IMG/VR virus record: IMGVR_UViG_3300042350_002797 | Coordinates: 124,001 to 188,000 of that record | Length of the DNA: 64,000 bases | Direction: 5' to 3' (one strand) | In this document: positions 1 to 64,000 of the stretch, one piece after another | How the letters are laid out: each line of letters begins with the position of its first letter | Position numbering within the stretch: the first letter of the stretch is position 1 | Notes under the pieces: model-generated | Database searches by the model: none | Seen by the model: only the letters and a program-made list of their open reading frames with translations | What the model was told of the DNA's origin: nothing | Program-made: the position numbers and the translations under genes

Positions 1-1475
1 GATTTGTTGGATCTGCTACTAATAGTGAAAAATTAGGCGGCATTGATGCAAGTAATTTTGTTAGAAACGATATTAATAGTACTACGAACGGTAGTTTTAG
101 CATTAGAAATAATGCTGGATTAATTTTAGGTTCAGATTTATCTGTAAGTCTGTCAAATACTTCAACCGGCGCCACTGTTTTATACAATAAAACTGAGGGA
201 TCCAGCATCTTTATAAGAACTAATCAAGATGGTGCAGCTCAAGATGTTATCACAGTTAGCGGAACTAATGTAGGTATTAATAAAACAAATCCAGTGTATG
301 AATTAGATATCAATGGCACATTACGTACTAGTGATAATCTGTTTGTTAATGGTACAAATAATGCAGTAGATTTAAATACTGGATCAATCAGAACTGCTGG
401 CGGATTAAGCGTACAAAAAAGTATTCATGTTGGTCAAGGAATTAAAGTTACTGGTAATATTGTTAGCAATAATATTATTCCAGAAACAACTGCTGTATAT
501 GATTTAGGCACAGAAGATACTACTTTTAGAAATATATATGCAACAAAAGTTGTTTCATCTAACTTTGAAGGTTCTTTTTCAGGACAATTAATCGGTTCAG
601 TAACAGGTAGTGCCAGTCGATTAGCAAGCGCCACTAATTTTAGACTAGTAGGTGAAGTAACTAGTAATACTGTAAGTTTTAATGGATTACAACCTAGTGG
701 ATTAGCAGAATTTACAGCCACAGTTAGTGCAGATTTTATTGGAAATAAAACACTTGTAAGTTCAGTCAATGACGATGATTTATTATTAATACAACGACCA
801 GCAACAGGTTTACAAAAAGTAACTACTGCGGCATTCTTTTCAAGAGCAGGCGTATTACCAATTGGATCGTTAATGCCGTTTGCTGGTACAGTTGCTCCGA
901 ATGGATTCGTATTGTGTGACGGAAGCGAATACTTAATCAGTGAATATACAGAGTTATGGCAAATTATTGGATATACTTATAAACCACTAGGAGCATTACA
1001 AGGATTGAATACATTCGCTGTGCCTGATTTAAGGGGAAGATTTCCTTTAGGTTTAGATAATATGTTTAGTAATGTTAAAGTTCCTAAGAATGATGGGTCA
1101 GGAGATCTAATTTATACAATTGGAACAAGTGCATCGAGAGTTAATGCTTCTGCTGCAAATAACATAGGTTCAGGAAGCGGAACTCAAGATACTCAGTTGC
1201 AAATTAGTCAGTTACCAGAACATACACACGATATGAGGGGACTAACATCTACAGGAGAAAAAGGCCAGCAGTACTATGCAATTAGAAATAGCTCTGATCC
1301 TGCAGGAGATGTTAATACTGTAAGCCATACTACAAAAGGTCCGTCGCTGCCAAATGAAGGGCAATTTTTGCCTAACAGCGGTGGTGTCAATAACGCACTT
1401 TTAGGTGAAGCAGTTTCATTAATGAATCCTTATATAAGTTTAAATTATATAATCTATACCGGAAAGTTTATCTAA
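1..1475 (+). CDS. Tail fibre protein with C-terminal phage tail collar domain (5'-truncated by window)
   Basis: Frame is open from position 3 (FVGSATNSEKLGGIDAS...), so the real start is upstream of the window. Collar motif GSLMPFAG..APNGFVLCDG...VPDLRGRFPLG; ends in the typical NPYISLNYII. Confidence 0.85.
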   Translation, partial: FVGSATNSEKLGGIDASNFVRNDINSTTNGSFSIRNNAGLILGSDLSVSLSNTSTGATVLYNKTEGSSIFIRTNQDGAAQDVITVSGTNVGINKTNPVYELDINGTLRTSDNLFVNGTNNAVDLNTGSIRTAGGLSVQKSIHVGQGIKVTGNIVSNNIIPETTAVYDLGTEDTTFRNIYATKVVSSNFEGSFSGQLIGSVTGSASRLASATNFRLVGEVTSNTVSFNGLQPSGLAEFTATVSADFIGNKTLVSSVNDDDLLLIQRPATGLQKVTTAAFFSRAGVLPIGSLMPFAGTVAPNGFVLCDGSEYLISEYTELWQIIGYTYKPLGALQGLNTFAVPDLRGRFPLGLDNMFSNVKVPKNDGSGDLIYTIGTSASRVNASAANNIGSGSGTQDTQLQISQLPEHTHDMRGLTSTGEKGQQYYAIRNSSDPAGDVNTVSHTTKGPSLPNEGQFLPNSGGVNNALLGEAVSLMNPYISLNYIIYTGKFI

Positions 1476-1485
1476 GGAAATATGA

Positions 1486-3342
1486 ATGACTTATCAGATT
1501 AATTTAACTAACGGATCTTTATTAACAGAAATTGTTGATAGTTCTATTGACCAGCAAGCCACAGATTTAACCTTAATAGGTAAGAACGTTTCTGGGTATG
1601 GCGAATATATTAATGAAAATTTTATAAAAATATTAGAAAATTTTGCGGCAGAAACTGAACCAAACAATCCATTAATTGGACAAATATGGTTTGATACTGC
1701 TGAAAATCGATTAAAAGTATACGACGGTAACGGATTTAAAATAGGATCAGGGCCAATAGTAAGTGGAACTCGACCTCTTAGTTTCAGTCAAGGGGATTTG
1801 TGGATCGACAGTACTCAAAATCAACTGTATTTTTATGACGGAATAGATCTTCAATTAGCAGGTCCTATTTACAAAGAGTCTCAAGGACGTTGTGGGTTTG
1901 TTGTAGAGGATATTGTTGATACAAACGGCTCAGCAAAAACTATTGTTAAACTTTTAGTTAATGATGTTTTATTAGGAATTTTTAGTACTTCGTCCTTATC
2001 TTATACACCATCGGCACCTATATCAGGATATACTGGTGATATATACCCAGGGTTTAACGAAGGAACATTACCAGGATCTAAATGGAGATTAACTGCAACT
2101 AAAGCAGATGCATTATTAGACGTTACAGGACAACTAAAAACTCCGTCTAACTTTATGAAAACGGATGAAAACACTGCTACAACAGGCACTTTAAGTGTTG
2201 TTAATCCAACTCCGTTAATCTTAGGAACAGACAGTAATATAGAAGTAACCACAGATCCATTTTTAACTCTTTATCAGCATAACGCATTAAATGCAAACGT
2301 TAGATTTAAAATACGAAACAATGCTGGTTATCAAGAACCGTTAACATTTATTGCTTCAACTAAAAAAGTTGGAATATTTACACCTAATCCGGCCTATACA
2401 TTAGATGTCACAGGCGATGCTAGAATTACCGGAAGTCTTATTGTAAACGGCAGTACTACTTCTATTAGCACATCAAATTTATCAATTCAAGATCATCAAA
2501 TAGAATTAGCAGTCAACGATGATAGTAGCGTTAGTGATACGTATGCTGATCAAGGTGGACTAGTACTTAGAGGCACGACAAATCATACTATTATTTGGGA
2601 TCAAGGATCTACTTCTTGGAGAATGAGTGAAAATCTTGATATAAGAGAAGCTAGTTCAGGTGCTAGGGCATATAAAATTAATGGTGTAAACGTATTAGAA
2701 TATACAGGTTCAATATTTCAATTATCTGCTTCGGTTACTTCTGCACCTGGGATCACTAGTTTTGGACCTCAAACTAGTCTAACAGTTGATAACATTTTTA
2801 TAGATAATAATCGCATTTCTAGCACAAATGCAAACGGCGATGTGGAAATTGAACCTAACGGATCAGGAAATGTAGTACTGATAGGAAGTCCAAAAATAAC
2901 AGGATTATCAGATCCTATCGCAGCCACAGATGCAGTTACAAAACAATATGTTGATAACAGTATTTCCAGTAGAAATATTTGTTTTAGTATGGATATTACT
3001 GGTTTAAATGATACTCAAATTGCAGATCAGTTAGAACAAATAGCGCCTTCGAATTACTACGAGATCGGCACAGAAGCTAGAATTCACTGCACTATACAGA
3101 ATGTATCTTACACAAATATTCAATTTACTGCATCGCCTACAGGAGATTTTGTTAAGAGTTATGTAAGTGTTGATAAATCAGATAATGTAGGCACCCAACC
3201 AAGCGAGCCAGTGCTACAAGATTTTAGCATAAACCCCATTAATTTAGGTCCTGCGACTATTACAGTAACAAGAGTAAACAAATTATTTGAATTAGTATCC
3301 GATAGTACCACTTCGGTATGGCAATGGCAAATGAATTTTTAA
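1486..3342 (+). CDS. Tail fibre / baseplate-attached structural protein
   Basis: N-terminal module LIGKN..GYGE..NENF+..LENF....P..P+.GQ+W+D shared with the next gene; DAVTKQYVD fibre motif; S/T/G-rich. Confidence 0.75.
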   Translation: MTYQINLTNGSLLTEIVDSSIDQQATDLTLIGKNVSGYGEYINENFIKILENFAAETEPNNPLIGQIWFDTAENRLKVYDGNGFKIGSGPIVSGTRPLSFSQGDLWIDSTQNQLYFYDGIDLQLAGPIYKESQGRCGFVVEDIVDTNGSAKTIVKLLVNDVLLGIFSTSSLSYTPSAPISGYTGDIYPGFNEGTLPGSKWRLTATKADALLDVTGQLKTPSNFMKTDENTATTGTLSVVNPTPLILGTDSNIEVTTDPFLTLYQHNALNANVRFKIRNNAGYQEPLTFIASTKKVGIFTPNPAYTLDVTGDARITGSLIVNGSTTSISTSNLSIQDHQIELAVNDDSSVSDTYADQGGLVLRGTTNHTIIWDQGSTSWRMSENLDIREASSGARAYKINGVNVLEYTGSIFQLSASVTSAPGITSFGPQTSLTVDNIFIDNNRISSTNANGDVEIEPNGSGNVVLIGSPKITGLSDPIAATDAVTKQYVDNSISSRNICFSMDITGLNDTQIADQLEQIAPSNYYEIGTEARIHCTIQNVSYTNIQFTASPTGDFVKSYVSVDKSDNVGTQPSEPVLQDFSINPINLGPATITVTRVNKLFELVSDSTTSVWQWQMNF

Positions 3343-3348
3343 TAAATA
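3342..3348 (+). promoter_or_regulatory. T4-late-like promoter motif ATAAATA
   Basis: ATAAATA about 20 nt upstream of AAGGAG-ATG(3369); the same motif precedes several other genes. The AT-rich background limits certainty. Confidence 0.5.
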
Positions 3349-3368
3349 TAAAGTAAGGAGTATAGTAA

Positions 3369-4859
3369 ATGGCATATGTAATAGATAGATATAATGGTAC
3401 AACTTTAGCTACAGTGGAAGATGGCACCATTGATGCTACTCTTGATATAAAACTTATTGGGAAAAATTACGCTGGCTATGGCGAAATACAAAATGAAAAT
3501 GCATTACATATGTTGGAAAATTTTTCCGGAGAAACAGCACCTCCTCGTCCAATAAGTGGGCAATTATGGTATGATAGTCTTGCAAAAAAAGTCAAATTTT
3601 ACAATAATTCAGCTTGGAAAACTATTGGAGCAGAACCTGCAGGTACAAAACCTGCCGGTGGTACCGTAGGAGACCTTTGGTGGGACAGTGCTAATAAGCA
3701 ATTATACACCCATGACGGAACAGATTTTTATTTAGTAGGCCCGCAGGCCGCTGAAGGTCTAGGCACAACACAAATGAGGTCTCGATCAGTACTTGATGAC
3801 ACAGATGTTGCCCATGCTATTATTGAAGCTATTGTAGATGAAGAAGTAGTTTATATAATTGCCACAGAAGAATTTACGTTAAATGGAGCAGTGAATCCAA
3901 TTCTAGGATTTACAGTTATTAAAGCTGGTTTAACTTTAATTAACACAGGTGCTACTGGCATAACTAGTAGCACTCATAGATATTGGGGCACAGCCGCTAA
4001 TGCAGAAAAATTAGGCGGGCAAACTTCTGCTAATTATGTAACAAAAACCAGCGCAAGTTTCTTAGATGCTGCAACATTTGTTGATGCAGGATTTACGGTA
4101 GGCGACAGTAACGATTTAGCTGTATATATTACTGGTAGCGATGCATATGTAAGAAATCAAATTGGTGATAGGATTGTTTTTCAAACAACGTCTGCAGGAA
4201 CACAAACGCCTTTAATACTTTTAGGCAGTTCTATTTTACCAGGAACTACACTTTATTCAAATATTGGCAGTAGCTCTTTTCAGTACAACAACATTTATGC
4301 CAGTTATTTGTATGGAACTTCTCAGCAATCAGATGCATTATCAGTAAGTGGTGTGTATAGAATTGCAGCAGTTAGTCAACCAGATATTGGAGATCCTGAC
4401 ACTATTGCATGTAGAGACGGCAGCGGAAATCTAAGAGCAACAGAATTTCAAGGAACAGCAACAGCAGCATACTTTGCTGACTTAGCAGAAAAATATCTAG
4501 CCGATCAAGAATATGAAGTAGGCACCGTAGTTGCAGTAGGAGGCTCAGCAGAAGTCAGAGCTTGTCAAATTGGTGACAGAGCATTTGGAGCAGTAAGTGC
4601 AAATCCAGCATTTAAGATGAATGACGGATTATTGGGCGGTACATATATTGCATTAAAAGGCAGAGTTCCTGTAAAAGTTTCTGGACCTGTTGAAAAAGGT
4701 GATAAGTTAATGGCAGCAAGTAACGGAACGGCTGCACCAGCACATTTAATTTTGAGAGGCCAGCAAGTAACTTCAAGAAGTTTCCCTGATACATTCGCTA
4801 TCGCATTAGAAACTAATCTTGACGAAGGTGTAAAGTTAGTTGAGTGCGTCGTATTGTAA
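3369..4859 (+). CDS. Tail fibre protein with C-terminal intramolecular-chaperone/autoproteolytic domain
   Basis: N-terminus paralogous to 1486..3342; C-terminal ADLAEKY...GTVV..GG..EV...GAVS.NPAF.MN...IALKGRVPVKV.G.V.KGD.L pattern. Confidence 0.75.
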   Translation: MAYVIDRYNGTTLATVEDGTIDATLDIKLIGKNYAGYGEIQNENALHMLENFSGETAPPRPISGQLWYDSLAKKVKFYNNSAWKTIGAEPAGTKPAGGTVGDLWWDSANKQLYTHDGTDFYLVGPQAAEGLGTTQMRSRSVLDDTDVAHAIIEAIVDEEVVYIIATEEFTLNGAVNPILGFTVIKAGLTLINTGATGITSSTHRYWGTAANAEKLGGQTSANYVTKTSASFLDAATFVDAGFTVGDSNDLAVYITGSDAYVRNQIGDRIVFQTTSAGTQTPLILLGSSILPGTTLYSNIGSSSFQYNNIYASYLYGTSQQSDALSVSGVYRIAAVSQPDIGDPDTIACRDGSGNLRATEFQGTATAAYFADLAEKYLADQEYEVGTVVAVGGSAEVRACQIGDRAFGAVSANPAFKMNDGLLGGTYIALKGRVPVKVSGPVEKGDKLMAASNGTAAPAHLILRGQQVTSRSFPDTFAIALETNLDEGVKLVECVVL

Positions 4860-4871
4860 GGATAAAATATT

Positions 4872-5855
4872 ATGGCAATTACAGCAGCAGATTATAATAA
4901 CATAAGAAATAAAGTAATTACAGTGTTAGGCACTGGATCAACTGGTTACGGTCAAACTCCAGTTAGTTCGTCCGCTACCCAATCAACAGCAATTAGTGCT
5001 ACACTGTGGAATAACTTAAGAACAGATATGCTTAAAGCAAGACAGCATCAAACTGGGAGAGATGAAACACCTTTCGCTCCTGCTGTTCTAAATCGAACTA
5101 CTACAATTACTGAAGCTATTCGAGTAGCATTTGATAATTATGCGAATCAAATTGTAACCGATCAGAGATTGCTAGGATTGGATCCTATTTCTCAAGCACA
5201 GTCCGAATTGTTTTTTACTAGTACGCAATACGTAGCTAATTGGAACCAAACTTTATATTATCGTGCAAGAGTAAAGTTTGCTGATAATTTACAAGCAAGA
5301 TATTTTTTCAATGCTGGCGGTCAAATTAGATTTTATGCTGCAAAAATAGATAGAACTTCTAGTCTAACAAAAGATATAGAATGGGATAACATACTTGGAA
5401 CCTCTACTACTAAAAATGGTACTAGCCCAGGTTCAGGTTTTGGAAAGGTAGTTTATAAGTATAATTCTGTAGAACAATTGGCTGGATCATTTGCTACAGC
5501 AGGCACTTTAACTCCGCAGTATAGTTTTTATACAGCAGCATCTAGCTATGTGACTAGTAACTTACCTACAACCGCTACTACAATTTTTACTAAATCTGCC
5601 AGTGCATACAGTTCTAATATCTATGATATTAGAATGTATTCGGACAGTGCTGCTAGTCCAACACAATTAACATTTTTAATTAGATTTCAGGATCTAGCAG
5701 GTGGTAATGTAGATGAACAAAATACTGGAAAATTAACACAATATGTTGAAATTTTAAGACCAGTAGTAGCTGGAGGCGTCACAGTTAGCGGACCAAGCCT
5801 AGCACTATCTGCACAAGCTGGCATTACTAACGATATTTCTGTAGCTGGATCGTAA
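4872..5855 (+). CDS. Putative virion structural (tail-associated) protein
   Basis: S/T/A-rich; ITAADYN / ISATLWNNL repeats; RYFFNAGGQI motif; contiguous with the fibre genes. Confidence 0.55.
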   Translation: MAITAADYNNIRNKVITVLGTGSTGYGQTPVSSSATQSTAISATLWNNLRTDMLKARQHQTGRDETPFAPAVLNRTTTITEAIRVAFDNYANQIVTDQRLLGLDPISQAQSELFFTSTQYVANWNQTLYYRARVKFADNLQARYFFNAGGQIRFYAAKIDRTSSLTKDIEWDNILGTSTTKNGTSPGSGFGKVVYKYNSVEQLAGSFATAGTLTPQYSFYTAASSYVTSNLPTTATTIFTKSASAYSSNIYDIRMYSDSAASPTQLTFLIRFQDLAGGNVDEQNTGKLTQYVEILRPVVAGGVTVSGPSLALSAQAGITNDISVAGS

Positions 5856-5877
5856 TCAGAAATATCTTTAAAAAACT

Positions 5878-5912
5878 AACCTCTGCATAATTAATAAGTG
5901 CGGAGGTTTTTT
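5878..5912 (+). terminator. Hairpin + U-tract that also sequesters the SD of the next gene
   Basis: AACCTCTGCA-(TAATTAATAAG)-TGCGGAGGTT-TTTT, 10-bp stem with one G-U; GGAGG lies in the 3' arm, ATG at 5914. Confidence 0.65.
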
Positions 5913-5913
5913 A

Positions 5914-6261
5914 ATGACTAATAATTTTGAAGCTGCATTTGATTTGGCTAATCTTATGTCAGCAATATCGACTCAAAAAAAAATACTAAAAGAAGAATTT
6001 GAATTATCTACATTATATTTTTGTAATGGTGGAACTTTTAAAATTGATCAACAGCTAATCTCTTTTGTTACATCGTTAAAAATATTGCATCAAACAACCG
6101 CAGTAATTATTGATCAAAATAATTTACCAATTTTTATTGATAACGTTTCTATATTTTTAGAAAATATTTTACATCAATATACATTTGCTTCTAATAAATT
6201 TTTAACAGATTATAAACTGCTTCAAAATACTAGAAAAACAGAAAGTATTTTAGATTTATGA
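5914..6261 (+). CDS. Hypothetical protein (possible tail-fibre assembly chaperone)
   Basis: 115 aa with GGAGG SD, directly after the fibre genes; NGGTFKID and IIDQNNLPI segments. Confidence 0.45.
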   Translation: MTNNFEAAFDLANLMSAISTQKKILKEEFELSTLYFCNGGTFKIDQQLISFVTSLKILHQTTAVIIDQNNLPIFIDNVSIFLENILHQYTFASNKFLTDYKLLQNTRKTESILDL

Positions 6262-7085
6262 ACAGAGGGGTAATTCTATTTGCTTTTCAGTCAACAGTTG
6301 ATTATGTCTCGTTGGCAATTTTTTCTGCTGAACGTATAAAAAAACATTTAAAATTACCTGTTTCTTTAGTAACAGATTCTAAAAGTTATTTAGAAAATTT
6401 AGATAAAACTGAAATATTCGATGAAATTATAGAGATAGAAGATTCCACAATTCAAAAGAAAGTATTTAATAACGGCACTGCTGAATTTCAGAATATCATT
6501 TGGAAAAATTCCAATAGATCATTAGCGTATGATTTAACACCATATGAACATACTATTGTATTAGATGTAGATTACATAATTAATTCAGATTTTTTATTAA
6601 AATGCCTAGATATAAACAAAGATTTTCTAATTTTTAAAGATTCATGCGATTTATCATTTTGGAGAAATTCAAAAGAATTTACTTATGTATCAGAGTTTTC
6701 TATTCCTTTTTATTGGGCTACTGTTTTAATTTTTAAGAAATCTGAAAAAAATAAAACTTTTTTTCAACTAGTTAAAGAAATTAAAAATAATTGGAATTAT
6801 TATAGATCTTTATATCAAATTCCAGATTCAAAATTTAGAAATGACTTTGCATTTAGTATAGCTATACATATTACTTCTGGATTTGTTTCTAATAATTTTA
6901 ATAATATAATTCCTTCAAAAATTTATTATACTCTTGATAAAGATTATTTGTATAATATAACAGATAATTCTTGTTCGTTTTTAATTGAAAAACAAAATTC
7001 AGGAGGTCAGTATATACCTACTAAGGTCAATAATGTTGATGTTCATGTAATGAATAAATTCAGTCTTATTGAAAGTATTATATGA
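6258..7085 (+). CDS. GT-A fold nucleotide-diphospho-sugar transferase (GT8-like)
   Basis: YDLTPYEHTIVLDVDY (DxD motif), FYWATV, FRND.AF, HVMNK. Confidence 0.7.
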   Translation: MNRGVILFAFQSTVDYVSLAIFSAERIKKHLKLPVSLVTDSKSYLENLDKTEIFDEIIEIEDSTIQKKVFNNGTAEFQNIIWKNSNRSLAYDLTPYEHTIVLDVDYIINSDFLLKCLDINKDFLIFKDSCDLSFWRNSKEFTYVSEFSIPFYWATVLIFKKSEKNKTFFQLVKEIKNNWNYYRSLYQIPDSKFRNDFAFSIAIHITSGFVSNNFNNIIPSKIYYTLDKDYLYNITDNSCSFLIEKQNSGGQYIPTKVNNVDVHVMNKFSLIESII

Positions 7086-7903
7086 AAGGTCATTTAATTT
7101 TTGCACAAAATTCAGATGTTGATTATGTTAAACAAGCATATGCTCTTGCTTTGACTATTAAAAAAAATAATTCTATTAATAATGTAGCCATAGTAACAAA
7201 TAATTTGATACCAAAAAAATATAAACATGTATTTGATTACATTATAGAAATACCATGGGACGATGATGCTAAAGATTCTCATTGGAAAATTGAAAATCGT
7301 TGGAAACTAATACATACTTCTCCTTTTGATGAAACAATGGTTTATGATTCAGATATGTTGTTATTAACTTCTAATGATGACTGGTGGGATATTTTAGAAA
7401 AACACGATGTATTTTTAACTTCAGAAGTTTTAGATTATCGTAATAATATAATCAAAGATACTAAACTTCGAAAGGTGTTTACAGAAAATAGTTTACCAAA
7501 TGTTTATTTTGGATTTCATTATTTTAAAAAAACTAAGAGAGCATATGAATTTTACAAATGGTTAGAAGTAATTGTAAAAAATTATAAAGTTTTTTATAAA
7601 AAATTTACACCAATTTCTAATCAAAATTTTTGTAGCATGGATGTTAATGTTGCAATAGCTACTAAAATATTAGATGCAGTCGAAGAATTTACCTTGCCAA
7701 ATAGTCCTATAAAATTTGTACATATGAAAAAAGAACTACAAAACTGGCAAGAAATACCTGCTTCATGGTCTTCGTGTCTATTGATAAATTTTACTAAAAA
7801 TTTTAAATTTTATCTATCTAATAATTTACAAAATGGATTGTTTCATTACACAGAAGATGAATTTTTAACAGAAGAAATAATAGGAATAATTGAGAATGAA
7901 TAA
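7082..7903 (+). CDS. GT-A fold glycosyltransferase-like, paralog of the upstream gene
   Basis: SPFDETMVYDSDML (DxD motif), LPNVY.GFHYFKK, FVHMK. Confidence 0.7.
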   Translation: MKGHLIFAQNSDVDYVKQAYALALTIKKNNSINNVAIVTNNLIPKKYKHVFDYIIEIPWDDDAKDSHWKIENRWKLIHTSPFDETMVYDSDMLLLTSNDDWWDILEKHDVFLTSEVLDYRNNIIKDTKLRKVFTENSLPNVYFGFHYFKKTKRAYEFYKWLEVIVKNYKVFYKKFTPISNQNFCSMDVNVAIATKILDAVEEFTLPNSPIKFVHMKKELQNWQEIPASWSSCLLINFTKNFKFYLSNNLQNGLFHYTEDEFLTEEIIGIIENE

Positions 7904-8435
7904 TCTAGTTTATGTAATATACGATGATGAAATGAATCTTTTACAAATTACTTCTATATTACCAGAAACAAACAATTATTTTCAAATTGAACAATCGAAA
8001 GTAAAAGATTTTTATCTTGGATTTAAAAGTTATCCAGGGCATTATGTAAAAAATCATGGATTTAATAAATTTACAATAGAAGAAAAAGTTAACACCGCTG
8101 GCATATATAGATATAATGATTTAATTGATCTAACTGTACAAAAAGATAGTGCAGATTTAATGATAAAATACAATATTGAAACGTTTACTTGGAAGTTTAT
8201 GTTAGATACAGATGTGGCAAATTTAATAGAAACGAATCATTATGATAAGCTATTAGAATTTTATTTGGTAAAACGTGATCAACATAATTTTCTAGTTAGA
8301 ACTTTTGTAATTAAACTTGCAGATTTGATAAATGACACACTTGAATTCCGGTTCGAAACTGAATATGAACACTTTTTTGAAAATTTATTAATAAAAAGCA
8401 AACAACATTTTGATAAAATTGGAATATATGTATGA
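7896..8435 (+). CDS. Hypothetical protein
   Basis: ORF overlapping both neighbours; ATG at 7896 preferred over TTG 7890. Confidence 0.55.
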   Translation: MNNLVYVIYDDEMNLLQITSILPETNNYFQIEQSKVKDFYLGFKSYPGHYVKNHGFNKFTIEEKVNTAGIYRYNDLIDLTVQKDSADLMIKYNIETFTWKFMLDTDVANLIETNHYDKLLEFYLVKRDQHNFLVRTFVIKLADLINDTLEFRFETEYEHFFENLLIKSKQHFDKIGIYV

Positions 8436-9355
8436 CTAAACAATTTAAAATATTAGAGCACGACGTTGTTTTTTTAAGTTATGATGAACCTAATGCTGAA
8501 AAAAATTATGCGGATTTGTTAACTAAGTGTCCTTGGGCAAAAAGAGTTCATGGTGTCGAAGGGTCTGATTCTGCTCATAAAGCTTGTGCAGAATTAGCTC
8601 AAACAGAAAGAGTAATAATTATTGATGCTGATAATATTGTAGACTTAAAGTTTTTTGAACAAATAATAGAAGTCGAATCAGAAGAATTATACAACAAAAG
8701 TGTAATTTCTTGGTGTGGGTTAAATGTTATTAATGGTTTAAAATATGGTAACGGAGGTATTAAATGTTGGCCCAGAGAGTTCATATTGAATATGAAAACT
8801 CATGAAAATGCAGATAGTCCTCAAAGCCAAGTTGATTTTTGTTGGGATATAAATTACATAACATTAGACGAATGTATGAGTTTAGTATATAACAATGCTA
8901 CTCCGTGGCAAGCTTGGCGAGCAGGATTTCGAGAAGGTGTTAAAATGAGTTTATATGATGGTATAAAGCCTTCTTTTGATAAATTGTTTTCTAAGAGAAT
9001 ACATAAAAAGAATTATCATAGATTGTTAACATGGTTAAATGTAGGAGCAGATGTAGATAACGGTCGTTGGGCGATTCTAGGAGCGAGACAAGGTTGCTAC
9101 ATGACTAATTGTACAGATTGGGATTATGTCAATGTGAGAGATTTTAGCTGGTTAAATGAATTTTGGAGAACAGATGTAAGTTTAATTAATGAAACTATAC
9201 TCGATGAAGAGATAAGTAAATTTGGTGAAAAGTTGGCTCAAGATTTACATATACCTATTGATGAGCCATTAACTGCTATGCAATCTAAATTTTTTAAAGA
9301 AGTATTTACTAACCCTTCTAGGGTTCCTAACGGTGCAAGGATTATTAAAAAGTAA
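8432..9355 (+). CDS. GT2-like glycosyltransferase-fold protein
   Basis: DVVFLSYDEP, RVHGVEG, IIDADN (DxD), NGLKYGNGGIK, AWRAGFREGVK. Confidence 0.65.
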   Translation: MTKQFKILEHDVVFLSYDEPNAEKNYADLLTKCPWAKRVHGVEGSDSAHKACAELAQTERVIIIDADNIVDLKFFEQIIEVESEELYNKSVISWCGLNVINGLKYGNGGIKCWPREFILNMKTHENADSPQSQVDFCWDINYITLDECMSLVYNNATPWQAWRAGFREGVKMSLYDGIKPSFDKLFSKRIHKKNYHRLLTWLNVGADVDNGRWAILGARQGCYMTNCTDWDYVNVRDFSWLNEFWRTDVSLINETILDEEISKFGEKLAQDLHIPIDEPLTAMQSKFFKEVFTNPSRVPNGARIIKK

Positions 9356-10032
9356 TGTATGATATTGTTTTTATAAGCTATCAAGAACCTCATGCTGATA
9401 TAAATTATCAAAATTTATTGGAAAGATTTTCAACAGCAAAACGTGTTCACGGAGTCACCGGAATTCATCAAGCACATATTGAAGCTGCTAAACTTGCGTT
9501 AACAAAGATGTTCTGGGTAGTAGATGGTGATTCACAAGTGTTAGATGATTTTTGTTTTGATTATAAAGTAGAAGAAAAATTTTTAGAACATGTGCATGTG
9601 TGGAGAAGCATTAATCCAATAAACGGTCTTACATACGGATATGGCGGAATTAAATTATTACCTCGTAATTTAACATTATATATGGATATATCTAAACCAG
9701 ATATGACTACTAGCATAAGTAGACATTTCATACCTGTTCAGAAAGTTAGTAATATTACTGCATTTAATACAGATCCTTTTAATACATGGAAAAGTGCGTT
9801 TAGAGAATGTGTTAAATTAAGTAGTAAAGTGATTGATAGGCAGAAATCTAATGAAACAGAAGAAAGATTGCACACTTGGTGCACAGTGGGTAAAGATAAA
9901 TTGTTCGGAAAATATGCAATTCAAGGAGCACATGAAGGTGTAGAATATGGAATAATGAATAAAGGCAATATTGATGCGTTAAAAAAGATAAACGATTTCG
10001 AATGGTTAAAGGAACGATTTAATGGAAATTAA
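9355..10032 (+). CDS. GT2-like glycosyltransferase-fold protein, paralog of the upstream gene
   Basis: DIVFISYQEP, RVHGVTG, WVVDGD, NGLTYGYGGIK, TWKSAFRECVK. Confidence 0.65.
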   Translation: MYDIVFISYQEPHADINYQNLLERFSTAKRVHGVTGIHQAHIEAAKLALTKMFWVVDGDSQVLDDFCFDYKVEEKFLEHVHVWRSINPINGLTYGYGGIKLLPRNLTLYMDISKPDMTTSISRHFIPVQKVSNITAFNTDPFNTWKSAFRECVKLSSKVIDRQKSNETEERLHTWCTVGKDKLFGKYAIQGAHEGVEYGIMNKGNIDALKKINDFEWLKERFNGN

Positions 10033-11125
10033 GGATTTGTTAGACAGGTTTGAATTATTATTTCCCGACAACACAAAAATATCGAACTTACGCAGGTCTT
10101 ACACTGATAAAGATTTCTCCAGCATTTTTAGATTAGTCGAGAACGAAGATTTAAGAAAAGCTGTTATTGAAAAAAATCTACACAGTATTTTTAGATTAAT
10201 TGGAGATAATGAAACAGTTGATGAATTAAGAAAAGCTGTTATCGAAAAAAATTTGCATAGTATTTTTAGATCGATGAATAATTTTAATGATATCGAAGAT
10301 TTAAGAAAAGCAGTCACTGAAGAAAATTTAAATAGCATTTTTAGACTGATCGAGAACGAAGATTTAAGAAAGTCAGTTGTTGAGGAAAATCTACACAGTA
10401 TTTTTAGATTAGTGAATAATGAAGATTTAAGAAAACTATTATTAGAGAATAATTACTGGAGTCTTTGGAAATTGTTATCGAAAGAATTAGATACGCAATT
10501 CGTTGCTGCTTTTAAGTATTTTTATTCAGAGAACATTGATTATGATACTGACTGTTTTTCTCAAGGGCAGTTATTAAGTAAAAGATGGTTGATTTCTGAG
10601 TTAAAAAAACTTGATTTAGATTTAGGAACTGTATTTTTATGTGCTGGCTGGTACGCTACTTTAGCTGTTATGATATTTGAAAATAATTTAAAAGTTAATA
10701 AAATTAGAAGTTTTGACATTGATCCTAGCTGTGTTAATATAGCAGAAAGATTTAATAAACCATGGGAAATAGATCAATGGAAATTTAAAGCTGCTACTGC
10801 TGATATTTTAAATTTAAACTATAATAAAACAACATACGAAGTTAACAAACTCGATGGGTCAGAGTTAACATTAACTGATGTTCCTGACACAATAATTAAT
10901 ACTAGTTGTGAACATATAGAAAATTTTAATCAATGGTATGACAGTATACCAAACGGAAAATTACTTGTGCTTCAAACTAATGATTATTTTGGCATTGAAG
11001 ATCACGTAAATTGTGTTAACTCTTTAGACGAATTTTCTGATATGACACCGATGAAAGAATGTTTGTATCGAGGAGAATTAGAATTACCCAAGTATAGGAG
11101 ATTTTTGAGAATTGGATATAAATGA
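10022..11125 (+). CDS. Class I SAM-dependent methyltransferase-like protein with N-terminal tandem helical repeats
   Basis: VFLCAGWY (motif I-like), RSFDIDP, TADI, IINTSCEH; N-terminal repeats DLRKAV.E.NLHSIFRL. Confidence 0.65.
   Translation: MEIKDLLDRFELLFPDNTKISNLRRSYTDKDFSSIFRLVENEDLRKAVIEKNLHSIFRLIGDNETVDELRKAVIEKNLHSIFRSMNNFNDIEDLRKAVTEENLNSIFRLIENEDLRKSVVEENLHSIFRLVNNEDLRKLLLENNYWSLWKLLSKELDTQFVAAFKYFYSENIDYDTDCFSQGQLLSKRWLISELKKLDLDLGTVFLCAGWYATLAVMIFENNLKVNKIRSFDIDPSCVNIAERFNKPWEIDQWKFKAATADILNLNYNKTTYEVNKLDGSELTLTDVPDTIINTSCEHIENFNQWYDSIPNGKLLVLQTNDYFGIEDHVNCVNSLDEFSDMTPMKECLYRGELELPKYRRFLRIGYK
10120..10445 (+). repeat. Imperfect in-frame tandem repeat, about 5 units of 60-75 bp
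   Basis: Recurrent (c/t)agyatttttaga...gaagatttaagaaaa, encoding SIFRL..NEDLRKAV.E.NL. Confidence 0.9.
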
Positions 11126-11336
11126 TTTCGATTTAAGAACTCTTCAGAAAGAATCTGCAAGGGCGTTATCTGCCATGGAGGCTACAAATAACAACATCTT
11201 TAAATTTAATCAACAAGCTCATCACGACAGTCAGAACTGGTACAAAGCAGTTATTAAATGGTATATTGATGAGTACGGAGGATTACCCAGTCAAGTAGGT
11301 CCAGGTAAAAATGTAAATTTGGTGTATGATAATTGA
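11112..11336 (+). CDS. Small hypothetical protein (74 aa)
   Basis: Overlaps both neighbours in the operon; TTG start. Confidence 0.55.
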   Translation: MDINDFDLRTLQKESARALSAMEATNNNIFKFNQQAHHDSQNWYKAVIKWYIDEYGGLPSQVGPGKNVNLVYDN

Positions 11337-11704
11337 TGTTAGAATTTGTTAAACCTTTAAAGATTTATTTGTTTAAAGAAACTAATGAAGTTAGTTTCAG
11401 TATACTTGTGAGCCCTAATAGCGTCAATACGTATATTTTAAAAGTAACAGAATTTGAAAAAATTTTAGAATTATGGGATAAAAAAGGCGGAGCAGAAATA
11501 CGCACAGATACTGCATCATGGCATATACAATATAAAACAAGAGGCCCAAGACCTGAATCTAAAATTGTATCTTATGTTAGAATAGCTATATATTATAAAG
11601 ATCAATCATTTCATTATAGAGTTGATTATAATGAAATGATTGAAATATCTAAAGATTATTTTTATCAAAAAAATAATAAAATGTATTGGGATAAAGATCA
11701 ATGA
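11336..11704 (+). CDS. Hypothetical protein
   Basis: TGATG coupling with the upstream ORF and ATGA coupling with the downstream radical SAM gene. Confidence 0.6.
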   Translation: MLEFVKPLKIYLFKETNEVSFSILVSPNSVNTYILKVTEFEKILELWDKKGGAEIRTDTASWHIQYKTRGPRPESKIVSYVRIAIYYKDQSFHYRVDYNEMIEISKDYFYQKNNKMYWDKDQ

Positions 11705-12963
11705 CAGACCGAGACGAATTTATAGAAAGATTTTCTCCTGCTAAACACCCGACAATGTGTCTTTTGCCCTTTATGCATTTTAGTACAGAAACTAGTGGTG
11801 AAATTAAACTGTGTTGTGAAGCAAGACCTAATATAGATATTAATTTAGTAGATGGAAGATCTAAAAAAATAATAGAAATTTTTAACAACGAATACTATAA
11901 CACTGCTAGAAAAAAGTTAATTAACGGAGAAAAAATACCAGAATGTAATTCTTGTTGGTTCAAAGAAAAACAAGGATTTAAATCTAAAAGATTAGAGGAG
12001 TGGGAAGTATTTTACAAACATAACAAAAGTACTTTACCTACAGATTTTTTTCAGTGGGAAAAACGTGGAACTGATTTAATACCAACTTATTATAATTTAC
12101 AAGTTGCAAGAACTTGTAATTATGCTTGTATTATGTGTTCTACTGATTGGAGCTCTCTTATAACTTCTATAGGACAAAAAATGGGAGTAGAAAAAAGAAC
12201 CATGTTGATGAATCAACGTTGGTGGACACTTACTCCAGCGCAATCTCAGTTAGATAAGAGCGAAATATTTTGGCAAGGATTAAAAGAAATAGTTAGTAAA
12301 CTTGAATATCTTTATGTAACAGGAGGGGAACCATTTATAATAAAACCTTTGTGGGAATTTATAAATTATCTCGTAGAAAAAGATTATGCGAAAAATATAG
12401 TATTTTGGTGTAACACTAATACTTCTCAGTTTACTGAACATCAACTTTTTCTATTAAAACAGTTTAAACGTGTAGAATTAAATCTAAGTATAGATGCATA
12501 CGGAGAACTTAATGAATATCTTCGAACAAGTTCAAATTGGAATGACATTGAGAACAATATCAATTTAGCTATTAAAAATGTTAGCAGTAATTTTTATTTA
12601 ACATTGGTGCCAGTAGTAAGCGGATTAAATATAAGATATTTGCATGAACTAATTTATTGGTGGAGAAACAAAGTAGGACAAAATAATCGTTGCGCGATAA
12701 ACCCTATTCTATTAGTAGCCCCAAGATCAATGTCAACAAATGTACTACCGAAGAAGTACATTGATGAAATAAAAAAATCTTTAACAACCGCGATTCAGGA
12801 TTGTAAATTAGATTCTGAATCAAATTTTGAAAATGTCTTCAATTTATTAGATAATCATGAATTTAGTTATAGAGCTAGCACCAAGTTAAAAGAAGAATTT
12901 GAATATTTTAAAGAAGCTGTAAATAAAGATTATTTTACAAAGTTTAATTATTTGTTTGAATGA
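11701..12963 (+). CDS. Radical SAM protein with N-terminal Twitch/SPASM-like Cys cluster
   Basis: CNYACIMC (CxxxCxxC), TGGEP, NTN, SIDA; N-terminal CLLPF...CC...CNSC. Confidence 0.9.
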   Translation: MTDRDEFIERFSPAKHPTMCLLPFMHFSTETSGEIKLCCEARPNIDINLVDGRSKKIIEIFNNEYYNTARKKLINGEKIPECNSCWFKEKQGFKSKRLEEWEVFYKHNKSTLPTDFFQWEKRGTDLIPTYYNLQVARTCNYACIMCSTDWSSLITSIGQKMGVEKRTMLMNQRWWTLTPAQSQLDKSEIFWQGLKEIVSKLEYLYVTGGEPFIIKPLWEFINYLVEKDYAKNIVFWCNTNTSQFTEHQLFLLKQFKRVELNLSIDAYGELNEYLRTSSNWNDIENNINLAIKNVSSNFYLTLVPVVSGLNIRYLHELIYWWRNKVGQNNRCAINPILLVAPRSMSTNVLPKKYIDEIKKSLTTAIQDCKLDSESNFENVFNLLDNHEFSYRASTKLKEEFEYFKEAVNKDYFTKFNYLFE

Positions 12964-12964
12964 A

Positions 12965-14137
12965 ATGATATATCAATATAACGAAATAAAAACAGTGCAT
13001 TTAGAAGTTACAGATAGTTGTAACGCTGCTTGTCCAATGTGTGCAAGAAATATCAATGGAGGAGAGGATAATCCTCAATTGCCTAATACAGAATTATTTT
13101 TAGAAGATATAAAAAAAATATTTTCTGTTGATTTTATTAATCAACTAGATAGGATCTACATGTGCGGCAATTATGGGGATCCTATTGCTGCTCGTGATAC
13201 ATTAGAGATTTTTCAATATTTTCGAAATATTAGTTCTAAAATAAATTTAAGTATGCACACGAATGGCAGTGCTAAAAAACCTGACTGGTGGAAAAAACTA
13301 GCAGAAATTATAGGAAATAATGGATATGTTGTGTTTAGTATTGACGGGCTCGAGGATACTAATCATCTTTATAGACAAAATACTATATGGTCAAAAATTA
13401 TGGAAAATGCTCAGGCGTTTATATCTGCTGGTGGGCAAGCAAGATGGGATTACATTGTATTTGAACATAATCAACATCAAGTCGATGATGCTAAAATTTT
13501 AAGTGAGCAAATGGGTTTTAAAAAATTTCAGTTTAAAAAATCGGCAAGATTTTTTAGTAATGTTTCTGGCGCTACTAAAGATGCACATCAGGCTGCTAAT
13601 AGGAAAGGTCAAACAACATTATTAAAGCCTCCTACTGAAGAAAAATACAAAAATAGTTCTTTAGTCGAGTTAAGTAAGATTGATAAAATAGAAGATGCGA
13701 TTGATTTTGTTCCTAATACTGCAAAGGAAGTTGTTCTTGTACAGACAGTACAGAAATTTAATAGCGACCCTGATAAGAAAAAACCAATGGAAAAATATTG
13801 GGACGAAGTGCCTATACGTTGTAAAGTTTCAGAAGAAAAAAGTCTTTACATATCTGCTGAAGGCATAGTTCAGCCTTGCTGCTGGACAGCTGGCCAAATG
13901 TATGTTTGGTATTGGTTACCAGGAGGTTCTCAAATTTGGAAAGCAATAAATCAAATAGGCAAAGAAAAGCTAAATGCAAAAAAATACGATTTAGAATCTA
14001 TTGTAAATGGATTATATTTTCAAGATATAATTCCCAATAGTTGGAAAAAGTCTAGTTGTGCAGAAGGTAAGCTACAAGTTTGTGCTAAGACTTGCGGTGT
14101 TAAAAATGACATGTTTAATGATCAGTTCTCTAAATAA
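12965..14137 (+). CDS. Radical SAM protein with C-terminal Cys cluster
   Basis: CNAACPMC, CGNYGDP, HTNG, FSIDG; C-terminal C...PCC...C..C...C. ATG at 12965 (ORF track starts at TTG 12956). Confidence 0.9.
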   Translation: MIYQYNEIKTVHLEVTDSCNAACPMCARNINGGEDNPQLPNTELFLEDIKKIFSVDFINQLDRIYMCGNYGDPIAARDTLEIFQYFRNISSKINLSMHTNGSAKKPDWWKKLAEIIGNNGYVVFSIDGLEDTNHLYRQNTIWSKIMENAQAFISAGGQARWDYIVFEHNQHQVDDAKILSEQMGFKKFQFKKSARFFSNVSGATKDAHQAANRKGQTTLLKPPTEEKYKNSSLVELSKIDKIEDAIDFVPNTAKEVVLVQTVQKFNSDPDKKKPMEKYWDEVPIRCKVSEEKSLYISAEGIVQPCCWTAGQMYVWYWLPGGSQIWKAINQIGKEKLNAKKYDLESIVNGLYFQDIIPNSWKKSSCAEGKLQVCAKTCGVKNDMFNDQFSK

Positions 14138-14153
14138 CGTTAAATAATCTACC

Positions 14154-15557
14154 ATGAAAAAATATCCATCAGACACATTCTGTATTCTACCTTGGATACA
14201 TTTAAGTACAAGACCCGACGGTAGTATGCGAGTTTGCTGCACTGCTAATGCTAGTGGTGTTGGCTCAACTAATGACGAAACCGGTGGCCATGTCGGAATT
14301 TTAAAAACTGAAGAAGGAAAGCCTGCTAATTTAAATGTAAGCGATTTACAATCAGGTTGGAATAGCACTTACATGAAAAATGTAAGAAAAATTATGTTGG
14401 CAAATGGCAAACCTGAAAGTTGTTCAAAGTGTTATAAAGAAGAAGATTCCGGACATTTAAGTAAGCGTCAATGGGAAACTAATTATTGGGCACAGCGAGT
14501 GAATATTGATCAGTTAGTTGCACAAACTACAGACGACGGACAGGTTCCTCCAAACTTGAAATATATTGATTTAAGATTTGGATCTAAATGTCAATTAGCT
14601 TGTGTCATGTGCTCTCCTCATGATAGTAGTGGTTGGATTCCTGAATGGAATAAAATTTATCCTATAGTACAAAATAAAGAATTAAGTAAAACAATGGCTT
14701 GGGAAAATAAAGGCAGTGTTAATGGATCTAGTTTTAACTGGCATAAAAACAATCCTGTATTTTGGCAGCAGTTTAATGAACAAATACCTAACATGCAGCA
14801 ATTATACTTTGCCGGAGGTGAGCCATTAATTATTGACGAACATTACGACATTTTAGAAGAATGTATAAGACAAGGCCATGCTAAAAATTTAGAAGTAAGA
14901 TATAATAGTAACGGAATAGAGTGGAGAGAAGATTTATTCGATTTATGGAAAGAATTTAAGCTTGTAAGATTTCATTATAGTGTAGATGCCATAGGTAAGA
15001 AAAATGATTACATAAGATATCCCAGTGACTGGAAAAGAACAGAAGAAGTGTTTAGAATTCTGGATAATGAAACATCAAATAATGTAGAAGTGACTGTTGC
15101 TTGTGCAGTACAAGCGTTAAACATTTATTATATTCCTGAATTTATAAAATGGAAACTAGAACAAAATTATAAAAAAATTAATATGTGGCCTTTTGGAGCA
15201 GGAGGAATAAACCATCATTTTGTATATTGGCCTGCACATTTAAATGTAAAAATATTGCCTCGGTGGTTCAAAGATAAGTGCGAACAACATTACGAAGAAT
15301 TTATTCCTTGGTGGACAGAAAATTGGGAATTAGGAATTCCTTCGTGGTACAAAGGAAAAATTACTAAAGAACAGTGGATTAATGCAGAATACGGAATTAA
15401 AAGATTACGTGGTATGATTAAATTTATGAAGTCAGAAGATTGGAGTAATAGACTTCCTGAAACTGCTGAATACTTAAAACTACTAGATCAACAAAGAAAT
15501 TTAAAATTTGAAGATATTTTTACAGAAATGAAAGGAGTATTCGATGGAATACATTAA
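14154..15557 (+). CDS. Radical SAM protein with N-terminal Twitch/SPASM-like Cys cluster
   Basis: CQLACVMC, FAGGEP, YNSNG, SVDA; N-terminal CILPW...CC...CSKC; paralog of 11701..12963. TAAATA occurs twice just upstream (14131, 14141). Confidence 0.9.
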   Translation: MKKYPSDTFCILPWIHLSTRPDGSMRVCCTANASGVGSTNDETGGHVGILKTEEGKPANLNVSDLQSGWNSTYMKNVRKIMLANGKPESCSKCYKEEDSGHLSKRQWETNYWAQRVNIDQLVAQTTDDGQVPPNLKYIDLRFGSKCQLACVMCSPHDSSGWIPEWNKIYPIVQNKELSKTMAWENKGSVNGSSFNWHKNNPVFWQQFNEQIPNMQQLYFAGGEPLIIDEHYDILEECIRQGHAKNLEVRYNSNGIEWREDLFDLWKEFKLVRFHYSVDAIGKKNDYIRYPSDWKRTEEVFRILDNETSNNVEVTVACAVQALNIYYIPEFIKWKLEQNYKKINMWPFGAGGINHHFVYWPAHLNVKILPRWFKDKCEQHYEEFIPWWTENWELGIPSWYKGKITKEQWINAEYGIKRLRGMIKFMKSEDWSNRLPETAEYLKLLDQQRNLKFEDIFTEMKGVFDGIH

Positions 15558-16446
15558 TGATTTTAGAAGAGAGCATTATATGCTGCCCATGGATCATCCT
15601 ATTGCTATTGAAAACATGCGTAGGCATATTAGTCGTGCAGATAAATCCAGTGATCCTATGTTTTCTAAAGAGGAACTAGATTGGATTTGGAAATTTGCCT
15701 TTGCCGGCGGCAAAGAAGTAAGAATGAATAAAAATGGAACAGTATTAGTTGCCGGACAACTGCACGAAGTGTATTTAAAATTTAAAGACAGGATTGATAG
15801 TTGTTTAGGCATCGACGCAGGAAAGAGTCCTCAAGTAGGCGGAAATTATTTTATTACTCCTCAGCAATACGGATTGCATAATGATAGTATACGTCCAGAA
15901 GATTTTACTACTACATTTAATAAAATACCTTTAAATCACGAACAAAGAAAATACACTTGTTGGAAAAATTGGCTTCTTCCTTTATGGATAGGCACACATT
16001 TAGAAGAAGAAGATGGCGGGCAAATCGTGTTTTTTGATCAAAGACATATCGATTGGGCGCATGTATATAATGGTGGCGGGCTTGTACCTAATATTGCCAG
16101 TGTTTACAAAATCACAACTGATTATACAGAATTACAATTTCATGATGGTCAAGGAAATGTAATTTCTAAAGAGAACAATGCAGTTCCTTTTGACAAAGCA
16201 GTTTTTAATCAAGTAATGAATACACCTTATGAACGCCTGCGAGGATTAAGTGCAGAAACTATTTTAGATTGGGAACCAGGAAAACCAATGTGGTTCGATG
16301 CTGTGCAATTACATAATACCAATGAAGGCACTAAAACTAAAGGAAAAAAGTTATGGAATGCTAAAATGGGATTACTATTAACTTTTTTAATCGAGTTAGA
16401 CGACGATTTGCTTTTAGAATGGCGCAGAGAACAATCCAAAATGTAA
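15544..16446 (+). CDS. Putative 2OG-Fe(II) dioxygenase
   Basis: HxD (LHNDS) and distal H (FDAVQLHNT) in a double-stranded beta-helix-like arrangement. Confidence 0.55.
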   Translation: MEYINDFRREHYMLPMDHPIAIENMRRHISRADKSSDPMFSKEELDWIWKFAFAGGKEVRMNKNGTVLVAGQLHEVYLKFKDRIDSCLGIDAGKSPQVGGNYFITPQQYGLHNDSIRPEDFTTTFNKIPLNHEQRKYTCWKNWLLPLWIGTHLEEEDGGQIVFFDQRHIDWAHVYNGGGLVPNIASVYKITTDYTELQFHDGQGNVISKENNAVPFDKAVFNQVMNTPYERLRGLSAETILDWEPGKPMWFDAVQLHNTNEGTKTKGKKLWNAKMGLLLTFLIELDDDLLLEWRREQSKM

Positions 16447-17166
16447 TTACAAGTAGGGGAGAATTTTAGGAACGATTAAATTCTCCGCTACTACTCTGTT
16501 ACCTTCATTGTCAAAATGATGTCCGTTGTCGTAAATAAACTTATTAAAATTTTCTTTTAATTCTGTTTGAACATCAAAATCTACAATAGAATTTATAAAT
16601 TCATTAAACAAAACATGGTGAACTTCCCAATGAGGAGTGCAGTGAGTGTATATTAAATGCGGTATAGAGCACTGTTCTAATATTTTTTTAATCGCACACA
16701 TATATGAAAAATAAATACTTTGATCATCACAGTCATACAAATAACTGTTTTTGGCTATTTCTTTATATCTTGATGCACGTTGCGGCCAAAAAGCATTAAT
16801 GATTTGTTCATAGTTTGGATTCCAAAATACAAAATTATCTCTTACCGACATATCACATTTGTAAATATTTTGATATGTTTCGCTAAAGGTCCACTTTAAT
16901 TGTTTAGAATTTATTCTAATATGTTTTCTTCTATCGTTGGTAATTTGAAATATGATAAAATCGTAATTATTTTTTATTTCAGATTTAAGTATTTCAAATT
17001 GAGTACCAATATCGCACCCTCCGTGCGCTGCACTGTAGTATCTAACATTAATCGAATTTTCTTTTAAGACGTCCACTACATTTTCAGGAATACCATGTTT
17101 TCCTTCGTGATTGTATTGACTAAAACTACAACCTAGATGTAATATTTTCTTTATATGTTTTTTCAT
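16447..17166 (-). CDS. SGNH/GDSL-like hydrolase or acyltransferase
   Basis: LGCSFS (block I-like) and C-terminal DNGHHFDNEGN (DxxH). Confidence 0.6.
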   Translation of the reverse strand: MKKHIKKILHLGCSFSQYNHEGKHGIPENVVDVLKENSINVRYYSAAHGGCDIGTQFEILKSEIKNNYDFIIFQITNDRRKHIRINSKQLKWTFSETYQNIYKCDMSVRDNFVFWNPNYEQIINAFWPQRASRYKEIAKNSYLYDCDDQSIYFSYMCAIKKILEQCSIPHLIYTHCTPHWEVHHVLFNEFINSIVDFDVQTELKENFNKFIYDNGHHFDNEGNRVVAENLIVPKILPYL

Positions 17167-17866
17167 AGCTTTCTATAATTAAATTTCTGTAGTTTCTATA
17201 TTGTTGAATAGGCCACCCATGAATAATCATGTGTATTCTAGGAGTGAAACTATTATTCCAAACTGCATGAACTGTACTAATATCAATTAACCTAACATCT
17301 CCAGGACTCCATGGAATAAGACCATAATTTTCCATTCCAAAATTACAGTCTTCTGGATTATTTAACGCAATATTAATTGCTTGTAATTTTCTTTTATCAT
17401 TATCTTTATGAGGCATAATATAACCTCCAGGTTCCAATAACATAAAACGAACTCTGAGAAATTTATCTAAAAATGAGTTTTGTTTTAGCCAAGAAGTTGT
17501 AATCGGACATTTATCTGCAATTTCAGTCCAATGATAATCAGGAAGATCTTTTAAATTTTCGTATTGATCGTCGCCTTGTGTTATATGTTTTCCTCGACCA
17601 TGAATTACCAGACTTTTCCAACCTTTATGAGACTCGCCTTCTTCCCTGTGGGAATAAAATTCTTCTAATAATTTAAGAGATTCTTGATACATCTCTTGAT
17701 ACGGTATAGATATGTTTAATTTTAGACTTCGTAGGTTAGACTCTTCGATTATCCATTTATACTGATCGTCGGCACTAAAATTTAGAGGTATCGATTCTAG
17801 GTTGTAATAATGTTTCTCTAACTTCCTTTTTTCGAAGAACTTTGAGATATTCTGTATAGTACTCAT
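17126..17866 (-). CDS. Aspartyl/asparaginyl beta-hydroxylase-family 2OG oxygenase
   Basis: RVRFMLLEPGGYIMPHKD...HAVWNNS.TPRIHMI; likely start ATG 17866 (track gives 17929). Confidence 0.8.
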   Translation of the reverse strand: MSTIQNISKFFEKRKLEKHYYNLESIPLNFSADDQYKWIIEESNLRSLKLNISIPYQEMYQESLKLLEEFYSHREEGESHKGWKSLVIHGRGKHITQGDDQYENLKDLPDYHWTEIADKCPITTSWLKQNSFLDKFLRVRFMLLEPGGYIMPHKDNDKRKLQAINIALNNPEDCNFGMENYGLIPWSPGDVRLIDISTVHAVWNNSFTPRIHMIIHGWPIQQYRNYRNLIIESYEKTYKENITSRL

Positions 17867-19154
17867 ATAATTGTTGTCTCCAAGGAAAATTAAATTCTTC
17901 ATCGGGATATAAGTTGATGTCTTTAACACTTAATAATCCATACCCTCTCATATTACCTTCACTAGTAGGTAAAATTCCTAAAAAATAGCTATCATTTTTA
18001 TTAATTCTTTCGGCACTAGCCAATGTTTTTATCATTAAATTAAAATGTATTTGACTATACAAATAGGCAGTTTTTCTATATGATAAGATATTACTAAATG
18101 CGTAGAGAGTATTATCTTTTATTCTATGAATGGTATCTTCTATTTCGAAAAAACTTTCCTTATAAAAATTTAATTTAACATCTGAAAGACGAAACTGCAT
18201 TTCAGAGAAAGGTTCAATTAGTCCTCCAAGAAAATCTTTTTCTGATTTTTTTATTTCATCTATATCTGAAACCTGTAAGTTGTATCCGCTAGCAAAACAC
18301 AATTGATCATAATCTTTTCCATTATAATCGTAGATTACTTTTTTAGTAAAATCAATAGCAGGCTGACTAATATCTCTAAAATCTACAGCATGAGCATTAG
18401 GACATTTGTCTAAAATTTGTAGAGCTTGTAATCCATTAGCAGGTGTTACTAGTCGTTTTATACTAGGCAATTCAAATCTAATAATTGGCTCGTTAGTGCA
18501 ATTAAAGATAGTATCATCAAATGTACATTCGATACGTAGATATGATCCATATTTTAATACTAAATCGTTGTAAAGATAGAATTTATGTTTTCTCTCTTCG
18601 TCGGTCCAGGGTCTTATTTTAAAACCATGTTCTAACAATTTACTAATTATTAGTCCTCCAGGTTTAATTTTTTTAAAGGTCTGCGACTCTTGACCTTTTT
18701 CTATAAACATTGGTGTGTAATCGTCGTGAAAATTATCAGTACTTCTATGTATGTTTACACAGACTTGATTAGTTAGAGCATCGTAAGCAGGAGACCCACA
18801 TCTTTTCCAATCTTCTACATTTAGGATAAAACATTGATTATGTAATTCGTAATATTCAGATTTTCTGTCTAAGATATGTCCTATTAAAGAATAATCGGAA
18901 TCTTTAGACACAAGTTGAGTTAGCCATAAAGGGTCAAATGTATTTCCGGGTCTTGTGAATATAACTTTAGGTGCTTGTTCAGATTTTAAGCTTTCGAAAG
19001 CATCTTGATACGATAAAAAGTACTTATACATTATATCGTGTCTTACAGATGCTTCTAAAAGATTGTAACCAATTTCGCGACCTAGTGTATCTTTATATGA
19101 TTCGTTATCGTCTACAATATAAATTATATAAGTTTTTCTGATTAATTTTCTCAT
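17775..19154 (-). CDS. Hypothetical protein (possible GT-A-like N-terminal half)
   Basis: 459-aa ORF; GHILDR...YELHNQCFILN..W segment; no certain family. Confidence 0.55.
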   Translation of the reverse strand: MRKLIRKTYIIYIVDDNESYKDTLGREIGYNLLEASVRHDIMYKYFLSYQDAFESLKSEQAPKVIFTRPGNTFDPLWLTQLVSKDSDYSLIGHILDRKSEYYELHNQCFILNVEDWKRCGSPAYDALTNQVCVNIHRSTDNFHDDYTPMFIEKGQESQTFKKIKPGGLIISKLLEHGFKIRPWTDEERKHKFYLYNDLVLKYGSYLRIECTFDDTIFNCTNEPIIRFELPSIKRLVTPANGLQALQILDKCPNAHAVDFRDISQPAIDFTKKVIYDYNGKDYDQLCFASGYNLQVSDIDEIKKSEKDFLGGLIEPFSEMQFRLSDVKLNFYKESFFEIEDTIHRIKDNTLYAFSNILSYRKTAYLYSQIHFNLMIKTLASAERINKNDSYFLGILPTSEGNMRGYGLLSVKDINLYPDEEFNFPWRQQLYEYYTEYLKVLRKKEVRETLLQPRIDTSKF

Positions 19155-19179
19155 TTTATTTTGACACTTTGATTGTTTA

Positions 19180-19191
19180 ATAAATATTTAT
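19180..19191. promoter_or_regulatory. Palindromic, bidirectional late-promoter-like motif ATAAATATTTAT
   Basis: Perfect 12-bp palindrome giving ATAAATA on both strands, between divergent genes 19154(-) and 19217(+). Confidence 0.5.
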
Positions 19192-19216
19192 GTGATACTA
19201 TTATAGTACAAAAAAA

Positions 19217-20404
19217 ATGGAAAAATCCGAATACGATTTTAAAAAGATACCGTTCGACGACATTGTTCGAGTTGGGCAACGAAACATGTTATACAGAGAC
19301 CTGTTTACAGTTAGTTGGCTACTAGGAAGATATTGTAATTACAGATGTAGTTATTGTTGGCCTTATGCTAGAAGCGACAAGAAAGATCATAGACCAACCG
19401 AACTATGTATTAAAACTATTGACGAAATAAAACGTCAAGCACGTGAACGAGGATTCAATAGTTTTCATTTTAGTCTCAGCGGCGGCGAGCCTACGTTTCA
19501 TCCAGGATATATTGATATTCTAAATCATTTGAATGATGATGCATCGAATACCAATTATACCAGTGTTCATATGACCACTAACATGAGTCGAACATTAAAA
19601 TGGTTTGAGCAAGAATACTGTTCCGCTGTAAGTAAATTTCATAGAGCCAGTATTACTGCTAGTCTACATACTGAACATGTAAACACTCCGGAAAAAATGA
19701 AAGAGTTTGGAGATAAATTGGAACTATGTCAGGAATATGATGTTCAAGTAACTATAAACATGGTAATGGTTCCTGAATGGTTTGATCGTGATTATGAAAA
19801 TGCATTGTATTTTCACAATAGAGGTATCAATGTTACATTAAAACCTCAAAGCGATCCTACTGCCAGCAGAGTAGTAGATGGTTATACATCGGAGATGTTA
19901 GAAAAACTACACAATGGAATGCCTCAACGAGCTTTTACAGAACACAAGGCCACTAAAGCTAAGTTAGTATCAAGGCCTGCTCCGACTTTTGTAAAAATGC
20001 CAGATCCATTATATAAGAATGAAAACAAAGACATACCTCAACACTTTCAAGTAGAGTTTATAGATAAGAATAAAAAAGTTTGGTATATGGATCAAGCAGA
20101 ACGATTCAACGCATTTAACTTTAACAAATTCCAAGGATGGGAGTGCTCTAGTGGTTTTAGAGGCGTTATTATTAGAGAACCAGACGGAAGTATAAAAAGA
20201 AGTTACAGTTGCTATGATAAACCTCTAGGAAATATAGAAACAGGATTTAAACTATTTGACACACCGGAGATGTGTATTACACCAAGTTGTGTAAGCAGTG
20301 CTGATAGTAAAATTCCCAAAAGAGCTCCAGGAACACAGTTGCCATTGTATCCTGGAGATACAAGTTATTCTGAAATAAAATCAGATGTCATAGGAAATAC
20401 TTGA
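19217..20404 (+). CDS. Radical SAM protein with C-terminal Twitch/SPASM domain
   Basis: CNYRCSYC, LSGGEP, TTN, ASLH; C-terminal C..G...C...LGNI...C...C. Confidence 0.9.
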   Translation: MEKSEYDFKKIPFDDIVRVGQRNMLYRDLFTVSWLLGRYCNYRCSYCWPYARSDKKDHRPTELCIKTIDEIKRQARERGFNSFHFSLSGGEPTFHPGYIDILNHLNDDASNTNYTSVHMTTNMSRTLKWFEQEYCSAVSKFHRASITASLHTEHVNTPEKMKEFGDKLELCQEYDVQVTINMVMVPEWFDRDYENALYFHNRGINVTLKPQSDPTASRVVDGYTSEMLEKLHNGMPQRAFTEHKATKAKLVSRPAPTFVKMPDPLYKNENKDIPQHFQVEFIDKNKKVWYMDQAERFNAFNFNKFQGWECSSGFRGVIIREPDGSIKRSYSCYDKPLGNIETGFKLFDTPEMCITPSCVSSADSKIPKRAPGTQLPLYPGDTSYSEIKSDVIGNT

Positions 20405-21033
20405 GCAATTACTGCCGCACAAGCTTTAGCAACTTCTTGATGTTCTTTTTGTGTACCGTTAGCACTACGCAATTCGATAAAGTGAACCCAACTACGTAGT
20501 GTGCCATTCATATAGATTTTGCTTTCAATTAAGCCTTCGGGTAACACAACACGAGCTTGCTCTTTAGCAATGCCGTTTTCGATAGCCCAGTTATAGGCCA
20601 TACGTGCTTCTGTGATAACATTATTTTGCCATCTGTCCCAACGTTTTTGTAAATCTTCGTCGTCAGTTTCTATACTATTTTGTCTATTAGTGGTGTCTTG
20701 AAGTCTTGCTTCTCGTCTAACGAAGTTAAGATCTTTTGTAGGGTCTGCATATCTCTGACTGAACTCCTGGAAACTGAAACTTCTGTGACGAAGGATTTGC
20801 CTTGCAATATCTCGTGTCGTCGTAATTTCCAAGCAAGCTGAAACCATTTCGAGTGGACTCCAGTGTTTGTGTCGTACGAGGTACCTGATGAGCTTGCTAC
20901 TGGTGTCGTTGTTGAGCTGGTTACTCGGGTTTGAGACTCTGGCACAGAACGCGATGAGTTCCTGTGCATCGGTGATTCCCAAGGAGGCAAACTCGCTAGT
21001 TGGCTGACTGTATGATAAAAGTCTGACATGCAT
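20365..21033 (-). CDS. thyX: Flavin-dependent thymidylate synthase
   Basis: HWSPLE, ThyX motif RHRSFSFQEFSQRY, KEQAR..LP. Confidence 0.97.
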   Translation of the reverse strand: MHVRLLSYSQPTSEFASLGITDAQELIAFCARVSNPSNQLNNDTSSKLIRYLVRHKHWSPLEMVSACLEITTTRDIARQILRHRSFSFQEFSQRYADPTKDLNFVRREARLQDTTNRQNSIETDDEDLQKRWDRWQNNVITEARMAYNWAIENGIAKEQARVVLPEGLIESKIYMNGTLRSWVHFIELRSANGTQKEHQEVAKACAAVIAQVFPMTSDFISE

Positions 21034-21342
21034 TTATTTAATCTTTCTTTGTTTTAAAAATTGGTTAGTTTTTTTAATAATATCTTTTTTAATTCTTTCT
21101 GTATCTAGTTTAAAGTCTACGTTGTCTATTTCGTTTTCATAAGAGGTAAACCATTCTTTGATTTCTGATTCAAATATTTCTTTACTTTTCCCATTAAGAC
21201 TTACCTCCCAAGTTTTACCATTTTTAAAAGTGACTATTATTGAATGTAAATAATCAATTGGTATTGCATTAAATGAAATATCTTCAAATATTTCGGGCCA
21301 ATGTTTTACAATATCTTCGGGAAATTTTTTCCCTTTAGTCAC
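21034..21342 (-). CDS. Hypothetical protein
   Basis: 102-aa ORF in a coupled operon. Confidence 0.6.
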   Translation of the reverse strand: MTKGKKFPEDIVKHWPEIFEDISFNAIPIDYLHSIIVTFKNGKTWEVSLNGKSKEIFESEIKEWFTSYENEIDNVDFKLDTERIKKDIIKKTNQFLKQRKIK

Positions 21343-21971
21343 TCTTTTACAGCTACCTTTTTCTTAGTAGGAACTAGCTCTTCGGCTAGTCTGCGTAGTT
21401 GAGCAGCTTCTTTGCTTAATCTATCAGCGTCGCTTCTGTATTTTTTAGCCATTTCTTCATCAGTTAGAACTTGTGGTCCAGTTACATCAGTAGATGTAGT
21501 TTTAGCTTGATCGATTACTGGTTCTGTATTGTCTTGTACAGGGCTAATATCCTTAGCTGTTGCAACTTGTTGAACTTCTACAGGGCTTCTTAGTGCTAAA
21601 TCTTGTACACTAACACCTTTTTGTTCAGCTATCATTTGATTTAATTCGGCTAACACTACACTAATGTTTGAATTAGGCGTCATTTCTATTTGATCAGTTG
21701 GAACTTTTTGTAAAAGCCCTTGTCTATGCAGCGAAGGAAGGACTGTAGTACCATCAGGAAAAAATGCTCTAGCAAATACTTCTGAAAGTTCTGACGATGT
21801 TTGACTAGCATTACTTTCCACTAGACTAATTAATGAATCGTGATAGCTAGGAGTCAAAGATTCTGTTAATACTGCTAGGCAATTAAATGCATCACCAGGC
21901 AAAGTTCTAAATACTACAATACACTTCTTTCCGTTATTCTTAATTCTTCCTACATGTTTAATGTCACTCAT
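21339..21971 (-). CDS. Hypothetical protein with C-terminal coiled coil
   Basis: 210 aa; C-terminal AKKYRSDADRLSKEAAQLRRLAE. Confidence 0.65.
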   Translation of the reverse strand: MSDIKHVGRIKNNGKKCIVVFRTLPGDAFNCLAVLTESLTPSYHDSLISLVESNASQTSSELSEVFARAFFPDGTTVLPSLHRQGLLQKVPTDQIEMTPNSNISVVLAELNQMIAEQKGVSVQDLALRSPVEVQQVATAKDISPVQDNTEPVIDQAKTTSTDVTGPQVLTDEEMAKKYRSDADRLSKEAAQLRRLAEELVPTKKKVAVKE

Positions 21972-21973
21972 AA

Positions 21974-22195
21974 TTAGTTTCCTTGTTGTTTTGTAACACT
22001 AGACAAAAATTTAGTAAGTTTTGTGTATACCTGCCCTACAGCTATCATTTCGTTAGGTTTAAATGCACCTCTTGAACTAGCGATGTCAATAATGGTTTTC
22101 ATTGCATTAAGATCATTTACATTGAGATCTGAAGACTCTGCTTCAGCAGCTTCGGGTGTTGCGGGCATTTCTTGTTGTTTGATTTCTTCTGTCAT
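21974..22195 (-). CDS. Small hypothetical protein
   Basis: 73 aa, AGGAG SD; IIDIASSRGAFKPNE..AVG..Y motif. Confidence 0.65.
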   Translation of the reverse strand: MTEEIKQQEMPATPEAAEAESSDLNVNDLNAMKTIIDIASSRGAFKPNEMIAVGQVYTKLTKFLSSVTKQQGN

Positions 22196-22234
22196 AAGAA
22201 CTCCTATAGTAAGTAATATTACTAGTTATCTATT

Positions 22235-22519
22235 TTAGATATACGGGCAGGCAATATTGAAAAAGCTTACTTCTTTTTCTACTTCGAATCCGATCTCAGT
22301 TACGTATTGGATACTGTTGTTAATAAGGGAAAGATTGGATCCTATATAGTATCTTCCATTAAGATTTTCGTATATCCATTTATCTAAAGATAGTAGTAAC
22401 CCAGGAGTAGCTTTGTTTATAATGATAAATTTAAAATGTTTTGCAGGAAAACTTACTTTACGCACATTAAGTGCGTTAAGTAAGTTTATTTTTCCTTTAC
22501 TTAAATTCGTAGTATGCAT
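22235..22519 (-). CDS. Hypothetical protein
   Basis: Probable start ATG 22519, overlapping the end of the vWA gene; W+..N..GRYY...IGFE..KE pattern. Confidence 0.55.
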   Translation of the reverse strand: MHTTNLSKGKINLLNALNVRKVSFPAKHFKFIIINKATPGLLLSLDKWIYENLNGRYYIGSNLSLINNSIQYVTEIGFEVEKEVSFFNIACPYI

Positions 22520-23663
22520 GAGTACCAAAAGGAGGAACGATTGTATCGTTGCCATGAATAATGAATACAGTATCGCAGTAATCTGGATCACCCCAGCTAT
22601 CCCAAGGATAACCGTCAGTGAACATAATCAATTTTTTAGGATTGATATCGTGTTCCTTCATGTAACTCCAATTACACATAAAATCAGTGCCGCCACCGCC
22701 CATTAGTTCATAGCCCATGATATCATCATTGTAGCCATCGAAGTCTGCTTCGTTATAGACTTTAGTATCAAAGCACCACAATTTAATTTTATAGTCTTTG
22801 TATTCTTCCATGATGCCCTTGATTTCACTGATGAAGTCTTTGCCCATTTCATCAGTGATAGATCCTGACATGTCGATGGAGCAACAGATGTCGATAGTTT
22901 CATCAAATTGGGTGCCCGGAAGAATAGCACTCATATGCCAAGCTTTGCGACTAGGACGTATGAAAGTGTAATCGTTTTTGATCACACTTTGAATTTGCTG
23001 ACGTAAAATTTCTCGCCAGTTCATCTTAGGTTCGGTCAGCTCTTTAATCATCCGTTGAACAGATGCTGGAGTATTACCTGCACCAGCAGCTTGAGCTGCC
23101 TGAATAGTAGCTTCTTTTATCTCGTCACGAATTTGTTTGAGCTCTTCTTTAGTGTAAGAAGGCCGACCGTCTTTACCTTCTTTCTCCCAATCGATGTGTT
23201 CATCTAACAATTGACCTAGAGCTGCTAATTGTTCTTCATCATATTTGTCAAAAATTTCATCATAGATTTGCTCAGTGCCTTTACCGTAGTGCTGAGGATC
23301 GTGAAAGATTTTAATGTCTGGAGGTACTTCTCCAATTCGATCACGAATTAATTGACCATTAACACTGTAATCAGCAGCCGCATTCCAGATAAAACGATCT
23401 CGACCTTCCACACGCATCATATGATCGAATACGTTATGAAGGATTTCGTGTGCTACAACGAACTCTACTTGTTTATTAGTCAGTTTATCAAAAAATTCTC
23501 GATTGTAATAAAGATTACGTCCGTCGGTTGCTGCTGTTGGGCACCAATCGCTACCATCTATAATCTTAAGACGAGTAGCCATATTGCCAAAAAATGGATG
23601 ACGCAGTAGCAGTCCGACTCGTGCTACCACAATTTTATCAATTACAGGGTCCAAATAACTCAT
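22497..23663 (-). CDS. Metallopeptidase-like (HExxH) + vWA domain protein (DUF2201-type)
   Basis: TAATDG, AHEILH, MIDAS IDMSGSI, GGGGTDF, FTDG. Confidence 0.9.
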   Translation of the reverse strand: MSYLDPVIDKIVVARVGLLLRHPFFGNMATRLKIIDGSDWCPTAATDGRNLYYNREFFDKLTNKQVEFVVAHEILHNVFDHMMRVEGRDRFIWNAAADYSVNGQLIRDRIGEVPPDIKIFHDPQHYGKGTEQIYDEIFDKYDEEQLAALGQLLDEHIDWEKEGKDGRPSYTKEELKQIRDEIKEATIQAAQAAGAGNTPASVQRMIKELTEPKMNWREILRQQIQSVIKNDYTFIRPSRKAWHMSAILPGTQFDETIDICCSIDMSGSITDEMGKDFISEIKGIMEEYKDYKIKLWCFDTKVYNEADFDGYNDDIMGYELMGGGGTDFMCNWSYMKEHDINPKKLIMFTDGYPWDSWGDPDYCDTVFIIHGNDTIVPPFGTHAYYEFK

Positions 23664-23693
23664 ATTTGCTCCGTTTAATTACTGTACTTATAC

Positions 23694-23722
23694 ATTATAA
23701 CAGGGCCCGCAGGCCCTGTCAA
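23694..23722 (-). promoter_or_regulatory. Consensus sigma70 promoter with a perfect inverted repeat in its spacer
   Basis: TTGACA-17 nt-TATAAT with TG extension; ACAGGGCC-TGCG-GGCCCTGT spans the spacer and half of the -35 box. Confidence 0.85.
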
Positions 23723-23733
23723 TGGATTTTGGA

Positions 23734-24825
23734 TTAGTTTCGATCTGTAGCCGCTGCAATATACTTACCATATTTTGCATGGAACTGATCAAAGCACTCA
23801 ATTTCGTCCGGATCCAACGGCAATTGATACTGAGTAAGTGCCAACTTAGTACCCATAACAACTAATTCAGTTTCAAAATTGTTCATAATGAAATTAAAGA
23901 AATTGTTAACTTTCTTATTCCAATCTTTTTCTTGCTTGTCGCAAGAATCTTTGAGTTCGTAGCACAGACTAACAGTTAAAGAGTACATAGCTGAAATCTC
24001 TTTAGACTCCATTTTAGTAACCTTGCCGCTCAAGATATCTTCCGGCTTAGGCATTTTGCTAGCAATTTTACGATGCGCCATAAATTTAACAGCAAGACCT
24101 TCACCTACAGCACCAGACACTAGATCGGTAAGTGTGCCTTCATCTTCTTCATCATCGAATAACAGTTCAGAAACGAATGCCCATGAACGGGGAGTAGCAA
24201 ATGCACGACTACCGCTCTTTGGATCGAAGTCGTATAGATCCTTCTTGCTGAAAGAAAGGAAACCAAGTACGTCTTTATGAATACGATTATCAGTGGCCCA
24301 ACCAAAATAATCATCCCAGTCTACACGCATTTCTAAGTGTACAAAACGATTAGCCAGCGGAGCAGGCATACGATAAGTAACACCCTTGTCGCTTTCACGG
24401 TTGCCCGCCGCAACAATTAATACATTGTCTGGCAAGTAGTAAGTGCCAACACGTCGATTGAGAACTAGCTGATAAGCAGCAGCCTGTACAGCGGGAGCCG
24501 CAGAGTTCATTTCATCCATGAACAAGATAATTTGTTTATGTTTTTTTGCCATAACAGCATCAGGCAATTCGATTGGAGGTGCCCAAGACATTTTTCCATT
24601 GTCACTGTCAAAATATGGAATACCTTTAATATCGGTAGGTTCCCACAAGCTCAGTCGAATATCGATAACATGAGCATCTAGTTCTTCGCCCATTTGTTTA
24701 ATAATGTCGGACTTACCAATACCGGGGGGACCCCAAAGAAAGATAGGGCGTTTAGCTTTAAAAGCACGACGCAGAGATTTTTTAGCGGCCTTAGGACCAA
24801 CTTGACGCGATGAAATTTCGCTCAT
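23734..24825 (-). CDS. MoxR-like AAA+ ATPase
   Basis: Walker A GPPGIGKS, Walker B LFMDE, AAGN, LANRF, TPRSW; adjacent vWA partner. Confidence 0.9.
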   Translation of the reverse strand: MSEISSRQVGPKAAKKSLRRAFKAKRPIFLWGPPGIGKSDIIKQMGEELDAHVIDIRLSLWEPTDIKGIPYFDSDNGKMSWAPPIELPDAVMAKKHKQIILFMDEMNSAAPAVQAAAYQLVLNRRVGTYYLPDNVLIVAAGNRESDKGVTYRMPAPLANRFVHLEMRVDWDDYFGWATDNRIHKDVLGFLSFSKKDLYDFDPKSGSRAFATPRSWAFVSELLFDDEEDEGTLTDLVSGAVGEGLAVKFMAHRKIASKMPKPEDILSGKVTKMESKEISAMYSLTVSLCYELKDSCDKQEKDWNKKVNNFFNFIMNNFETELVVMGTKLALTQYQLPLDPDEIECFDQFHAKYGKYIAAATDRN

Positions 24826-24879
24826 TTATTTGCCTTTCGTTGTAAAAAATGTTGTGTGTTTTTGTATTGCAGTGTCGTT

Positions 24880-24908
24880 ATTGTATGATAAATTGCTTGA
24901 AATGTCAA
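24880..24908 (-). promoter_or_regulatory. sigma70 promoter
   Basis: TTGACA-17 nt-TACAAT upstream of the AAA gene. Confidence 0.8.
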
Positions 24909-24921
24909 CGACTTTTTGAAT

Positions 24922-25323
24922 TTATTCTTCAGTTTGATTAGATTGATTTTGGCGATTTATAGCCTTTACTAGACCAAATTTTCTTATATCATCGGAAAAC
25001 ATATATAATTCAAAACTTTTTCTTTCCGAAAAAACAATTATTGCTGAATTAGTAAGAAAATATGGACAATCCATATGCCTATCAAAAAAAATTATTACTT
25101 GTGGACTTAAATCTATTTCTTCAGTAAATGGTACAGTATAACTTTTTATTTGTAATTCGTTTGATAAAAAATTCAAACCTTCCTCGGTTAACCTAAGACC
25201 ACCCGAATTCTTATTACGGTGACTTTGCCACCATTTGTGTAGATGTAATTTAATATTGGCTGTATCTATACTTTTGTTAGCTTCTTTAAGAAAAATTTTT
25301 GTAAATGTTTCTTTATTGATCAT
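24922..25323 (-). CDS. Hypothetical protein
   Basis: 133 aa, GGLRLTEEG motif; ATGA overlap with the upstream gene. Confidence 0.65.
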   Translation of the reverse strand: MINKETFTKIFLKEANKSIDTANIKLHLHKWWQSHRNKNSGGLRLTEEGLNFLSNELQIKSYTVPFTEEIDLSPQVIIFFDRHMDCPYFLTNSAIIVFSERKSFELYMFSDDIRKFGLVKAINRQNQSNQTEE

Positions 25324-25604
25324 TTAATGATTTCGCCAGAAGTTAGTTTAACAACTTCAAAGTCTTCGGTGCTAAATGTTTGATTTAATTTTTTAGCCAG
25401 ATTGTGAGCATGTCCAGGATTAGAGAAACTTACTTTTTTATACTTCGGTCCAGGATAGTTTGTAAGACTGTTTGAGGATTTTAAATTAAAAGGTTCACCT
25501 TTATAAAAAACTGCCCAAATGGCCTCGGCTTCTAGAATCTGTTCACTCTTATAGTTTTTTTTATTAATATATTCTAACAATATAGTTGGTTTAGGACGAC
25601 TCAT
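25320..25604 (-). CDS. Conserved-looking hypothetical protein
   Basis: MSRPKP...IWAVFY.G.P.NL...GPKYKKVSFSNPGHA.NLA.KLN. Confidence 0.7.
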   Translation of the reverse strand: MSRPKPTILLEYINKKNYKSEQILEAEAIWAVFYKGEPFNLKSSNSLTNYPGPKYKKVSFSNPGHAHNLAKKLNQTFSTEDFEVVKLTSGEIIK

Positions 25605-25635
25605 ATACGACTCCGATAAGTACGTATATATTTAT
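25603..25635 (-). promoter_or_regulatory. Late-promoter motif overlapping an SD-sequestering hairpin
   Basis: Minus strand ATAAATA overlaps the 5' arm of ATATACG-T-ACT-(TATCGG)-AGT-CGTATAT; the 3' side holds GGAG and the AT of the start codon. Confidence 0.55.
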
Positions 25636-25642
25636 GTAAAAT

Positions 25643-25879
25643 CTATTTAAATCCGCCACCATCCATTTGAACGGTAACAGCCTGTCCTGAGCTTTGTAAC
25701 AGTTTGTTTAATAAAGAGTCATAGTCTTCTAGTAGTTTTGCATTTACTTCTCCTAAACAATAAGCAAGATTTTTAGCTGTTTTAATATCCAATCTGATTT
25801 CTTTTTGTTGTGACAAGTCTGCTGCTTTTACTTGTTGTAAAAATTGTTGTATTGGAAAAGTATTAATCGGATTTGACAT
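25643..25879 (-). CDS. Small hypothetical protein
   Basis: 78 aa ending VQMDGGGFK. Confidence 0.65.
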   Translation of the reverse strand: MSNPINTFPIQQFLQQVKAADLSQQKEIRLDIKTAKNLAYCLGEVNAKLLEDYDSLLNKLLQSSGQAVTVQMDGGGFK

Positions 25880-26339
25880 TGTTTAATGCTTGCCTCATTT
25901 CTAATTCTGTTTTAAAAGGACCACGGTACTCGTAACGTTCTATTGTTATTAATTTTGGACAAAAACTTTTTACCCACCCTTTTTCAAATTTGATTGTATA
26001 GTATCCTGCACAATACAAACTTTTACTAGATTTGCTTTTTGTGAACAATGGAAGTTTTTTTTGAATATTAAACAACACATTATACGGAGTTGAACTAGAA
26101 GGAAATCCGTAAACTTCCTTTATAGAAGTAGTACTGACTGTAGACTTAATTTTAGTTTCAAAAAACTCCTTACCAAACAATTTTGTTAATTCGTCTTTTT
26201 TAGAAAAATATTTTTCTGTTCCTTTTGAGCTCAACATAAATTTATTATTTTCTTTTTTATGAAGAACACCAATTTTTTCTCCATTTTCTTCTACAATCCA
26301 AAATTTTCCATCTACTATAGGTTTTGCTTTTATATTCAT
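25863..26339 (-). CDS. Hypothetical protein
   Basis: 158 aa; LPLFTKS.KSKS.YCAGYY...W..SFCPKL.T+..Y...GPFKT. Confidence 0.65.
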   Translation of the reverse strand: MNIKAKPIVDGKFWIVEENGEKIGVLHKKENNKFMLSSKGTEKYFSKKDELTKLFGKEFFETKIKSTVSTTSIKEVYGFPSSSTPYNVLFNIQKKLPLFTKSKSSKSLYCAGYYTIKFEKGWVKSFCPKLITIERYEYRGPFKTELEMRQALNNVKSD

Positions 26340-27334
26340 TGTGTCCTTTCTAATGCATACTTTGCTTGGAATGGTTCTGCGTAGCTCTGAATCGAATCTA
26401 TAATTTTATTCATTTCATACAATTGGCAAAATTTCATCAATCGTATTCCTACTTGGCTTATGTTTTTTGACTCTTTAATTTGGGAATCGATTGTTTCTTG
26501 AATAATACTTTTAATATTTTCAGGTTGATAATTCAAATCAATGAGTCTGCGATTTCTTTCGTAATCGTCAATTACTCGATGCTCGTTACCAGTATGATCA
26601 GTCCAACGTTGCAACATGAGATTGTTCCAGGCATATCCTTTTTTATTTTTGTCTTCGAATGCTTCTTGTAGTCCTACTTTGTTTTTAGTTCCTTTAGTTC
26701 TAACTCCAGGATATGCACTAAACACATTATCGCTAGTATCGCCTCGCATACATTTTTCAAAAAGAATCCATTCTGGGTTAGGCGCAGCTACCTCAGTTTT
26801 AGTCTTTTTATCAATTATTCTTTTACCTTTTTTGTCAAAAATACCTTCGTGTGTAGTCAATGTGTCTGCAACACCGTTATATTGCTTAACATTTGGTGCA
26901 ATGAGTTGATGAAAATCGCTGTCGGTGCTAATAATAACATGATTCTCGTTAGGATGATTTTGAATAAATCCTGCAATTAAATCGTCTGCTTCTAATTGAG
27001 GGTGATGTAACACAGTACAATTTGTTTTTTCTGTAACGAATTCTTTAAATTTATCAAATGTTTCCCAGAACAATTTATCTTCTTCTTGCTCTTTAGCAGT
27101 CATTGCGGCTCTAGTTTCTGCTCGATTAGCCTTATAAGGCGCATAAAAGTCTTTACGCCAGCTACGACCTTCGAGACAGAATACGACATGGCTACCGTTA
27201 AAATCTTGCCAAGCTTTTTTAATGCTATTAAAGGTAATATGTAACGCCATACCAAGTTTAATATCAGCATCACCTCGTACTACATGACGAGCACGAAAAA
27301 ATGTATTAGCAGTATCAACTAGAATATAAGTCAT
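26336..27334 (-). CDS. rnh: T4 RNase H-like 5'-3' exonuclease / flap endonuclease
   Basis: LVDTAN, SWRK...YKANR, EADD, STDSDF.QL, GD.SDN. Confidence 0.9.
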   Translation of the reverse strand: MTYILVDTANTFFRARHVVRGDADIKLGMALHITFNSIKKAWQDFNGSHVVFCLEGRSWRKDFYAPYKANRAETRAAMTAKEQEEDKLFWETFDKFKEFVTEKTNCTVLHHPQLEADDLIAGFIQNHPNENHVIISTDSDFHQLIAPNVKQYNGVADTLTTHEGIFDKKGKRIIDKKTKTEVAAPNPEWILFEKCMRGDTSDNVFSAYPGVRTKGTKNKVGLQEAFEDKNKKGYAWNNLMLQRWTDHTGNEHRVIDDYERNRRLIDLNYQPENIKSIIQETIDSQIKESKNISQVGIRLMKFCQLYEMNKIIDSIQSYAEPFQAKYALERTQ

Positions 27335-27780
27335 GAAACTTCTGAACGACCTTTCTCGATAGGAATGACATTAATGTAACCGGCACCGCGGGTAATATCT
27401 TGCCCTTCCTCTGCCAAAATATTACGTGCTAAGTCGCGAAACCAACGATCAACAATTTCTTCTTCTGGATCTCCATCGAATCCATATCCAGCTTGCTTCA
27501 ATTGTACAATAAAATGCTCATTCCAGTCAAGTTCAAAAAAGCCATTTCTAATATTATCTGGATTTACTTTAGTATCTAAAACTGCTACCCAAGGTTCGTT
27601 ATTAGCAGTAGCTCTTTCTTTCGGAGTCATTTTAGCTAATTCTTCTTGCCGCCGAGCTTCCTCTTCTTTGGCTAAAGCTTCGGCTGCACGAACTAGTGCT
27701 TCAGAAGTTTCTTTTTTTGCTCGTTCTCGTTCTTCCTCGAGTTTTTTAATACCTGTTATTTTTTTAATAAAATCTTTCAT
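27331..27780 (-). CDS. Hypothetical protein
   Basis: Likely start ATG 27780 (TAATG coupling to queE); EPWV.V...GFFELDWN..F motif. Confidence 0.65.
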   Translation of the reverse strand: MKDFIKKITGIKKLEEERERAKKETSEALVRAAEALAKEEEARRQEELAKMTPKERATANNEPWVAVLDTKVNPDNIRNGFFELDWNEHFIVQLKQAGYGFDGDPEEEIVDRWFRDLARNILAEEGQDITRGAGYINVIPIEKGRSEVS

Positions 27781-28628
27781 TAGGTTCCCCATGCATTTTT
27801 GAATAATGGAACTTGTAGTCTGTCACTGTATCTTAGTCCGTGTTTCATTGCTAATTCTGCAACACGGCGATTATTAAGAGCGTATACATTTTCGATACCC
27901 CCAACAGGCATTAAATAAATGTGCCCGCCAAAATCTTCCTGTTTATAAATTTCGATAACTTCTAATGCTTCGTTGACATCGTCTTCGCTAGCAACTACAA
28001 ATTTTAGATATGTATGTCCTAGCTCTTCATAACTTTTTACAATATCTGGTCGTATAGCATCTTCTCTTCTCTCTCCACTAACACTTAACTTTGGGCTCAC
28101 ACTAAATGTAAGATTATGATAGCCGTGTTTATGTGTCCATTTTTCTAGATATTTTCTAAAATCTTTTGATATTTCTTGAGTACCATTAGTTTCAAATGTG
28201 ATATCTTTCAATTTTTTTAATTTATCGTTATCTAATAAATCAGGATAGCTACGTTGCCACCCTAACAAAGGTTCTCCACCTGTTATAACTAAATGTATTC
28301 CTCTCCATTTATTATCAGGTAATAGATCTATCATTCTATTTGCTATGGCATCCACAGTGAGAACAGGACTTAGATCTTTAAATCTTGGATCCCAACTTGC
28401 ATAACTGTCGCATCCAGTTTCTACAATAGGAAGTTCCTCATATTTGTTGTACAAATGTACTACTTCTGCAATATCATCGTTGGCAGTGCTACGTTCTCCA
28501 GGAGGCATGCCGAACCCAGCACAGGTAAAGTTGCAACCAAATGTGCGTAAGAAAATAGAAGGAACACCCATGAAGCGTCCTTCTCCTTGTATACTATAAA
28601 ATAGTTCTGCTATTTTAATTTTACTCAT
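27780..28628 (-). CDS. queE: 7-carboxy-7-deazaguanine synthase (radical SAM)
   Basis: ELFYSIQGEG, FLRTFGCNFTC...CDS (third Cys after an insertion), ITGGEP, ETNGT, SVSPKL, LKFVV, YLMP, RLQ. Confidence 0.92.
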   Translation of the reverse strand: MSKIKIAELFYSIQGEGRFMGVPSIFLRTFGCNFTCAGFGMPPGERSTANDDIAEVVHLYNKYEELPIVETGCDSYASWDPRFKDLSPVLTVDAIANRMIDLLPDNKWRGIHLVITGGEPLLGWQRSYPDLLDNDKLKKLKDITFETNGTQEISKDFRKYLEKWTHKHGYHNLTFSVSPKLSVSGERREDAIRPDIVKSYEELGHTYLKFVVASEDDVNEALEVIEIYKQEDFGGHIYLMPVGGIENVYALNNRRVAELAMKHGLRYSDRLQVPLFKNAWGT

Positions 28629-28912
28629 TGTTTTAGTACCTCCAATGTAGCTATTTTGGCAATTCGCTCTCCAAAGTCATCATCTTTACCAATGATGTAC
28701 ATTTGTGTGTGAGTACGATCTTTCAGTCTATCATGATATCTAAATTCTACAATTTTGCCACCAATAGCATTGTAAATTGTAAAATTAAGAACGGGCTCAC
28801 TACGCATTGAATTACTTTCAACAACAATATCTTGTCCTACAATTTCTCTTCCACTTTCCCATGCTTCTTTAGACCATTCTTTGAATTTTTTCTTAAACCA
28901 TTTTTTAATCAT
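28625..28912 (-). CDS. Hypothetical protein
   Basis: 95 aa, coupled ORF. Confidence 0.6.
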   Translation of the reverse strand: MIKKWFKKKFKEWSKEAWESGREIVGQDIVVESNSMRSEPVLNFTIYNAIGGKIVEFRYHDRLKDRTHTQMYIIGKDDDFGERIAKIATLEVLKQ

Positions 28913-29126
28913 CTTTCATTCCTTCTAGAAATTCGTCAACTCGACGTTCCGCTTCAACTCTGTCCACAGCCATTAATGTTACAGTTAACATATTATCTTT
29001 GTCAAGTTTAATATCGTAAGGCATTTTTCCATTGAGAACAAACTCGTCAGCCAGAGGCCGAACTACTTTATATTCTTTGAGATTCTTCATTCTGAAAATT
29101 ACATCGTCGACATTATGCTTATTCAT
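28905..29126 (-). CDS. Hypothetical protein
   Basis: 73 aa, coupled ORF. Confidence 0.55.
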   Translation of the reverse strand: MNKHNVDDVIFRMKNLKEYKVVRPLADEFVLNGKMPYDIKLDKDNMLTVTLMAVDRVEAERRVDEFLEGMKDD

Positions 29127-29317
29127 TAACTATCTCTTTCCATGGAAGTAATTTCTGTTACTAGAGCAATAACTTGCTCTAAGTTTTGGCAGAGAATTCT
29201 AGCACTTTTATATTCGCCATCTGGATCTCGTCCACTTACGTCTACCATAAATCCGTTATCGTACATGTTAACAGTAAAACTATCCGAAACTTTTTCTAAT
29301 TTATCACTTACATTCAT
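29126..29317 (-). CDS. Hypothetical protein
   Basis: 63 aa, coupled ORF. Confidence 0.55.
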   Translation of the reverse strand: MNVSDKLEKVSDSFTVNMYDNGFMVDVSGRDPDGEYKSARILCQNLEQVIALVTEITSMERDS

Positions 29318-29318
29318 T

Positions 29319-29816
29319 TTAATTTTCCTCTTTAAAATCTATTACATCACCATTCTCGTCAGCACAAATAATTTTAACTTTGTTACCGTTTTCATCCTCG
29401 ATAAGAATTGGTCCCCAAATCCACGCCTCACATTCGTTTTGGCTCCATCCTTCTTCGTCTTCCAGTACTTCATATACACTGGATTCTTCAAAACGTTCTT
29501 TTAGTGCTTCTTGTAGTTCCTCGTCCATATCTTCTGGAAACTCTATATCTTCCCAACAGCCGTCCCACATAGTATCAAGTTCGACATTTTCGATATTATT
29601 ATAACAGCAATCGTACATATTGATGCTGTCTTTATTCTTGTCGCCTCCTGGAACATATGTGAATTCGAATTCAGGAGGATTATCATTATTTGTTTCTACA
29701 AAAAAACTACAACCACGGAATCCTGTTTTACGAATAATTGTTTTTCCATCTTTAACATAATGCTCGTGTTCTTCGCATGATTTTTTGTAGTAAGTCGATA
29801 CTTTCCAATTAGCCAT
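29319..29816 (-). CDS. Acidic hypothetical protein
   Basis: 165 aa, E/D-rich, AGGA SD. Confidence 0.65.
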   Translation of the reverse strand: MANWKVSTYYKKSCEEHEHYVKDGKTIIRKTGFRGCSFFVETNNDNPPEFEFTYVPGGDKNKDSINMYDCCYNNIENVELDTMWDGCWEDIEFPEDMDEELQEALKERFEESSVYEVLEDEEGWSQNECEAWIWGPILIEDENGNKVKIICADENGDVIDFKEEN

Positions 29817-29824
29817 GATTTTCC

Positions 29825-30601
29825 TTATCTAGGAGCAAAGTCCTGTTGTAGTTTAATGTTGTCAAAGAATTCTTTTTTAGTTCCTTGATCATCTTTAAAA
29901 GCACCTTTTAATACTGTAGTCTGTGTAAGACTGCTATGTGCCATAATTCCGCGATTTTCACAGCAGCCATGTGTGGCTTGTATGTAAACACCTACATCTT
30001 TGGCATCGGTCGCCTTCATAATCTCTCTAGCAATGTCATTAGCTAATTCTTCTTGTAAAGTGCCACGGCGAGCACACCACTGAGCAATACGAGTATACTT
30101 ACTGAGACCGATAAGTTTATTAGCGGCGATAATACCGATATAAGCAACACCAGATACAGGTTGGTGATGGTGACTACACATACTACGAAGTTCACTGCGA
30201 ACAACAAGCATGCCTTCGTACCGATCTGTGCTGTCATTAGGAAATGCTGTGCAATCTGGTGCCAGTTCGTATCTACCCGCCATAATTTCATTGTAATACA
30301 TCTTAGCTAGTCGTCTTGCTGTTCCTTGACTGTTAGGATCGGTTTCTCGATCAATTAATAGTGCATCCAATACATGTTCGAATGCCACAGTAGCTTCGTC
30401 AATTAACTGTTGTCGAGTTGAGTCTGCGTAGATGTATTCACTAATATTGTCGCCTGCCCAGAATCTTTTACCATCTCGCTTCATTTTAAAACGAAGTTGA
30501 TCGCTTACTTTGCCTTCTGAGTAGCCACCATTTCCAGCCATTGCGTCTACTCCTGATTCGTGAATATCATCGTTACTTACATACATTTTGTTATAAACCA
30601 T
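29825..30601 (-). CDS. folE: GTP cyclohydrolase I
   Basis: T..R.AKMY, SMCSHH, IGLSKY.R, QE.L, HGCCENRG. Confidence 0.95.
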   Translation of the reverse strand: MVYNKMYVSNDDIHESGVDAMAGNGGYSEGKVSDQLRFKMKRDGKRFWAGDNISEYIYADSTRQQLIDEATVAFEHVLDALLIDRETDPNSQGTARRLAKMYYNEIMAGRYELAPDCTAFPNDSTDRYEGMLVVRSELRSMCSHHHQPVSGVAYIGIIAANKLIGLSKYTRIAQWCARRGTLQEELANDIAREIMKATDAKDVGVYIQATHGCCENRGIMAHSSLTQTTVLKGAFKDDQGTKKEFFDNIKLQQDFAPR

Positions 30602-30619
30602 AAGTTGTCCTTTCTTGCT

Positions 30620-30648
30620 ATTTTATTATATTATTTAGGTTTTGTCAA
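30620..30648 (-). promoter_or_regulatory. sigma70 promoter for folE, with an embedded TAAATA
   Basis: TTGACA-17 nt-TAAAAT; CCTAAATAA inside the spacer. Confidence 0.7.
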
Positions 30649-31428
30649 TCGCAAAAGAGTATTTTTCTTTACTGCGGCACCTAATGTATTTAGGTTTATG
30701 CCACGGTCTTCAGAATATTTTAGTAGTGCTTCTGTATCTTTAGGAAAACAGGCACCGCCAAAACCATAGTATCCATCTGGACCAGGCACTTGAGTATGAC
30801 TATCGCCTATACGTCGATCCATTCTTATTAGGTAGGCAAGGTGTTTCCAATCATAATTATGAGTGTTTGCTAGTTGATTTAATTCATTCATAAAAACAAC
30901 TTTAGTTGCTAGGAATGTATTAATAGAATATTTTACAAATGCCGCTTCGCCTATACCACAATATTCTACGTGTTTAATACCTGGTTGTATTTCTTTTAAA
31001 ATACGTGCTGTGTCACGTTGATAGGCTACCACAGAACCACCTATAATAACCCATTCTGTATTACCAAAATCTGTAACACTAGATTCTGCCCGTAAGAATT
31101 CAGGAACATATACTAAATTAGGTAATTTTTTATTCCATAATTCGTAAAAATCCGGAGGAGCAGTGACTTTGCTAATAATAGTGCCGTTATATCCTTCTAG
31201 ATTTTTTAAAACTTCTTCTACTATACTGGTATCGCAATATCCATTGGTGCCTTGCGGACTAGGAACACAAACAAATACACTAGAACATTCTTTTTTAATT
31301 TGATTGTAAGTAGCTGTATAACCTTTAGCAGGATCTAAAATTATAGGTTCGAAAGATGTTATCAAGTTTTGAGTTATAGCTTCGCCTACGTACCCGTGCC
31401 CAATAATGCCAATTTTTTCATAAATCAT
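30631..31428 (-). CDS. UDP-glucose/GDP-mannose dehydrogenase-family protein (short form lacking the C-terminal domain)
   Basis: GIIGHGYVG, FVCVPSP, PEFLR, KY..N.FLA.KV.F.NE, GFGGACFPKD (catalytic Cys). Confidence 0.9.
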   Translation of the reverse strand: MIYEKIGIIGHGYVGEAITQNLITSFEPIILDPAKGYTATYNQIKKECSSVFVCVPSPQGTNGYCDTSIVEEVLKNLEGYNGTIISKVTAPPDFYELWNKKLPNLVYVPEFLRAESSVTDFGNTEWVIIGGSVVAYQRDTARILKEIQPGIKHVEYCGIGEAAFVKYSINTFLATKVVFMNELNQLANTHNYDWKHLAYLIRMDRRIGDSHTQVPGPDGYYGFGGACFPKDTEALLKYSEDRGINLNTLGAAVKKNTLLRLTKPK

Positions 31429-31640
31429 AAGTATTCACTTAATAATATTGTACATAAGCGATAATCGTTTTCTGTTTTAAATCTAAAAATTAAATGCATG
31501 GTAGACGACGCAGTAATGTAACGGTGTCCTGGCAATCCAAACACTTCCAACACCTTAACACAGATCTCATTCCACGGCATATCATCTTTTTTCCAATCGA
31601 TCCAAATATTGAACGAAGTATCTGACATGTCTTTAGACAT
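31425..31640 (-). CDS. Small hypothetical protein
   Basis: Start ATG 31640 coupled (TAATG) to an upstream 57-aa ORF; WNEIC..V.EVFGLPG.RY. Confidence 0.6.
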   Translation of the reverse strand: MSKDMSDTSFNIWIDWKKDDMPWNEICVKVLEVFGLPGHRYITASSTMHLIFRFKTENDYRLCTILLSEYL

Positions 31641-31813
31641 TATTCGACAAGTTCCATTTCCTCTATCATAGGATAATAGATCCAATTCATTTTTTCTTTT
31701 AATTCTTCGCACATAGCCTGAGCAGCTTCTTCTGCACGTTCTTTAGTATAATAGAGTCTTTCCATAGCTCTGTCGCCCTCAGTATTTGTAGCCGATGCAA
31801 GGTAAACTATCAT
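31640..31813 (-). CDS. Small hypothetical protein (57 aa, not in ORF track)
   Basis: MIVYLASATNTEGDRAMERLYYTKERAEEAAQAMCEELKEKMNWIYYPMIEEMELVE*; ATGA overlap with the HIT stop and TAATG overlap with the next gene. Confidence 0.65.
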   Translation of the reverse strand: MIVYLASATNTEGDRAMERLYYTKERAEEAAQAMCEELKEKMNWIYYPMIEEMELVE

Positions 31814-32181
31814 TTTCTATAATTCCCTTTATCCGGAATGACATGTCTAACTCCTCCTCTTGGATCTTCCATATCGCCTTTGCGTCGAGGTATCATATGC
31901 ACATGCGGATACATTACTGTTTGGCCAGCTGCTTCTCCAACATTTTGGCCGATGTTAAAAGCATCCCACCTTTCAGCTTCAACACCTTCGTGTCCGAACT
32001 TGTAGGCTGCTTTGTAGCATTCCCAGAGATTGTTCCAGTTTTCTTCGGTAGGCACAAATAACAAATGCCCTGGGGTAACTGCGTAAGCGTCTCTAAAGAC
32101 CCAGAAGTCTTTAGTTCTGTATTCAATTTCTGTCCACGGTGCTCTTTTTTCATTTAAGGCCTTTTCAATATCTGTCAGCAT
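31810..32181 (-). CDS. HIT-family nucleotide hydrolase
   Basis: D.Y.VTPGHLLFVP, N.G..AGQTV..PHVHMIPR. Confidence 0.92.
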   Translation of the reverse strand: MLTDIEKALNEKRAPWTEIEYRTKDFWVFRDAYAVTPGHLLFVPTEENWNNLWECYKAAYKFGHEGVEAERWDAFNIGQNVGEAAGQTVMYPHVHMIPRRKGDMEDPRGGVRHVIPDKGNYRK

Positions 32182-32545
32182 ACTCGTTCCAAACCATATT
32201 CATTAATGTAGAATAATTATCCCAGGCCTTTTTAACAGCAGGATTATTATTTCTTGCTTTAATCTCAATCATTTCTTTACGCTTCATATGATTGATGTAA
32301 TCTTGATCTCCACGAGATTTAACAATTACGTCATTCATTCTTTGATCAATTTCGGCTAAGGCATGAAAGTTATCTTTAGGTATTAGAATATCATAACACT
32401 CTAACTCTTCTGTAGCAAAATAAAAATCATGTGCATCCTGATAAGTGCTAACCTGTGGTGGTTTAGCCTTTCTAATAGTGCGTGAACTATGACGTAATTG
32501 AATATCCCAATTACAGCAGAAACGATCTAGTTCTTTATTATCCAC
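32165..32545 (-). CDS. Hypothetical protein
   Basis: Probable GTG start at 32545; C-terminal NPAVKKAWDNY helix. Confidence 0.55.
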   Translation of the reverse strand: MDNKELDRFCCNWDIQLRHSSRTIRKAKPPQVSTYQDAHDFYFATEELECYDILIPKDNFHALAEIDQRMNDVIVKSRGDQDYINHMKRKEMIEIKARNNNPAVKKAWDNYSTLMNMVWNEYADRY

Positions 32546-33113
32546 GCCAAAATTCCTCCCAGGGATAGACAATCCAACAGTCTTCTTCGGCTTTGTTAAT
32601 TTCTATAGTTGAATAATCTACTTCTTCTTTGCTAGCAAGATTATTATGAATCACGGCAAATCTTACGTTGTTATGAAAGATATTTTTCCAAGCATGATTA
32701 TTTGGAAGGCATCCACTGGGCCAGTCTTTTTTAATCCAGGCAATAGTAGCACCGGTATCGTTAATGTCATCTACTATCAAAATCTTTTTACGTAGATCTC
32801 GATTAGTAGGATCGTGACGTACAGGCAATCCAGTAATCTCAAAATGCTCATACCCTCGATCATTCATAGGAACATATCCAAAAGCATCTTCGGCCATGCC
32901 TAAGTCGCTCACACACTCGCCACCGTCACGTAAACTGACCTGTAATGGTCGCATAGGAATATCGAGGTATTGACTAAGCATTACAGCAGGAACAGCACCA
33001 CCGCGTGTGATTCCTACAATGTAATCTGGACGCCAGTTATCTTTTTGTAATTGCCTAGCAATTTCGATAACACTGCCTTGAATATCCGACCAAGTTACAT
33101 GTATTTTTTTCAT
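32538..33113 (-). CDS. Type I phosphoribosyltransferase (Gpt/xanthine-guanine-like)
   Basis: IVGITRGG.VPA, PRPP loop ILIVDDINDTGAT, WIVYPWE; likely start ATG 33113. Confidence 0.9.
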   Translation of the reverse strand: MKKIHVTWSDIQGSVIEIARQLQKDNWRPDYIVGITRGGAVPAVMLSQYLDIPMRPLQVSLRDGGECVSDLGMAEDAFGYVPMNDRGYEHFEITGLPVRHDPTNRDLRKKILIVDDINDTGATIAWIKKDWPSGCLPNNHAWKNIFHNNVRFAVIHNNLASKEEVDYSTIEINKAEEDCWIVYPWEEFWRG

Positions 33114-33322
33114 CTTACACCATTTGCTAAGGTTGTCCAAAGTTTAGAGACTTCTTCTTGATTTAGAAAGAAATCGTATGTACTAGAATTGGTTAATTCG
33201 CCTTTGTCGTTATACTGTTCCCCAGTAAACATAAGATGTTTAAGTCCGTCTGGTTTCATACAGTCATTAACTTTTAAACGAAGCTTCCAAGCCGGTTGAT
33301 CTGTTATTAGTTGTTCAATCAT
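33110..33322 (-). CDS. Small hypothetical protein
   Basis: Likely start ATG 33322 (ATGA overlap). Confidence 0.55.
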   Translation of the reverse strand: MIEQLITDQPAWKLRLKVNDCMKPDGLKHLMFTGEQYNDKGELTNSSTYDFFLNQEEVSKLWTTLANGVR

Positions 33323-33681
33323 TTTGAGTCCTTTAAAGTTTCCCAAGTTTTATATTCTGCTAACGCTTTGTTGTATTCATCATTAATTTTCTTAAGCTTT
33401 GAATACTTCTCCTCCATTATAGCATCTCTTGTAGGAATGTTCAACATAGTTTCTATTCGTTTTAATCTTTCGTGCAGATCGTCACCATTCCATTCTATCT
33501 TGCCGTTAATTTTAATACTGGGATTACTACTATTCGGAATTTCCATAACAGGTTTTCCGTTATTGTTTCCAAATTGAGTAGTTGGATGAATTGTATTGGA
33601 CCATACTGCACTGCCACCAGACCCACTAGGGCTTACATAAATTTGACCAGTAGTTGTAGCAGGTATAGTAAACGTTGTCAT
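33319..33681 (-). CDS. Hypothetical protein
   Basis: Likely start ATG 33681; T/S/G-rich N-terminus, helical C-terminus. Confidence 0.6.
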   Translation of the reverse strand: MTTFTIPATTTGQIYVSPSGSGGSAVWSNTIHPTTQFGNNNGKPVMEIPNSSNPSIKINGKIEWNGDDLHERLKRIETMLNIPTRDAIMEEKYSKLKKINDEYNKALAEYKTWETLKDSK

Positions 33682-33682
33682 A

Positions 33683-34078
33683 CTACTTGTATCCTTTACG
33701 TTCTCTTTCTTTTCCGTCAAAATCTTCTTTAACCATTTTATAAACTTCTTTAAATTTTCTGTATGCGATTTCCAGTCCAGGATATTCTTTACACATTTCT
33801 TGAACACGTTCGTAATCTGGAAATCTACCATCAAACTCGTCTTTATAAAAATTAGTAAAAGTAGTAAAAGAATCGATACCAGTTAAATCTACTGTTTCTA
33901 TATTGCCTATTGTATAAGATCCTGAATTATAAGGTGTACCTGTTAATGTTATAATGTCCGATGTGTTCAAACTTGGGAGGCTATTCACATCCCAAGTTAC
34001 AGTGATATCATCAGATTTTAAAGATTCTGTTTCATCTAAGGTTACTGTATAAATTGGTTCCTGAGAAGAATTGTTCAC
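33683..34078 (-). CDS. Hypothetical protein
   Basis: T/S-rich N-terminus; C-terminal MCKEYPGLEIAYRKFKEVY. Confidence 0.6.
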   Translation of the reverse strand: MNNSSQEPIYTVTLDETESLKSDDITVTWDVNSLPSLNTSDIITLTGTPYNSGSYTIGNIETVDLTGIDSFTTFTNFYKDEFDGRFPDYERVQEMCKEYPGLEIAYRKFKEVYKMVKEDFDGKERERKGYK

Positions 34079-35126
34079 GTAAAGCCTCCGTTTGTTTGTA
34101 CAACATTGGCAATCTTGTTTCGTAAAAATTCATGTGATCTATTATTGTTTTTACTAACATCTGCCTATGATCCATATAATGGTCCCACGTATCCGTCCAG
34201 TTGCTAGGATATTTGAAATTGTTAAAGTACATTTCTGTATATGAAAGTCTGTCTGGCACCATAGGAATAGCATTAAGAACACAACCTTCGTAACAACTAA
34301 TTCCTAGTGTTTCTTGTAGATTAGCACTAAACACAATTTTTGCTTCACCCAATAAGTTATGATATTCATTTTTCGTCAAGTCTTGTTCTTGGCAAATTAT
34401 AAATTCATACTGAGGTAGTAATTCTTTTAAATCTCTAAAAATATTCACCTGCTTTTCTGGAGCAAGTCTGTGTGGGAAAAGAATCAGATCTCTTTTTTTC
34501 ATTCCTTGATATTGTGTAAAAATATCTTGGAAATACTCCATAGGCCAGCCAGAACGAATTATTTTTTGACTGTTTAATAAGTCTTCGAAATCCTCTTGAT
34601 ACCAAGGATTTTCACTCTTTAAACCATTCATTAATAAATTGTCTACAAACATCTTAATATGAAAATCTGTAGCAAAATAATTATGATCGATAGCATCAAA
34701 GAATGACTTTTCAGCATATCGAACCCACGGCTTATTGCCAATAAGTCTGCCTAAAAAGTCTTGGGGATCATAACTACCGGCGTGCCACAGTGCGTGTATT
34801 TTAACAGGTATACTAAGTAAGCTACTCATGTATTTTAAATTAATAATACCTGGATGCCAAGCATCTGTAAATAAAAAATGATCGTGAGCTTTTATTTTGC
34901 CAGTAGTAAATAATCGGCTAATCTCTTCAATTTGACAAGACTTGTAGATATTAGTGCCACCAAAATTAAGGAAGGCGCCAGGAGTAGTGGCACGAGGAAT
35001 ATCCTCAGGGCCAGAGATAACTTCAACATTTTTATGAACCTTTCGTAATGTTCGGGGTAAATGTTCTTTCCATTGAGCAGTATAACGTGTTTCTACTGCT
35101 TCTAAGTCTACAATATAGATAGTCAT
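34032..35126 (-). CDS. GT-B fold glycosyltransferase (GT4-like)
   Basis: WHAGSYD, FPHRLAPEKQ, FSANLQETLGISCYEG (ExxGxxxxE donor-binding motif), P+VP.RLSY.EM. Confidence 0.85.
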   Translation of the reverse strand: MTIYIVDLEAVETRYTAQWKEHLPRTLRKVHKNVEVISGPEDIPRATTPGAFLNFGGTNIYKSCQIEEISRLFTTGKIKAHDHFLFTDAWHPGIINLKYMSSLLSIPVKIHALWHAGSYDPQDFLGRLIGNKPWVRYAEKSFFDAIDHNYFATDFHIKMFVDNLLMNGLKSENPWYQEDFEDLLNSQKIIRSGWPMEYFQDIFTQYQGMKKRDLILFPHRLAPEKQVNIFRDLKELLPQYEFIICQEQDLTKNEYHNLLGEAKIVFSANLQETLGISCYEGCVLNAIPMVPDRLSYTEMYFNNFKYPSNWTDTWDHYMDHRQMLVKTIIDHMNFYETRLPMLYKQTEALREQFFSGTNLYSNLR

Positions 35127-35350
35127 TAGCGATCTTTTTGTTTACGATAGTTATTGTTACGACCTTTGAAATTCCTGTTAGCTTGTAGAAATCTCTTCCA
35201 TACATCGCTTTCTTTATTATAAAGATCTGCCTGATTAAAAGGCAGTAACTCGAAACGACAAAAGTCGAGCAATGCTTCTAAGTCGTCAAAGATTTTAACG
35301 ATGTTAGGATTGTTATCGAAGTATGCATAGCCTTTGTAATTTTTAGCCAT
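35126..35350 (-). CDS. Small hypothetical protein
   Basis: Start ATG 35350 with AAGGA SD; IFDDLE..LDFCR....FN.ADLY. Confidence 0.65.
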   Translation of the reverse strand: MAKNYKGYAYFDNNPNIVKIFDDLEALLDFCRFELLPFNQADLYNKESDVWKRFLQANRNFKGRNNNYRKQKDR

Positions 35351-35372
35351 TTTTGTTTCCTTGTTTATTAAA

Positions 35373-35768
35373 TTAATATTTGATAAAACTACCATTTTCT
35401 CCATCTTCGGAGACCTCGATCCAAACTTCTCTATTTGGATACTTTTTTGAAATCATGTCATACAAATCATCTGACATCATTTCGCAACTTTTATAATCTA
35501 ATTGCAATACAGCTTGGTCGCCATTATACAATTCTTCAAGCCATCTTTTAAACTGGATGAACTCAATGTCTCTGTCATTGTGATTAACGCCAATCCAGAC
35601 ACGAAAATGAAAGATATGGCGATGAGGATGGCCGAGGAACGAAACGTCATATTTGTCTCCTGTTGCTAGGTTAGGATCAGTTAATGCTGCTGGATATTTA
35701 TGAATACCTTCTTTACGAAAGGTAACCCAAATCATTTTATTTGGTCTTATGTCTTGTTTGATTATCAT
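35373..35768 (-). CDS. QueD-like T-fold protein of the DpdL (CDG decarboxylase) type
   Basis: LGHPHRHIF (LxxxHRHxF) instead of the QueD CxxxHGH motif; DRDIEF, SCE, VSEDGENG. Confidence 0.7.
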   Translation of the reverse strand: MIIKQDIRPNKMIWVTFRKEGIHKYPAALTDPNLATGDKYDVSFLGHPHRHIFHFRVWIGVNHNDRDIEFIQFKRWLEELYNGDQAVLQLDYKSCEMMSDDLYDMISKKYPNREVWIEVSEDGENGSFIKY

Positions 35769-36307
35769 TTGTATTCAAAAAAATCGTTAAAGGTTGATTT
35801 ACTCATTGATTCAATTTTCTTCATAGATCCTACAGGTATTCGAAATACATAAGAATTTTCTGTTCTTTGTTCAAAATGACCGTATTCTGATCCTCTTATG
35901 TATGAAGACCTATCTCCATTAATTATTTTCTGTCTTCCAATTTCGTAAGCTTCTTCTATTTTTTCTTGTATGTATGGATCTGTAAAATCGAATAAATCTT
36001 GGTTCGTGACTATTCCATCGGCAGTAGTTATTCTAAATTGCTTTTGTAGTTTTTCAAAAATATGAGTTTGTTTATAAGATAAAGAACAAATATCTTGAAC
36101 AGTTATAGTTCCTACACTATTGGCAGAACCAGAATTTACATCTTTAGTTTTAACTTCTATACCAATCTGTTGTAAATCTGCGCCAGGGCCTTGGTTAATG
36201 TTCCACCCATCTCTAGACATAACTTGTTCAAATTGTTTTCCTCGAATACTATGATCTTTAGATAATACAGTACCAGTATAATCTTTTTTGATTCGTTTAA
36301 TTTTCAT
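35765..36307 (-). CDS. MutH/Sau3AI-like PD-(D/E)xK endonuclease
   Basis: RGKQFE...N.GPGADL..IGIEVKT; downstream EKI..AYE..RQKIING and YVFRI resemble the Sau3AI/MutH layout. Start ATG 36307 (ATGA overlap). Confidence 0.65.
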   Translation of the reverse strand: MKIKRIKKDYTGTVLSKDHSIRGKQFEQVMSRDGWNINQGPGADLQQIGIEVKTKDVNSGSANSVGTITVQDICSLSYKQTHIFEKLQKQFRITTADGIVTNQDLFDFTDPYIQEKIEEAYEIGRQKIINGDRSSYIRGSEYGHFEQRTENSYVFRIPVGSMKKIESMSKSTFNDFFEYK

Positions 36308-36837
36308 ACTGGGCTGTCCTGTGTATATTGATCCCAATGTGTATACTTAGTTTTACGCATTAGATCGTGTAGTTGATGGGTCCATACTCCAGGATTAGTA
36401 GCACCCCAAGTACGGTCGTCAATTTTAAGTGTTGCGTTGTAGTTGTAAAGTTTAATGTAAGGTAATTTTACACTAATCATAGGAATAAATCTATCTTGTT
36501 CGCACCACCCTTCTTCGTGTATTTCTTCAGCATATTTGACATCGAAGTCTAAGCAGACCCAATATCCTGCCTCCAAGCATCCCATAATCCTGTTATCCCA
36601 AATTTTCCAGTTATCATATGTTGCCGGATTAAAACTTTGACTAGTACCAAAGTAAATTTGTTTAATACGTTTATCTTTATCTTCGAAGCTTTGAGAATCT
36701 TCTGCTATTGCAAGAATGTCTTTTAGACTCGGTGTTCCTACAACGAACAATGTGTACATACCGTGAGCTACAGTATGTTCTACTTCATAGCCTGTGAAAT
36801 AAGTTACATCTTGCCTTTGTTCTGTGTTTAATCCCAT
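36304..36837 (-). CDS. Conserved-looking hypothetical protein within the deazaguanine cluster
   Basis: FTGYEVEHT..GM.TLFVVG, IYFG..QSF, LKIDD..W.ATNPGVW. Confidence 0.65.
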   Translation of the reverse strand: MGLNTEQRQDVTYFTGYEVEHTVAHGMYTLFVVGTPSLKDILAIAEDSQSFEDKDKRIKQIYFGTSQSFNPATYDNWKIWDNRIMGCLEAGYWVCLDFDVKYAEEIHEEGWCEQDRFIPMISVKLPYIKLYNYNATLKIDDRTWGATNPGVWTHQLHDLMRKTKYTHWDQYTQDSPV

Positions 36838-37739
36838 TTAATATATCCTCTACTGTAGCCTTGTGGTCTGTTTAATCCATCTTCGAATGCTTGTTGCCAT
36901 TCAGTGTTGCGATTATAGCACTTAGTCCAGAATGTGTCAACTTTTAAATTATTTGTTTTTACCCAAAGCTCTGCTTCGTACATTGCATTATAAAATCCGT
37001 TATGTCTTGGACTAGGCATAGCAATAGTATTGGCATTCCAAAGTAGTTCGCTAAATGTAGTTGTGAATGATTCTTTTTCCGCAGCTATAATCCAAACGCC
37101 TTGCGGAGCCAACAGTTTACGTTTCAGCACTTCTGTGTGTTCTCTAATGTCAATAATCACATCATATTTTTCGTAACTTGGCTCTTGTACTAATACATTC
37201 TCATTTGCCCACAGTTCGTGATTGCTATTCCCCCAAACTTCAATAGTACCAAATTTGTAATAATCTAGTTTTAGTGTGTTGTAAGCAACCCAGGCAAGAA
37301 AGCCACTACCAATTATCAAACATTTAGATAGTTGTAGTATTTTGCTTTGAAGTAATGTGCTGTTTTGTTTGACAATGTTAATACCACAAGCTACTGGTTC
37401 TAAAATATATTTAGGCTCGGCGCTAGGAACTACTATAAATTCTCTAGCTCTAACATTGTAATAGTCGGCATATGCAGGCTCTCCTCGAGTCGCTACATAA
37501 TCGCCTTCTTTAACATTGAGTATTTGTCCACCAACTTTGGTAACAATACCTAATCCTTCGTGACCACTCATATGAGCAGGCAATGTAGGAAATTTGCCTG
37601 TCATCATATCTATATCACTACGGCAAACACCAGTCATAACAGCTTTAACTTCAATTTCAGTATCAGCAGGTTCTGGTTTAGTCCATTCTTCTTCTACAAA
37701 CTTACCATCACTGTATGTTCTAAGTAAACGTACTTTCAA
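36828..37739 (-). CDS. Zn-dependent (MDR) alcohol/sugar dehydrogenase
   Basis: GVCRSD, GHEG.G.V..VG, EPVAC, IIGSGF; likely TTG start at 37739 with GGAGA SD. Confidence 0.88.
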   Translation of the reverse strand: MKVRLLRTYSDGKFVEEEWTKPEPADTEIEVKAVMTGVCRSDIDMMTGKFPTLPAHMSGHEGLGIVTKVGGQILNVKEGDYVATRGEPAYADYYNVRAREFIVVPSAEPKYILEPVACGINIVKQNSTLLQSKILQLSKCLIIGSGFLAWVAYNTLKLDYYKFGTIEVWGNSNHELWANENVLVQEPSYEKYDVIIDIREHTEVLKRKLLAPQGVWIIAAEKESFTTTFSELLWNANTIAMPSPRHNGFYNAMYEAELWVKTNNLKVDTFWTKCYNRNTEWQQAFEDGLNRPQGYSRGYIKWD

Positions 37740-38611
37740 AAGTTCTCCATTCTTTCGTGAATCCAATAATCTATTGTATTTTGTTTACTCCAGAATTTGT
37801 CATTATCGAGATTACGTATTGCATCGTCGATCATACGTTCGTAAGCATCTTCTGGGCATAATCCTAATTCATATGTAAATGTGCTATTGCCGAAATCCAT
37901 TTCAATGTTACGTTTGTCTTTATCTAATGTGCGCCAGTCTGCGGTCAATTTCCATTTGTTACTAAATCGTATTTGAGCAAAGTCGTCTACATCGTATGTA
38001 CCATCTGAATTAACTGTGCCGTATTCTGTGTTTAATAAATCTTTTAAATGGTATCTCATCAAACTAGAACGATTATTCATAGCAGTAGTTAACCAGTCAG
38101 GGTTTAACGCTATATACAAGCTCAGTAAGTGAGGCATTAGATCTCTACTAACTCCACCATAAGCAAGTTTTTTTGTAGTAAACCAGCTTCCAGGACTAGG
38201 CACACGATCTTGATTTAACCAATTAAGTCTGACCCTGTCCGCCGATTGAGCAGATTCTTGTAATTCTTTGATGTTACTACGCCACATATTATTCTTCACC
38301 ATCATAAAACGTGTATCAGGAAAGGAGTGAACAAGAGTCATCCAATTACTAGCCGTGGCCACACCAGGCTTTTCGATAAACACAATTTTACATTCGTGGG
38401 AAATTTTTACAGCTAATTGAAAATGTGTAAAATTTGGTGTACAGATGTGAGCAGTATCAAAAGGGCCTCTAGCTAGTATAGCTGATACAGCATCAGGAAA
38501 GTCTGCTTTTTTACTAATATCAGAATCTACTGTTACAATCTCGGCTCCTAGATTGGTCAGTACATTTTTGTATAATTGACCGATACCCATGCCTATAATA
38601 AGACTTTTCAT
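37736..38611 (-). CDS. Gfo/Idh/MocA-family oxidoreductase
   Basis: IIGMGIG, ICTPNFTH, IEKPG, GG..RDLMPH, DVDD. Confidence 0.88.
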   Translation of the reverse strand: MKSLIIGMGIGQLYKNVLTNLGAEIVTVDSDISKKADFPDAVSAILARGPFDTAHICTPNFTHFQLAVKISHECKIVFIEKPGVATASNWMTLVHSFPDTRFMMVKNNMWRSNIKELQESAQSADRVRLNWLNQDRVPSPGSWFTTKKLAYGGVSRDLMPHLLSLYIALNPDWLTTAMNNRSSLMRYHLKDLLNTEYGTVNSDGTYDVDDFAQIRFSNKWKLTADWRTLDKDKRNIEMDFGNSTFTYELGLCPEDAYERMIDDAIRNLDNDKFWSKQNTIDYWIHERMENF

Positions 38612-39111
38612 TGAATTTTAAGTTCTTCTCTAAGAATGTTTTCTACTAATTCGTTTAGAGTAATATCTTGTTCGTGCGCAATTCTGAAAAGTTTATTTAA
38701 TAAATTGTCTGGAAGGTCTAATGGTACTTGCACACGTTCATCATAATCGATACCCATAACAATATGTGTAGCTTTTTCTATGATGTCATCAGCTAAATCA
38801 ATATCTACAAAGTTAACATGATCATATGCTTCTTTAACATCTACACCTCTGGTTTTAGATTCGTTATTATGTGCTTCTCTAAATTCAGGATGTATCCACC
38901 GATAACTGTTTTCTTTATCATAATCGTGTGCTTCGAATTTATATACAGTAGTAGTTTTAGTATCAAATACAATACCGATACTAAAACCGTCGTGATCTCC
39001 ATTCCAGCAATCTAATGCATGAGCGTTCGGACCAAAACAGTTCCATAGATAGTCGCTTCCTTCAGTGATACGATAATCTACACATTCCATAAAATCTTTA
39101 ATTGTAATCAT
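38608..39111 (-). CDS. Hypothetical protein with C-terminal ribbon-helix-helix-like segment
   Basis: VPLDLPDNLLNKLFRIAHEQDITLNELVENILRE. Confidence 0.6.
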   Translation of the reverse strand: MITIKDFMECVDYRITEGSDYLWNCFGPNAHALDCWNGDHDGFSIGIVFDTKTTTVYKFEAHDYDKENSYRWIHPEFREAHNNESKTRGVDVKEAYDHVNFVDIDLADDIIEKATHIVMGIDYDERVQVPLDLPDNLLNKLFRIAHEQDITLNELVENILREELKIQ

Positions 39112-39353
39112 TTTACATTTTCCTCATACTGTTTAAAAAGTCTAGTTACTGGTTCCATTCTTTCTTGAAAAATATCAGGACTTGTTTGAGATGTTTTATT
39201 CATATCATAATAATCAGGATAGTGTCGTAGACACCATCTTGCTTCATCTCTGATAATTTTAGGAACTCGGGGAGTATGCTGTGGGTTACACAAGTTTACT
39301 AACAGCTCTCTTGTTCTAAGCACAGCTCGAAATCTTTCATCTGGCAAAGTCAT
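39108..39353 (-). CDS. Small conserved phage protein
   Basis: MTLPDER.RAV...TPRVPK.IR..A...LRHYP motif. Confidence 0.65.
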   Translation of the reverse strand: MTLPDERFRAVLRTRELLVNLCNPQHTPRVPKIIRDEARWCLRHYPDYYDMNKTSQTSPDIFQERMEPVTRLFKQYEENVK

Positions 39354-40894
39354 TTTATACTTTCTTCAAGTTCATCAAGTTTATCTTCGGAAAAGTCTTC
39401 AACGACGTCAGATTGTACATTATCATTATCATTATCGTCAAAGAATTTGGCAAAATTGGTATTTGCGTTTATAGTGCGTTTTCCTGTGTAACCTCTAGTG
39501 CCAGGAATTGCCATCCAAAACTTACTAAATTCTTCTACGATTTGATCAGCAACTCCTCTATCACTAGTTGCAAAAATTGCATCTATTACGTCTTTAAAAA
39601 AGATTCTATCAAATTTTTCTTGAACTAGCATACCAGGACATAAACCCGCATCATATTGTCGATTGGCTTCTTGAACAGAACTAAGATGCATCCAAACATT
39701 ATGCCCCATGAGAATAGCATAAGTGAAACTATCCCAACTAGTTTTATTTTCTTTACCCATCCTATTTAGGTTACCAGGAGCGTAAACACAAACTTCGTTA
39801 GTTTTAACACCATCTAATACAGGGCTATTTTCTACATACTTGAATATCCCATCTTGAATTAATGTATCTCTAAATAATCTTGTATCTGTTGCGTATTGTT
39901 TATTATCTAAAGTAGGTAACATTCTATATAACCACTTCTTACGATCTTCAATTTCTGTCTGTATGTACATTTGGCCATTAGCAGTGGCCAAAAATGGACT
40001 TGCACAATCAAAACTAATAGTAAAGTTTTCATTATGATATTTTCTTACAGCACGTTGAATATCGGTAAGTAATAATGCCCATTCCAATTTACTTGTTCCT
40101 AAGAAGTGCATCCAGTCTTGTTTACCTTTTTCTAATAAACCGTCAAATCTTAAAGATACAAGTCTTTTCAAAGTGAGATGCAAATCGCACATATTTTGTC
40201 CACCCATAGCCCAACCGTTAAAATGTGCATCTGGAAATACCTTCGGATCGCAATAGTGTTTCATACGTTGATACCAATCTTCAGCATCTGAATGATTTTC
40301 ACCTTGTAACACGTTTAAAAATTTACAATTACCATTTCGATTTTTAATAAAGTAGTCATTATTTAGATATGTGCCTTGAACTGCTTCCATATAGGAATTA
40401 ATTTTACTAGCAGCAGCGCCTTCAGGACTACGAGCTACCCAAGCAGGAATATCTAAACACATTCCATAATCCATTAGACTGTCCATCCAAGTCAATACTT
40501 GACTACGTTTTTTCTGTGCAGCCGGACAATTAGGATCTTTCCAGTCGGCTTCCCACTTTCCTTTACCTATCTGGAATCCTCCAGAGTCCCCAAGAACCCA
40601 ACTGTCTCCATTTCTTGGACGATTCCTGAACATAGATTCTCTATCATCATTTTTAGCTAAATCTAAATTTGCGTGACCAGCAGAATATAAACACCACTTA
40701 TAATAGAATAATCCTTTTTGAGGATCTAGATAATTAAGTCCTTCGACATCGTTAATAAAGTTTTGTGGTATTCTGCTAGGTTGTACATAAGGATATCTAT
40801 GTCTCTGATATCCAATGAACGATGCATAAAAGCCGCTAGTAGCAGGTAAAAATAATGCATAATCGTTTTGTGTGGCAGTTAAATCTGTATTCAT
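39350..40894 (-). CDS. dpdA: tRNA-guanine transglycosylase-like DNA base-exchange enzyme (DpdA family)
   Basis: GDSGGFQ, LDIP, NVLQG, GWAMGG, HFLG, FDCASP, late HN; context of queE/folE and of clamp/polymerase. Confidence 0.82.
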   Translation of the reverse strand: MNTDLTATQNDYALFLPATSGFYASFIGYQRHRYPYVQPSRIPQNFINDVEGLNYLDPQKGLFYYKWCLYSAGHANLDLAKNDDRESMFRNRPRNGDSWVLGDSGGFQIGKGKWEADWKDPNCPAAQKKRSQVLTWMDSLMDYGMCLDIPAWVARSPEGAAASKINSYMEAVQGTYLNNDYFIKNRNGNCKFLNVLQGENHSDAEDWYQRMKHYCDPKVFPDAHFNGWAMGGQNMCDLHLTLKRLVSLRFDGLLEKGKQDWMHFLGTSKLEWALLLTDIQRAVRKYHNENFTISFDCASPFLATANGQMYIQTEIEDRKKWLYRMLPTLDNKQYATDTRLFRDTLIQDGIFKYVENSPVLDGVKTNEVCVYAPGNLNRMGKENKTSWDSFTYAILMGHNVWMHLSSVQEANRQYDAGLCPGMLVQEKFDRIFFKDVIDAIFATSDRGVADQIVEEFSKFWMAIPGTRGYTGKRTINANTNFAKFFDDNDNDNVQSDVVEDFSEDKLDELEESIK

Positions 40895-41379
40895 TTTGCC
40901 TCTAATTTTTCTAACAATGATCCTACTTGTACATCTATCTGATTCATAGCTTGTGCTTTAAATGTATCTGAAGTGCTAGATCCGCTTATGATAGTTCCAG
41001 GAGGTATAGTACCAGGCAATGTAGTAGGCCAATGAGTTTGCCCAGGATGTACAGGAGGATTAGTACCGGTCCATGGTCCAGAAGGCACAGCAGTTCCTGG
41101 AGATGTTATTGTTGTAGGTGCATAAGTTGATCTATATGCTCCTGCATTTTCTAAATTACTTAATCGTCTAGTAATATTATTAATATCATCTACTATTCTA
41201 CGTAATGGACCTTTACGTAGTCCTTCAGGATTTTGTTGTGCATTAACCATAGCACTAATTAACACTAAATTTTTTAGTGCTCGTTGTACTGCCGGATTAT
41301 CTGAACTCATTGCTGTATCAAATAAATCCACAAATGTTTCTAAATCAAAATCTGCTTGATCTTTTTCTCTCATTCCCAT
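40891..41379 (-). CDS. Hypothetical protein with P/T/G-rich C-terminal half
   Basis: Likely start ATG 41379 (TAATG); NPAVQRAL helix. Confidence 0.6.
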   Translation of the reverse strand: MGMREKDQADFDLETFVDLFDTAMSSDNPAVQRALKNLVLISAMVNAQQNPEGLRKGPLRRIVDDINNITRRLSNLENAGAYRSTYAPTTITSPGTAVPSGPWTGTNPPVHPGQTHWPTTLPGTIPPGTIISGSSTSDTFKAQAMNQIDVQVGSLLEKLEAK

Positions 41380-41582
41380 TATTGCCTTCCCCATTTAATT
41401 TTTAACCATATACGTTCGTGTATGTAATAATCGATACTCAAAAGTATATGCAGTGCTGTAGCAAACCCTGTACTTTTTGCTACATCACCTATAAATAACC
41501 AAGTCCAAAAGATAGTGAATAACCAAGCAGTGATTCTATATGTTATCATTCGCACTATAGTTCGTGTTTTTGTTTCAATCAT
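41379..41582 (-). CDS. Small membrane protein (DUF2061-like)
   Basis: RT+.R..TYR...two hydrophobic segments...YYIHERIW..+.WG. Confidence 0.7.
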   Translation of the reverse strand: MIETKTRTIVRMITYRITAWLFTIFWTWLFIGDVAKSTGFATALHILLSIDYYIHERIWLKIKWGRQ

Positions 41583-42322
41583 TTTGTATGTGCTGGCAAA
41601 ATGTAATCATAACTGGCTAAACCGCTGTTTACTGTGATCATCATTGCACCTGCATCTGCAATTTTCATTACTTTATCTCCGTCTAGACTAAGAATGTTTA
41701 GCACTTGAGAAATCGGCCAACTCCATACTTGTTTCAATTTTCCAGTTACACCTGCTTCAAAAATAAAACTTCCTGCATGAGTACTTGCATCTCCAAAGAA
41801 GAATACTAAGTTTCCATTTTCAGTTTTTACTTGAAATACAGGTTCTTCACTATGCACTTGAGACTGTAATTTTAATCTTGTAATAGCAGCTAAACTAGGT
41901 TCTAATTCTATATCCCAACTTGCTCCTTTAAATTTCACAGTTTTTAATTTTTCATTAATAATTTGTTGATTCATAAATCTGTAATCATTAACAAAGTCTC
42001 CTGTACTATTTTCAAAGTGTAAACTTACAGGAATTTCTTCACCATTTCTTTCTGCTATAATTACTTCGATTTTAGCATTTTCTTTATATTCAGGATTTCT
42101 TAAATGCAAACTTAGCTTATCTAAGTTAGGCATACCGAATGTTCCAGTAAATTCAGTCACAGGGCTATTAGTTTTAGCATTGATAATTACGCTACGATCT
42201 TCTGCCATAGACTCAATAATAGTTTCTGCTTCGTTTCCAGTAATTTTAACTAAAGGAATATTTCCTAAAGTATGTGTATGACTTACAATGTCTGTTAAAA
42301 TATCTTTCATTTTATTCTCCAT
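41579..42322 (-). CDS. DNA polymerase sliding clamp (gp45-like)
   Basis: About 245 aa directly downstream of the polymerase; FGMPNL, YRFM, terminal YILPA. Confidence 0.7.
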   Translation of the reverse strand: MENKMKDILTDIVSHTHTLGNIPLVKITGNEAETIIESMAEDRSVIINAKTNSPVTEFTGTFGMPNLDKLSLHLRNPEYKENAKIEVIIAERNGEEIPVSLHFENSTGDFVNDYRFMNQQIINEKLKTVKFKGASWDIELEPSLAAITRLKLQSQVHSEEPVFQVKTENGNLVFFFGDASTHAGSFIFEAGVTGKLKQVWSWPISQVLNILSLDGDKVMKIADAGAMMITVNSGLASYDYILPAHTK

Positions 42323-42336
42323 AAGGTTATTTAGGT

Positions 42337-45000
42337 TTACATTTCGAAAAGACTATTAAATGTATTCTTTTCTTCGGTACTTCTGATGTTCCAATTTAAA
42401 ACACCAATAAGATTTTCTAATTTTTTATCGATGATAGTTGCCTCCATTTCTCCATGATCGAATGGCAAATCTTTAAACCATTGCGGCAAACGTAATTCAT
42501 CAACCGGGTATGCTACACTAGAATACTCTAAAGGGTTATCTTTTAATTTACACACAATAACTTTAGCTCCGTCTGTAATATTCATACTGTATTTGTCATC
42601 GAACATACGTTTTAATGTGTTCCAATTAATGCTAGCACGAACATGTCCTGGCATATTGGCCTTTCCTTGCCTTTCTTCTTTATTTTGATATTCCGTGATA
42701 TTATTTGCACGTTTGGGAGAACCTTTCTCCCAGCCAGGGCGAGCCTTAAATGCGATTCTAAATTCACTAATAAAATCTAAAACTTCTCTTTCAGAAGATC
42801 CAGTTAATACCATTTCTAACACATCACTTAAGAAGTCTTGAATAAATTCTGGAGTATCGCTGCGTTTTAGATCTAACCCCATGGCCTTAATTTTACCAGG
42901 CTTACCGTCTACGTCTACTCGTTTGCCTTCTTTATCATAATAAAGAACAGCATAACGTTTTTTTGTAATAAACAATGCTTTAGATCCGACAATTTCTCTT
43001 CCTGCCTTTATAACTTCTCCTCTACTAGTAGGACAATGAAATACATCTTGCATAAATTTAGGAAAAGTTTTATTAACTTCTTCTCCAATTTGATCATACA
43101 ATGACGTTATGGTTTCTTTTGACCACGGAATTTTTCCAGCGTCGATATCCTTTTTAAGCGTCTTATAAGCAGAAAAATAACAACTATCAGTATCGCCGTA
43201 GATAATAGCTTTTCCAACATGATTATATTCTCCTGTTATAATTTCATTTACTTTACTGGCCATGTGTTTGGCAATTTGTCTACCAACTAGTGTAGTACTT
43301 TGTCCAATTCGTTTATCAAAGAATCTGCAACCAGGATTAAGAATAGCACCATACAAACTGTTCAAGTTAATTTTTTTAACTAGTTGTCGTTTATCCCAAT
43401 ACTCTTCTTCGATCTTATTTCCGTTAGAAATACATTCTTTTAGTTTTGCCTGCATTTCTTTACGTTCCGCATACCATCGTTTTAATAATCCAGGTATAAT
43501 ACCTTCTTTTTCATATGTAAAGATTGTACCATTACTGCTTAACATAAATGGCTGATTACTTTCGAATATTAATTTATAAACTTCAGCAGCACTTAAAATG
43601 TCATGAGTATCATCTTCCCAGTCAATAACAACCTCTGTTCCTATTTCTTTATTCATTACAGCTTCATATTCGAGAGAACCAAATTTTCCCTCCCAACTAG
43701 CTGCGAAGCTTTTTCCTTTGGCCATTAAATTTTGTATGTATTCTTCGGTCATAGTTTGACGTAATTGTCCAACAATAGTTTCTGGCCCCATATTAAGCGC
43801 ACGAATAGCACTCGGGTATAGACTGTTAATATCCAGACTTCCTACCCAATCTTGTAATCCTTCTTTAGGATAAGCAACATATGCACCGGCAGCAGCAGTG
43901 TCTTCACGTTCACTCATCTTTGTTCTATTAGGAACTTGAAATCCTCTTCGATGTGCTTCATTGATAATAGCTTGCTCTGTAACAGCTACCGCACCCATAG
44001 TTGTTTGTAGAAGTACAGTATTTTCATGAGCCAGTTTGTTACTTAAATCTAAGAATTTTAATTTTTTATCTAACTTATCAAGCAGCGCACAGTCTTGTCT
44101 ATTGTATCGTATAAATTCTTTGAAGTCATTGTTATACAATTGATCTAACGTACCTTCGTACGGGACTTTTCTTTCACCAAGTTCATATTCCGCGATGGCA
44201 TCCAATCTATAGGAATGTCTTTCTTCGTAAGTATATTTGCGGTATAGTTCGAGGTAGTCAAGGTGTACCCGTCCAACCAAGTCATAGGTTTGTGCTGTTT
44301 TTCCGTAACGTTCATATTCTCTCTTTCTAGGATGTAGATTCCATAGACAAAATCTTCGTGTGTCGTCTTTGCTTAGGGTTTTAGTTACTCGATTCACGGT
44401 ATATGGAATATCGAATCCTTCACTATTCCAGCCACTTAATATATCTGCATCTTGTATTAAATTAAGAAAAGTATCTAACATATCTGCTTCGTTATCAAAC
44501 AAATGAGTGTTAGGAAATTCTTCAACAAGCTTTTTAGCATCTTCCATACTGACACCCTTTGGAGGAATAGCCAAACAAACCATAGTTTCTAGCCATTGAA
44601 GATATACTGCTATAGCAGTAATCGGCATAAAAGCATCGTCGGGGCTTGCATAACCTCTTTCAGGATCGAAGTCTACTTCAATATCGAAAAATGCTGCATT
44701 TAGCTTAGGAGCGTCTTGTCCTAAGTAATGCTCGCTTAGAGATACAAATATAGGGTTAATATCTGCTTCGTACAGAGTTTGATTACTATGTATTTTTAGT
44801 TCTTTGTGAAAATCTTTGCTAGTTTTGCAAACGATTCTACTTAGGGGATCCCCATAGATGCTGGTAAATTTACCTCGAGCATCCGGGTAATAAAAAGTGT
44901 ATTTTACTGGATATTCTTTGAAAACTCTTTTACCATGTTCATTGCGTTCAACAATATGTATGATATCAGAGTCGCGGTTAAAGTATGCGTCTACGTACAT
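42337..45000 (-). CDS. Family B DNA polymerase (T4 gp43-like)
   Basis: Exonuclease motifs FFDIE, GWNS..FD, YN..D; polymerase motifs DINSLYPS, K..LNSLYG, YGDTDS, KKRY. No intein seen. Confidence 0.97.
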   Translation of the reverse strand: MYVDAYFNRDSDIIHIVERNEHGKRVFKEYPVKYTFYYPDARGKFTSIYGDPLSRIVCKTSKDFHKELKIHSNQTLYEADINPIFVSLSEHYLGQDAPKLNAAFFDIEVDFDPERGYASPDDAFMPITAIAVYLQWLETMVCLAIPPKGVSMEDAKKLVEEFPNTHLFDNEADMLDTFLNLIQDADILSGWNSEGFDIPYTVNRVTKTLSKDDTRRFCLWNLHPRKREYERYGKTAQTYDLVGRVHLDYLELYRKYTYEERHSYRLDAIAEYELGERKVPYEGTLDQLYNNDFKEFIRYNRQDCALLDKLDKKLKFLDLSNKLAHENTVLLQTTMGAVAVTEQAIINEAHRRGFQVPNRTKMSEREDTAAAGAYVAYPKEGLQDWVGSLDINSLYPSAIRALNMGPETIVGQLRQTMTEEYIQNLMAKGKSFAASWEGKFGSLEYEAVMNKEIGTEVVIDWEDDTHDILSAAEVYKLIFESNQPFMLSSNGTIFTYEKEGIIPGLLKRWYAERKEMQAKLKECISNGNKIEEEYWDKRQLVKKINLNSLYGAILNPGCRFFDKRIGQSTTLVGRQIAKHMASKVNEIITGEYNHVGKAIIYGDTDSCYFSAYKTLKKDIDAGKIPWSKETITSLYDQIGEEVNKTFPKFMQDVFHCPTSRGEVIKAGREIVGSKALFITKKRYAVLYYDKEGKRVDVDGKPGKIKAMGLDLKRSDTPEFIQDFLSDVLEMVLTGSSEREVLDFISEFRIAFKARPGWEKGSPKRANNITEYQNKEERQGKANMPGHVRASINWNTLKRMFDDKYSMNITDGAKVIVCKLKDNPLEYSSVAYPVDELRLPQWFKDLPFDHGEMEATIIDKKLENLIGVLNWNIRSTEEKNTFNSLFEM

Positions 45001-45011
45001 TAATTCTCCTA

Positions 45012-45059
45012 TACCATTTGTGGCTGGTAAATACCAAAATAATCATTTATGGCTGATTA
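45012..45059 (-). promoter_or_regulatory. Twin stem-loops upstream of the polymerase SD (candidate translational operator)
   Basis: TAATCA-GCCATAAA-TGATTA and TACCA-GCCACAAA-TGGTA, then T-AGGAGA-ATTA-ATG. Confidence 0.65.
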
Positions 45060-45214
45060 GACCTTGCTCTGAGATATTTAGCAAAATTACTTATAAGGTC
45101 AGAAATTTTTTCACATAAAATAGCAATGTTAAGACCAATATCTAAAAGTATAAACATTACTAGACCCATGCCAATCCAACTTAAGAGTATTTCGAATAGT
45201 ATCTGAGCTATCAT
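45047..45214 (-). CDS. Small membrane protein (55 aa, not in ORF track)
   Basis: MIAQILFEILLSWIGMGLVMFILLDIGLNIAILCEKISDLISNFAKYLRARSNQP*; ATGA overlap with the upstream gene. Confidence 0.5.
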   Translation of the reverse strand: MIAQILFEILLSWIGMGLVMFILLDIGLNIAILCEKISDLISNFAKYLRARSNQP

Positions 45215-45495
45215 AACATTCTTACTAGACCTACAATATCAATGGTAACTAACAACATATAATTTGCTAACATCCCAAACGACCTGCGAGTCCAAGCTGC
45301 CCAAGCGTACATAGAACAACCGCTAATCCAAATAGGATAAAGAATAAGCAACGGCGGATTAGGGACGGTTGCTGCCATAGCGATACTACAACCAATACTA
45401 AGGACCCAAGCAAACAACTCGACAGTAAAACGTATACGATTAGATCGCCAATCATCTTTTATCCATTGAAATATGTTATAAACAATATCGTTCAT
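45211..45495 (-). CDS. Small multi-pass membrane protein
   Basis: Three hydrophobic segments in 94 aa. Confidence 0.7.
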   Translation of the reverse strand: MNDIVYNIFQWIKDDWRSNRIRFTVELFAWVLSIGCSIAMAATVPNPPLLILYPIWISGCSMYAWAAWTRRSFGMLANYMLLVTIDIVGLVRML

Positions 45496-45758
45496 TAGTC
45501 TTGAGGCAAGTTTTTAGTAACTCCTAGGATAGTTTCGATCTCATCCCATTCTTCTTCGTGTACCTTCCAGTTATCTTTATGAGCAATTTTGATTGCTTTG
45601 TTGATAATACTAGGTTTAACATTTAATTCTTCTGCAACTGCTTTAACGGTTTCTTTAAGACCTTCTTGTAAATCTTCGATTTCCCTTAAAACGGTTGATC
45701 CTTCATTAATCAATCGTTCTAGTTTAGATTTTTCTTCGGGTCCATACATTCTACTCAT
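45495..45758 (-). CDS. Small dsDNA-binding protein (T4 DsbA/GapR-like)
   Basis: Helical L.E+EDL.EGLKE.VK..AEEL..KP..+NKAIK+AHK; first gene after a consensus promoter. Confidence 0.6.
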   Translation of the reverse strand: MSRMYGPEEKSKLERLINEGSTVLREIEDLQEGLKETVKAVAEELNVKPSIINKAIKIAHKDNWKVHEEEWDEIETILGVTKNLPQD

Positions 45759-45780
45759 AGCATACTCCTATAAAAGCTTT

Positions 45781-45809
45781 ATTATAAGTTAGTAAATTTA
45801 TAATGTCAA
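45781..45809 (-). promoter_or_regulatory. Consensus sigma70 promoter for the replication operon
   Basis: TTGACA-17 nt-TATAAT. Confidence 0.85.
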
Positions 45810-45826
45810 TGTTTATTATATTTTTG

Positions 45827-45850
45827 TTAACCAAAAATTTAACCAAAAAT
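45827..45850. repeat. Tandem 12-bp direct repeat between divergent promoters
   Basis: TTAACCAAAAAT x2, abutting the -35 box of the + strand promoter. Confidence 0.75.
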
Positions 45851-45851
45851 C

Positions 45852-45880
45852 TTGATTTATTTTGTATTCGAACTTATAAT
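45852..45880 (+). promoter_or_regulatory. sigma70 promoter
   Basis: TTGATT-17 nt-TATAAT upstream of ATG 45913. Confidence 0.7.
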
Positions 45881-45912
45881 ACTTGGACTGTGTTAACTTT
45901 CTTACTTACATT

Positions 45913-46236
45913 ATGAAGACTAAAACTATTGCTTTTTCTTTAATTTTTGCTGTTAACAGTGTGTGGGCCAATGCTTGGGATAATCCAAATACGCCATTTG
46001 ACACCAAAAGAAACTTTACTGAATCGTCTACTATTCGTTGGGTGACAGTGGATAATGTACAAGAAGCCTGTGAAAAAGAATCACGTAGCAGAGGCTATAA
46101 TGGTTTTGGTATGAGTGTGTTGGCTTGCTCTTTTTTCAAAGGAGATCAGTGTACAATCATTACTGGTAAGAAAACAACCATGCACACTTTAGGACATGAA
46201 GTTAGACACTGTTTTCAAGCAGATTGGCACAAATAA
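45913..46236 (+). CDS. Secreted small HExxH protein (minimal zincin-like)
   Basis: Signal peptide MKTKTIAFSLIFAVNSVWA; four Cys; TLGHEVRHCF. Confidence 0.7.
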   Translation: MKTKTIAFSLIFAVNSVWANAWDNPNTPFDTKRNFTESSTIRWVTVDNVQEACEKESRSRGYNGFGMSVLACSFFKGDQCTIITGKKTTMHTLGHEVRHCFQADWHK

Positions 46237-46260
46237 AAAAGCCCCTTGCGGGGCTTTTTT
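46235..46260. terminator. Bidirectional intrinsic terminator
   Basis: AAAAAAGCCCC-TTGC-GGGGCTTTTTT between convergent genes. Confidence 0.92.
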
Positions 46261-47098
46261 ATTGAATAGATTTTATATCTACCCCTTTTTGTTTAAGAAG
46301 TATAAGAGCTTGAGCCATTTCTCCACCTGAAAGATCTCCCTTCAGGCCTTGCATTAATGTTTCGCCTGTGTATTCTTGATATTGTTTAGATACACTTTGA
46401 TACTGTTTAGCATCTTTGATTGATTGTAAGACTTTAAATACTGCTTTATTATCTGTTCCGATTCCTTCTATGGCATTTTTTAATTGCCATGCGAGGGACT
46501 TATCTGTTTTCCAAAGTGCAGGTTCTGTCTTAGTTGCATTTGGATCTGTCTTGGTTGCATTTGGATCTGCCATAGGTGCTTGTCCGGATACAGGAAATCC
46601 GTGTTTTTTAGCAATATCTGGATATTTCTTCATAGCTTGTCTAGTTTTGCTATTTGGACCTCCAAGATTTCCGTCAATGCCGTCTTTGTTGGAACCATAA
46701 GTGCCTAAGTCTGCACCTGCTGCTTTTAGATCTTTCTGCATTTTCATAACTGCAAATTGATTTCCAGCGAGAGGTTTATCTCCACCTGTTTTGGTTTTTT
46801 CTCCAGGCATAGGCTGTCTTGGTACTTCCGGCATGCCTGGTTTATCAGATCCGGGAGTAACTGTTGAAGTAGAGTATTTGCTAATTTCATTACTAACACT
46901 GTTGTAACGATCTATTTCTCTATTTAGATCTTGAATGTTTGGGTAATTTGTATATCTTGAATCTTTGCCGAGGTCTTTAAGTTTCAAATATAATGTATTA
47001 AGTTCTGTTTGCTCAGCTGATGAAATTACTTCATATACTGGAGCGTCTATTCGATTTTCAATTTCTGACAATTTTGTCATTAAGTCTTTAATATTCAT
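46259..47098 (-). CDS. Putative internal virion protein: peptidoglycan-binding domain + annexin-like repeat
   Basis: VMKMQKDL..AG.DLG..G...DGIDG.LG...T..AM (PG_binding_1-like); LAWQLKNAIEGIGTD..AVF.VL...Q...+...Y...TG..L...LKGDLSG (annexin-like). Confidence 0.7.
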   Translation of the reverse strand: MNIKDLMTKLSEIENRIDAPVYEVISSAEQTELNTLYLKLKDLGKDSRYTNYPNIQDLNREIDRYNSVSNEISKYSTSTVTPGSDKPGMPEVPRQPMPGEKTKTGGDKPLAGNQFAVMKMQKDLKAAGADLGTYGSNKDGIDGNLGGPNSKTRQAMKKYPDIAKKHGFPVSGQAPMADPNATKTDPNATKTEPALWKTDKSLAWQLKNAIEGIGTDNKAVFKVLQSIKDAKQYQSVSKQYQEYTGETLMQGLKGDLSGGEMAQALILLKQKGVDIKSIQ

Positions 47099-47113
47099 TT
47101 TAGTCCTCTGATC

Positions 47114-48193
47114 TTATTTTCTTGCTGTTCCAGCATATTTCATAATCATAGCTGCATCGTCTGTGCCATAAGGATCAGTATATTCTGGTTCAGGCTCAGA
47201 CTTCTTAGGGTCTGGAACTATTTTTTGATCAGGCACTATTCGTTTTTTAGGATCAGGCTGAGGATTTTGACCACTTGGTTCCTTCATTAATGACTTATCT
47301 AACAGCTCTTTAAATCTAGCCACTGCTGTTTTAAGTTCCTCGGGAGTCATTAACGGATCCTCGCCTGCTGGCTGCTCTGCTTGCCCAGTTGGCTTTTCTG
47401 GCTCTGCTGGTTTTTCAGGAGTAGGTGCTGGAGTTGCTTCTGCACCTTTTTGTAATGCCATATAACGATCTACTAGAGTTTTGACATCAGGGCGTTGATC
47501 TTTCATCGGTCCTAGCTTGCTCATTACATCTGTAAGTTGCTTTTGTTCTTCAGGGCTTAAATCTTTTAATGCTTCAAAAACATAACCAAAAGATTCTACT
47601 AGTTTTCTAGAAATACTTTCGATAGTTACTGGTGCTGCATTTTTACCTTCTGCTTTGTCTAATAGTTTTATTGCAGTAGCAATGTCTTTAGCTAATTCGT
47701 CTTGCTCTTTCTTTCCTGGAGGAAGGTTTATACCTATATCTGTATTTTGACCTTGTGTAGGTTCAGGTTCTGGACTCTTTTGATCGACACCAGTGTAATT
47801 ACTGGTTTTCTTCTGGTCATCAGTTGGTAATGTATCCATTGTACCAGGTTCTTGTTTTTCTTGATTAAAAGTTTTCCATGTGACACCTTCTGGATAATCA
47901 ACAGGCTTGCCATTAACAAACTCTCCGTCGATACTAGTAGGATTAACAGCAGATCTGTCTTCAGGATCAAATTTAGCAAAGTTCCATTTAGCAATTTCTT
48001 GTCTACCTTGATTAGGATACTGCCCTTGTTTCATATGATAGAAATTTCCATCGCTGTGTAACATTAAGGATGTTCTTCCACCGAAGTTATTTTTATGAAA
48101 ATGTGTAGGTTTAAATTCTGTAGGTGCTGCTTCAGATAGTGTCGCACCACTTTCAATTTCTTGTAATTTTGTAATTAAGGATTGTAAGTCCAT
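47114..48193 (-). CDS. Putative internal virion protein, modular and P/E/K-rich
   Basis: N-terminus MDLQSLITKLQEIE parallels the neighbour's MNIKDLMTKLSEIE; LSE|A and VFE|A candidate cleavage sites. Confidence 0.6.
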   Translation of the reverse strand: MDLQSLITKLQEIESGATLSEAAPTEFKPTHFHKNNFGGRTSLMLHSDGNFYHMKQGQYPNQGRQEIAKWNFAKFDPEDRSAVNPTSIDGEFVNGKPVDYPEGVTWKTFNQEKQEPGTMDTLPTDDQKKTSNYTGVDQKSPEPEPTQGQNTDIGINLPPGKKEQDELAKDIATAIKLLDKAEGKNAAPVTIESISRKLVESFGYVFEALKDLSPEEQKQLTDVMSKLGPMKDQRPDVKTLVDRYMALQKGAEATPAPTPEKPAEPEKPTGQAEQPAGEDPLMTPEELKTAVARFKELLDKSLMKEPSGQNPQPDPKKRIVPDQKIVPDPKKSEPEPEYTDPYGTDDAAMIMKYAGTARK

Positions 48194-48215
48194 ATTTCTT
48201 TCCTATTATTATTCT

Positions 48216-48296
48216 TGCTCACTTTTAAGTTACACGGTAGCGAATCGTTTCACTAAGGCAGCAGCCGCCTACGCACCATAGCGGTCCTAAGGTGTG
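48216..48296 (-). ncRNA. Candidate structured RNA (unknown class)
   Basis: 42/81 GC in an AT-rich intergenic gap; three stem-loops, a GAA/GUA E-loop-type internal loop, and a possible pseudoknot. Confidence 0.55.
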
Positions 48297-49061
48297 TTAT
48301 TTTGGAACACAGTTTGGAACTGTGCGTCCGTTCTTTTGTTTTGTTCCTACAGGCTTGTAACCTTTCCAACATGGATTATCTTTCGGATCTCTAAGACCTT
48401 CTTCAACTTCTTTACATCTACAGCCTTTTACATGGTCTCCAGGAATAGGACTTTTACTATCATTTGGAGGCGCTGTGTAATATTCTTCTAATTGTGATAT
48501 CTGTTCGTCTAGTTGATTTTTTAGTTGTCTAATATTGTCTAAAATATCTTCTACTTGTACAACAGGTTTACCTTGAGTATTTGAAGCTCTGCCTGTGCGG
48601 CTAGCTTTCATTTTATCTCCACTACCGCCAATGTGTTTACTAGCTAAACTTAGTCCTGCCTTACGAGGGCCTTTACTTGCTTTGCCCTGTTTAACTTCGC
48701 CACCTTTGGATAGATAATCTTTTACTGCGGAATCTACGTCAGCAGTTTTTTCGTTAATTTTTCTAGAGATTCTTTCTGCTAGTTGTTTGGCACGGTCTTT
48801 ATATCTTTCTTCTGATTCGGATATTTCGTCTTCTATTTTTTTAAAGTATTTTCCGATCATGCTTGGTTTAGCGTCTTTTTCTTTATTAAGAACCGGATTA
48901 GTAATATCTTTTTGATAGTGTTGAACAGCCATTAATTCTGCTGTACTTAGTCTGTTGTTTGATTCATTAACAATAGACAAAAACTTCTCCATATCTTTAG
49001 AAGAAGTTTTGTTAGGTGCCGACGCTCCATCTACAGCAGCTAAGAATTTTTTCATATCCAT
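48297..49061 (-). CDS. Putative internal virion polyprotein
   Basis: Modules separated by VNE|S, INE|K, VEE|G; C-terminal PCWKGYK.VG.K.K.G+.VPNCVP module. Confidence 0.6.
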   Translation of the reverse strand: MDMKKFLAAVDGASAPNKTSSKDMEKFLSIVNESNNRLSTAELMAVQHYQKDITNPVLNKEKDAKPSMIGKYFKKIEDEISESEERYKDRAKQLAERISRKINEKTADVDSAVKDYLSKGGEVKQGKASKGPRKAGLSLASKHIGGSGDKMKASRTGRASNTQGKPVVQVEDILDNIRQLKNQLDEQISQLEEYYTAPPNDSKSPIPGDHVKGCRCKEVEEGLRDPKDNPCWKGYKPVGTKQKNGRTVPNCVPK

Positions 49062-49064
49062 AAT

Positions 49065-50090
49065 TTATTTCTTAGCCGTTTTAGCTGCATCCTTCCAATC
49101 TTTAGCATTAGGTGCTTTAGGATGATTTTTGTCTCTACTAGTTCCTGCTGCTTTACGTTTGTTTACATTATAGTAAAGGCCTTTCTTAACTGCTTCTTCC
49201 ATAGGACACTCTTTTAAACCATGTACTGGACAGCTCTTGCCCTCCATAGTTTGATTACACCCTTTTGACATTTCGTTTGTTTTCTTACGATAAACATCTA
49301 CAGGGCCATGCTTACTACCTTTTTTAGGTAGATGTACTTCGTCGGGAGGTGATGGTAATTTGTCACCACCTTCTTTTATTTTCTTGTCTTTAAGAGCCTT
49401 TTTCATTGGCTCTTTTTTGTTACCATCTTTGTCGAAGTCAAGATAATCTGGCTTAGACGATTCTTTAACTTTTTTATCCTTCTTCGGCTTTTCATCTTCC
49501 TCGTCCTCTTTATCTGCTGCTTGTTTACTACCGCCATAGCGGGATCCTTTTTTAATTCCACTACCGCCACTAGGTTGAGGGCCTCGTTTTTTCTCAAGAT
49601 ACTTTTGCATCTCTTCAAAGCCTTCTTTGACATCCTTTTCTTTGTCATCGTCTTTCTGTTTGCTGCCACCGTATGCCTTGCCTTGCTTTTTTCCAGCACC
49701 GCCGCTTGGCTTCGGTTTATCTTTTTCTTTCATATACTTTTCTAAGTCGTCAAATCCTTCTTCGACTTTGTCAGTTTGTTTTTTAACTTTTTCAGCTTGA
49801 CGCTTTGCTTCCATTAATTTTTGTTGAAATGCAAGACGTACACTTTCACTGTAGACATCGCTGTTTTCTAATTTATCGCCATATTCGCTAGCTTTCATTT
49901 CATATTCCATAAAATGGTATACACTAGCAATATAATCAGCTGCTTTAGTAATCTTAGCCTGCACCCAACCTTCTAGTTCTTGACCTTCTCGGATCATTTT
50001 AAATAATTTCATAGAATAGTTGGCTAATTTGTATAGATCAGCACGGGCCATTGCAGCTTCGTGATTATCTGGACGTCTATCTAAATTCAT
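49065..50090 (-). CDS. Putative internal virion polyprotein, K/E-rich
   Basis: LEGWVQAKITKAADY domain; duplicated GF..+.KY.....P.PSGG.G.K.G..YGGSKQ modules after VEE|G and VKE|G; PDYLDFDKDG; CPVHG; GLYYNVNKR modules. Confidence 0.65.
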   Translation of the reverse strand: MNLDRRPDNHEAAMARADLYKLANYSMKLFKMIREGQELEGWVQAKITKAADYIASVYHFMEYEMKASEYGDKLENSDVYSESVRLAFQQKLMEAKRQAEKVKKQTDKVEEGFDDLEKYMKEKDKPKPSGGAGKKQGKAYGGSKQKDDDKEKDVKEGFEEMQKYLEKKRGPQPSGGSGIKKGSRYGGSKQAADKEDEEDEKPKKDKKVKESSKPDYLDFDKDGNKKEPMKKALKDKKIKEGGDKLPSPPDEVHLPKKGSKHGPVDVYRKKTNEMSKGCNQTMEGKSCPVHGLKECPMEEAVKKGLYYNVNKRKAAGTSRDKNHPKAPNAKDWKDAAKTAKK

Positions 50091-50111
50091 GAGTTTTTCT
50101 CCAATACGTTA

Positions 50112-50118
50112 TATTTAT
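50112..50118 (-). promoter_or_regulatory. Late-promoter-like ATAAATA
   Basis: CGATAAATAT about 22 nt before GGAG-ATG(50090); identical CGATAAATAT at 56943-56952. Confidence 0.55.
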
Positions 50119-50372
50119 CGTTTGACGGCACCACCGCCGAATATGTTATTTTTTATATCTAATGCATTCTTAGCAGTACCGTCTGGGTTCTTAACTTGAA
50201 CAGTTTTGGGAACACTAGGTGCCTTAGTTCCAGATTTACCCGGAGTTCCTGTGTAGCTTTTTTTGCCTCGGTCTTTACCTATAGCAACATGGGGACTGAC
50301 CACTGAAGCAATATTACCGGCACTAGTAGCACCAGCAGTGGCAGTTTCTCCTAATAGTTCCCTTAAACGCAT
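50115..50372 (-). CDS. Small putative internal virion protein
   Basis: Leader MRLRELLGE followed by a basic G/K/T-rich peptide. Confidence 0.6.
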   Translation of the reverse strand: MRLRELLGETATAGATSAGNIASVVSPHVAIGKDRGKKSYTGTPGKSGTKAPSVPKTVQVKNPDGTAKNALDIKNNIFGGGAVKR

Positions 50373-50374
50373 GA

Positions 50375-51010
50375 TTAGCCCTCAAATGCATCTAATGCAT
50401 CATTCCAATGTTTAATACGATCTTCCATGCCAATCGTGCCACCGTTGATTCTTTTACTTAATAAGACAATGTCACCTTTGTCGCAAATTGCATTTAGTTG
50501 ATTCTTATACCAGAACCAGCAAGCACTAAGGGTCGCATATTCTGGAGTTCTTAGTAAGTCCGGATCATTTGCTAATGTATCGTCGCCGAATAAATCTCGA
50601 CTGCATTTAGTATAATTGTCACGTCCAGTTAATTGTAGAATACCTCTACCGCGGAATTTCCAACCATCTCCGCTAGATTCAGGCCCATTGCCCATACGAC
50701 TACTATAGATTTTGTTAGCGATCTTTTCAGGTTTACGCTCATAGGCTTTTGCTGTAGCATCGTCCGGAAAGTATTTTCCAAATAATCCACGAAGCCCTTT
50801 AGCTCCGTAGTTTAAATTTTCTTGTAGTGCAGTAAAATCGGCACTTTCGTGTTGACATTGTGCAATAAATCCTGCTACTCTAGCAGGTGTAGTAATCATA
50901 AATTTTGGTAAGTACATATTAAACGCATTATACCAAAGCTCTAATTCTTTGTTTTTATGTACTACTTTTTTAAGATTGTTTAATGTAAAATCAAATTCAA
51001 ATCCACTCAT
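50375..51010 (-). CDS. Glycoside hydrolase family 19 endolysin
   Basis: R.A.F+AQC.HES, ENLNY, GDGWKFRGRG..QLTGR.NY, SACWFW, RINGG..G..DR. Confidence 0.93.
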   Translation of the reverse strand: MSGFEFDFTLNNLKKVVHKNKELELWYNAFNMYLPKFMITTPARVAGFIAQCQHESADFTALQENLNYGAKGLRGLFGKYFPDDATAKAYERKPEKIANKIYSSRMGNGPESSGDGWKFRGRGILQLTGRDNYTKCSRDLFGDDTLANDPDLLRTPEYATLSACWFWYKNQLNAICDKGDIVLLSKRINGGTIGMEDRIKHWNDALDAFEG

Positions 51011-52830
51011 TTGCTACTCCTTTTTTTACCTTGCCTCATATTTATTTGCCAATGGGCTAATTGTTTTTTACGAGGACTTGCTGTGTCACTGCTTCTAATT
51101 TTTTTTAGTGTTGAGATACTGGATTTTTTTGGAATCCCGTGTCTTGCACTATCGCCTTTATCTTGAGGATTTTTACCATCTGCAAAATTTTCATCAATAT
51201 CGTGTGTATCTAATCCTAGTTGTTTAAGATATTTGATATATTCGTGTTCCAGAGGTTCACTGCCAAATGATAATACAGTTTGAGGAGGTCCTTGACCGAA
51301 ATCGTGTTTACCTAACCCTTTTAAATTACTAATATGCTGACCTAATTTATACCAGTCATATGTGTCACTAACATCTACTTTTACAGTGCCTTTAGGCCAT
51401 GGAATTAAATCTCCTTCTTTAATAGGAGTATTCATAGTTTTTAGGTAATTTTGAAATATTCCGTGACGTTTTTGTAAACCAGCTAGTCCAGGATTAATAT
51501 ACCTAGTTACAGTTCTTGTATCAGTAAAGTTTTTAACATTAGGCTGGACTCTATTTTTCCAGAACCACACACTGGCTTTGGCAGCGATTTCTGGTTTTTC
51601 TAATAATTCGGGTTTGTTATCCAAAGGAAGACCTAGTGCTTGACCGGCTTGAGTATAATTCCATCGACCTGTTAATTGAATAAACCCGCGACCTTTAAAT
51701 CTTTGTCCGTCTCCAGACATAGTATTACCTAACTCTTTGGCCTTATCAGGACTAAATTGTTTATCGTATTTTTTTAAAAATTCGTCAGATGTACCAAATT
51801 CTACAAGTGTTGCATAATTTGCTGTTTCGTGTGCGCACTGTGCTAAAAATTGTGCAAGCTCTTTGCCTTTGATGCCTGCCTTTAAAGCAAAATTTCTTAG
51901 CGTAGATTCTAAAGGATTGCCAGTTATTGGAGCAGGTTGAGCTGCCTGACCTGATATTTTTTTGTCTACAGAAGTAGGTTGTTTTTTCTTTTGTATATTA
52001 GAAATTAAATCACCAATTGGGTCGCCTTTAACATTACCATATGAATCTAATTTTTCTTTAATAGATTCAGCTTCTCCGCCACCATCTCCGCTGTATCCAC
52101 TGTCGTATCCATAACCACCGTAAGGTCCAGGACCCCATGCTCCATAACCGCCATAAGTATTTCTACTAAAAAGTGAATTTTGTTTTCGTTGACGAGATTT
52201 TTTCTTTCTACGGCTTTCGCTTACTACAGCAACACTACCAGAAGATTTTACAAAATATGCATCAAAATCTACATTAGGGTATTCTTGTTCTAAACTTTTG
52301 AATACTTTTAAATTTGTCATCGAATCATCAATAAGATTCACTCTGTTATACTTGCCGGTATTTAGATACTTTCTTACCCATACGGCTTTTTTATAAGCCG
52401 GCGGTTCGTCACCAGGTAAATTGCCTGCACGATGAACATGTATACGACTCATATCAATACCATACTTTTCAAACGTACTTAAAAATTTATCTTTATCATC
52501 AAAGTCGGCACGAGCAGTTAACATAATTACTTTGGTATTAGCTGCCCGGTCTAGGATACGTTTTAATGTGTTGATCATTGGTTTAATTGGTTCGCTTTCT
52601 TTAGCAAACTTTTCAGCACTACGAAACTCGCCGAAGTCAAATTCTTCACCAGGTTGTAATTCGTAATTATTAAATTCTTGATTAGTTAAACTACGTACTA
52701 CTTTACCGTCTTTGATTACTTTAATCTGAGCAGTAGTATGAAATAATGTATCATCAATGTCGAAGATTGTTAAGCCCATATTACCCTTAGGCATTTCTTG
52801 TCGTTCGGTAATAATATCTAATATTTTCAT
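51007..52830 (-). CDS. Multidomain protein: HAD-family phosphatase + GH19 lysozyme + small modules
   Basis: FDIDDTL, LTAR, IDD (HAD); AQFLAQCAHET, GDG.RFKGRG.IQLTGR.NY (GH19); domain borders at VSE|S, IKE|K, IKE|G, IDE|N. Confidence 0.85.
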   Translation of the reverse strand: MKILDIITERQEMPKGNMGLTIFDIDDTLFHTTAQIKVIKDGKVVRSLTNQEFNNYELQPGEEFDFGEFRSAEKFAKESEPIKPMINTLKRILDRAANTKVIMLTARADFDDKDKFLSTFEKYGIDMSRIHVHRAGNLPGDEPPAYKKAVWVRKYLNTGKYNRVNLIDDSMTNLKVFKSLEQEYPNVDFDAYFVKSSGSVAVVSESRRKKKSRQRKQNSLFSRNTYGGYGAWGPGPYGGYGYDSGYSGDGGGEAESIKEKLDSYGNVKGDPIGDLISNIQKKKQPTSVDKKISGQAAQPAPITGNPLESTLRNFALKAGIKGKELAQFLAQCAHETANYATLVEFGTSDEFLKKYDKQFSPDKAKELGNTMSGDGQRFKGRGFIQLTGRWNYTQAGQALGLPLDNKPELLEKPEIAAKASVWFWKNRVQPNVKNFTDTRTVTRYINPGLAGLQKRHGIFQNYLKTMNTPIKEGDLIPWPKGTVKVDVSDTYDWYKLGQHISNLKGLGKHDFGQGPPQTVLSFGSEPLEHEYIKYLKQLGLDTHDIDENFADGKNPQDKGDSARHGIPKKSSISTLKKIRSSDTASPRKKQLAHWQINMRQGKKRSSK

Positions 52831-53468
52831 TTCACCAGTCCAGCTAATTGTTTTATTCTATGTAAATCTTTTACAGTCTCGGCTACTCGAGGTTTTATAG
52901 TAGGTGCCGCTGCTACCGGTGGTTTAGTTGTAGATGCCACGGGTGCCGGCACAGCAGCGGGTGCCTGTGCTACTGCCTGAGGTGCAGCAGGTGTGCCTTT
53001 AAATTTTGCCATTGCTATATCAACTTCTTGTTTTATAGTATTGGTAATATTACCTACCAAAGTATTAAGTCTTTGTTTAGTGCCTTGCGGATCAGCAACT
53101 AAATCTTGTTCTAAGGTTACTAGTTCTCCTTTAGGACCTGCAAATGCTTCTGCATATAGTTCTCGAGCCATGGCATACGCTGTGGCAGGAATAGTAGTAA
53201 CAAACGAGCCAAATGTACTAGCTACATCTAATCCTGCTCCTACAATATCGCCACCAGTAATACTTTGCCCACTGTTCCATATGGCTTTTAATTTATCATA
53301 GGCACCTTTTAATGCAACTACAGTGCCTACAACTGGAATACTTTTAGCAACTATACTAGCTATTTTTGAACCTATTTTTTGTTTGACTATACCGGCTAGA
53401 GCTGTGCTTGCGAGTTTAGGCACTCGCTGTACAGCAGTATTTTCATGAATAATTTGGTAATCAGTCAT
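52827..53468 (-). CDS. Putative virion protein with hydrophobic helical hairpin
   Basis: Likely start ATG 53468; KSIPVVGTVVAL...GDIVGAGLDVAS; C-terminal LHRIKQLAGL. Confidence 0.6.
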   Translation of the reverse strand: MTDYQIIHENTAVQRVPKLASTALAGIVKQKIGSKIASIVAKSIPVVGTVVALKGAYDKLKAIWNSGQSITGGDIVGAGLDVASTFGSFVTTIPATAYAMARELYAEAFAGPKGELVTLEQDLVADPQGTKQRLNTLVGNITNTIKQEVDIAMAKFKGTPAAPQAVAQAPAAVPAPVASTTKPPVAAAPTIKPRVAETVKDLHRIKQLAGLVK

Positions 53469-53685
53469 TTTTCCTAATACCTGATCCAATAGGTTTTTCA
53501 CCGGTAAGTTTGGGCAAGCTAAACCACAGTTGAAACCATTCAGGAGTTCCTGGTTTAATATTATGCTTCTTCATAAGACGACCTTTTTCGTCGCCAGTAA
53601 TACTGATATTGCTCCCCTCCCAGACATGCCATCCTTTATATTCATTTATACCAGCAAGTTTTTTAATTTGATCTAATTCATCCAT
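53461..53685 (-). CDS. Small putative virion protein
   Basis: MDELDQIKKLAGINE leader; IKPGTPEWFQLWFS. Confidence 0.65.
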   Translation of the reverse strand: MDELDQIKKLAGINEYKGWHVWEGSNISITGDEKGRLMKKHNIKPGTPEWFQLWFSLPKLTGEKPIGSGIRKND

Positions 53686-54118
53686 TTTTTAAACTTGCCC
53701 TTAACATCCACCCATGTTTACGATGTGCATCTATTCTGCCTGCTACAAAATCACTAAATCCATATTCTCCATTTTTTTCAGATTCTTGAAATACTAATTT
53801 GAGAACTTTAATAATTTTTTCGTTGTCTTCTAATAATTCTTGTAACATTGATTCGGGCGGAAGAATATTAGTTTCGTCGTCGATTTGTGTTAGCATACTA
53901 AATCGTTGAAAACTACCTGGAACATATGTGCCTTGACTACGAATTTGTTCTGCAAATACGTCTATACTACCATATACTTCTTCATAGATAGCACCAAAAA
54001 GATCATGTAATTCTTTAAAATGAATGCCTTCGACGTTCCAATGAAAGTTGTGTGCTTTTAAATAGAAACTAAAAGTACTGGCAAATGCTACTTTACTGGC
54101 TTTTTGTAATTCTTCCAT
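53678..54118 (-). CDS. dps: Dps / DNA-binding ferritin-like protein
   Basis: KAHNFHWNVEG..F..LH.LF..IYE.....D..AE.IR, H.K..WML. Confidence 0.93.
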   Translation of the reverse strand: MEELQKASKVAFASTFSFYLKAHNFHWNVEGIHFKELHDLFGAIYEEVYGSIDVFAEQIRSQGTYVPGSFQRFSMLTQIDDETNILPPESMLQELLEDNEKIIKVLKLVFQESEKNGEYGFSDFVAGRIDAHRKHGWMLRASLKNG

Positions 54119-54127
54119 TGTTGATCC

Positions 54128-54832
54128 TTAGACTAATTTAAATGCTTTTAAATTTTTTCTTGGTGTATTCTTGTTGACATCTACTGTGGTATTTTGTTTT
54201 GTAATTATACCCACTCCAGCGGCTTCTTCTTTTTTAACTTTGGCTTTTTTCTTTGCTTCCTTTTCTCTTTCTTTTTCTACTTGTGGAAACAAATAATGTG
54301 CAACTAAATCAAAATATGGTTGGCCAGCTATTTCTGTATTCGCATCAACACCAGCAGCTTTTGTAAAAGCATCTCGATCTCCTGCTACTACGGCATTTCT
54401 TAAATCTGTAGCACTGCTTAATCTTGGTGTGGCTTGGGGCTGTATGTTTGAAAATTTATAAAAACCATGAGGACCTTCTTTTCCGTTATACTGAACCAGT
54501 GTTTTAATTACCCACTCTTCATCTGTGTATACATTAAGAAGAATATCTCCATACTCTTTATAAACTTTGCTGGCTAGGGTAAGCCAACTTGTTTCTGCAA
54601 CAATATTTCCTTTGATAGGAGGAAAGATTTTTTTCATTACTTCTACTTTTACTTTAAAAGGTAATGGATCCTTAGGACCTTCTGTACTTTGATTAGTACC
54701 CACAAACCAATAATTATTTTCAGAAGCCATTTTCCAAGCCGCTCTATGACCTTGGTGCGGAGGATTAAATCTTCCAAAAATAATACCTACGGATTCAGAT
54801 TGGGCATTTTCAAACAATTCTCTTAGTAGCAT
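54128..54832 (-). CDS. Cytidylyltransferase-like (HxGH) nucleotidyltransferase
   Basis: FGRFNPPHQGH, DPL....K, SSATDLR; leader MLLRELFE. Confidence 0.85.
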   Translation of the reverse strand: MLLRELFENAQSESVGIIFGRFNPPHQGHRAAWKMASENNYWFVGTNQSTEGPKDPLPFKVKVEVMKKIFPPIKGNIVAETSWLTLASKVYKEYGDILLNVYTDEEWVIKTLVQYNGKEGPHGFYKFSNIQPQATPRLSSATDLRNAVVAGDRDAFTKAAGVDANTEIAGQPYFDLVAHYLFPQVEKEREKEAKKKAKVKKEEAAGVGIITKQNTTVDVNKNTPRKNLKAFKLV

Positions 54833-54833
54833 T

Positions 54834-55172
54834 TTATTTCTCGTCGTATTGTTTTGTTTTAAAATTTTCCATCTCTGTTTCTAAAATTTTTGAACATATG
54901 TCATCTATAGCAGATTTTTCTAGATCTTTGTCTAAATTTTTAACAGGAAATTTTTCTTTATATGCACTATAAGCATGTTTAACTATAGGACTGAGACTAG
55001 AAGAGTCTAATTCTTGACCTCTGTCATGATGCAATTTCATTTTTATAATAGAAGGATAATAATGTCTTCTATAGAAATCTGGATCGTTGTTCATAAAAAA
55101 GATTAGATCATCTTGAAGATCATATTCTTCTACATTAAATTTTTCAGGATTAACTAATTCGTCTATTCTCAT
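54834..55172 (-). CDS. Hypothetical protein
   Basis: Likely start ATG 55172 (MRIDEL); DDL.FFM.ND..FYR. Confidence 0.65.
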   Translation of the reverse strand: MRIDELVNPEKFNVEEYDLQDDLIFFMNNDPDFYRRHYYPSIIKMKLHHDRGQELDSSSLSPIVKHAYSAYKEKFPVKNLDKDLEKSAIDDICSKILETEMENFKTKQYDEK

Positions 55173-55176
55173 AATT

Positions 55177-56925
55177 TTACCATGCTCTGCAAGACCAGTA
55201 CCGTGCTTTCCACCGTGGACCAGGATTAGCACAATTGTGTCTAGCTCTAAAACTTTTACGACGTTTTGGATTAGACTTTTTAATAGTCATTTTTTTGTCA
55301 CCAAAATTCACTTTAACTACTTTGCCGTTAGGTTTTTTAACATATACTTTAGATTTTTTAACATCTCCAGCCATACGTTTGCCTAGAGGAACTTTACGTC
55401 CTTGATATTCTGCTTCTGTTAAATCATCATGGAATGTACAACCATGAGCTTCTAATAATTTAAGTGTAGTTGCATCTGCTTCGATCAATACTGATTCTGT
55501 CCATTCAGCTATGACCCAAGTTTCAATGCCTTCATCCTCTGCTAATTCGATATGAAAATAATCTCCAGAACTCAACGGTCCTTCATTTTCAATCGCTTCA
55601 ATATGTTCTAAAAGACTTTTATTAGAAAGTCTTGATTCTTTAAATGAACTAGGACCTCCTGTTTGAGGATCAGGTAATTCTCTTTTGTATTGTAGTAGAG
55701 CAGCCATTTCTGGAGTATTAGGCTGTGCTTTAAATACCCAAGGGTTTAATTTGTGCATAAGTTTAAAGGCAACATCGCCATTTAACCACATAGCTTGACC
55801 TTGAGGAAGTGCTATGGCTTGGGCTATAGATTCCCAACCACTCATAGGACTATCATCCTTAGGTACTCCATCGCCTTTATAGGCTGCACCAGATTGTCCT
55901 CTTACATCGCTTACTAATTTAGCAAAAGGATGCGTCTGTGTATCCAAAGTTCCAATATTGTCAGGATCGTACCAACTTCCGCCTTGCTCGCCACTGGCTG
56001 CTTGTTTAAGAAAACCTTGCATTCTATCTAATTGTTTTTGATAAATCTGTGCAGCCTGTGTCTTACCTTGTTTGGTAAGGTTATCAATAGTAGCTTTATA
56101 TTTTGCAATTCCTGCCTCATAAGATTTTATATCTTGTTGAACCTCTTCAGGGCTACTGCCTTGAGCACCTATACCTGAAGATACTTGACTTACATCCTTA
56201 TATTCAGCTTTAAGCTGTGCGGCTGTGGGTAGCAAAAGTTTAAATTTGGTTTGAGCTGCTGGTGCTGCTGGTGCTGCTGGTGCTGCTGGTGCTGCTGGTG
56301 TCGGAGCAGCGTTAGGTCCTACTCCTGGAGTAGGACCTTCATTTAGTATATCTAAATATTTTCTTAATGACATTTTATTAGATTCCTTCATTAACACACC
56401 TAGCTCTTGTTGCGATGGTTTTCTACCAACGAAACTTTGTTTATCTGGTTCTTGTCTTTTATCTTCTGGATCGGGACCAGTTACGCTATAAATTTTGTTA
56501 CCACCTTGTTCAACATCCTTGCCTGCACCGCCAAATCCTATACCTTGATCCATCGAAACAGTATTAGCACCAACAGAAGTACTAGCACTAGTAACTGTGC
56601 TCTGATCTGGACGCTGTTTAGTAGACATTTTAATGTCGCCTACCTGCACATCTGTATTAACAAGGCCGGTTTGAAGATCAATCTCTTTTCCAAATCCGCC
56701 TAGATTAGGAGTGGCATATTTTATTGCCTTGCCGGATTTATCATATGTAAATTTGCCAAATGCTCCAGCATATGATCTTGTACCATCGGGATTAGAATAG
56801 ACTTTTGCGCCTTCATCTTCTCCGTCTGTTGGAGGAAGAGCAGGAATTGGAGGTACTTTGACTTGATTAGATTGTTGTTCGTTTAAAATATCTAGATAAT
56901 TTCTAAGTATAGACCCTGAAGTCAT
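55177..56925 (-). CDS. Putative internal virion polyprotein
   Basis: LR.YLDILNE| occurs twice; LTE|AEYQG then a basic C-terminal VNFGD...RRKSFRARHNC...ARYWSC module. Confidence 0.65.
   Translation of the reverse strand: MTSGSILRNYLDILNEQQSNQVKVPPIPALPPTDGEDEGAKVYSNPDGTRSYAGAFGKFTYDKSGKAIKYATPNLGGFGKEIDLQTGLVNTDVQVGDIKMSTKQRPDQSTVTSASTSVGANTVSMDQGIGFGGAGKDVEQGGNKIYSVTGPDPEDKRQEPDKQSFVGRKPSQQELGVLMKESNKMSLRKYLDILNEGPTPGVGPNAAPTPAAPAAPAAPAAPAAQTKFKLLLPTAAQLKAEYKDVSQVSSGIGAQGSSPEEVQQDIKSYEAGIAKYKATIDNLTKQGKTQAAQIYQKQLDRMQGFLKQAASGEQGGSWYDPDNIGTLDTQTHPFAKLVSDVRGQSGAAYKGDGVPKDDSPMSGWESIAQAIALPQGQAMWLNGDVAFKLMHKLNPWVFKAQPNTPEMAALLQYKRELPDPQTGGPSSFKESRLSNKSLLEHIEAIENEGPLSSGDYFHIELAEDEGIETWVIAEWTESVLIEADATTLKLLEAHGCTFHDDLTEAEYQGRKVPLGKRMAGDVKKSKVYVKKPNGKVVKVNFGDKKMTIKKSNPKRRKSFRARHNCANPGPRWKARYWSCRAW
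56255..56299. repeat. 9-bp tandem repeat x5 (Pro-Ala-Ala linker)
   Basis: (GCTGCTGGT)5 on the + strand. Confidence 0.95.
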
Positions 56926-56965
56926 AAAAAAGCCCCTTTATGATATTTATCGTATTGGGGTCTTT
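56926..56965 (-). promoter_or_regulatory. Hairpin/terminator with a late-promoter motif in the loop and the SD in the 3' arm
   Basis: AAAGACCCC-(AATACGATAAATATCATAAA)-GGGGCTTTTTT-ATG. Confidence 0.65.
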
Positions 56966-56977
56966 AATCTACAGATT

Positions 56978-57610
56978 TTAAGCTCTAACTACATTCTCTA
57001 CTTTTGTAATTGTACGCCCTAAAAACATCTTAACCATAGTGAGATTTTTGTCATCTTTGACGTAAAAATACCCCCCGCCAGGGCTATAATCCTTACATAA
57101 ATCCTTAGCAGCACGTTTTGGTAGTCTGATTTTGTTATTGTTTTTACACCATTCTACAAAGCTTATGTAATTTTGAGTAGTTGCTCCTAATGTAACTTTA
57201 AAAGCATAATCTAAGTTTTTAACCAGCACAGTGCCTTCTGTTAATTTGCTTTCGGTTTTAGGATCAGGTATTTCTACATATTTTATTTTATTCTTACAGT
57301 TTTTGACTACTATTTCTAGATCTGTTTCTGTATCAACATAGATAGTAACGAACGGAGTTTCTACTCTTGCTTGCCAGTTTTCAATTGATTCAAGAACTTT
57401 ACTTAATTTGTTGGCATGATTTTTCTCTCCTGCTGTGGCTTGCCTTGAATAGTAATATTGATCGCTGTTTTCATACATATGTTGGATCTTAATTGCGTCA
57501 GATCCGCGAAACCAGCCAGCTACTCCAGAAGTAAACACTACTTTAAATTTGTATTTGTTCTGGAATAGCTTAGTACTATACTTTACATTATGCGATTTCA
57601 AGAATTTCAT
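56978..57610 (-). CDS. Hypothetical protein
   Basis: 210 aa, last gene of the dnaJ-def-clpA unit. Confidence 0.65.
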   Translation of the reverse strand: MKFLKSHNVKYSTKLFQNKYKFKVVFTSGVAGWFRGSDAIKIQHMYENSDQYYYSRQATAGEKNHANKLSKVLESIENWQARVETPFVTIYVDTETDLEIVVKNCKNKIKYVEIPDPKTESKLTEGTVLVKNLDYAFKVTLGATTQNYISFVEWCKNNNKIRLPKRAAKDLCKDYSPGGGYFYVKDDKNLTMVKMFLGRTITKVENVVRA

Positions 57611-59840
57611 GTTCTAATACTGATTGTTTAGCTTTAGATTTAAATGTAAGTTGATCATTTTCTACAGCTATAGTGAGCACTCCACTGTTTTTTAAGTCTC
57701 CGAATAATAGCATTTTAGACAATGGTCGTTTAATTTCTTTATCAATAACACGTTGTAGAGGTCTTGCACCCATCTTCTTATCAAATCCTCGTTCGATTAA
57801 CCAATTTATAGCATCTTTATTAATCTTAAGTTTAACACCTTTTTCTCTGACTTTTTCACGTACCTCATCGATAAATTTAGTTACAATTTTACCCATAACT
57901 TCTTTTGAAAGTTTGTTAAATGTAACGATCCCGTCTAATCTATTACGGAATTCTGGAGCAAAGAATTTTTTAAGTTCTTTATCTTCGTAAGTCTTTTCTT
58001 GACTGCCGAATCCAATAACATTTTTTTCTGCTTCTTGAGCTCCGGCATTAGTGGTAAGAATCAGCACTAAATTTCTACAATCTGCACGTTTACCATTACT
58101 ACCTGTGACGAATCCATTGTCCATGATTTGTAATAAAATTGTACTTACATCTGGATGACTCTTTTCAATTTCATCCAATAATAAAACACAATTAGGATTT
58201 TCTTGAATCTGAGTAATTAGCAATCCAGCATTTTCTTCAAATCCAACATAGCCTGGAGGACTGCCGATAAGTTTACTAATACTGTGTTTTTCTTGATATT
58301 CACTCATATCAAATCGAACAAGTTTTACACCTAAGTGTTTAGATAATGCTTTGGCTGTTTCAGTTTTTCCACAACCAGTCGGCCCCATAAACACAAAGCT
58401 ACCTATTGGCTTGTCATCGGATTTCAGTCCAGCTCGGCTTACAAGAATTTTATCTACAATATCTGTAATAGCAGTATCTTGTCCGTATACATCTTCTTTA
58501 ATTTTACTTTCTAAGTTAGCAAGATTATTAGTTTCGCTTTCTGCAATTGTTTCTGTAGGTATGTTAATCATCTTGCTAAGTTCAAACTCGATCTCAGTAG
58601 CAGTAATAGTTCTACTATCAGCTAATTTTAAATTAAACCGACTAGCCGCACAATCAATAAGATCGATAGCTTTATCAGGCAATTTTTTATCTGCTTGATA
58701 TTTTACACTTAGTTTGATTGCTGCTTGTATGGCGTCGTCTTTAATTTTAACATTATGATGTTGTTCATAATATTTTTTAATACCTTTAAGTATCTGTACA
58801 GTCATTTCTGATGTAGGTTCATCTACACTAATTCTTTGGAATCTACGCATCAATGCACGATCTTTTTCAAAATACTTACGATATTCTTCCCATGTTGTAC
58901 TGGCCACTACCTTTATATTGCCTTTACTCAATGCCGGCTTCATCATGTTACTCAAATCGTTAGCATTGTTATTTGCAGATCCTGCACCACTTACCATGTG
59001 TGCTTCGTCAATAAACAGAATAGTTTTGCCTTTCTTTTCTAAACTTTTCAGTACTGCCTTGAACCTTTCTTCAAAATCGCCTCGGTATTTACTGCCTGCT
59101 AACATAGCACTAATATCGAGATTGTATACAGTATATTTTTTTAGAAATTCTGGTACAGCACCTTTTACTATATTATAGGCAAGGCCTTCTGCTATAGCAG
59201 TTTTGCCTACTCCAGGATCTCCTACCAATAATACATTACTTTTTGTTCTGCGACCCAAACAAAGTGCTACATTTTCAAGTTCTTCTATTCTACCAATTAC
59301 TGGATCTATTTTATTCTTTTTAACTTCGTCGTTTAAATTAACAGTAAATGCTCTAAGAGCACGATCATTGTGATGTGACTCCACACCGGCTTCCTCTTCA
59401 ATTTCAACTACTTCATTATTCAAATAATCACTAAATTTATCTTTATCAATACCTGCTTGCTGTATATAATAAAAGGCATAACTTCTTTTTTCAGACATCA
59501 TGGCTAAAAACACATCTGCAGATTCAATTTTTTGTCTGCCGTTAAACAACACCTGTGTGAAAGATTTATTTAGAATACGTTCAACTGCTTGTGTTTTTCT
59601 AGGTTTTACATCCTGCTGCTCGGATACTATGTTTTGACATTTATTTTTTAAATAGTGCTCGAGATTTTTCTTTAGAAATTCAGGATCTGCTCCGTAGCCA
59701 GTTAAACAATTTGAAAAATTTTCCTCGCATAGCATAGCGAATAGCAAATGCTCTATGGTCAAATAATCGTGTTTTAATTGTGTAGCTACTTTGATTGATT
59801 TTTCAAATACTAGTTGAAGTTCGTTGCTTGGTTCTACCAT
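57588..59840 (-). CDS. clpA: ATP-dependent Clp protease ATP-binding subunit ClpA
   Basis: Clp-N EHLL; GDPGVGKT / FIDEAH; GPTGCGKT / LLDEIEK; IGF ClpP-docking loop; GARPL; no ClpB middle domain. Confidence 0.95.
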   Translation of the reverse strand: MVEPSNELQLVFEKSIKVATQLKHDYLTIEHLLFAMLCEENFSNCLTGYGADPEFLKKNLEHYLKNKCQNIVSEQQDVKPRKTQAVERILNKSFTQVLFNGRQKIESADVFLAMMSEKRSYAFYYIQQAGIDKDKFSDYLNNEVVEIEEEAGVESHHNDRALRAFTVNLNDEVKKNKIDPVIGRIEELENVALCLGRRTKSNVLLVGDPGVGKTAIAEGLAYNIVKGAVPEFLKKYTVYNLDISAMLAGSKYRGDFEERFKAVLKSLEKKGKTILFIDEAHMVSGAGSANNNANDLSNMMKPALSKGNIKVVASTTWEEYRKYFEKDRALMRRFQRISVDEPTSEMTVQILKGIKKYYEQHHNVKIKDDAIQAAIKLSVKYQADKKLPDKAIDLIDCAASRFNLKLADSRTITATEIEFELSKMINIPTETIAESETNNLANLESKIKEDVYGQDTAITDIVDKILVSRAGLKSDDKPIGSFVFMGPTGCGKTETAKALSKHLGVKLVRFDMSEYQEKHSISKLIGSPPGYVGFEENAGLLITQIQENPNCVLLLDEIEKSHPDVSTILLQIMDNGFVTGSNGKRADCRNLVLILTTNAGAQEAEKNVIGFGSQEKTYEDKELKKFFAPEFRNRLDGIVTFNKLSKEVMGKIVTKFIDEVREKVREKGVKLKINKDAINWLIERGFDKKMGARPLQRVIDKEIKRPLSKMLLFGDLKNSGVLTIAVENDQLTFKSKAKQSVLEHEILEIA

Positions 59841-60336
59841 TATATTTCCTTTGTTTTTTTAAAGCTAAATCTAATTTTAACCTACTAATGCGATCAATAA
59901 AGCAAATACCATCTAAATGATCTAATTCGTGCATGAAGCATCTAGCGTCAATGCCTGTTAGTTCTATTATATGCTGATTATTATCTCTGTCAAGAAACTC
60001 GACTAGAATAATTTTAGGTCGAGAAACTTTAAAAAATAATCCAGGAAAACTTAAACATCCTTCCTCTTCCAATTCAACTTCTTGGCTGACTTTTATTATT
60101 TTAGGATTAAAAACAGCAAAAGGCGTGTTCACATCTTTTATATTATGAGGATACATTACAAATACTCTGGCATTTACACCTACCTGATTAGCACTTAACC
60201 CTATGCCATTTTCTTCAGCCATAAGTGTAACCATAGATTCTTCTAGTATTAAGGGATCTATAATAGGATTAGAAAAATCAAAATCGTCTAATCTTTTATC
60301 TAAAATTTCATTAGGATAGTGAATTAAGTTGAGCAT
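59803..60336 (-). CDS. def: Peptide deformylase
   Basis: GIGLSANQ, EGCLS, HELDH. Confidence 0.95.
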   Translation of the reverse strand: MLNLIHYPNEILDKRLDDFDFSNPIIDPLILEESMVTLMAEENGIGLSANQVGVNARVFVMYPHNIKDVNTPFAVFNPKIIKVSQEVELEEEGCLSFPGLFFKVSRPKIILVEFLDRDNNQHIIELTGIDARCFMHELDHLDGICFIDRISRLKLDLALKKQRKYNGRTKQRTSTSI

Positions 60337-61141
60337 TTATATTTTCAATTTGTTTCAAGATTGTTTGATCATTTATTGTAGGAGTTATTACTTCTACAAC
60401 TACAATTAAATTGCCTGACCTGCCAGAAGAAAGATTAGTGAAGCCTCTTCCTTTACTGCTAAATTCAGTTCCAGAATTTACACCAGCTCGTATTTTTATT
60501 GGCATAACAGTTCCATCCAAACATTTGATTTCTTTAGTACATCCTAAAATTGCTTCGAATGAGTTTATTTGTATAATTTTACACAAGTCATCATTCCGAC
60601 GCATCCATTCTGGATCATTTTCTACCATGATCTGTACATTTAGATCGCCAGGAGGAAAATTACTGTAACTATCGTCACCCAGGCTAGGATGTCTGATAGT
60701 TTGTCCGGATTGTATACCAGCAGGTATATCTATAGTAACTTCTTTATTTTTTCCTGAAGGAGTTCTGTATTTTGCTATCATTTGAGCTCCTAGATAACTT
60801 TGTTTGAATGTAACATTCATTCTTATAGTTAGATCTCTATTTCTAGGAGCTCGTTGTTGAGCAAAGCCGTGTCCGAAATGAAATCCAAAAATATCTTCGA
60901 AGTTTGGAAAACCAGACCCTGATCTAATGTTTATAAAAGGATTCGTACCGTTTAATTCGGCATCATATTGTGATCGTTTATTAGGATCACTAAGTGTATC
61001 ATATGCTTGAGATATTTCTTGGAATTTTTTATTATCGCCACCACGGTCAGGATGATGTTTCATGGCCAATTTTTTATAGGCCTTTTTTATATCATCCTGA
61101 CTGGCTTTTTCATTTACTCCGAGTATTTCATAATAGTTCAT
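60311..61141 (-). CDS. DnaJ-class chaperone (CbpA-like, no Zn finger)
   Basis: YYEILGV...HPD J-domain; C-terminal DnaJ domains (IPAG, GDL, GRG). Confidence 0.93.
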   Translation of the reverse strand: MNYYEILGVNEKASQDDIKKAYKKLAMKHHPDRGGDNKKFQEISQAYDTLSDPNKRSQYDAELNGTNPFINIRSGSGFPNFEDIFGFHFGHGFAQQRAPRNRDLTIRMNVTFKQSYLGAQMIAKYRTPSGKNKEVTIDIPAGIQSGQTIRHPSLGDDSYSNFPPGDLNVQIMVENDPEWMRRNDDLCKIIQINSFEAILGCTKEIKCLDGTVMPIKIRAGVNSGTEFSSKGRGFTNLSSGRSGNLIVVVEVITPTINDQTILKQIENINAQLNSLS

Positions 61142-61148
61142 ACTACTA

Positions 61149-61177
61149 ATTATACAAGGACTTAAATCCTATGTCAA
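61149..61177 (-). promoter_or_regulatory. Consensus sigma70 promoter placing +1 at or near the dnaJ ATG
   Basis: TTGACA-17 nt-TATAAT-TAGTAGT-ATG. Confidence 0.85.
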
Positions 61178-61662
61178 TCTAATGGAGGAAAATCTTCGTC
61201 CAATGGCGGTCTGCTTGGTTGTGGTTTAGACATAGTTGGCATATCGCTGGCCATTGCTACAGGTGCTGCTGCCATCGGTGCCGCTGCCATGGTCATTGGA
61301 GCAGGACTAAATGGCTTCGGTGCCGACATAGGCGTTGGTGCAGGACTTACTGGCGGGGGTTTATTAGCAGCATCTAATGCTTTGGCTCTTAATTCTTTAT
61401 CGTCACCTGCTAACATGATTCCGCTTAAGGTTCCTGTTAAGAAAGTGGCGATCGGAATAATAAGTTCAAAAAACTTTTGATCCATTGGACTAATAGCGTT
61501 CATTGGTTGTGTAACAAAAATCAATGAATATAATACAACAAATACGATTCCAACTAATGTTAATGCTAAACAAATTCCAATAAAAAATTTTAGTCTAGCC
61601 ATTAACTCTTGTTCTGTGTAAATTGACATTTCTGTACCTTTATCGTCTACGTACTTTTCCAT
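61174..61662 (-). CDS. Two-TM membrane protein with Pro/Ala-rich tail (holin-like candidate)
   Basis: Two hydrophobic helices; next to the spanins; likely start ATG 61662 (TAATG). Confidence 0.55.
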   Translation of the reverse strand: MEKYVDDKGTEMSIYTEQELMARLKFFIGICLALTLVGIVFVVLYSLIFVTQPMNAISPMDQKFFELIIPIATFLTGTLSGIMLAGDDKELRAKALDAANKPPPVSPAPTPMSAPKPFSPAPMTMAAAPMAAAPVAMASDMPTMSKPQPSRPPLDEDFPPLD

Positions 61663-61907
61663 TATTTGCATCCTTTATCAATTGGTTTGGATTGAGTGAT
61701 CTGAGCCGGCGGATTTTCCGAACCTTTAAAAATGTGCTCAGGACATGTTCCTGTGACTTCACAATAAGGTTTTTGACACTGTTTCTCACCCCAATTTTCG
61801 GGATCTTGACACGGATATCTAAACCTATCCCCGCCACAGACTGCTAATATAATGGGCAATATTAAAAGCAGTCCTAACCATCTAAACATTTTTCTATCGT
61901 GGTTCAT
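61662..61907 (-). CDS. Small Cys-rich exported protein / lipoprotein
   Basis: Hydrophobic leader ending LAVC; RYPCQDP.NW....C..P.C...G.CP. Confidence 0.65.
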   Translation of the reverse strand: MNHDRKMFRWLGLLLILPIILAVCGGDRFRYPCQDPENWGEKQCQKPYCEVTGTCPEHIFKGSENPPAQITQSKPIDKGCK

Positions 61908-61952
61908 AACGCTCCTTTACTACTGTAATATGCTATTATTTATTTATTTTGG

Positions 61953-62222
61953 TTATTTTAACTGATCTGCTATACTTTTTTGTTCTTTATACCATTCTTG
62001 CCATGCTTCGTATTTAATTTTAAGTTCGTAATACAGTTTCGAATTAGCATTAGTAGTTTGAATAATATCGCTCATTTCTATTTTTTTATCTGCGGGCAAT
62101 TTGTTAAGATCCGCAGCAGGAGTCATCAAACTTGGCGGTGCATCGGGGAATTTCATCACAATAGGAACCGCAGTGCTAGAGCATCCTGATAAGAATATAC
62201 ATAATAATAAAATTAATCTCAT
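61953..62222 (-). CDS. o-spanin (Rz1-like lipoprotein)
   Basis: Lipobox LSGC, Pro-rich FPDAPPSLM.P, AWQEWY; overlaps the end of the i-spanin gene. Confidence 0.75.
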   Translation of the reverse strand: MRLILLLCIFLSGCSSTAVPIVMKFPDAPPSLMTPAADLNKLPADKKIEMSDIIQTTNANSKLYYELKIKYEAWQEWYKEQKSIADQLK

Positions 62223-62701
62223 TTTGTTTCTCCTGCAGGAGTTTGAAGTAATTCTGGGTTAGTCACTGATTTGTTAAACATTTCGATAGCATCAGGACTT
62301 ACATCGCAGTTAGCATTTATGAGTTTTTCTTTTTCTATTATTTCTTGTTTTATAACTTCTTTAACAACTTCTACAGTTTTAATTTTAGTTATAACTTTTG
62401 TTTCTATAACTTTTACAACTTCAGCCTGCCGTCCTTCTAATTCTTTAACTTTAGCCTGCACTTCTTGTACACGTTCTCTCCACATACGTTCTACGCCATA
62501 CCCGCCTGCATAAAAAGCTCCGACACCATATAATATTACACCAACTAATTCCATTGGTAATTTGTAACCTTTAATAAAGGGTATCCAAGCTACAACTTTA
62601 CTTAATATATAAAGTGTAATACCTGTAGCCAATATAGCGTATGTAGCTAATTCAATCCAGCTATCTGGTATTAAACTATACATGAATTGTAAATACCACA
62701 T
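62219..62701 (-). CDS. i-spanin (Rz-like)
   Basis: N-terminal TM helices, coiled coil, late Cys (NCDVSP), followed by a lipoprotein gene. Confidence 0.7.
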   Translation of the reverse strand: MWYLQFMYSLIPDSWIELATYAILATGITLYILSKVVAWIPFIKGYKLPMELVGVILYGVGAFYAGGYGVERMWRERVQEVQAKVKELEGRQAEVVKVIETKVITKIKTVEVVKEVIKQEIIEKEKLINANCDVSPDAIEMFNKSVTNPELLQTPAGETK

Positions 62702-63438
62702 TATACTCTCTCTAGTGTTAGTGCATAGTTTTCATTTTCAAATACAAAATAATCACTTATTTTATTAATATTATAATTACCTATATATTTTGTAAAAAAT
62801 AAAACTTCTGCTATATCTTTTGATTCTATCATTAACTTTCCAGTTAAATTTTTATATACAGATTCTTTTAATCCAAAATCTTTAATTCTCATACGCAAAG
62901 GTTCTGCATATTTCTTTTGAAAAAGTAGTGTATCGTTATCAACATCTATACTTTCTAAATAACTTTTATTAAAAAAATTAGAAAAGTTGTTTAATTTATT
63001 TTCTTGAATTTTTAATTGATATTCGTCTTTATTTGTAGGAACAGTTTCTTGTAAACTATCTTCTGTTACTTCTACACTATGGAAACTTTTATAATATCTG
63101 AATTTAAAATCATTGATATCGCAAAGTTTTCCAACTCCGTATAAAATTTCCATAATTTGTTCAGGAACACGTTGAGTTCTTTCCATTTCTACAAAAACTT
63201 TATATTTTCCGTTCTGTAGTTCGCCAGGAGTCGAATCTGCATCTAGTACAAATTCATAACCTCTTTCGATAAAATTGACAAGATCTTGTGCTGGTTCTTT
63301 TTGTTCTACAGTGAAAGATATTACTACTATGTCTTCGTCAGATCCCATCTTGCTGGCATAACTATCGATTTCAAAGATATTATCTACCAGCATACGCAAG
63401 TCGCCTGCTAGCAATTCTTCATTAAGCTGCTGGTGCAT
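62701..63438 (-). CDS. Conserved-looking phage hypothetical protein
   Basis: ID.Y.SKMG.D.D+.V+SF...PA.DL..F+E.GY.FVLDAD. Confidence 0.65.
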   Translation of the reverse strand: MHQQLNEELLAGDLRMLVDNIFEIDSYASKMGSDEDIVVISFTVEQKEPAQDLVNFIERGYEFVLDADSTPGELQNGKYKVFVEMERTQRVPEQIMEILYGVGKLCDINDFKFRYYKSFHSVEVTEDSLQETVPTNKDEYQLKIQENKLNNFSNFFNKSYLESIDVDNDTLLFQKKYAEPLRMRIKDFGLKESVYKNLTGKLMIESKDIAEVLFFTKYIGNYNINKISDYFVFENENYALTLERV

Positions 63439-63991
63439 TAGGAGCTCCTATAGGTGCCGCTGCCGGAGCTGCTGCCGGAGCTGATGCTGATTGTAATGCG
63501 GCTTGATCTGCTGCTTGTGCTGGTGCTGCTTCCGCTTTACTAGTTTTGCCTATACCCATACTTTCTCTCATTTTAGTCATATAACCGTTAGTTGTGTCTT
63601 CTACTAGTTTTTTAGGCATAGTAAGTTTTACAACCCAAACTGGTTTTCTGTCCAATTTACCTTTTTTAGTACCAGGTCTAAAATCATCAGGGTCCTTGAC
63701 TTTTCTGGGAGACAGTAAATGTGTTTCTTCGTACACTACTTTACATCCATAATCTAGTAGTCGTTTAGCTGCCATAGGATCGGGCATTTTGGATTTCGGC
63801 CACATAAAACTGGCAGTTACCCAGTGACGCTCGACCACAGGGCCTTCTACTAATTCTCCGTCAATCCAATTTTTATACACATACATATCCATCTCATCTA
63901 GTACACGTTCGATGTCTTTTAAGGTGCTTAGGCTTGAATTACTGTTGTAAATTGTTTGAATATTTTCAATGACGTCTAGGATATCTCTCAT
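63422..63991 (-). CDS. Conserved-looking phage hypothetical protein
   Basis: ERVLDE.D.YVY.NW..GEL..GP...RHWV...MPDP; Ala-rich tail. Confidence 0.65.
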   Translation of the reverse strand: MRDILDVIENIQTIYNSNSSLSTLKDIERVLDEMDMYVYKNWIDGELVEGPVVERHWVTASFMWPKSKMPDPMAAKRLLDYGCKVVYEETHLLSPRKVKDPDDFRPGTKKGKLDRKPVWVVKLTMPKKLVEDTTNGYMTKMRESMGIGKTSKAEAAPAQAADQAALQSASAPAAAPAAAPIGAPNAPAA

Positions 63992-64000
63992 AACAGGTTC

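Follow-up and report, generated by a model that had tools for sequence, protein, structure and literature searches.

A block of leader-bearing genes in a Rak2-like jumbo phage

Why should a run of phage genes with unrelated products begin with short peptides of one type? The question is raised by positions 46259-56925 of the window, which is the whole 64,000-nucleotide stretch of DNA analysed here and forms part of the 364,554-bp genome of a jumbo phage from lake water. This phage belongs to the Rak2-like group and not to the phiKZ group, and is a T4-related jumbo phage of the T4 superfamily. The block comprises 13 genes, all on the minus strand, and nine of these carry leaders of the T4 capsid-targeting type. 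The four genes lacking a canonical leader encode a Dps-like protein, a 211-aa GH19 protein and proteins of 341 and 254 aa.

We consider it likely that the block consists of late-transcribed genes for head-internal cargo, in an expanded and modular version of the T4 internal proteins. The amphipathic N-terminal leader of 8-21 residues (M, basic, hydrophobic, x, E/D, hydrophobic, and eventually hydrophobic-x-Glu, or h-x-E) would be a T4-like capsid-targeting sequence through which the protein enters the prohead's scaffolding core, and a C-terminal E..R-I/M-K..L-A-G-L peptide may serve the same role in some proteins. A gp21-family prohead protease would cleave after the Glu of h-x-E, thereby removing leaders and splitting multi-module polyproteins. 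The products would be small basic peptides, probably located on the packed DNA, and free enzymes including a HAD-type phosphatase, a GH19 wall hydrolase and an HxGH nucleotidyltransferase, and this cargo would exit together with the DNA at infection. The sequence itself displays the motifs, the modularity, the promoter motifs and a protease gene, from which we infer targeting, cleavage, head location and ejection; an anti-defence or takeover role for the cargo is speculative.

Late transcription is suggested by three minus-strand ATAAATA late-promoter-like motifs. The first (56944-56950) precedes the 582-aa gene by 18 nt. The second (51039-51045) precedes the 211-aa GH19 gene by 28 nt and lies inside the 607-aa gene, at its 3' end. 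The third (50112-50118) precedes the 341-aa gene by 21 nt. The same motif precedes sheath, fibre and terminase-region genes and is otherwise depleted, with 12 occurrences in the window versus 43 expected.

Among the enterobacterial cultured relatives for which virion proteomes exist, most block proteins have no homologues and a crude scan found no leader expansion. The proteomes are therefore not transferable to this block. In favour of head-internal cargo, the related coliphage 121Q gives an internal-protein bubblegram (PMC7247149).

Leader peptides and their conservation

All leader strings and junction motifs quoted in the first-pass annotation are present in minus-strand ORFs at the coordinates it gives, and three further leaders can be added to its list, namely those of the 279-, 112- and 213-aa proteins described below. 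They resemble the T4 leaders MKTYQEFIAE/A, MAKINELLRE/S and MELITELFDE/D (a slash marks the candidate cleavage position); targeting leaders in T4 span 10-19 residues (PMC9026906).

The N-terminal pattern M[RKNLYI][ILFATV]x[EDQ][ILFVY], which was set post hoc after looking at the genes, is matched by 22 of 445 called genes, compared with 3.3 expected from internal frequency and 6.0 +/- 2.3 in column shuffles. The 13 genes of the block account for five of the 22 (Fisher p = 2e-4). An h-x-E with its Glu at residues 8-12 is found in 14 of the 22, compared with 51 of the 423 other genes (p = 7e-8); the eight remaining strict-pattern leaders lack it, and in one leader subfamily Asp replaces Glu. One possibility is that h-x-E and M-K/R-hydrophobic starts are simply common in K/E-rich, helix-prone phage proteins and carry no meaning. 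The choice of pattern after the fact and the 12% of ordinary genes that have h-x-E at residues 8-12 are in keeping with this explanation, but the shuffle and Fisher tests largely refute it, and the leader is kept across orthologues that are 45-100% identical while cargo is exchanged. We therefore regard chance as very improbable.

In Melnitz, a marine phage, and at about 20 metagenomic loci with shared synteny, leaders are retained on unrelated cargo, and the phenomenon reaches thousands of metagenomic protein clusters. Genome-wide, there are about 25 leader genes at about 10 places extending beyond the block. Gene 35580 of the genome begins MKSFKEYLTE/S, and the predicted cargo elsewhere comprises, among others, proteins resembling HExxH peptidases, ligases and SGNH/cell-wall hydrolases. 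The sequence partly supports the earlier proposal of head cargo at 46259-56925, but the block is not special in this respect.

The gene starts could instead be mobile DNA cassettes, composed of promoter, ribosome-site and first-codon units, that mediate module shuffling and produce similar peptides only as a by-product. Such cassettes have been described in T4-type phages (PMC2839356, PMC4122927), and the block is clearly mosaic. However, identity across the 30 nt upstream of 25 leader genes is only 0.31, which is approximately random, and the conserved leader residues are encoded by different synonymous codons (Arg by AGA, CGA, CGT or AGG; Leu by TTA, CTA, CTT or TTG). Conservation is thus at the peptide level and, given that genes also contain the junction motif internally, the cassette explanation is extremely improbable.

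A gp21-family protease and its candidate sites

The genome encodes a Peptidase_S77 (gp21-family) prohead protease that is 35% identical to T4 gp21 and retains the HP and VSSRG motifs. It lies in a T4-like gene order of portal, small core gene, protease, scaffold and major capsid protein (MCP), and the small core gene in this order begins MILRELF. T4 gp21 cleaves after L/I-x-E (PMC9026906). The corresponding site in this phage's own MCP reads ..LAE/SATGGATSAGNVA, and that of the CBB MCP reads ..LRE/SATAGATSAGNIA.

The motif [ILV]xE[GSAN] is enriched in the block as a whole, with 23 occurrences versus 10.0 +/- 3.0 in residue shuffles, but most of this excess comes from the 341-aa protein. A mild excess (386 versus 331) is seen in the remainder of the genome as well, as would be expected if composition played a part. 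The density of h-x-E is not raised in cargo (1.74 per 100 aa versus 1.81 elsewhere), and the sole shift is in the residue following Glu, which tends toward G/A/S/T. An excess of internal sites is strong in some proteins only and is absent from several large cargo proteins. An automated test of HSP boundaries gave a weak result (18 of 109 versus a 10% null). There are also seven conserved C-terminal peptides, each behind x-x-E and then S, N or T, and six of these have a hydrophobic P3.

Genes of the block from 56925 to 53461

The first gene (55177-56925) encodes a 582-aa polyprotein whose leader, ..LRNYLDILNE, extends to LNE at residue 16. The reported recurrence of LR.YLDILNE within one protein is borne out here, with LRKYLDILNE at residues 187-196 forming a second leader copy that terminates LNE/GP at residue 196. 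A basic, Cys-rich C-terminal module of 78 aa (nt 55180-55413) follows LTE/A. L005_9102 consists of only the leader and this C-module, and L006_9180 joins a different leader to it. The module also follows MME/S in the Melnitz polyprotein and constitutes the entire 79-aa stand-alone gene gp13 of Pelagibacter phage Aegir.

The 112-aa acidic protein (54834-55172) has an ATG start and a leader-like sequence, MRIDELVNPE, without a clean h-x-E site; its orthologues start MKILEVIN, MRIRELLE or MKIQDLFE. Next is a 234-aa HxGH-type nucleotidyltransferase (54128-54832) with the leader MLLRELFE/N and a conserved C-terminal peptide. It matches a PHROG cytidyltransferase (E = 1e-17), with Pfam and NCBIfam matches below cut-off. 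There are 18 orthologues with the leader MRLRELFE or MKLRQIFE, and relatives have a variable insert and C-terminal extensions that bring them to 306-542 aa in total, or 650 aa in Melnitz.

A Dps/ferritin-like protein of 146 aa (53678-54118) has no leader and is only a possible cargo protein. It matches Pfam Ferritin (E = 4e-19), its NCBIfam Dps matches are below cut-off, and its synteny is conserved. The 74-aa protein (53461-53685; leader MDELDQIKKLAGINE) starts with an ELxQIKKLAGI motif, which in some relatives is preceded by a 26-aa extension, and then has INE/Y.

Genes of the block from 53468 to 46259

The 213-aa protein (52827-53468) has the leader MTDYQIIHE/N from its ATG start, with an alternative GTG start at 53501, and carries a C-terminal peptide behind VAE/T that terminates RIKQLAGLVK.

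The 607-aa polyprotein (51007-52830) has Pfam, PHROG and PDB matches. Its leader (MKILDIITE/R) is followed by a HAD-type phosphatase-like domain, VSE/S, a basic G/Y-rich linker, IKE/K, a GH19 domain, IKE/G, a 75-aa domain, IDE/N and a 60-aa basic NFADG module. Members of this family are mosaics of 350-945 aa with LysM, deaminase, HExxH and GNAT-like inserts. Among 119 homologues, homology breakpoints cluster at the four inter-domain h-x-E sites (E205, E259, E472 and E547), whereas E68, E344 and E411 show no such clustering; 46% of HSP ends fall no more than 3 aa from an inter-domain h-x-E site, compared with 9% expected.

The 211-aa protein (50375-51010) matches Pfam GH19. Because it has no leader and because its orthologue in relatives lies outside the block, adjoining holin/spanin-like genes, it is probably an endolysin and not cargo. 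The earlier picture of a cargo block is supported for its T4-like leaders, protease-site joints and exchangeable modules, but not for this gene. As for the domain assignments, the Pfam matches of GH19 and of a single annexin repeat exceed the cut-offs, whereas the HAD phosphatase and HxGH nucleotidyltransferase calls are weaker.

The 85-aa protein (50115-50372) has the leader MRLRELLGE/T and a predicted basic mature part of 76 aa (pI 10.4). The first 15 residues of this part are a copy of the mature N-terminus of the phage's own MCP, in a stretch that aligns 13 alignment positions after the first residue of mature T4 gp23. The family comprises 1787 clusters, E9 is an invariant residue, and the module is internal, behind LDE or LSE, in L010, L017 and L006.

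The 341-aa polyprotein (49065-50090) consists of a conserved 110-aa helical head and five or six short basic modules, each terminating K-V/I-x-E ahead of G or S. It contains six [ILV]xE[GSAN] sites versus 0.8 expected, and its Atlas model is mostly of low confidence (pLDDT 0.54). Its seven orthologues (240-623 aa) have different module sets with the same joints, and exhibit 5-7 sites versus 0.8-2.4 expected.

The 254-aa protein (48297-49061) ends in a 33-aa CW..NCVPK module after VEE/G, and this module also lies behind FGE/E within the Melnitz polyprotein. The 359-aa protein (47114-48193) has a long leader, MDLQSLITKLQEIE..LSE/A, that is retained (MDLRSLIDKLDTIE..) in orthologues of about 1000 aa. 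The last gene (46259-47098) encodes a 279-aa protein. Its leader, MNIKDLMTKLSEIE, is long, and the protein also contains a peptidoglycan-binding-like stretch and a single annexin repeat (Pfam Annexin E = 8e-8, passing the cut-off); over 54 aa it shares 78% identity with part of L010_14480.

Module joints and mosaicism

The same modules are found directly behind a leader or internally behind another module, always after h-x-E. The TATAG module of the 85-aa family is directly preceded by [ILVF]xE in 120 of 120 cases. Likewise, Glu precedes the NFADG module in 110 of 110 cases ([ILVM]xE in 108 of these) across 51 upstream contexts, and the invariance of this residue in so many unrelated contexts again argues against chance. 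It could also be that the invariant Glu belongs to the fold of each module.

Podoviruses, siphoviruses and archaeal viruses carry some of the modules as free genes, which indicates that the modules are not intrinsically head cargo. Perhaps, then, the leaders and joints are real signals for another destination or process not involving prohead targeting and gp21 cleavage, such as a tail, baseplate or envelope-spanning ejection complex, recognition by a neighbouring ClpA-like/ClpP system, or flexible linkers that tolerate recombination. In every relative the block is bordered by genes for a ClpA/B-like ATPase, a peptide deformylase and a DnaJ-like protein, and the wall-active GH19, LysM, peptidoglycan-binding and SleB-like modules would also fit a tail or lysis role. 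However, the joint motif fits both the known specificity of the protease family encoded in the genome and the MCP maturation site itself, the leader is also found on the small gene within the head-morphogenesis cluster, and the head-targeting leaders of T4 that it resembles were defined by experiment. We consider another destination rather unlikely, and favour head-internal cargo.

Comparison with known systems

Encapsulins are HK97-fold cellular compartments with cargo-loading peptides, and resemble the present system in that cargo proteins with nothing else in common bear a short, conserved terminal peptide. The encapsulin motif differs, there is no protease step, and the shell is cellular and not viral. 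It is only the C-terminal RIKxLAGL-type peptide that prompts this comparison.

In the giant heads of phiKZ-like phages, many internal proteins are cleaved after Glu, with several sites per protein, and the inner-body or ejection proteins of phiKZ, 201phi2-1 and SPN3US are processed by gp175/gp245-type prohead proteases, with propeptides that are presumed to direct proteins into the prohead (PMC5694885). These propeptides mostly exceed 100 residues and have a small P3 (S/A/G), whereas the leaders described here are of T4 length with a hydrophobic P3, and the protease more closely resembles T4 gp21.

The T4 core proteins gp22, gp67 and gp68, which gp21 converts to many small fragments, are likewise built with repeated L/I-x-E sites, and the 341-aa family has a similar site spacing. 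The T4 fragments are mostly cleared from the head, whereas those predicted here correspond to modules that are conserved and shuffled and can also be found as genes of their own, which suggests that the pieces are themselves the product.

The closest likeness is to T4 IPI, IPII, IPIII and Alt, although no homology of the cargo to T4 internal proteins was found. The system predicted here has more leader genes (about 25, compared with four in T4), many of which encode multi-module polyproteins that contain several internal sites, and it differs further in its enzyme cargo (phosphatase-like, GH19, nucleotidyltransferase and peptidase-like) and in a recurrent C-terminal peptide motif. In both cases, leaders of similar length and pattern terminate in hydrophobic-x-Glu, a protease of the gp21 family is encoded, and the block genes adjoin a probable endolysin gene just as ipII and ipIII lie beside e. 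Both also use a shared leader to carry unrelated, fast-evolving cargo that would yield enzymes and small basic proteins, those predicted here having a pI of 9-11 like the T4 internal proteins.

Phage identity and head gene cluster

The window (bases 124001-188000) belongs to a single virus record of 364,554 bp. Its family-B DNA polymerase shares about 45% identity with the polymerases of 121Q-like coliphages and 45-49% with those of two jumbo phages, Phosso and Atu_ph07. The major capsid protein (MCP) matches the Pfam family Gp23 (E = 3e-101) and is 67-73% identical to the MCPs of Phosso, Vibrio phage 2.275.O, CBB, GAP32 and PA5oct. These two protein sequences place the phage among the Rak2-like phages of the T4 superfamily. 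There are at least 19 lake-water metagenome runs (2018-2025) with at least 90% of the words sampled from a 4.7-kb stretch of the block of predicted cargo genes discussed below, and therefore the phage is a recurrent freshwater virus.

The head gene cluster is T4-like and consists of the portal gene, two genes of 79 and 194 aa, the second of which has weak glycosyltransferase-like matches, genes for a 291-aa acidic protein and a Peptidase_S77 protease, a gene in the scaffold position, and the MCP gene. The protease is a prohead protease of the gp21 family, located inside the portal-to-MCP cluster and matching PF03420 (Peptidase_S77) above the Pfam cut-off (E = 1e-25). This 207-aa protein (genome 84691-85314) shares 35% identity with T4 gp21 and retains the His-Pro and VSSRG motifs. 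T4 gp21 cleaves after the Glu of L/I-x-E (PMC9026906).

N-terminal leaders

There are 13 tightly packed minus-strand genes in the block at 46259-56925, and every leader and junction string that the first-pass annotation had quoted for it is present there. Its reading that many consecutive genes carry short leaders is borne out by nine of the 13, and the Dps-like gene and the genes for the 211-aa GH19 (50375-51010), 341-aa (49065-50090) and 254-aa (48297-49061) proteins have none. Eight genes begin with a propeptide of the ~10-19-residue type that ends in L/I-x-E, and the ninth leader lacks a clean site. Across this phage the leaders are 8-21 aa in length. A leader pattern, drawn up post hoc with the data already seen, fits 22 of the 445 called genes, where 3.3 to 6.0 would be expected, and five of these 22 fall in the block (p = 2e-4). 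The Glu of a hydrophobic-x-Glu (h-x-E) triplet is found at residues 8-12 in 14 of the 22 leader genes, compared with 51 of the 423 others (12%; p = 7e-8).

Outside the block, similar leaders start genes in a further ten or so places across the genome. The 79-aa gene of the portal-protease interval, which occupies the position of T4 gene 67, begins MILRELF. The targeting leaders of T4 internal proteins have 10-19 residues, the early ones of which act in targeting and the final three in directing the cut, and in phages related to T4 such leaders are found on diverse cargo (PMC9026906). The T4 leaders that we fetched are MKTYQEFIAE/A (IPII and IPIII), MKTFKEF...ITE/A (IPI), MAKINELLRE/S (gp24) and MELITELFDE/D (Alt), where slashes mark cut sites, which in the present phage are predicted ones. 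Those of the present phage have the same build, as in MRLRELLGE/T, MLLRELFE/N, MKILDIITE/R and MKSFKEYLTE/S (genome 35580).

The leaders are portable, in that the same types are found on non-homologous proteins in the phage's own genome, in 20 related metagenomic loci and in the Methylophilales phage Melnitz. Their conservation is at the level of the peptide and not of the DNA, with an upstream identity of 0.31 and varying codons. A mobile cassette at the DNA level is not supported by these values. A degenerate DNA leader pattern, too crude for a survey, gave 12 hits against 3 in the control for the phage's own genome and 3 against 4 for CBB, while Melnitz, T4 and the fragments each yielded few hits. 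Among P0121-P0240, homologues of the 607-aa protein at 51007-52830, one subfamily of the polyproteins led by a HAD domain starts MRASDFVKD, wherein Asp replaces the leader Glu. A T4 leader with Asp at that position is blocked in processing and not in targeting (PMC9026906).

Shuffled modules joined at cleavage-type sites

Across the 20 related loci the block is retained between a ClpA-like gene and the DsbA/polymerase genes, and its cargo (the putative head-packaged proteins encoded there and elsewhere) is exchanged while the leaders are kept. The predicted mature part of the 85-aa protein (50115-50372), here called the TATAG module, directly follows a leader of 9 aa in most loci. Proteins of 178-279 aa in L010, L017 and L006 instead end in this module, which there comes after LDE, LDE and LSE, respectively. 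Among 120 database homologues, [ILVF]xE precedes the module in all; the Glu at position 9 is invariant in an alignment of 37.

The family of the 607-aa protein comprises 1101 clusters with lengths of 350-945 aa, and its members gain or lose GH19, LysM, deaminase, HExxH-peptidase-like and GNAT-like modules. It ends in a basic module of 60 aa (the NFADG module), which has 51 different upstream contexts and is preceded by Glu in 110 of 110 junctions and by [ILVM]xE in 108 of them. The residue at P3, the hydrophobic position of the triplet, is thus I, L, V, M or F at 120/120 TATAG and 108/110 NFADG junctions. Homology in the 607-aa family breaks at E205, E259, E472 and E547 (numbering of the window protein), and none coincided with the three h-x-E sites that are internal to its HAD and GH19 domains. 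In 46% of cases, against 9% expected, the end of a BLAST alignment segment is no more than 3 aa away from an h-x-E Glu, although these segments are not independent of one another.

The 582-aa protein (55177-56925) begins with a leader and a part of 180 aa, continues with a second copy of the leader and a part of 308 aa, and ends in a basic module of 78 aa. Relatives consist of just the leader and the last module, and this module forms a whole free-standing gene in phages of Pelagibacter, Roseobacter and Flavobacterium and even in archaeal spindle viruses. The family of the 341-aa protein has a constant head of 110 aa followed by varying short basic modules, each closed by K-V/I-x-E. Two families alone amount to more than 1000 clusters each at 90% identity.

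The first-pass annotation had suggested testing [ILV]xE[GSAN] for enrichment at predicted domain borders. Measured against residue shuffles, this motif is 2.3-fold enriched in the block and 1.17-fold elsewhere, and most of the excess in the block comes from the 341-aa protein. The density of plain h-x-E in cargo is not raised, and the shift is confined to the next residue, towards G, A, S and T. An automated comparison of alignment-segment starts with h-x-E positions gave 18 of 109 against a 10% null, a weak result given fuzzy edges and many edges from truncated ORFs, and counts at junctions anchored on the modules were substituted for it. Chance as the source of the pattern was ruled out by shuffles and junction counts.

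Melnitz (L030), a cultured T4-like marine phage of OM43 with a genome of 141 kb, has an equivalent run of leader genes at ~12200-21700 of its record. Its 650-aa nucleotidyltransferase polyprotein carries two modules of the window, behind FGE and MME. Melnitz is a possible experimental model. No match among cultured phages was found by megablast with the block or by tblastn with the 85-aa protein; since the latter has no such match, the proteome of an isolate cannot be borrowed. For the nucleotidyltransferase, a sequence search of the PDB gave no match. All NCBIfam matches fell below the cut-off.

Capsid-like arm and C-terminal peptide

Of all substrates, only MCP undergoes a processing that is a hallmark of the family. 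The 85-aa protein reads TATAGATSAGNIASV behind its leader. The phage's own MCP (genome 82397-83566; L023:2398-3567) has, at residues 37-56, KYLAE followed after the predicted cut by SATGGATSAGNVATL, and the MCP of CBB has LRE followed by SATAGATSAGNIATL. The first 15 residues after the leader are a near copy of the N-terminal arm of mature MCP, with 13 of 15 positions matching CBB MCP. This stretch aligns with T4 gp23 just past the known maturation site of gp23, and therefore the 85-aa protein shares its cut-site context with MCP. The likeness could reflect extended recognition by the protease or mimicry for capsid binding.

One alternative is that the leaders and joints serve a different destination or a different protease. 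We consider this unlikely, because it is a poorer fit both to the match with the MCP site and to the presence of a leader on a gene of the head cluster.

There are four copies in the genome of a motif of the type E..R-I/M-K-x-L-A/S-G-L, where 0.2 would be expected. Each copy belongs to a cargo gene, with two lying at the very C-terminus of the product, one at an N-terminus and one internally. The recurrent C-terminal peptide, or its variant RMKQFLTRLNG, is found at 52827-52880 of the window, at genome 291845-292849 and 292860-294770, and at the C-termini of polyproteins of L009, L010, L012, L017 and L021. In seven C-terminal cases from this phage and its relatives, x-x-E and then S, N or T precede the motif, with a hydrophobic P3 in six. 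The C-terminus of T4 Alt is likewise trimmed by gp21. The peptide may be a removable C-terminal signal for targeting and cleavage.

Predicted late expression and neighbouring genes

The word most enriched upstream of genes is ATAAATA (43 regions versus 1.9 expected). Of its 69 copies in the genome, 55 are within 80 nt of a start. In general it is strongly avoided, with 12 copies in the window (at 3342, 19180, 25629, 50112, 51039, 56944 and 61937, among others) against 43 expected. This word is the T4 late promoter less one base, and the exact octamer TATAAATA is nearly absent (one in the window versus 12.9 expected). It is located 5-40 nt upstream of many structural genes, precedes sheath, fibre and terminase-region genes, and is found 18-28 nt upstream of three block genes (the first, encoding the 582-aa protein, and those for the 341-aa and GH19 proteins). 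It also precedes three leader genes elsewhere. ATAAATA is probably the late promoter core. The end of the block is marked by a perfect sigma-70-type promoter, which stands before a DsbA-like gene.

The 211-aa GH19 protein matches its Pfam family above the cut-off. Its orthologues in L006, L010, L012 and L017 adjoin genes for membrane or lipoproteins (holin/spanin-like), near a DnaJ-like gene. Because it lacks a leader and its relatives have these neighbours, the protein is probably an endolysin. Since relatives keep the gene beside the holin/spanin-like genes, it appears to have been relocated into the block (compare 50375-51010 with 61953-62701).

A ClpA/B-like ATPase, a peptide deformylase and a DnaJ-like protein are encoded beside the block (57588-61141), and ClpP-like and DnaK-like proteins, called from their N-terminal sequences, are found elsewhere (genome 225829-226416 and 272332-274209). 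At the block edge a single gene lies on the plus strand (45913-46236). Its product of 107 aa starts like a signal peptide and contains an HEVRH motif, and the gene is kept in L004, L005 and L006. Further away, at 11701-15557 (plus strand), there are successive ORFs with Cys-rich starts, one of which contains CNAACPMC, a string resembling the CxxxCxxC of radical-SAM proteins.

Interpretation and comparison with known systems

These sequence patterns cause us to consider, at slightly less than even odds, that freshwater and marine T4-superfamily phages carry a combinatorial polyprotein cargo. Dozens of exchangeable mini-domains and enzymes would be encoded behind N-terminal, and sometimes C-terminal, head-targeting peptides, cut by the prohead protease inside the capsid and delivered ready-made with the DNA, and one abundant member would copy the N-terminal arm of the capsid protein. 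If true, this would amount to a polyprotein strategy of the viral kind employed by a tailed DNA phage, and the two families with more than 1000 clusters each would imply a very large and unexplored pool of injected effectors. One might speculate that the phosphatase-like and nucleotidyltransferase cargo, and the ligase-like cargo encoded elsewhere, act on host nucleic acids or cofactors at entry. Ejection proteins of other phages open peptidoglycan, and wall-active modules in head cargo would be a parallel.

Were this so, a leader together with h-x-E joints would offer a simple sequence rule for picking out, from the many uncharacterised genes of uncultured T4-like phages, those for virion-delivered proteins, and the proteins so predicted would be candidates for host takeover in the first minute, cell-wall breaching and counter-defence. 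The leaders and linkers would also be natural parts for putting foreign proteins into phage heads. For structural biology, the 85-aa protein would be a testable case of a small protein mimicking a capsid N-terminal arm.

T4 leaders, gp21 sites and varied cargo are already known. In the literature searched, the coverage of which was incomplete, we found no description of the scale, the polyproteins of shuffled modules, the enzyme cargo, the capsid-arm copy or the C-terminal motif, nor of head proteolysis or targeting leaders in the Rak2-like, Melnitz-like and cyanophage groups. In the related coliphage 121Q, the bubblegram is of the kind that internal head protein typically gives (PMC7247149). 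Inner-body proteins of the phiKZ/SPN3US type have propeptides of more than 100 aa and an S/A/G-x-E motif (PMC5694885), whereas the leaders here are 8-21 aa with a hydrophobic P3. No PHROG or Pfam family of internal virion proteins was matched by the cargo, and its likeness to T4 IPI, IPII, IPIII and Alt is limited to the leader. The small products predicted to result have a strongly basic pI of 9-11, and in this they are like the DNA-associated internal proteins of T4. If the proposed system is real, the T4 internal-protein principle would have been scaled up in environmental jumbo phages to modular delivery, from four cargo genes to about 25 and from single proteins to protease-cut polyproteins.

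What the first reader, a model, noticed from the sequence alone, without database searches (positions are those of the whole stretch)
46320..46750. Phage annexin-like domain fused to a peptidoglycan-binding domain
Seen: LAWQLKNAIEGIGTDNKAVFKVLQSIKDAKQYQSVSKQYQEYTGETLMQGLKGDLSG follows the annexin repeat pattern (A..L..A+.G.GTD...+..+L......Q...+...Y...G..L...+K.+.SG), including the GxGT loop and the distal acidic residue of the type II Ca2+ site. It follows a PG_binding_1-like domain and a DPNATKT x2 linker. Established: annexins bind anionic phospholipids in a Ca2+-dependent way and are mostly eukaryotic, with scattered bacterial single-domain forms. Inference: an ejected protein bridging cell wall and inner membrane, or resealing the membrane, during DNA entry.
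Basis: partly seen in the sequence, partly recalled or inferred. Interest (0 to 1): 0.68.

Follow-up and report, generated by a model that had tools for sequence, protein, structure and literature searches.

The report
Phage annexin repeat fused to wall-binding module
A giant lake-water phage encodes a small late protein that joins a peptidoglycan-binding module to one genuine annexin (calcium/phospholipid-binding) repeat, which looks built to tie the host cell wall to a membrane and is probably carried in the virion.

Summary
The ORF at window 46259-47098 (minus strand, 279 aa) ends in a single annexin repeat. It scores 32.7 bits on Pfam PF00191 (cut-off 25). An AlphaFold model superposes on solved annexins at 1.6-1.7 A over 71 residues. 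The GxGTD loop and the distal Asp are invariant in all 17 family members.

The middle domain misses the Pfam PG_binding_1 model. A profile of it hits only PG_binding_1-type proteins in the PDB (best E 1.5e-7). The same module sits on SLT and M23 wall hydrolases in related phages.

The host genome is a 364-kb T4-superfamily jumbo phage from lake metagenomes. The gene closes a four-gene operon that starts at a late-promoter-like ATAAATA, lies just downstream of a GH19 lysin gene, and ends at a strong terminator.

The N-terminus resembles the T4 capsid-targeting peptide and carries an L-x-E prohead-protease site. The genome encodes a gp21-type protease.

Best reading: a late, probably virion-delivered, Ca2+-switched tether between peptidoglycan and anionic membrane. 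The domain identities are solid. Delivery route and function are inferred. A 2014 survey found no annexins in viruses. Here they occur in about four rare phage architectures.

The parts
46259..47098 (-). Gene for the 279-aa annexin/wall-binding protein (P0001)
   Evidence: ORF list and translation. 16 homologues at 48-98% identity, all from metagenomes. Synteny is conserved in a 58%-identical relative.
47057..47098 (-). N-terminal amphipathic peptide (residues 1-14, MNIKDLMTKLSEIE) with an L-S-E site; candidate capsid-targeting/propeptide signal
   Evidence: Seen in the sequence. The neighbour P0002 starts the same way. The motif is kept internally where the two ORFs are fused in L005/L008/L010. 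T4 CTS and the gp21 L/I-x-E specificity come from PMC8442874 and PMC9026906. The function is inferred.
46874..47098 (-). Acidic helical N-terminal region (residues 1-75, pI about 4.8)
   Evidence: Three helices in the AF2 model at low confidence; pI.
46802..46834 (-). Nearly invariant Pro-rich motif MPEVPRQPMPG (residues 89-99) between the N-region and the wall-binding module
   Evidence: Alignment A1. The role is unknown.
46595..46762 (-). PG_binding_1-superfamily cell-wall-binding module (residues 113-168)
   Evidence: Profile A3 against the PDB: 4nso_A at E 1.5e-7, and all 9 hits are PG-binding proteins. AF2 pLDDT 88. Top 7 VIA-align hits are PG_binding_1 proteins. The same module is fused to SLT and M23 domains in related phages. 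There is no direct Pfam hit.
46526..46567 (-). DPNATKT x2 tandem linker (residues 178-191)
   Evidence: Sequence. Linker length and sequence vary among homologues. The model is disordered here.
46289..46504 (-). Single annexin repeat, five helices (residues 199-270)
   Evidence: Pfam 32.7 bits, above the cut-off of 25. PDB profile hits. AF2 pLDDT about 76-83 with five helices. Foldseek: 71 aa at 1.6-1.7 A and 27-35% identity to annexins XII, III, V, IV and A2.
46451..46465 (-). G212-I-G-T-D216, the AB-loop of the type II Ca2+ site
   Evidence: Invariant in all 17 family members, including two module types only about 33% identical. Also invariant in three other phage architectures.
46334..46336 (-). 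D255, the distal acidic cap of the Ca2+ site
   Evidence: Invariant. Aligned to the annexin cap Glu/Asp by HMMER.
46232..46263 (-). A-tract/GC-hairpin/T-tract intrinsic terminator right after the stop codon, shared with the convergent + strand ORF
   Evidence: Sequence. Fold -20 kcal/mol, z -5.0. The simple consensus scan did not list it.
47114..48193 (-). Upstream operon gene P0002 (359 aa, unknown function), 15 nt from the annexin gene; fused to it in other phages
   Evidence: No family match.
48297..49061 (-). Operon gene P0003 (254 aa, basic, C-terminal Cys motif)
   Evidence: phrog_9737 (unknown function) at E 3e-9.
49065..50090 (-). First operon gene (341 aa, Lys-rich, pI 9.3)
50112..50118 (-). 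ATAAATA late-promoter-like motif, 21 nt before the 341-aa gene
   Evidence: The motif is 31-fold enriched upstream of genes (24 of 150 versus 0.77 expected) and sits 15-33 nt before about 45 start codons, including the large structural ORFs. In the window there are only 12 copies against 43 expected.
50375..51010 (-). GH19 lysin gene (211 aa, probable endolysin) immediately upstream of the operon, with its own ATAAATA at 51039-51045
   Evidence: Pfam Glyco_hydro_19 at 32.6 bits.

Best explanation
P0001 is a late protein of a freshwater T4-superfamily jumbo phage, built as a two-headed tether. One head is a PG_binding_1-type module, the same one these phages put on their SLT and M23 wall hydrolases; it binds peptidoglycan. 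The other head is a single annexin repeat with an intact type II Ca2+ site. It should bind anionic phospholipid (phosphatidylglycerol or cardiolipin) only where free Ca2+ is high, that is in the periplasm and not in the cytoplasm where the protein is made. The two heads are joined by a flexible repeat linker.

The protein has no secretion signal, so it must reach the periplasm by a phage route. The favoured route is packaging into the prohead through the N-terminal T4-CTS-like peptide, trimming by the gp21-type protease at L-S-E, and ejection at infection. There it would pin the wall to the membrane at the entry site, to stabilise or seal it.

Shown: gene, domains, fold prediction, conservation of the Ca2+ ligands, late-type operon structure, presence of the protease, recurrence of the motif. 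Inferred: lipid, Ca2+ and wall binding; packaging; cleavage; ejection; the physiological effect.
For: Annexin identity.

Ca2+-site residues G212, G214, T215, D216 and D255 are invariant, although the annexin module exists as two types only 31-38% identical on an N-terminal/wall-binding chassis that is up to 84-93% identical (e.g. P0009; wall-binding part 78-93% across type B).

Wall-binding module: plus a weak language-model lead.

Independent re-invention of the pairing: 299-aa phage proteins (L053-55) combine a hydrophobic segment, an annexin-like domain and the same YGxxxDGIDG wall-binding module in the opposite order. L048/51/52 combine a Gly-rich hydrophobic segment with an annexin-like domain.

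Late class: ATAAATA motif statistics and its position before the operon, the terminator, and a perfect sigma-70 promoter starting the next unit, dsbA-like plus DNA polymerase.

Packaging hypothesis:
- gp21-type protease and gp23 are present in the genome.
- The MCP starts with a 14-aa peptide ending Y-L-A-E.
- Seven ORFs start M-x3-[EDQ]-h-h-x-E against 0.39 expected (a motif defined post hoc).
- Carriers include a GH19 protein and a PG_binding_1 + Hydrolase_2 protein.
- An Fe/Mn SOD carries a 17-aa N-terminal extension of this type.
- T4 IPIII/IPII start MKTYQEFIAE and follow the endolysin gene e, as this operon follows GH19.
- The motif is kept internally in fused P0002-P0001 ORFs.
Against: There is no virion proteome, no expression timing and no binding data; the phage is uncultured.

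P0001's own N-terminus is a longer variant of the motif and does not match the strict pattern that was enriched. L/I-x-E is a very weak motif.

In T4, CTS cargo travels with the DNA into the cytoplasm, not obviously into the periplasm.

A single annexin repeat has never been shown to bind membranes. A homodimer prediction gave no answer.

The Pfam PG_binding_1 model does not match P0001. The predicted module lacks the usual third helix.
Confidence: 0.45

Rival explanations
1. Lysis-phase accessory. The protein accumulates in the cytoplasm late in infection, is released into the periplasm through holin lesions together with the GH19 endolysin, and is switched on by periplasmic Ca2+. It then ties wall fragments to a membrane. 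This could help envelope disruption in a spanin-like way, or concentrate lysis factors at the wall-membrane interface.
For: The operon lies directly downstream of the probable GH19 endolysin gene, and both carry late-type motifs. The wall-binding module is the one used by KZ144-like SLT and M23 lysins. A protein without a signal peptide is typical of holin-dependent factors.
Against: No holin or spanin features were seen in the operon, and no TM segment or lipobox in P0001-P0003. This reading does not explain the conserved N-terminal peptide, its retention inside fused ORFs, or its sharing with unrelated proteins such as SOD. T4 also places packaged IP genes next to e, so position does not discriminate.
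Confidence: 0.25
2. The annexin repeat is not a lipid binder here. It could serve as a Ca2+-sensing or protein-binding helical module. One example would be a head-internal or scaffold-associated structural protein whose wall-binding-like module has also been co-opted.
For: There is only one repeat, whereas canonical membrane-binding cores have four. The annexin module is swapped between two very divergent types, as expected for an interaction surface under an arms race. The N-terminal region and P0002 are uncharacterised.
Against: The residues conserved across 31-38% identical modules and across four architectures are exactly the Ca2+ ligands. The recurrent partners are hydrophobic segments and wall-binding modules, that is envelope features.
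Confidence: 0.15
3. Cytoplasmic action. The annexin repeat docks on the inner leaflet of the cytoplasmic membrane, and the wall-binding module captures peptidoglycan precursors (lipid II or muropeptides). This would interfere with wall synthesis or recycling late in infection.
For: There is no export signal. Anionic lipids are present on the inner leaflet (general knowledge).
Against: Bacterial cytoplasmic free Ca2+ is sub-micromolar (general knowledge), which is poor for a type II annexin site. PG_binding_1 modules are known from extracytoplasmic enzymes. Nothing in the data points to this reading.
Confidence: 0.07

Closest known systems
Eukaryotic annexins (e.g. annexin A3, A4, A5, XII; Pfam PF00191)
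   Same: A roughly 70-residue five-helix repeat, with the GxGT AB-loop plus a distal acidic cap forming the type II Ca2+ site. Identity to individual repeats is 27-35% in structural alignments, and 48% over 56 aa to rat annexin A3 repeat 1.
   Different: It has one repeat instead of a four-repeat core. There is a one-residue insertion between loop and cap. It is fused to a wall-binding module and an N-terminal pro-region. It is encoded by a phage.
Bacterial annexins (Kodavali et al. 2014, PMC3894181)
   Same: Single- or few-repeat annexin domains are combined with unrelated domains. The distribution is patchy, mostly in aquatic organisms.
   Different: That survey reported metalloprotease/toxin-type partners and TM regions, no peptidoglycan-binding partner, and no annexins in viruses. 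My pattern scan of 185,579 species genomes found no close relative of this domain.
Modular phage lysins of the KZ144 / AP3 type (PG_binding_1 + catalytic domain)
   Same: The same wall-binding module. Relatives at 46-69% identity sit N-terminal to SLT or M23 domains. phiKZ gp144 and the AP3 endolysin are among the top structural matches.
   Different: P0001 has no catalytic domain; an annexin repeat occupies that position.
T4 internal proteins IPI-III and Alt (CTS-targeted, gp21-processed, ejected)
   Same: A short amphipathic N-terminal peptide ending in L/I-x-E. A gp21-type protease in the genome. Late genes placed just downstream of the endolysin gene. Hypervariable, modular cargo.
   Different: There is no sequence homology to any IP. 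Packaging is unproven. Known T4 IPs act in the cytoplasm (anti-restriction, ADP-ribosylation), not on the envelope.
Wall-membrane tethers and envelope-spanning ejection proteins (Pal/OmpA/Lpp type; T7 gp14-16)
   Same: The proposed job is the same: physically linking peptidoglycan to a membrane, or bridging the periplasm at DNA entry.
   Different: Those proteins use lipid anchors, beta-barrels or TM helices. This one would use a reversible Ca2+-dependent peripheral anchor. There is no homology.
Annexin-domain genes next to extracellular contractile injection systems (PMC8213781)
   Same: Annexin PF00191 is listed among domains encoded beside phage-tail-like injection machines and predicted to be delivered cargo.
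   Different: Those were proposed as anti-eukaryotic effectors of bacteria. Here the carrier would be a true phage and the target a bacterium.

Membership tests
Annexin (PF00191) | Sequence match to the curated repeat model above its gathering score | tested here: met
   32.7 bits for the whole protein and 35.8 bits for the domain alone, against a cut-off of 25. 35.6 bits in the six-frame genome search.
Annexin (PF00191) | Five-helix annexin repeat fold | tested here: met
   The AF2 model has five helices at residues 199-270 with pLDDT 76-83. Foldseek aligns 71 aa at 1.6-1.7 A rmsd to many annexins with probability 1.00. This is a prediction, not an experimental structure.
Annexin (PF00191) | Type II Ca2+ site: GxGT loop plus an acidic residue about 38 positions downstream | tested here: met
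   G212-x-G214-T215 and D255 are invariant in 17 sequences. D255 aligns with the cap residue. The spacing is 39 rather than 38.
Annexin (PF00191) | Four-repeat core of canonical annexins | tested here: not met
   There is one Pfam match only. The protein resembles single-domain bacterial forms. Self-association was tested once without an answer.
Annexin (PF00191) | Ca2+-dependent binding of anionic phospholipid | not testable with these tools
   Needs a liposome co-sedimentation assay with and without Ca2+.
PG_binding_1 (PF01471) superfamily | Match to the curated Pfam model | tested here: not met
   P0001 gives no hit at E<=10. Close relatives of the module score 13.7-17.5 bits, below the cut-off of 23.
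PG_binding_1 (PF01471) superfamily | Profile-level homology to solved PG_binding_1 domains | tested here: met
   Profile A3 hits 4nso_A at E 1.5e-7. It also hits an L,D-transpeptidase, SleB, SltB2/B3, 1lbu and the AP3 endolysin. All 9 hits are of this kind.
PG_binding_1 (PF01471) superfamily | Three-helix PG-binding fold | tested here: inconclusive
   The model (pLDDT 88) shows helix 1, a long DG-rich loop and two short helices. Foldseek is not significant. The top 7 VIA-align hits are all PG_binding_1 proteins, but Z is only 2.9-4.6.
PG_binding_1 (PF01471) superfamily | Occurs attached to peptidoglycan-hydrolase catalytic domains | tested here: met
   The module is fused to SLT (46 bits) and Peptidase_M23 (75-96 bits) in related phage contigs.
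T4-type CTS-targeted internal/ejected proteins | N-terminal targeting peptide ending in a gp21 L/I-x-E site | tested here: inconclusive
   Residues 9-12 are K-L-S-E within an amphipathic peptide that P0002 shares and that fused ORFs keep internally. P0001 does not match the strict enriched pattern, which has 7 ORFs against 0.39 expected.
T4-type CTS-targeted internal/ejected proteins | gp21-family prohead protease and gp23-type capsid in the same genome | tested here: met
   Peptidase_S77 at 87.7 bits and Gp23 at 331.7 bits.
T4-type CTS-targeted internal/ejected proteins | Presence in the mature head, N-terminal trimming, and ejection into the host | not testable with these tools
   The phage is uncultured. 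This needs virion mass spectrometry on a cultured relative or on lake virome metaproteomes.

The most novel reading that the evidence does not exclude
Tailed phages have recruited annexin repeats as injected, calcium-switched envelope tools. The repeat is paired with a peptidoglycan-binding module in at least two independent domain orders. Such a protein would patch or clamp the host membrane to the wall at the DNA-entry wound, a bacterial-virus counterpart of annexin-mediated membrane repair. These would be the first viral annexins, and the first evidence that a single annexin repeat is a functional lipid-binding unit.
Probability: 0.2. Interest if true: 0.85.

Novelty: new variant of a known kind. 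Interest (0 to 1): 0.62.

Why it matters
Annexins are textbook eukaryotic membrane-repair and trafficking proteins. Their prokaryotic history is obscure, and a dedicated 2014 survey found none in viruses.

This work shows a well-conserved, clearly functional-looking single annexin repeat in abundant lake phages. It is welded to a cell-wall-binding module and exchanged as a cassette. That gives three things:
- A tractable single-repeat model for annexin Ca2+/lipid chemistry.
- A possible vehicle for the patchy spread of annexins among aquatic bacteria.
- A candidate new kind of phage envelope effector that exploits the Ca2+ gradient across the cytoplasmic membrane as an on-switch.

The accompanying N-terminal tag family also suggests a large, unexplored set of packaged cargo proteins (lysins, SOD) in non-model T4-superfamily jumbo phages.

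Tried and rejected
- PHROGs gave nothing for P0001.
- megablast and tblastn of the region and the protein against 50,697 GenBank phages found no match.
- The genome contigs pattern scan found no relative. It is a pattern scan, so it is not proof of absence.
- Foldseek with the isolated wall-binding model was not significant. VIA-align was used instead.
- Complex prediction on two copies of the annexin domain returned 'no answer' (score 0.01). This is not evidence either way.
- A loose N-terminal [hydrophobic][hydrophobic]xE count was not enriched (20 against 15 expected). Only the stricter, post-hoc pattern was.
- TATAAATA, the exact T4 late box, is not the promoter here: 16 copies in the genome with inconsistent placement. 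The 7-mer ATAAATA is the recurrent upstream motif.
- The genomic context of the other annexin-like phage genes was uninformative. L054 has IMPDH and glycosyltransferases. L051 lies about 2 kb from a major head protein gene.
- The Atlas search gave nothing for P0002.
- The exhaustive 1.84-billion-protein HMMER search was not run. The operators flagged its cost, Pfam had already placed the domain, and multi-repeat eukaryotic annexins would fill the 150 listed rows.
- Rat annexin A3 clusters surfaced in the word search. They were used only to name the hit and as two rows in a comparison alignment.

Full report
WHAT IS THERE

The finding lies in one ORF on the minus strand, window 46259-47098, 279 aa (P0001). 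The quoted peptide is residues 202-258 (window 46325-46495). The DPNATKT x2 linker is residues 178-191.

The window is bases 124001-188000 of a 364,554-bp IMG/VR virus record that CheckV rates complete. Its family-B DNA polymerase is 45-49% identical to those of Sinorhizobium phage Phosso, Agrobacterium phage Atu_ph07 and the roughly 350-kb Escherichia jumbo phages. The genome also encodes a T4-type major capsid protein and a gp21-type prohead protease. It is therefore an uncultured jumbo phage of the T4 superfamily.

The gene's DNA is present at 94% or more of sampled words in 17 lake-water metagenome runs.

THE ANNEXIN REPEAT IS REAL

- Pfam Annexin scores 32.7 bits (cut-off 25; E 7.8e-8) on residues 203-258.
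- It is the only such match in the genome, and 14 control genomes give none.
- A profile of the 17-member family hits about 60 annexin chains in the PDB and nothing else for this part of the protein.
- The AlphaFold model is poor overall (pLDDT 58) because of the linkers. Residues 199-270 form five helices at pLDDT 76-83.
- Foldseek places those residues on annexins XII, III, V, IV and A2 over 71 residues at 1.6-1.7 A and 27-35% identity.
- G212, G214, T215, D216 and D255 are invariant. HMMER aligns D255 with the acidic cap of the type II Ca2+ site, with one extra residue between loop and cap.

The family contains two annexin module types that are only 31-38% identical. They sit on an N-terminal/wall-binding chassis that is up to 84-93% identical (e.g. 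P0009; the wall-binding part is 78-93% identical across type B). The module has been exchanged as a cassette, yet the Ca2+ ligands never change. That is the strongest sequence-level argument that the Ca2+ site is used.

THE MIDDLE DOMAIN IS A WALL-BINDING MODULE

Pfam PG_binding_1 does not match P0001, even at E<=10. Scanning IMG/VR with the family alignment returned many phage proteins that share only residues about 113-168, at 54-78% identity over the matched segment.

Most of these are proteins of about 233 aa whose C-terminal halves are SLT lytic transglycosylases. Others are M23 peptidases. These relatives give sub-threshold PG_binding_1 hits (E 0.005-0.07).

A 23-sequence profile of the module hits nine PDB sequences. 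All are peptidoglycan-binding or wall-hydrolase proteins:
- 4nso_A, 'Effector protein', at E 1.5e-7
- an L,D-transpeptidase
- the SleB N-domain
- SltB2/B3
- 1lbu
- the AP3 phage endolysin
- a C. difficile PG-binding protein

The isolated domain folds at pLDDT 88. Foldseek is not significant for so small a domain. In an all-against-48,161-chain VIA-align search, the seven best chains all carry PG_binding_1 domains, including phiKZ gp144 and the AP3 endolysin (1.5 A over 38 residues, 40% identity). Z is only 2.9-4.6.

I therefore file the module in the PG_binding_1 superfamily as a divergent, shortened form. Binding itself is untested.

THE PAIRING RECURS

Searching IMG/VR with the annexin part alone found three further phage protein families with annexin-like domains:
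- L049/50 (490 aa): Pfam Annexin 27.4 bits.
- L048/51/52 (279-300 aa): a Gly-rich hydrophobic segment followed by an annexin-like domain, 19 bits.
- L053-55 (299 aa): a hydrophobic segment, an annexin-like domain (15.6 bits), and then the same YGxxxDGIDG wall-binding module at the C-terminus. This is the same two domains in the opposite order.

GxGTD, a Tyr, a Leu and the cap Asp are invariant across all of them and two rat annexin A3 repeats.

The domain is rare. A degenerate GxGTD-context pattern matched only 37 stretches in 2.9 million viral contigs, and 11 of them were relatives. GenBank phages contain no detectable relative. A 2014 survey stated that no annexins were found in viruses. Full-text searches found no report of a phage annexin.

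GENOMIC SETTING

The gene is the last of four co-oriented genes: 341 aa, P0003, P0002, P0001. It is separated from P0002 by 15 nt.

Directly after its stop codon lies an A-tract/GC-hairpin/T-tract terminator (-20 kcal/mol, z -5.0). The next unit (dsbA-like gene, DNA polymerase) starts from a perfect TTGACA-17-TATAAT promoter.

The 7-mer ATAAATA, which is the T4 late box minus its first T, behaves as follows:
- It is 31-fold enriched upstream of genes (24 of 150 against 0.77 expected).
- It lies 15-33 nt before about 45 start codons, including the large tail-fibre-like ORFs.
- It is otherwise avoided: 12 copies in the window against 43 expected.

One copy lies 21 nt before the 341-aa gene (50112-50118). 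Another lies before the 211-aa GH19 lysin gene just upstream. The operon thus looks late, and it follows a probable endolysin gene. This order is conserved in a 58%-identical relative.

RNA-library contigs identical to parts of the gene exist in two aquatic metatranscriptomes. As contigs, they do not prove transcription.

HOW WOULD IT REACH THE WALL?

P0001 has no signal peptide or hydrophobic segment. Its first 14 residues form an amphipathic peptide containing L-S-E. P0002 starts almost identically. In three independent contig groups the P0002-like and P0001-like ORFs are fused into one ORF of 563-580 aa that keeps this peptide internally.

Many proteins here and in the related loci begin with a similar tag:
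- the SLT and M23 lysins
- the 607-aa GH19 protein
- a PG_binding_1 + Hydrolase_2 protein
- a 636-aa protein that carries the same wall-binding module

Seven ORFs of this genome match M-x3-[EDQ]-h-h-x-E against 0.39 expected. That pattern was defined after looking at the data.

An Fe/Mn superoxide dismutase carries a 17-residue N-terminal extension of this type ahead of the canonical domain start. The capsid protein itself starts with a 14-residue peptide ending Y-L-A-E.

In T4, the first 10 residues of IPIII/IPII (MKTYQEFIAE) are the capsid-targeting sequence. They are removed by gp21, which cuts after L/I-x-E. ipIII and ipII lie directly downstream of the endolysin gene e.

These parallels make virion packaging and ejection the best available route. 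None of it is demonstrated, and P0001's own tag is a longer variant of the enriched pattern.

MECHANISM PROPOSED

The protein is made late in a low-Ca2+ cytoplasm, where the annexin site is idle. Once in the periplasm it meets millimolar-range Ca2+. It gets there either by ejection (favoured, about 0.45) or by holin-dependent release with the endolysin (about 0.25). The annexin repeat then binds phosphatidylglycerol- or cardiolipin-rich membrane while the other head holds peptidoglycan. The flexible, length-variable linker spans the gap.

Whether the result is anchoring of the entry channel, sealing of the wound or help in lysis cannot be decided here.

A separate lead is that annexin-domain genes have been noted beside phage-tail-like injection systems.

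VERDICT

The domain interpretation is confirmed, with the caveat that the wall-binding module is a divergent family member. The functional inference is plausible and somewhat strengthened, but unproven.

I rate it a new variant of known kinds: annexin repeat, PG_binding_1 module, and possibly CTS cargo. It has real novelty as the first documented phage annexins and a recurrent annexin plus wall-binding architecture.

Noticed in passing
G000 284529-285083 (locus L064), outside the window: An Fe/Mn superoxide dismutase carries a 17-residue N-terminal extension (MMSYEFIKGFIAE...) resembling the T4 capsid-targeting sequence. It sits ahead of the canonical Sod_Fe_N start. This could be a packaged SOD.
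   Followed up: partly
window 50115-50372 (-), compared with G000 82397-83485 (L068): The N-terminus of an 85-aa ORF (MRLRELLGE then TATAGATSAGNIASV) mimics the capsid protein's propeptide junction (..YLAE then SATGGATSAGNVATL), matching at about 12 of 14 positions. It may be a decoy or competitor for the prohead protease or for the capsid N-arm.
   Followed up: no
window 52827-53501 (-); G000 291845-292849 and 292860-294770 (L058, L057); annexin homologues P0009, P0010, P0012, P0014, P0017-19: A recurrent C-terminal tag of the form E-[LI]-D-R-I-K-x-L-S-G-[LI]-(K) ends several unrelated proteins. A similar string occurs internally in L012 just before L-N-E. It may be a second targeting or processing signal, recalling the two-ended processing of T4 Alt.
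   Followed up: no
L005, L008, L010 (IMG/VR contigs): The P0002-like and annexin-protein ORFs are fused into one ORF of 563-580 aa, with the N-terminal tag retained at the junction. This is a Rosetta-stone link between the two neighbours.
   Followed up: partly
window 46802-46834 (-): The motif MPEVPRQPMPG between the N-terminal region and the wall-binding module is nearly invariant across the family, although it lies in a predicted disordered stretch. It could be a cleavage or docking site.
   Followed up: no
window 51007-52830 (-) and 50375-51010 (-): There are two tandem GH19 genes. One encodes a 607-aa protein with the N-terminal tag, a DxDxT (HAD-like) motif and a GH19 domain. The other encodes a 211-aa GH19 protein without the tag. 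The relative L063 has LysM + GH19 in place of the first.
   Followed up: partly
whole window and genome: ATAAATA is strongly avoided: 12 copies in the window against 43 expected. Most copies sit 15-33 nt before start codons. It is probably the late promoter box of this phage lineage, with the first T of the T4 box not required.
   Followed up: yes
window 45883-46236 (+): A convergent 117-aa ORF has a signal-peptide-like N-terminus and an HExxH motif (HEVRH). It shares the terminator with the annexin gene. An ORF of similar size and orientation is present in L063.
   Followed up: no
window 48297-49061, 49065-50090, 55177-56925 (-): Basic, low-complexity proteins carry Cys-containing C-terminal motifs. 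For example, P0003's CWKGYKPVG...NCVP matches several PHROGs of unknown function. The 582-aa ORF carries the LRxYLDILNE tag twice.
   Followed up: no
window 53678-54118, 57588-59840, 60311-61141 (-): The phage encodes a ferritin/Dps-like protein, a ClpB-like double AAA+ chaperone (750 aa), and an ORF starting like a DnaJ J-domain.
   Followed up: no
G000 337216-338613 (L056): A 465-aa protein combines the MRFNEFKNLITE tag, a GDSL-like region, a canonical PG_binding_1 (37 bits) and Hydrolase_2 (25.8 bits, just under its cut-off). It is a further tagged wall-active enzyme in the same genome.
   Followed up: partly

Follow-up and report, generated by a model that had tools for sequence, protein, structure and literature searches.

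A new phage RNA family whose conserved 5' half is antisense to helix 69 of 23S ribosomal RNA

Comparison of the element across phage contigs

Does the short intergenic stretch between two phage genes encode a structured RNA, and if so, what might that RNA do? We examined positions 48216-48296 (minus strand) in a 64-kb window, i.e., the whole 64,000-nt stretch of a phage genome that was analysed. The first-pass annotation had proposed a novel structured RNA here, and its observation was confirmed: the minus strand reads exactly as described. The stretch is 81 nt long with 42 G+C (51.9%), in a genome of about 35-38% GC. It starts right after the TAA stop codon (48299-48297) of the upstream ORF (48297-49061, minus strand, 254 aa, function unknown) and ends 22 nt before the ATG at 48193 of the downstream ORF (47114-48193, minus strand, 359 aa, function unknown). 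The stems CACC/GGUG, AGGC/GCCU and AGU..ACG[loop]CGU..ACU are all present. However, the single sequence does not fold better than shuffles, with an MFE of -23.4 kcal/mol against -20.6 +/- 2.9 (z -0.97), and the plus strand gives z -0.61.

We therefore turned to comparison with relatives. More than 300 IMG/VR phage contigs carry the same element, one copy each. An exact three-block pattern had 1 match in the window against 0 in 100 shuffles and at least 120 matches in IMG/VR; each of three different patterns gave at least 120 hits there. A covariance model found one hit per contig in 100 of 100 and 97 of 100 sources in two scans. In the window, the model gave a single hit at 48213-48302 (minus strand; 63.5 bits, E 1.3e-14), delimiting the whole element with its 5' lead, the helices P1, P2 and P3, a remnant of the optional hairpin P1a and a pseudoknot tail. 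A regular-expression search found no other copy in the 364,554-bp genome. The element is 94-98% identical in nucleotides where the flanking protein is only 54-70% identical in amino acids.

Conservation and covariation in relatives, which had been set beforehand as the test of the candidate, supported it strongly. In an alignment without the pseudoknot, 89.9% of cells are paired against 62.8% in shuffles, 512 cells have changes on both sides against 163, and the covariation score is 0.494 against 0.132, a value reached by 0 of 500 shuffles; slid-partner controls gave 0.03-0.07. In a second alignment with the pseudoknot included, 90.7% of cells are paired against 66.6%, and 26 of 28 pairs are compensatory. 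RNAalifold on the raw MAFFT alignment missed the helices because of misalignment. The strand was assigned from G-U and A-C counts: consensus pairs have 84 G-U against 32 A-C, the outer layer of P2 has 8 G-U and 0 A-C, and one pseudoknot pair is G-U in 66 of 96 sequences. A count of MFE mismatches using Watson-Crick pairs only gave 16 against 14, and a permissive hairpin DP overfitted and was discarded, so we relied on the consensus-pair counts.

The element matched no known family in the databases searched. None of the 4227 Rfam 15 models had a hit at gathering threshold in the 64-kb window; at E up to 10 in 47900-48600 there were only chance snoRNA and lncRNA hits of 12-19 bits, and six diverse members gave no hits at E up to 0.1. 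ARAGORN found no tRNA or tmRNA gene in the window, and P1 closes only the first domain, so there is no acceptor-like closing helix. BLAST of the region and of the best-scoring member against 50,697 GenBank phages gave no match, and the nearest cultured relatives by DNA polymerase (Phosso, Atu_ph07 and 121Q; 45-49% amino acid identity) lack the motif. A scan of genome contigs gave 4 hits, of which two are chance matches inside ORFs and two are real but sit on MAG contigs that are probably binned phage. The Bacteroidota labels of the latter conflict with the strong Shine-Dalgarno usage of this genome, so no host was inferred from them. Literature searches found nothing relevant.

Fold and genomic context

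The fold consists of P1, P2 and P3 plus a pseudoknot between the P2 loop and the 3' tail. The P1 5' strand (ACACACC, 48291-48297) pairs with the 3' strand (GGUGCGU, 48271-48277); the register is slightly ambiguous in this sub-lineage, and A48295 faces C48273. Across the family, 5 of 5 P1 pairs have changes on both sides and 89-92% of cells are paired. P1 encloses a conserved CCUUAGGACC loop and the optional hairpin P1a. The P2 hairpin (48256-48270) has the stem AGGC (48270-48267) with GCCU (48259-48256) around the loop GGCUGCU (48266-48260). Its stem layers swap GC and CG (73/55 and 83/44), and the helix is 98-99% paired. The P3 hairpin (48228-48254) has AGU/ACU and ACG/CGU stems around a GAA/GUA internal loop, with the terminal loop AUUCGCUAC (48245-48237). 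All 8 modelled P3 pairs covary, and all four pair types are common. The 3' tail AGUGAGC (48217-48223) forms the 3' strand of the pseudoknot with G48265-U48260 of the P2 loop, with G48220 bulged. In this helix 92.9% of cells are paired and 4 of 6 pairs have changes on both sides.

The interpretation in the first-pass annotation was only partly supported. Its core claim, a novel structured RNA on the minus strand matching no known tRNA, riboswitch or ribozyme, is strongly supported, but several details do not hold. It had paired the tail with the P3 loop UUCGCU, whereas the tail covaries with the P2 loop GCUGCU, as shown by radical compensatory variants such as UCUCCCUG/CAGGGAGA and GCCCCCA/UGGGGG; for the radical variants, cognate loop/tail duplexes beat 61-65 non-cognate ones. 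The proposed GAA/GUA E-loop occurs only in the window's own sub-lineage, and elsewhere the internal loop is CGG/AA, UU/U, GGA/AAA and so on. The suggestion of alternative folds from CGCUA in two loops rests on P1a, which is variable or absent in relatives. Placement in a virion-cargo operon has no support, because the flanking proteins are of unknown function and the conserved neighbourhood is a DsbA-like gene plus DNA polymerase.

The DsbA-like gene (45495-45758, minus strand, 87 aa; phrog_12534 at 1.7e-21 and phrog_639 at 1.6e-13) is the conserved downstream neighbour of the RNA in 116 of 161 loci. A family-B (T4 gp43-like) DNA polymerase (42337-45000, minus strand; phrog_262 at 2e-201) ends the conserved module in 101 of 161 loci. 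A perfect sigma-70 consensus promoter (TTGACA-17-TATAAT) of the DsbA-like gene lies at 45781-45809 (minus strand). In many relatives the equivalent promoter lies immediately 3' of the RNA, and in about 40 loci it lies, together with a Shine-Dalgarno site, between the RNA and the DsbA-like ATG. In this commonest arrangement the RNA is therefore not the leader of the next gene but the terminal part of a transcription unit or a stand-alone RNA. In the window, the 359-aa ORF follows after 22 nt with no promoter between, and together with ORF 46259-47098 it sits between the RNA and the DsbA-like gene's promoter. No terminator-like site was found on the minus strand at the element, where the tail after P3 is AAAAGUGAGCAAGAAU, although a separate canonical terminator follows the element in one relative. 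A neighbourhood search for a partner protein found only the DsbA-like gene, a 94-aa ORF and DNA polymerase as recurrent neighbours; one large protein cluster was a single-linkage artefact, and an NTase-like family is rare.

Complementarity to 23S rRNA helix 69

An unexpected property emerged when the element was compared with the E. coli rrnH operon. The conserved unpaired loop CCUUAGGACCG inside P1 (48282-48292) is a perfect 11/11 complement of E. coli 23S rRNA 1920-1930. The 19-nt stretch ACCUUAGGACCGCUAUGGU (48275-48293), which includes the reduced P1a hairpin ACC/GGU, is complementary at 17 of 19 positions to 23S 1913-1931, and relatives reach 22/24 and 25/27. In addition, UUCGCUACC (48236-48244), in and next to the P3 loop, is a 9-nt perfect complement of 23S 1929-1937, abutting the target of the 5' loop. 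This P3 loop class, class A, makes up 66% of a set not selected on P3. The rare class D loop is a 9-mer complement of 1968-1976, the other strand of H70. Classes B and C, about a third of members, showed no significant match against E. coli or Bacteroidota 23S.

In 20,000 shuffles of the conserved blocks, a complement of 11 nt or more arose 56 times, and two blocks of 9 nt or more within 60 nt arose 3 times (p about 3e-3 to 1e-4). The best antisense hit to the whole rrn operon falls at 23S 1900-1937 in 175 of 194 elements, with a mean score of 27.6 against 19.8 for shuffled and 20.4 for the sense orientation. The footprint over these elements is 0.85-0.98 at 1920-1930 and 0.44-0.80 at 1909-1919, with a median of 22 matched nucleotides. 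P1a loop positions stay 44-80% complementary to H69, while the P2 and P3 stems are fully randomised. The complementary segments are exposed in the covariation-supported structure, the 5' loop in the P1-enclosed junction and the class A segment in the P3 terminal loop, but P1a is itself a hairpin and only its loop is free. The rRNA comparison was made post hoc, and two further matches were rejected: the P2 loop against the 16S 530 loop (519-527, 9/9) is a coincidence, because in variants the loop changes completely together with the tail, and the tail against 23S 1099-1105 (7 nt) is likewise explained by the pseudoknot. The target is invariant in 35 of 35 sampled Bacteroidota 23S genes, a sample in which tracking of the host target by the loop cannot appear. 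Among variants of the 5' loop, GGAAC, GGUCC and CCCUAGG break pairing at its edges in about 18 sequences, against about 10 that preserve a wobble pair, and all variants also fit a CC-NNN-GG mini-hairpin or a protein site.

Possible function and relation to known RNAs

We conclude that the element is one member of a previously undescribed family of structured small RNAs encoded by uncultured jumbo phages, about 80-115 nt long and present once per genome, and the existence of this family is nearly certain. The analysis establishes the fold, the strand (that of the genes), the usual start at the stop codon of the preceding gene, the position before the promoter of the DsbA-like/DNA polymerase module in the commonest arrangement, and the antisense relation of the 5' domain to helix 69 and its 3' flank (nt 1909-1931), continued by the P3 loop to nt 1929-1937 in most members. 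By contrast, any accumulation as a discrete RNA, pairing with 23S or 50S, and function are inferred from sequence alone. Our favoured but tentative reading is that the RNA acts in trans as an antisense RNA against the host large-subunit rRNA. In this view, the unpaired CCUUAGGA would nucleate on the linker 1923-1930, the P1a hairpin would kiss the complementary H69 loop, and the covarying P2-pseudoknot-P3 core would serve as a scaffold or a protein handle. Because nt 1920-1924 are paired within H69 in mature ribosomes, the target would have to be a free, immature or unfolded subunit, such as free 50S or nascent or immature 23S. Pairing would block or mark bridge B2a (subunit joining, recycling, hibernation) or guide a phage factor to that site. 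However, a phage needs working ribosomes, so a simple inhibition of the 50S is not obviously beneficial. Assembled metatranscriptome contigs, which show neither ends nor interactions, show only that the flanking genes, and a relative's element joined to both flanks, occur in RNA libraries.

If the family is real, which the covariation makes nearly certain, it adds a widespread, phage-specific, pseudoknotted RNA class that no database holds, found in hundreds of freshwater phage contigs, including genomes of 300-380 kb. In its boldest form, which is possible but rather less than even, the reading is that uncultured jumbo phages encode a dedicated small RNA that base-pairs with helix 69, which forms intersubunit bridge B2a and touches the decoding centre, and thereby sequesters, marks or reprograms host large subunits or guides a phage enzyme to them. 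This would be the first viral, and the first bacterial-world, trans-acting anti-rRNA guide or antisense RNA. If the complementarity is functional, it would open a new chapter in how viruses handle the host ribosome, a story that so far rests on proteins (phage-encoded ribosomal proteins, modification of translation factors) rather than on RNA-RNA pairing with rRNA. It would also give a natural, evolution-optimised antisense design against a universal target sequence that is among the most conserved and drug-relevant sites of the bacterial ribosome.

The strongest rival, which we consider somewhat less likely than the antisense reading, is a structured RNA whose conserved loops serve tertiary folding or binding of a phage or host protein, as a 3'-UTR stabiliser or processing module or an RNP component. 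The likeness to antisense 23S would then be a relic of a captured, inverted rDNA fragment, or convergent, with no present pairing to rRNA. The absence of any rRNA relation in the P2-pseudoknot-P3 core, the lack of 23S complementarity in P3 loop classes B and C, the retention of CC-NNN-GG in all 5' loop variants, the position at the 3' end of a transcription unit and the coincidental P2/16S match favour this view. However, a relic would have drifted, yet 11 nt stay 85-98% complementary and another 10 stay 44-80% complementary across phages whose P2 and P3 stems are completely randomised. Moreover, two separate loops tile a contiguous 23S stretch, and no conserved candidate partner protein lies nearby apart from the DsbA-like gene and DNA polymerase.

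A cis-acting translational element, analogous to the calicivirus TURBS, that tethers terminating ribosomes, or the 50S subunit, for re-initiation on the next ORF is improbable. The element begins at or within about 15 nt of the upstream stop codon in roughly 60% of loci, an ORF often follows within 3-70 nt, in the window the next ORF follows after 22 nt with no promoter, and there is complementarity to rRNA. However, the next gene commonly has its own promoter and Shine-Dalgarno site downstream of the RNA, one relative has an intrinsic terminator right after the element, the downstream genes are unrelated to one another, and the complementarity is to 23S rather than to 16S, which stays on the mRNA after termination. 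A new self-cleaving ribozyme or riboswitch-like RNA is slightly less likely still. The compact pseudoknotted fold with invariant unpaired nucleotides, the location between phage genes and the defined start after a stop codon would suit it, and small ribozymes are common in phages, but no Rfam ribozyme or riboswitch model hits even at E 0.1-10, there is no expression platform, the promoter lies downstream, and neither idea explains the 20-29 nt of rRNA complementarity. A DNA-level signal (replication origin, recombination, packaging or protein-binding site), suggested by the single copy beside the DsbA-like gene and DNA polymerase in a region where gene cassettes come and go, is very unlikely, because compensatory changes in five helices and a pseudoknot with a G-U excess on one strand are the signature of a single-stranded fold.

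Several known systems resemble the element in part. Classical stem-loop antisense RNAs (CopA/CopT of plasmid R1, RNA I/RNA II of ColE1, Sok/hok) are small, untranslated and carried by a mobile genome, and have a hairpin fully complementary to a target hairpin next to an unpaired stretch that can nucleate pairing, as P1a faces H69 and CCUUAGGA faces the 1923-1930 linker here. However, they are transcribed from the opposite strand of their own target gene, whereas this RNA is encoded in trans by a virus, is complementary to universally conserved host rRNA, and carries an extra pseudoknotted core, its pairing being only inferred. Guide snoRNAs/sRNAs of eukaryotes and archaea (C/D and H/ACA) and U3 also combine 10-20 nt of complementarity to functionally central, conserved rRNA segments with a protein-binding scaffold, and the H69 region is a natural modification hotspot. 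Direct reading of the 81-nt sequence, however, found no C (RUGAUGA) or D (CUGA) box, no ACA box and no pseudouridylation pocket, the architecture differs, and bacteria and their phages are not known to use guide RNAs for rRNA. Orphan phage and metagenome motifs in Rfam were likewise found by conservation and covariation in intergenic DNA and have no known function, but the element matches none of the Rfam models, and no such motif with extended antisense complementarity to rRNA is known to us. TURBS of caliciviruses, which pairs with 18S rRNA, and other mRNA elements that pair with rRNA (Shine-Dalgarno, T7 epsilon enhancer) share the complementarity of a viral RNA segment to ribosomal RNA at a stop/start junction, but they pair with small-subunit rRNA and act in cis on the next ORF, whereas here the complement is to 23S and the next gene usually has its own promoter. 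Finally, PeSL cassettes (promoter-early stem-loop) of T4-type phages occupy a similar context, a hyperplastic region of a T4-related genome next to a sigma-70-type early promoter with accessory gene cassettes inserted around it. PeSLs are simple stem-loops that are repeated many times per genome and follow the promoter, whereas this element is single copy, has several helices and a pseudoknot, and precedes the promoter.

Conservation and covariation of the RNA element

The minus strand of positions 48216-48296 reads exactly as described in the first-pass annotation, and that observation therefore held. The stretch has 81 nt and 51.9% G+C, in a genome of about 35-38% GC (with a local GC trough of 0.237 at window positions 6001-8000, against about 0.35 elsewhere). 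It begins right after the TAA stop codon (48299-48297) of a 254-aa ORF and ends 22 nt before the ATG (48193) of a 359-aa ORF. Taken alone, the sequence is unremarkable. Its MFE is -23.4 kcal/mol against -20.6 +/- 2.9 for dinucleotide shuffles (z -0.97), and the opposite strand gives z -0.61. A search of the whole window against Rfam 15 at gathering thresholds gave no hits, and a search around the site at E values up to 10 gave only chance snoRNA and lncRNA noise. ARAGORN found no tRNA or tmRNA.

However, relatives of the upstream protein in IMG/VR carry the same intergenic sequence, which is 94-98% identical in nucleotides where the protein is only 54-70% identical in amino acids. A strict three-block pattern taken from these copies occurs once in the window, against 0 in 100 shuffles, and has at least 120 matches in IMG/VR. 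Two further patterns, each leaving a different block free, also gave at least 120 matches each, and more than 300 loci were collected in all. A covariance model (R1) found one copy per contig, with 100 hits in 100 sources over 0.94 Mb and 97 in 100 over 0.97 Mb. The window lies in a complete 364,554-bp virus record, which holds a single copy. No GenBank phage has the motif, nor do the closest cultured relatives by DNA polymerase (Sinorhizobium phage Phosso, Agrobacterium phage Atu_ph07 and Escherichia phage 121Q, with 45-49% aa identity). Among one genome for each of 185,579 prokaryote species, only two MAG contigs carry it, and two other pattern hits are chance matches inside ORFs. Six diverse members also failed to hit any Rfam model.

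The structure was examined on a model-based alignment of 100 sequences (A3). In this alignment, 89.9% of cells form standard pairs against 62.8% in column shuffles, and 512 cells carry changes on both sides against 163. The covariation score is 0.494, a value reached by 0 of 500 shuffles, against 0.132 in the shuffles, whereas sliding the 3' partners by 1-3 columns gives 0.03-0.07. Compensatory change is seen in 20 of 22 pairs. Helix P1 encloses a conserved unpaired CCUUAGGACC loop and an optional hairpin, P1a. P2 has a 4-5 bp stem, whose layers swap G-C and C-G freely, and a 7-nt loop. P3 is a long hairpin with a variable internal loop, and its terminal loop comes in four classes: A (..UCGCUACC, 66%), B (GAGUCGUGCC, 24%), C (GCCGGGAAUCC, 3%) and D (ACGCCA.., 7%).

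A set of loci collected without constraining the P2 loop or the 3' tail revealed that these two covary. The loop/tail pairs seen include GGCUGCU with AGUGAGC, GGGUGCU with AGUGACC, GGCCACU with GUGUGGC, GGCUACU with GUAGC, and GACUGCU with GUGAGU, as well as the wholly different UCUCCCUG/CAGGGAGA, GCCCCCA/UGGGGG, CCUACA/UGUAGG, GAACCC/GGGUUC and GCCCCAU/AUGGGGC. Cognate loop/tail duplexes of the radical variants beat essentially all 61-65 non-cognate ones. With the pseudoknot written in, a second alignment (A4) gives 90.7% paired against 66.6%, and 26 of 28 pairs are compensatory. The pseudoknot helix is 92.9% paired, with 4 of 6 pairs changed on both sides. Thus, the 3' AGUGAGC pairs with the P2 loop, and not with the P3 loop as had been proposed in the first-pass annotation. 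The GAA/GUA "E-loop" proposed there exists only in the sub-lineage of the window. One relative (locus L007, 3936-4060) carries a degenerate element with the P2 loop GGCUUCU, the tail AAAAGAGCA and a weakened pseudoknot, which is followed at once by a canonical intrinsic terminator.

Strand and genomic setting

At the consensus pairs, G-U outnumbers A-C by 84 to 32, and the outer layer of P2 has 8 G-U and no A-C. One pseudoknot pair is G-U in 66 of 96 sequences, which would be A-C on the other strand, and the flanking ORFs run the same way. The RNA is therefore read from the gene strand, which is the minus strand of the window.

The element sits in a variable region upstream of a conserved module consisting of a DsbA-like 86-aa gene (116 of 161 loci), a 94-aa ORF and a family-B DNA polymerase (101 of 161 loci). 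No other protein family is a consistent neighbor. In loci L084-L355 of our collection, the DNA on both sides of the RNA is a hotspot of gene turnover, in which ferritin/Dps-like, fatty-acid-desaturase-like, staphylococcal-nuclease-like and many unknown ORFs come and go between conserved anchors. In about 60% of loci, the stop codon of the preceding, unrelated gene lies at or within the 5' lead (..UAAGAACAC..). The last ~35 aa of the window's upstream ORF 48297-49061 (minus strand; window 48297-48401; DPKDNPCWKGYKPVGTKxKNGxTVPNCVPK) recur at 81-94% identity at the C-termini of otherwise unrelated proteins in at least 80 IMG/VR contigs. In some relatives, a further 45-aa tail (..GQLKAKGKVDVKGTVLGSPEKSQKGLRNKLVGGGT) follows it and then abuts the RNA. 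This looks like a widely shared basic C-terminal module of unknown role.

Where the RNA directly precedes the DsbA-like gene, a canonical TTGACA-17-TATAAT promoter and a Shine-Dalgarno site lie between the 3' end of the RNA and the ATG. Therefore, the RNA is not the leader of that gene, and it ends a transcription unit or stands alone. In the window, two extra ORFs (359 aa and 279 aa) lie between the RNA and the DsbA-like gene (45495-45758), which is preceded by a perfect 12/12 sigma-70 consensus promoter at 45809-45781 on the minus strand. Equivalent promoters follow the RNA in about 40 relatives, so these phages appear to rely on host sigma-70 for this module. The 279-aa ORF (46259-47098, minus strand) has an Annexin repeat hit above the Pfam cutoff (32.7 bits against 25; E 7.8e-08), which is unusual for a phage. 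Elsewhere in the window, a 607-aa ORF (51007-52830, minus strand) combines a polynucleotide-kinase-like N-terminus (phrog_415) with a lysozyme/endolysin-like domain (phrog_181, 1.6e-39), and is followed by a second, separate lysozyme-like ORF (50375-51010, minus strand; 1.5e-74).

The genome uses Shine-Dalgarno sites strongly and has 28 tRNA genes (genome positions 244208-251964 and 350196-362186, outside the window). One of these, at 350196-350271, has the anticodon CUA, is labelled "Pyl" by ARAGORN and could be an amber suppressor. Lake metatranscriptome contigs cover both flanking genes, and in one run a 229-nt contig from a relative spans the end of the upstream ORF, the element and the start of the downstream ORF. 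This is compatible with co-transcription but does not prove it, and it says nothing about the RNA ends.

Complementarity to 23S rRNA helix 69

Because the conserved loops resembled the reverse complement of universally conserved rRNA, we compared them with the E. coli rrnH operon. CCUUAGGACCG is a perfect 11/11 complement of 23S 1920-1930. The class A P3 loop holds a 9-nt perfect complement of the abutting 1929-1937, and the class D loop holds a 9-nt complement of 1968-1976, whereas classes B and C have no significant 23S match. In 20,000 shuffles of the four conserved blocks, a complement of 11 nt or more arose 56 times, and two blocks of 9 nt or more within 60 nt arose 3 times. Local alignment of each of 194 distinct elements against the antisense of 16S, 23S and 5S rRNA placed the best hit at 23S 1900-1937 in 175 cases, with a mean score of 27.6 against 19.8 for shuffled sequences and 20.4 for the sense orientation. 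The best examples match 22/24 and 25/27, and the window matches 17/19 (48293-48275 against 1913-1931). The per-nucleotide footprint is 0.85-0.98 for 1920-1930 and 0.44-0.80 for 1909-1919, with a median of 22 matched nucleotides.

In other words, P1a is the antisense image of the helix 69 stem-loop, and the unpaired loop before it is the antisense of the linker that follows H69. P1a loop positions stay this similar although the P2 and P3 stems have been completely randomized by covariation, so sequence-specific selection must be acting on them. Members whose P3 loop lacks GCUAC more often carry CUACC in the 5' domain (18 of 34 against 14 of 66, Fisher p 0.003, not corrected for relatedness), although 17 of 100 have neither. 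The 23S target is invariant in the 35 Bacteroidota genomes sampled. A third apparent match, of the P2 loop to 16S 519-527 (9/9), is a coincidence, because the pseudoknot variants show that this loop is free to change as long as the tail follows.

Interpretation and comparison with known RNAs

The central claim of the first-pass annotation, a novel structured RNA on the minus strand, is confirmed and considerably strengthened, but its interpretation was only partly supported, because several structural details and the "virion-cargo" label did not hold. Our analysis establishes a new, widespread, phage-specific RNA family with a pseudoknotted three-helix fold, which is single copy, is read from the gene strand, and is not a 5' leader where it directly precedes the DsbA-like gene. 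It likewise establishes 20-29 nt of conserved antisense complementarity to 23S H69 and its 3' flank, exposed in a junction loop, a hairpin loop and, in most members, the P3 loop. That the RNA acts in trans on host 23S rRNA is, by contrast, an inference from sequence, as is its reading as a classical antisense layout, with a hairpin complementary to a target hairpin plus an unpaired nucleation stretch. In this view, the target would be the part of the 50S subunit that forms bridge B2a and contacts the decoding site. Its 3' strand is paired in mature subunits, so free, immature or nascent 23S is the plausible substrate. The phage might thereby sequester or mark subunits, block joining, recycling or hibernation, or guide a phage factor through the conserved P2-pseudoknot-P3 core. 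We favor this reading only tentatively, as it is the likeliest of those considered but not more likely than not. The helix 69 complementarity is nevertheless a concrete hypothesis that is cheap to test, because E. coli ribosomes carry the identical target.

The strongest alternative, which we consider possible but less likely, is a protein-binding or structural RNA whose likeness to rRNA is a relic. A cis-acting re-initiation or tethering element is improbable, and a ribozyme or riboswitch is slightly more so. A DNA-level site is very unlikely.

Nothing known fits the element as a family, and literature searches revealed no precedent for an RNA encoded in trans by a virus and directed at bacterial rRNA. 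In its proposed mode of action, it would work most like a stem-loop antisense RNA, and conceptually like an rRNA guide RNA. However, it lacks the C/D and H/ACA hallmarks, is encoded in trans by a virus, and would target bacterial rRNA.
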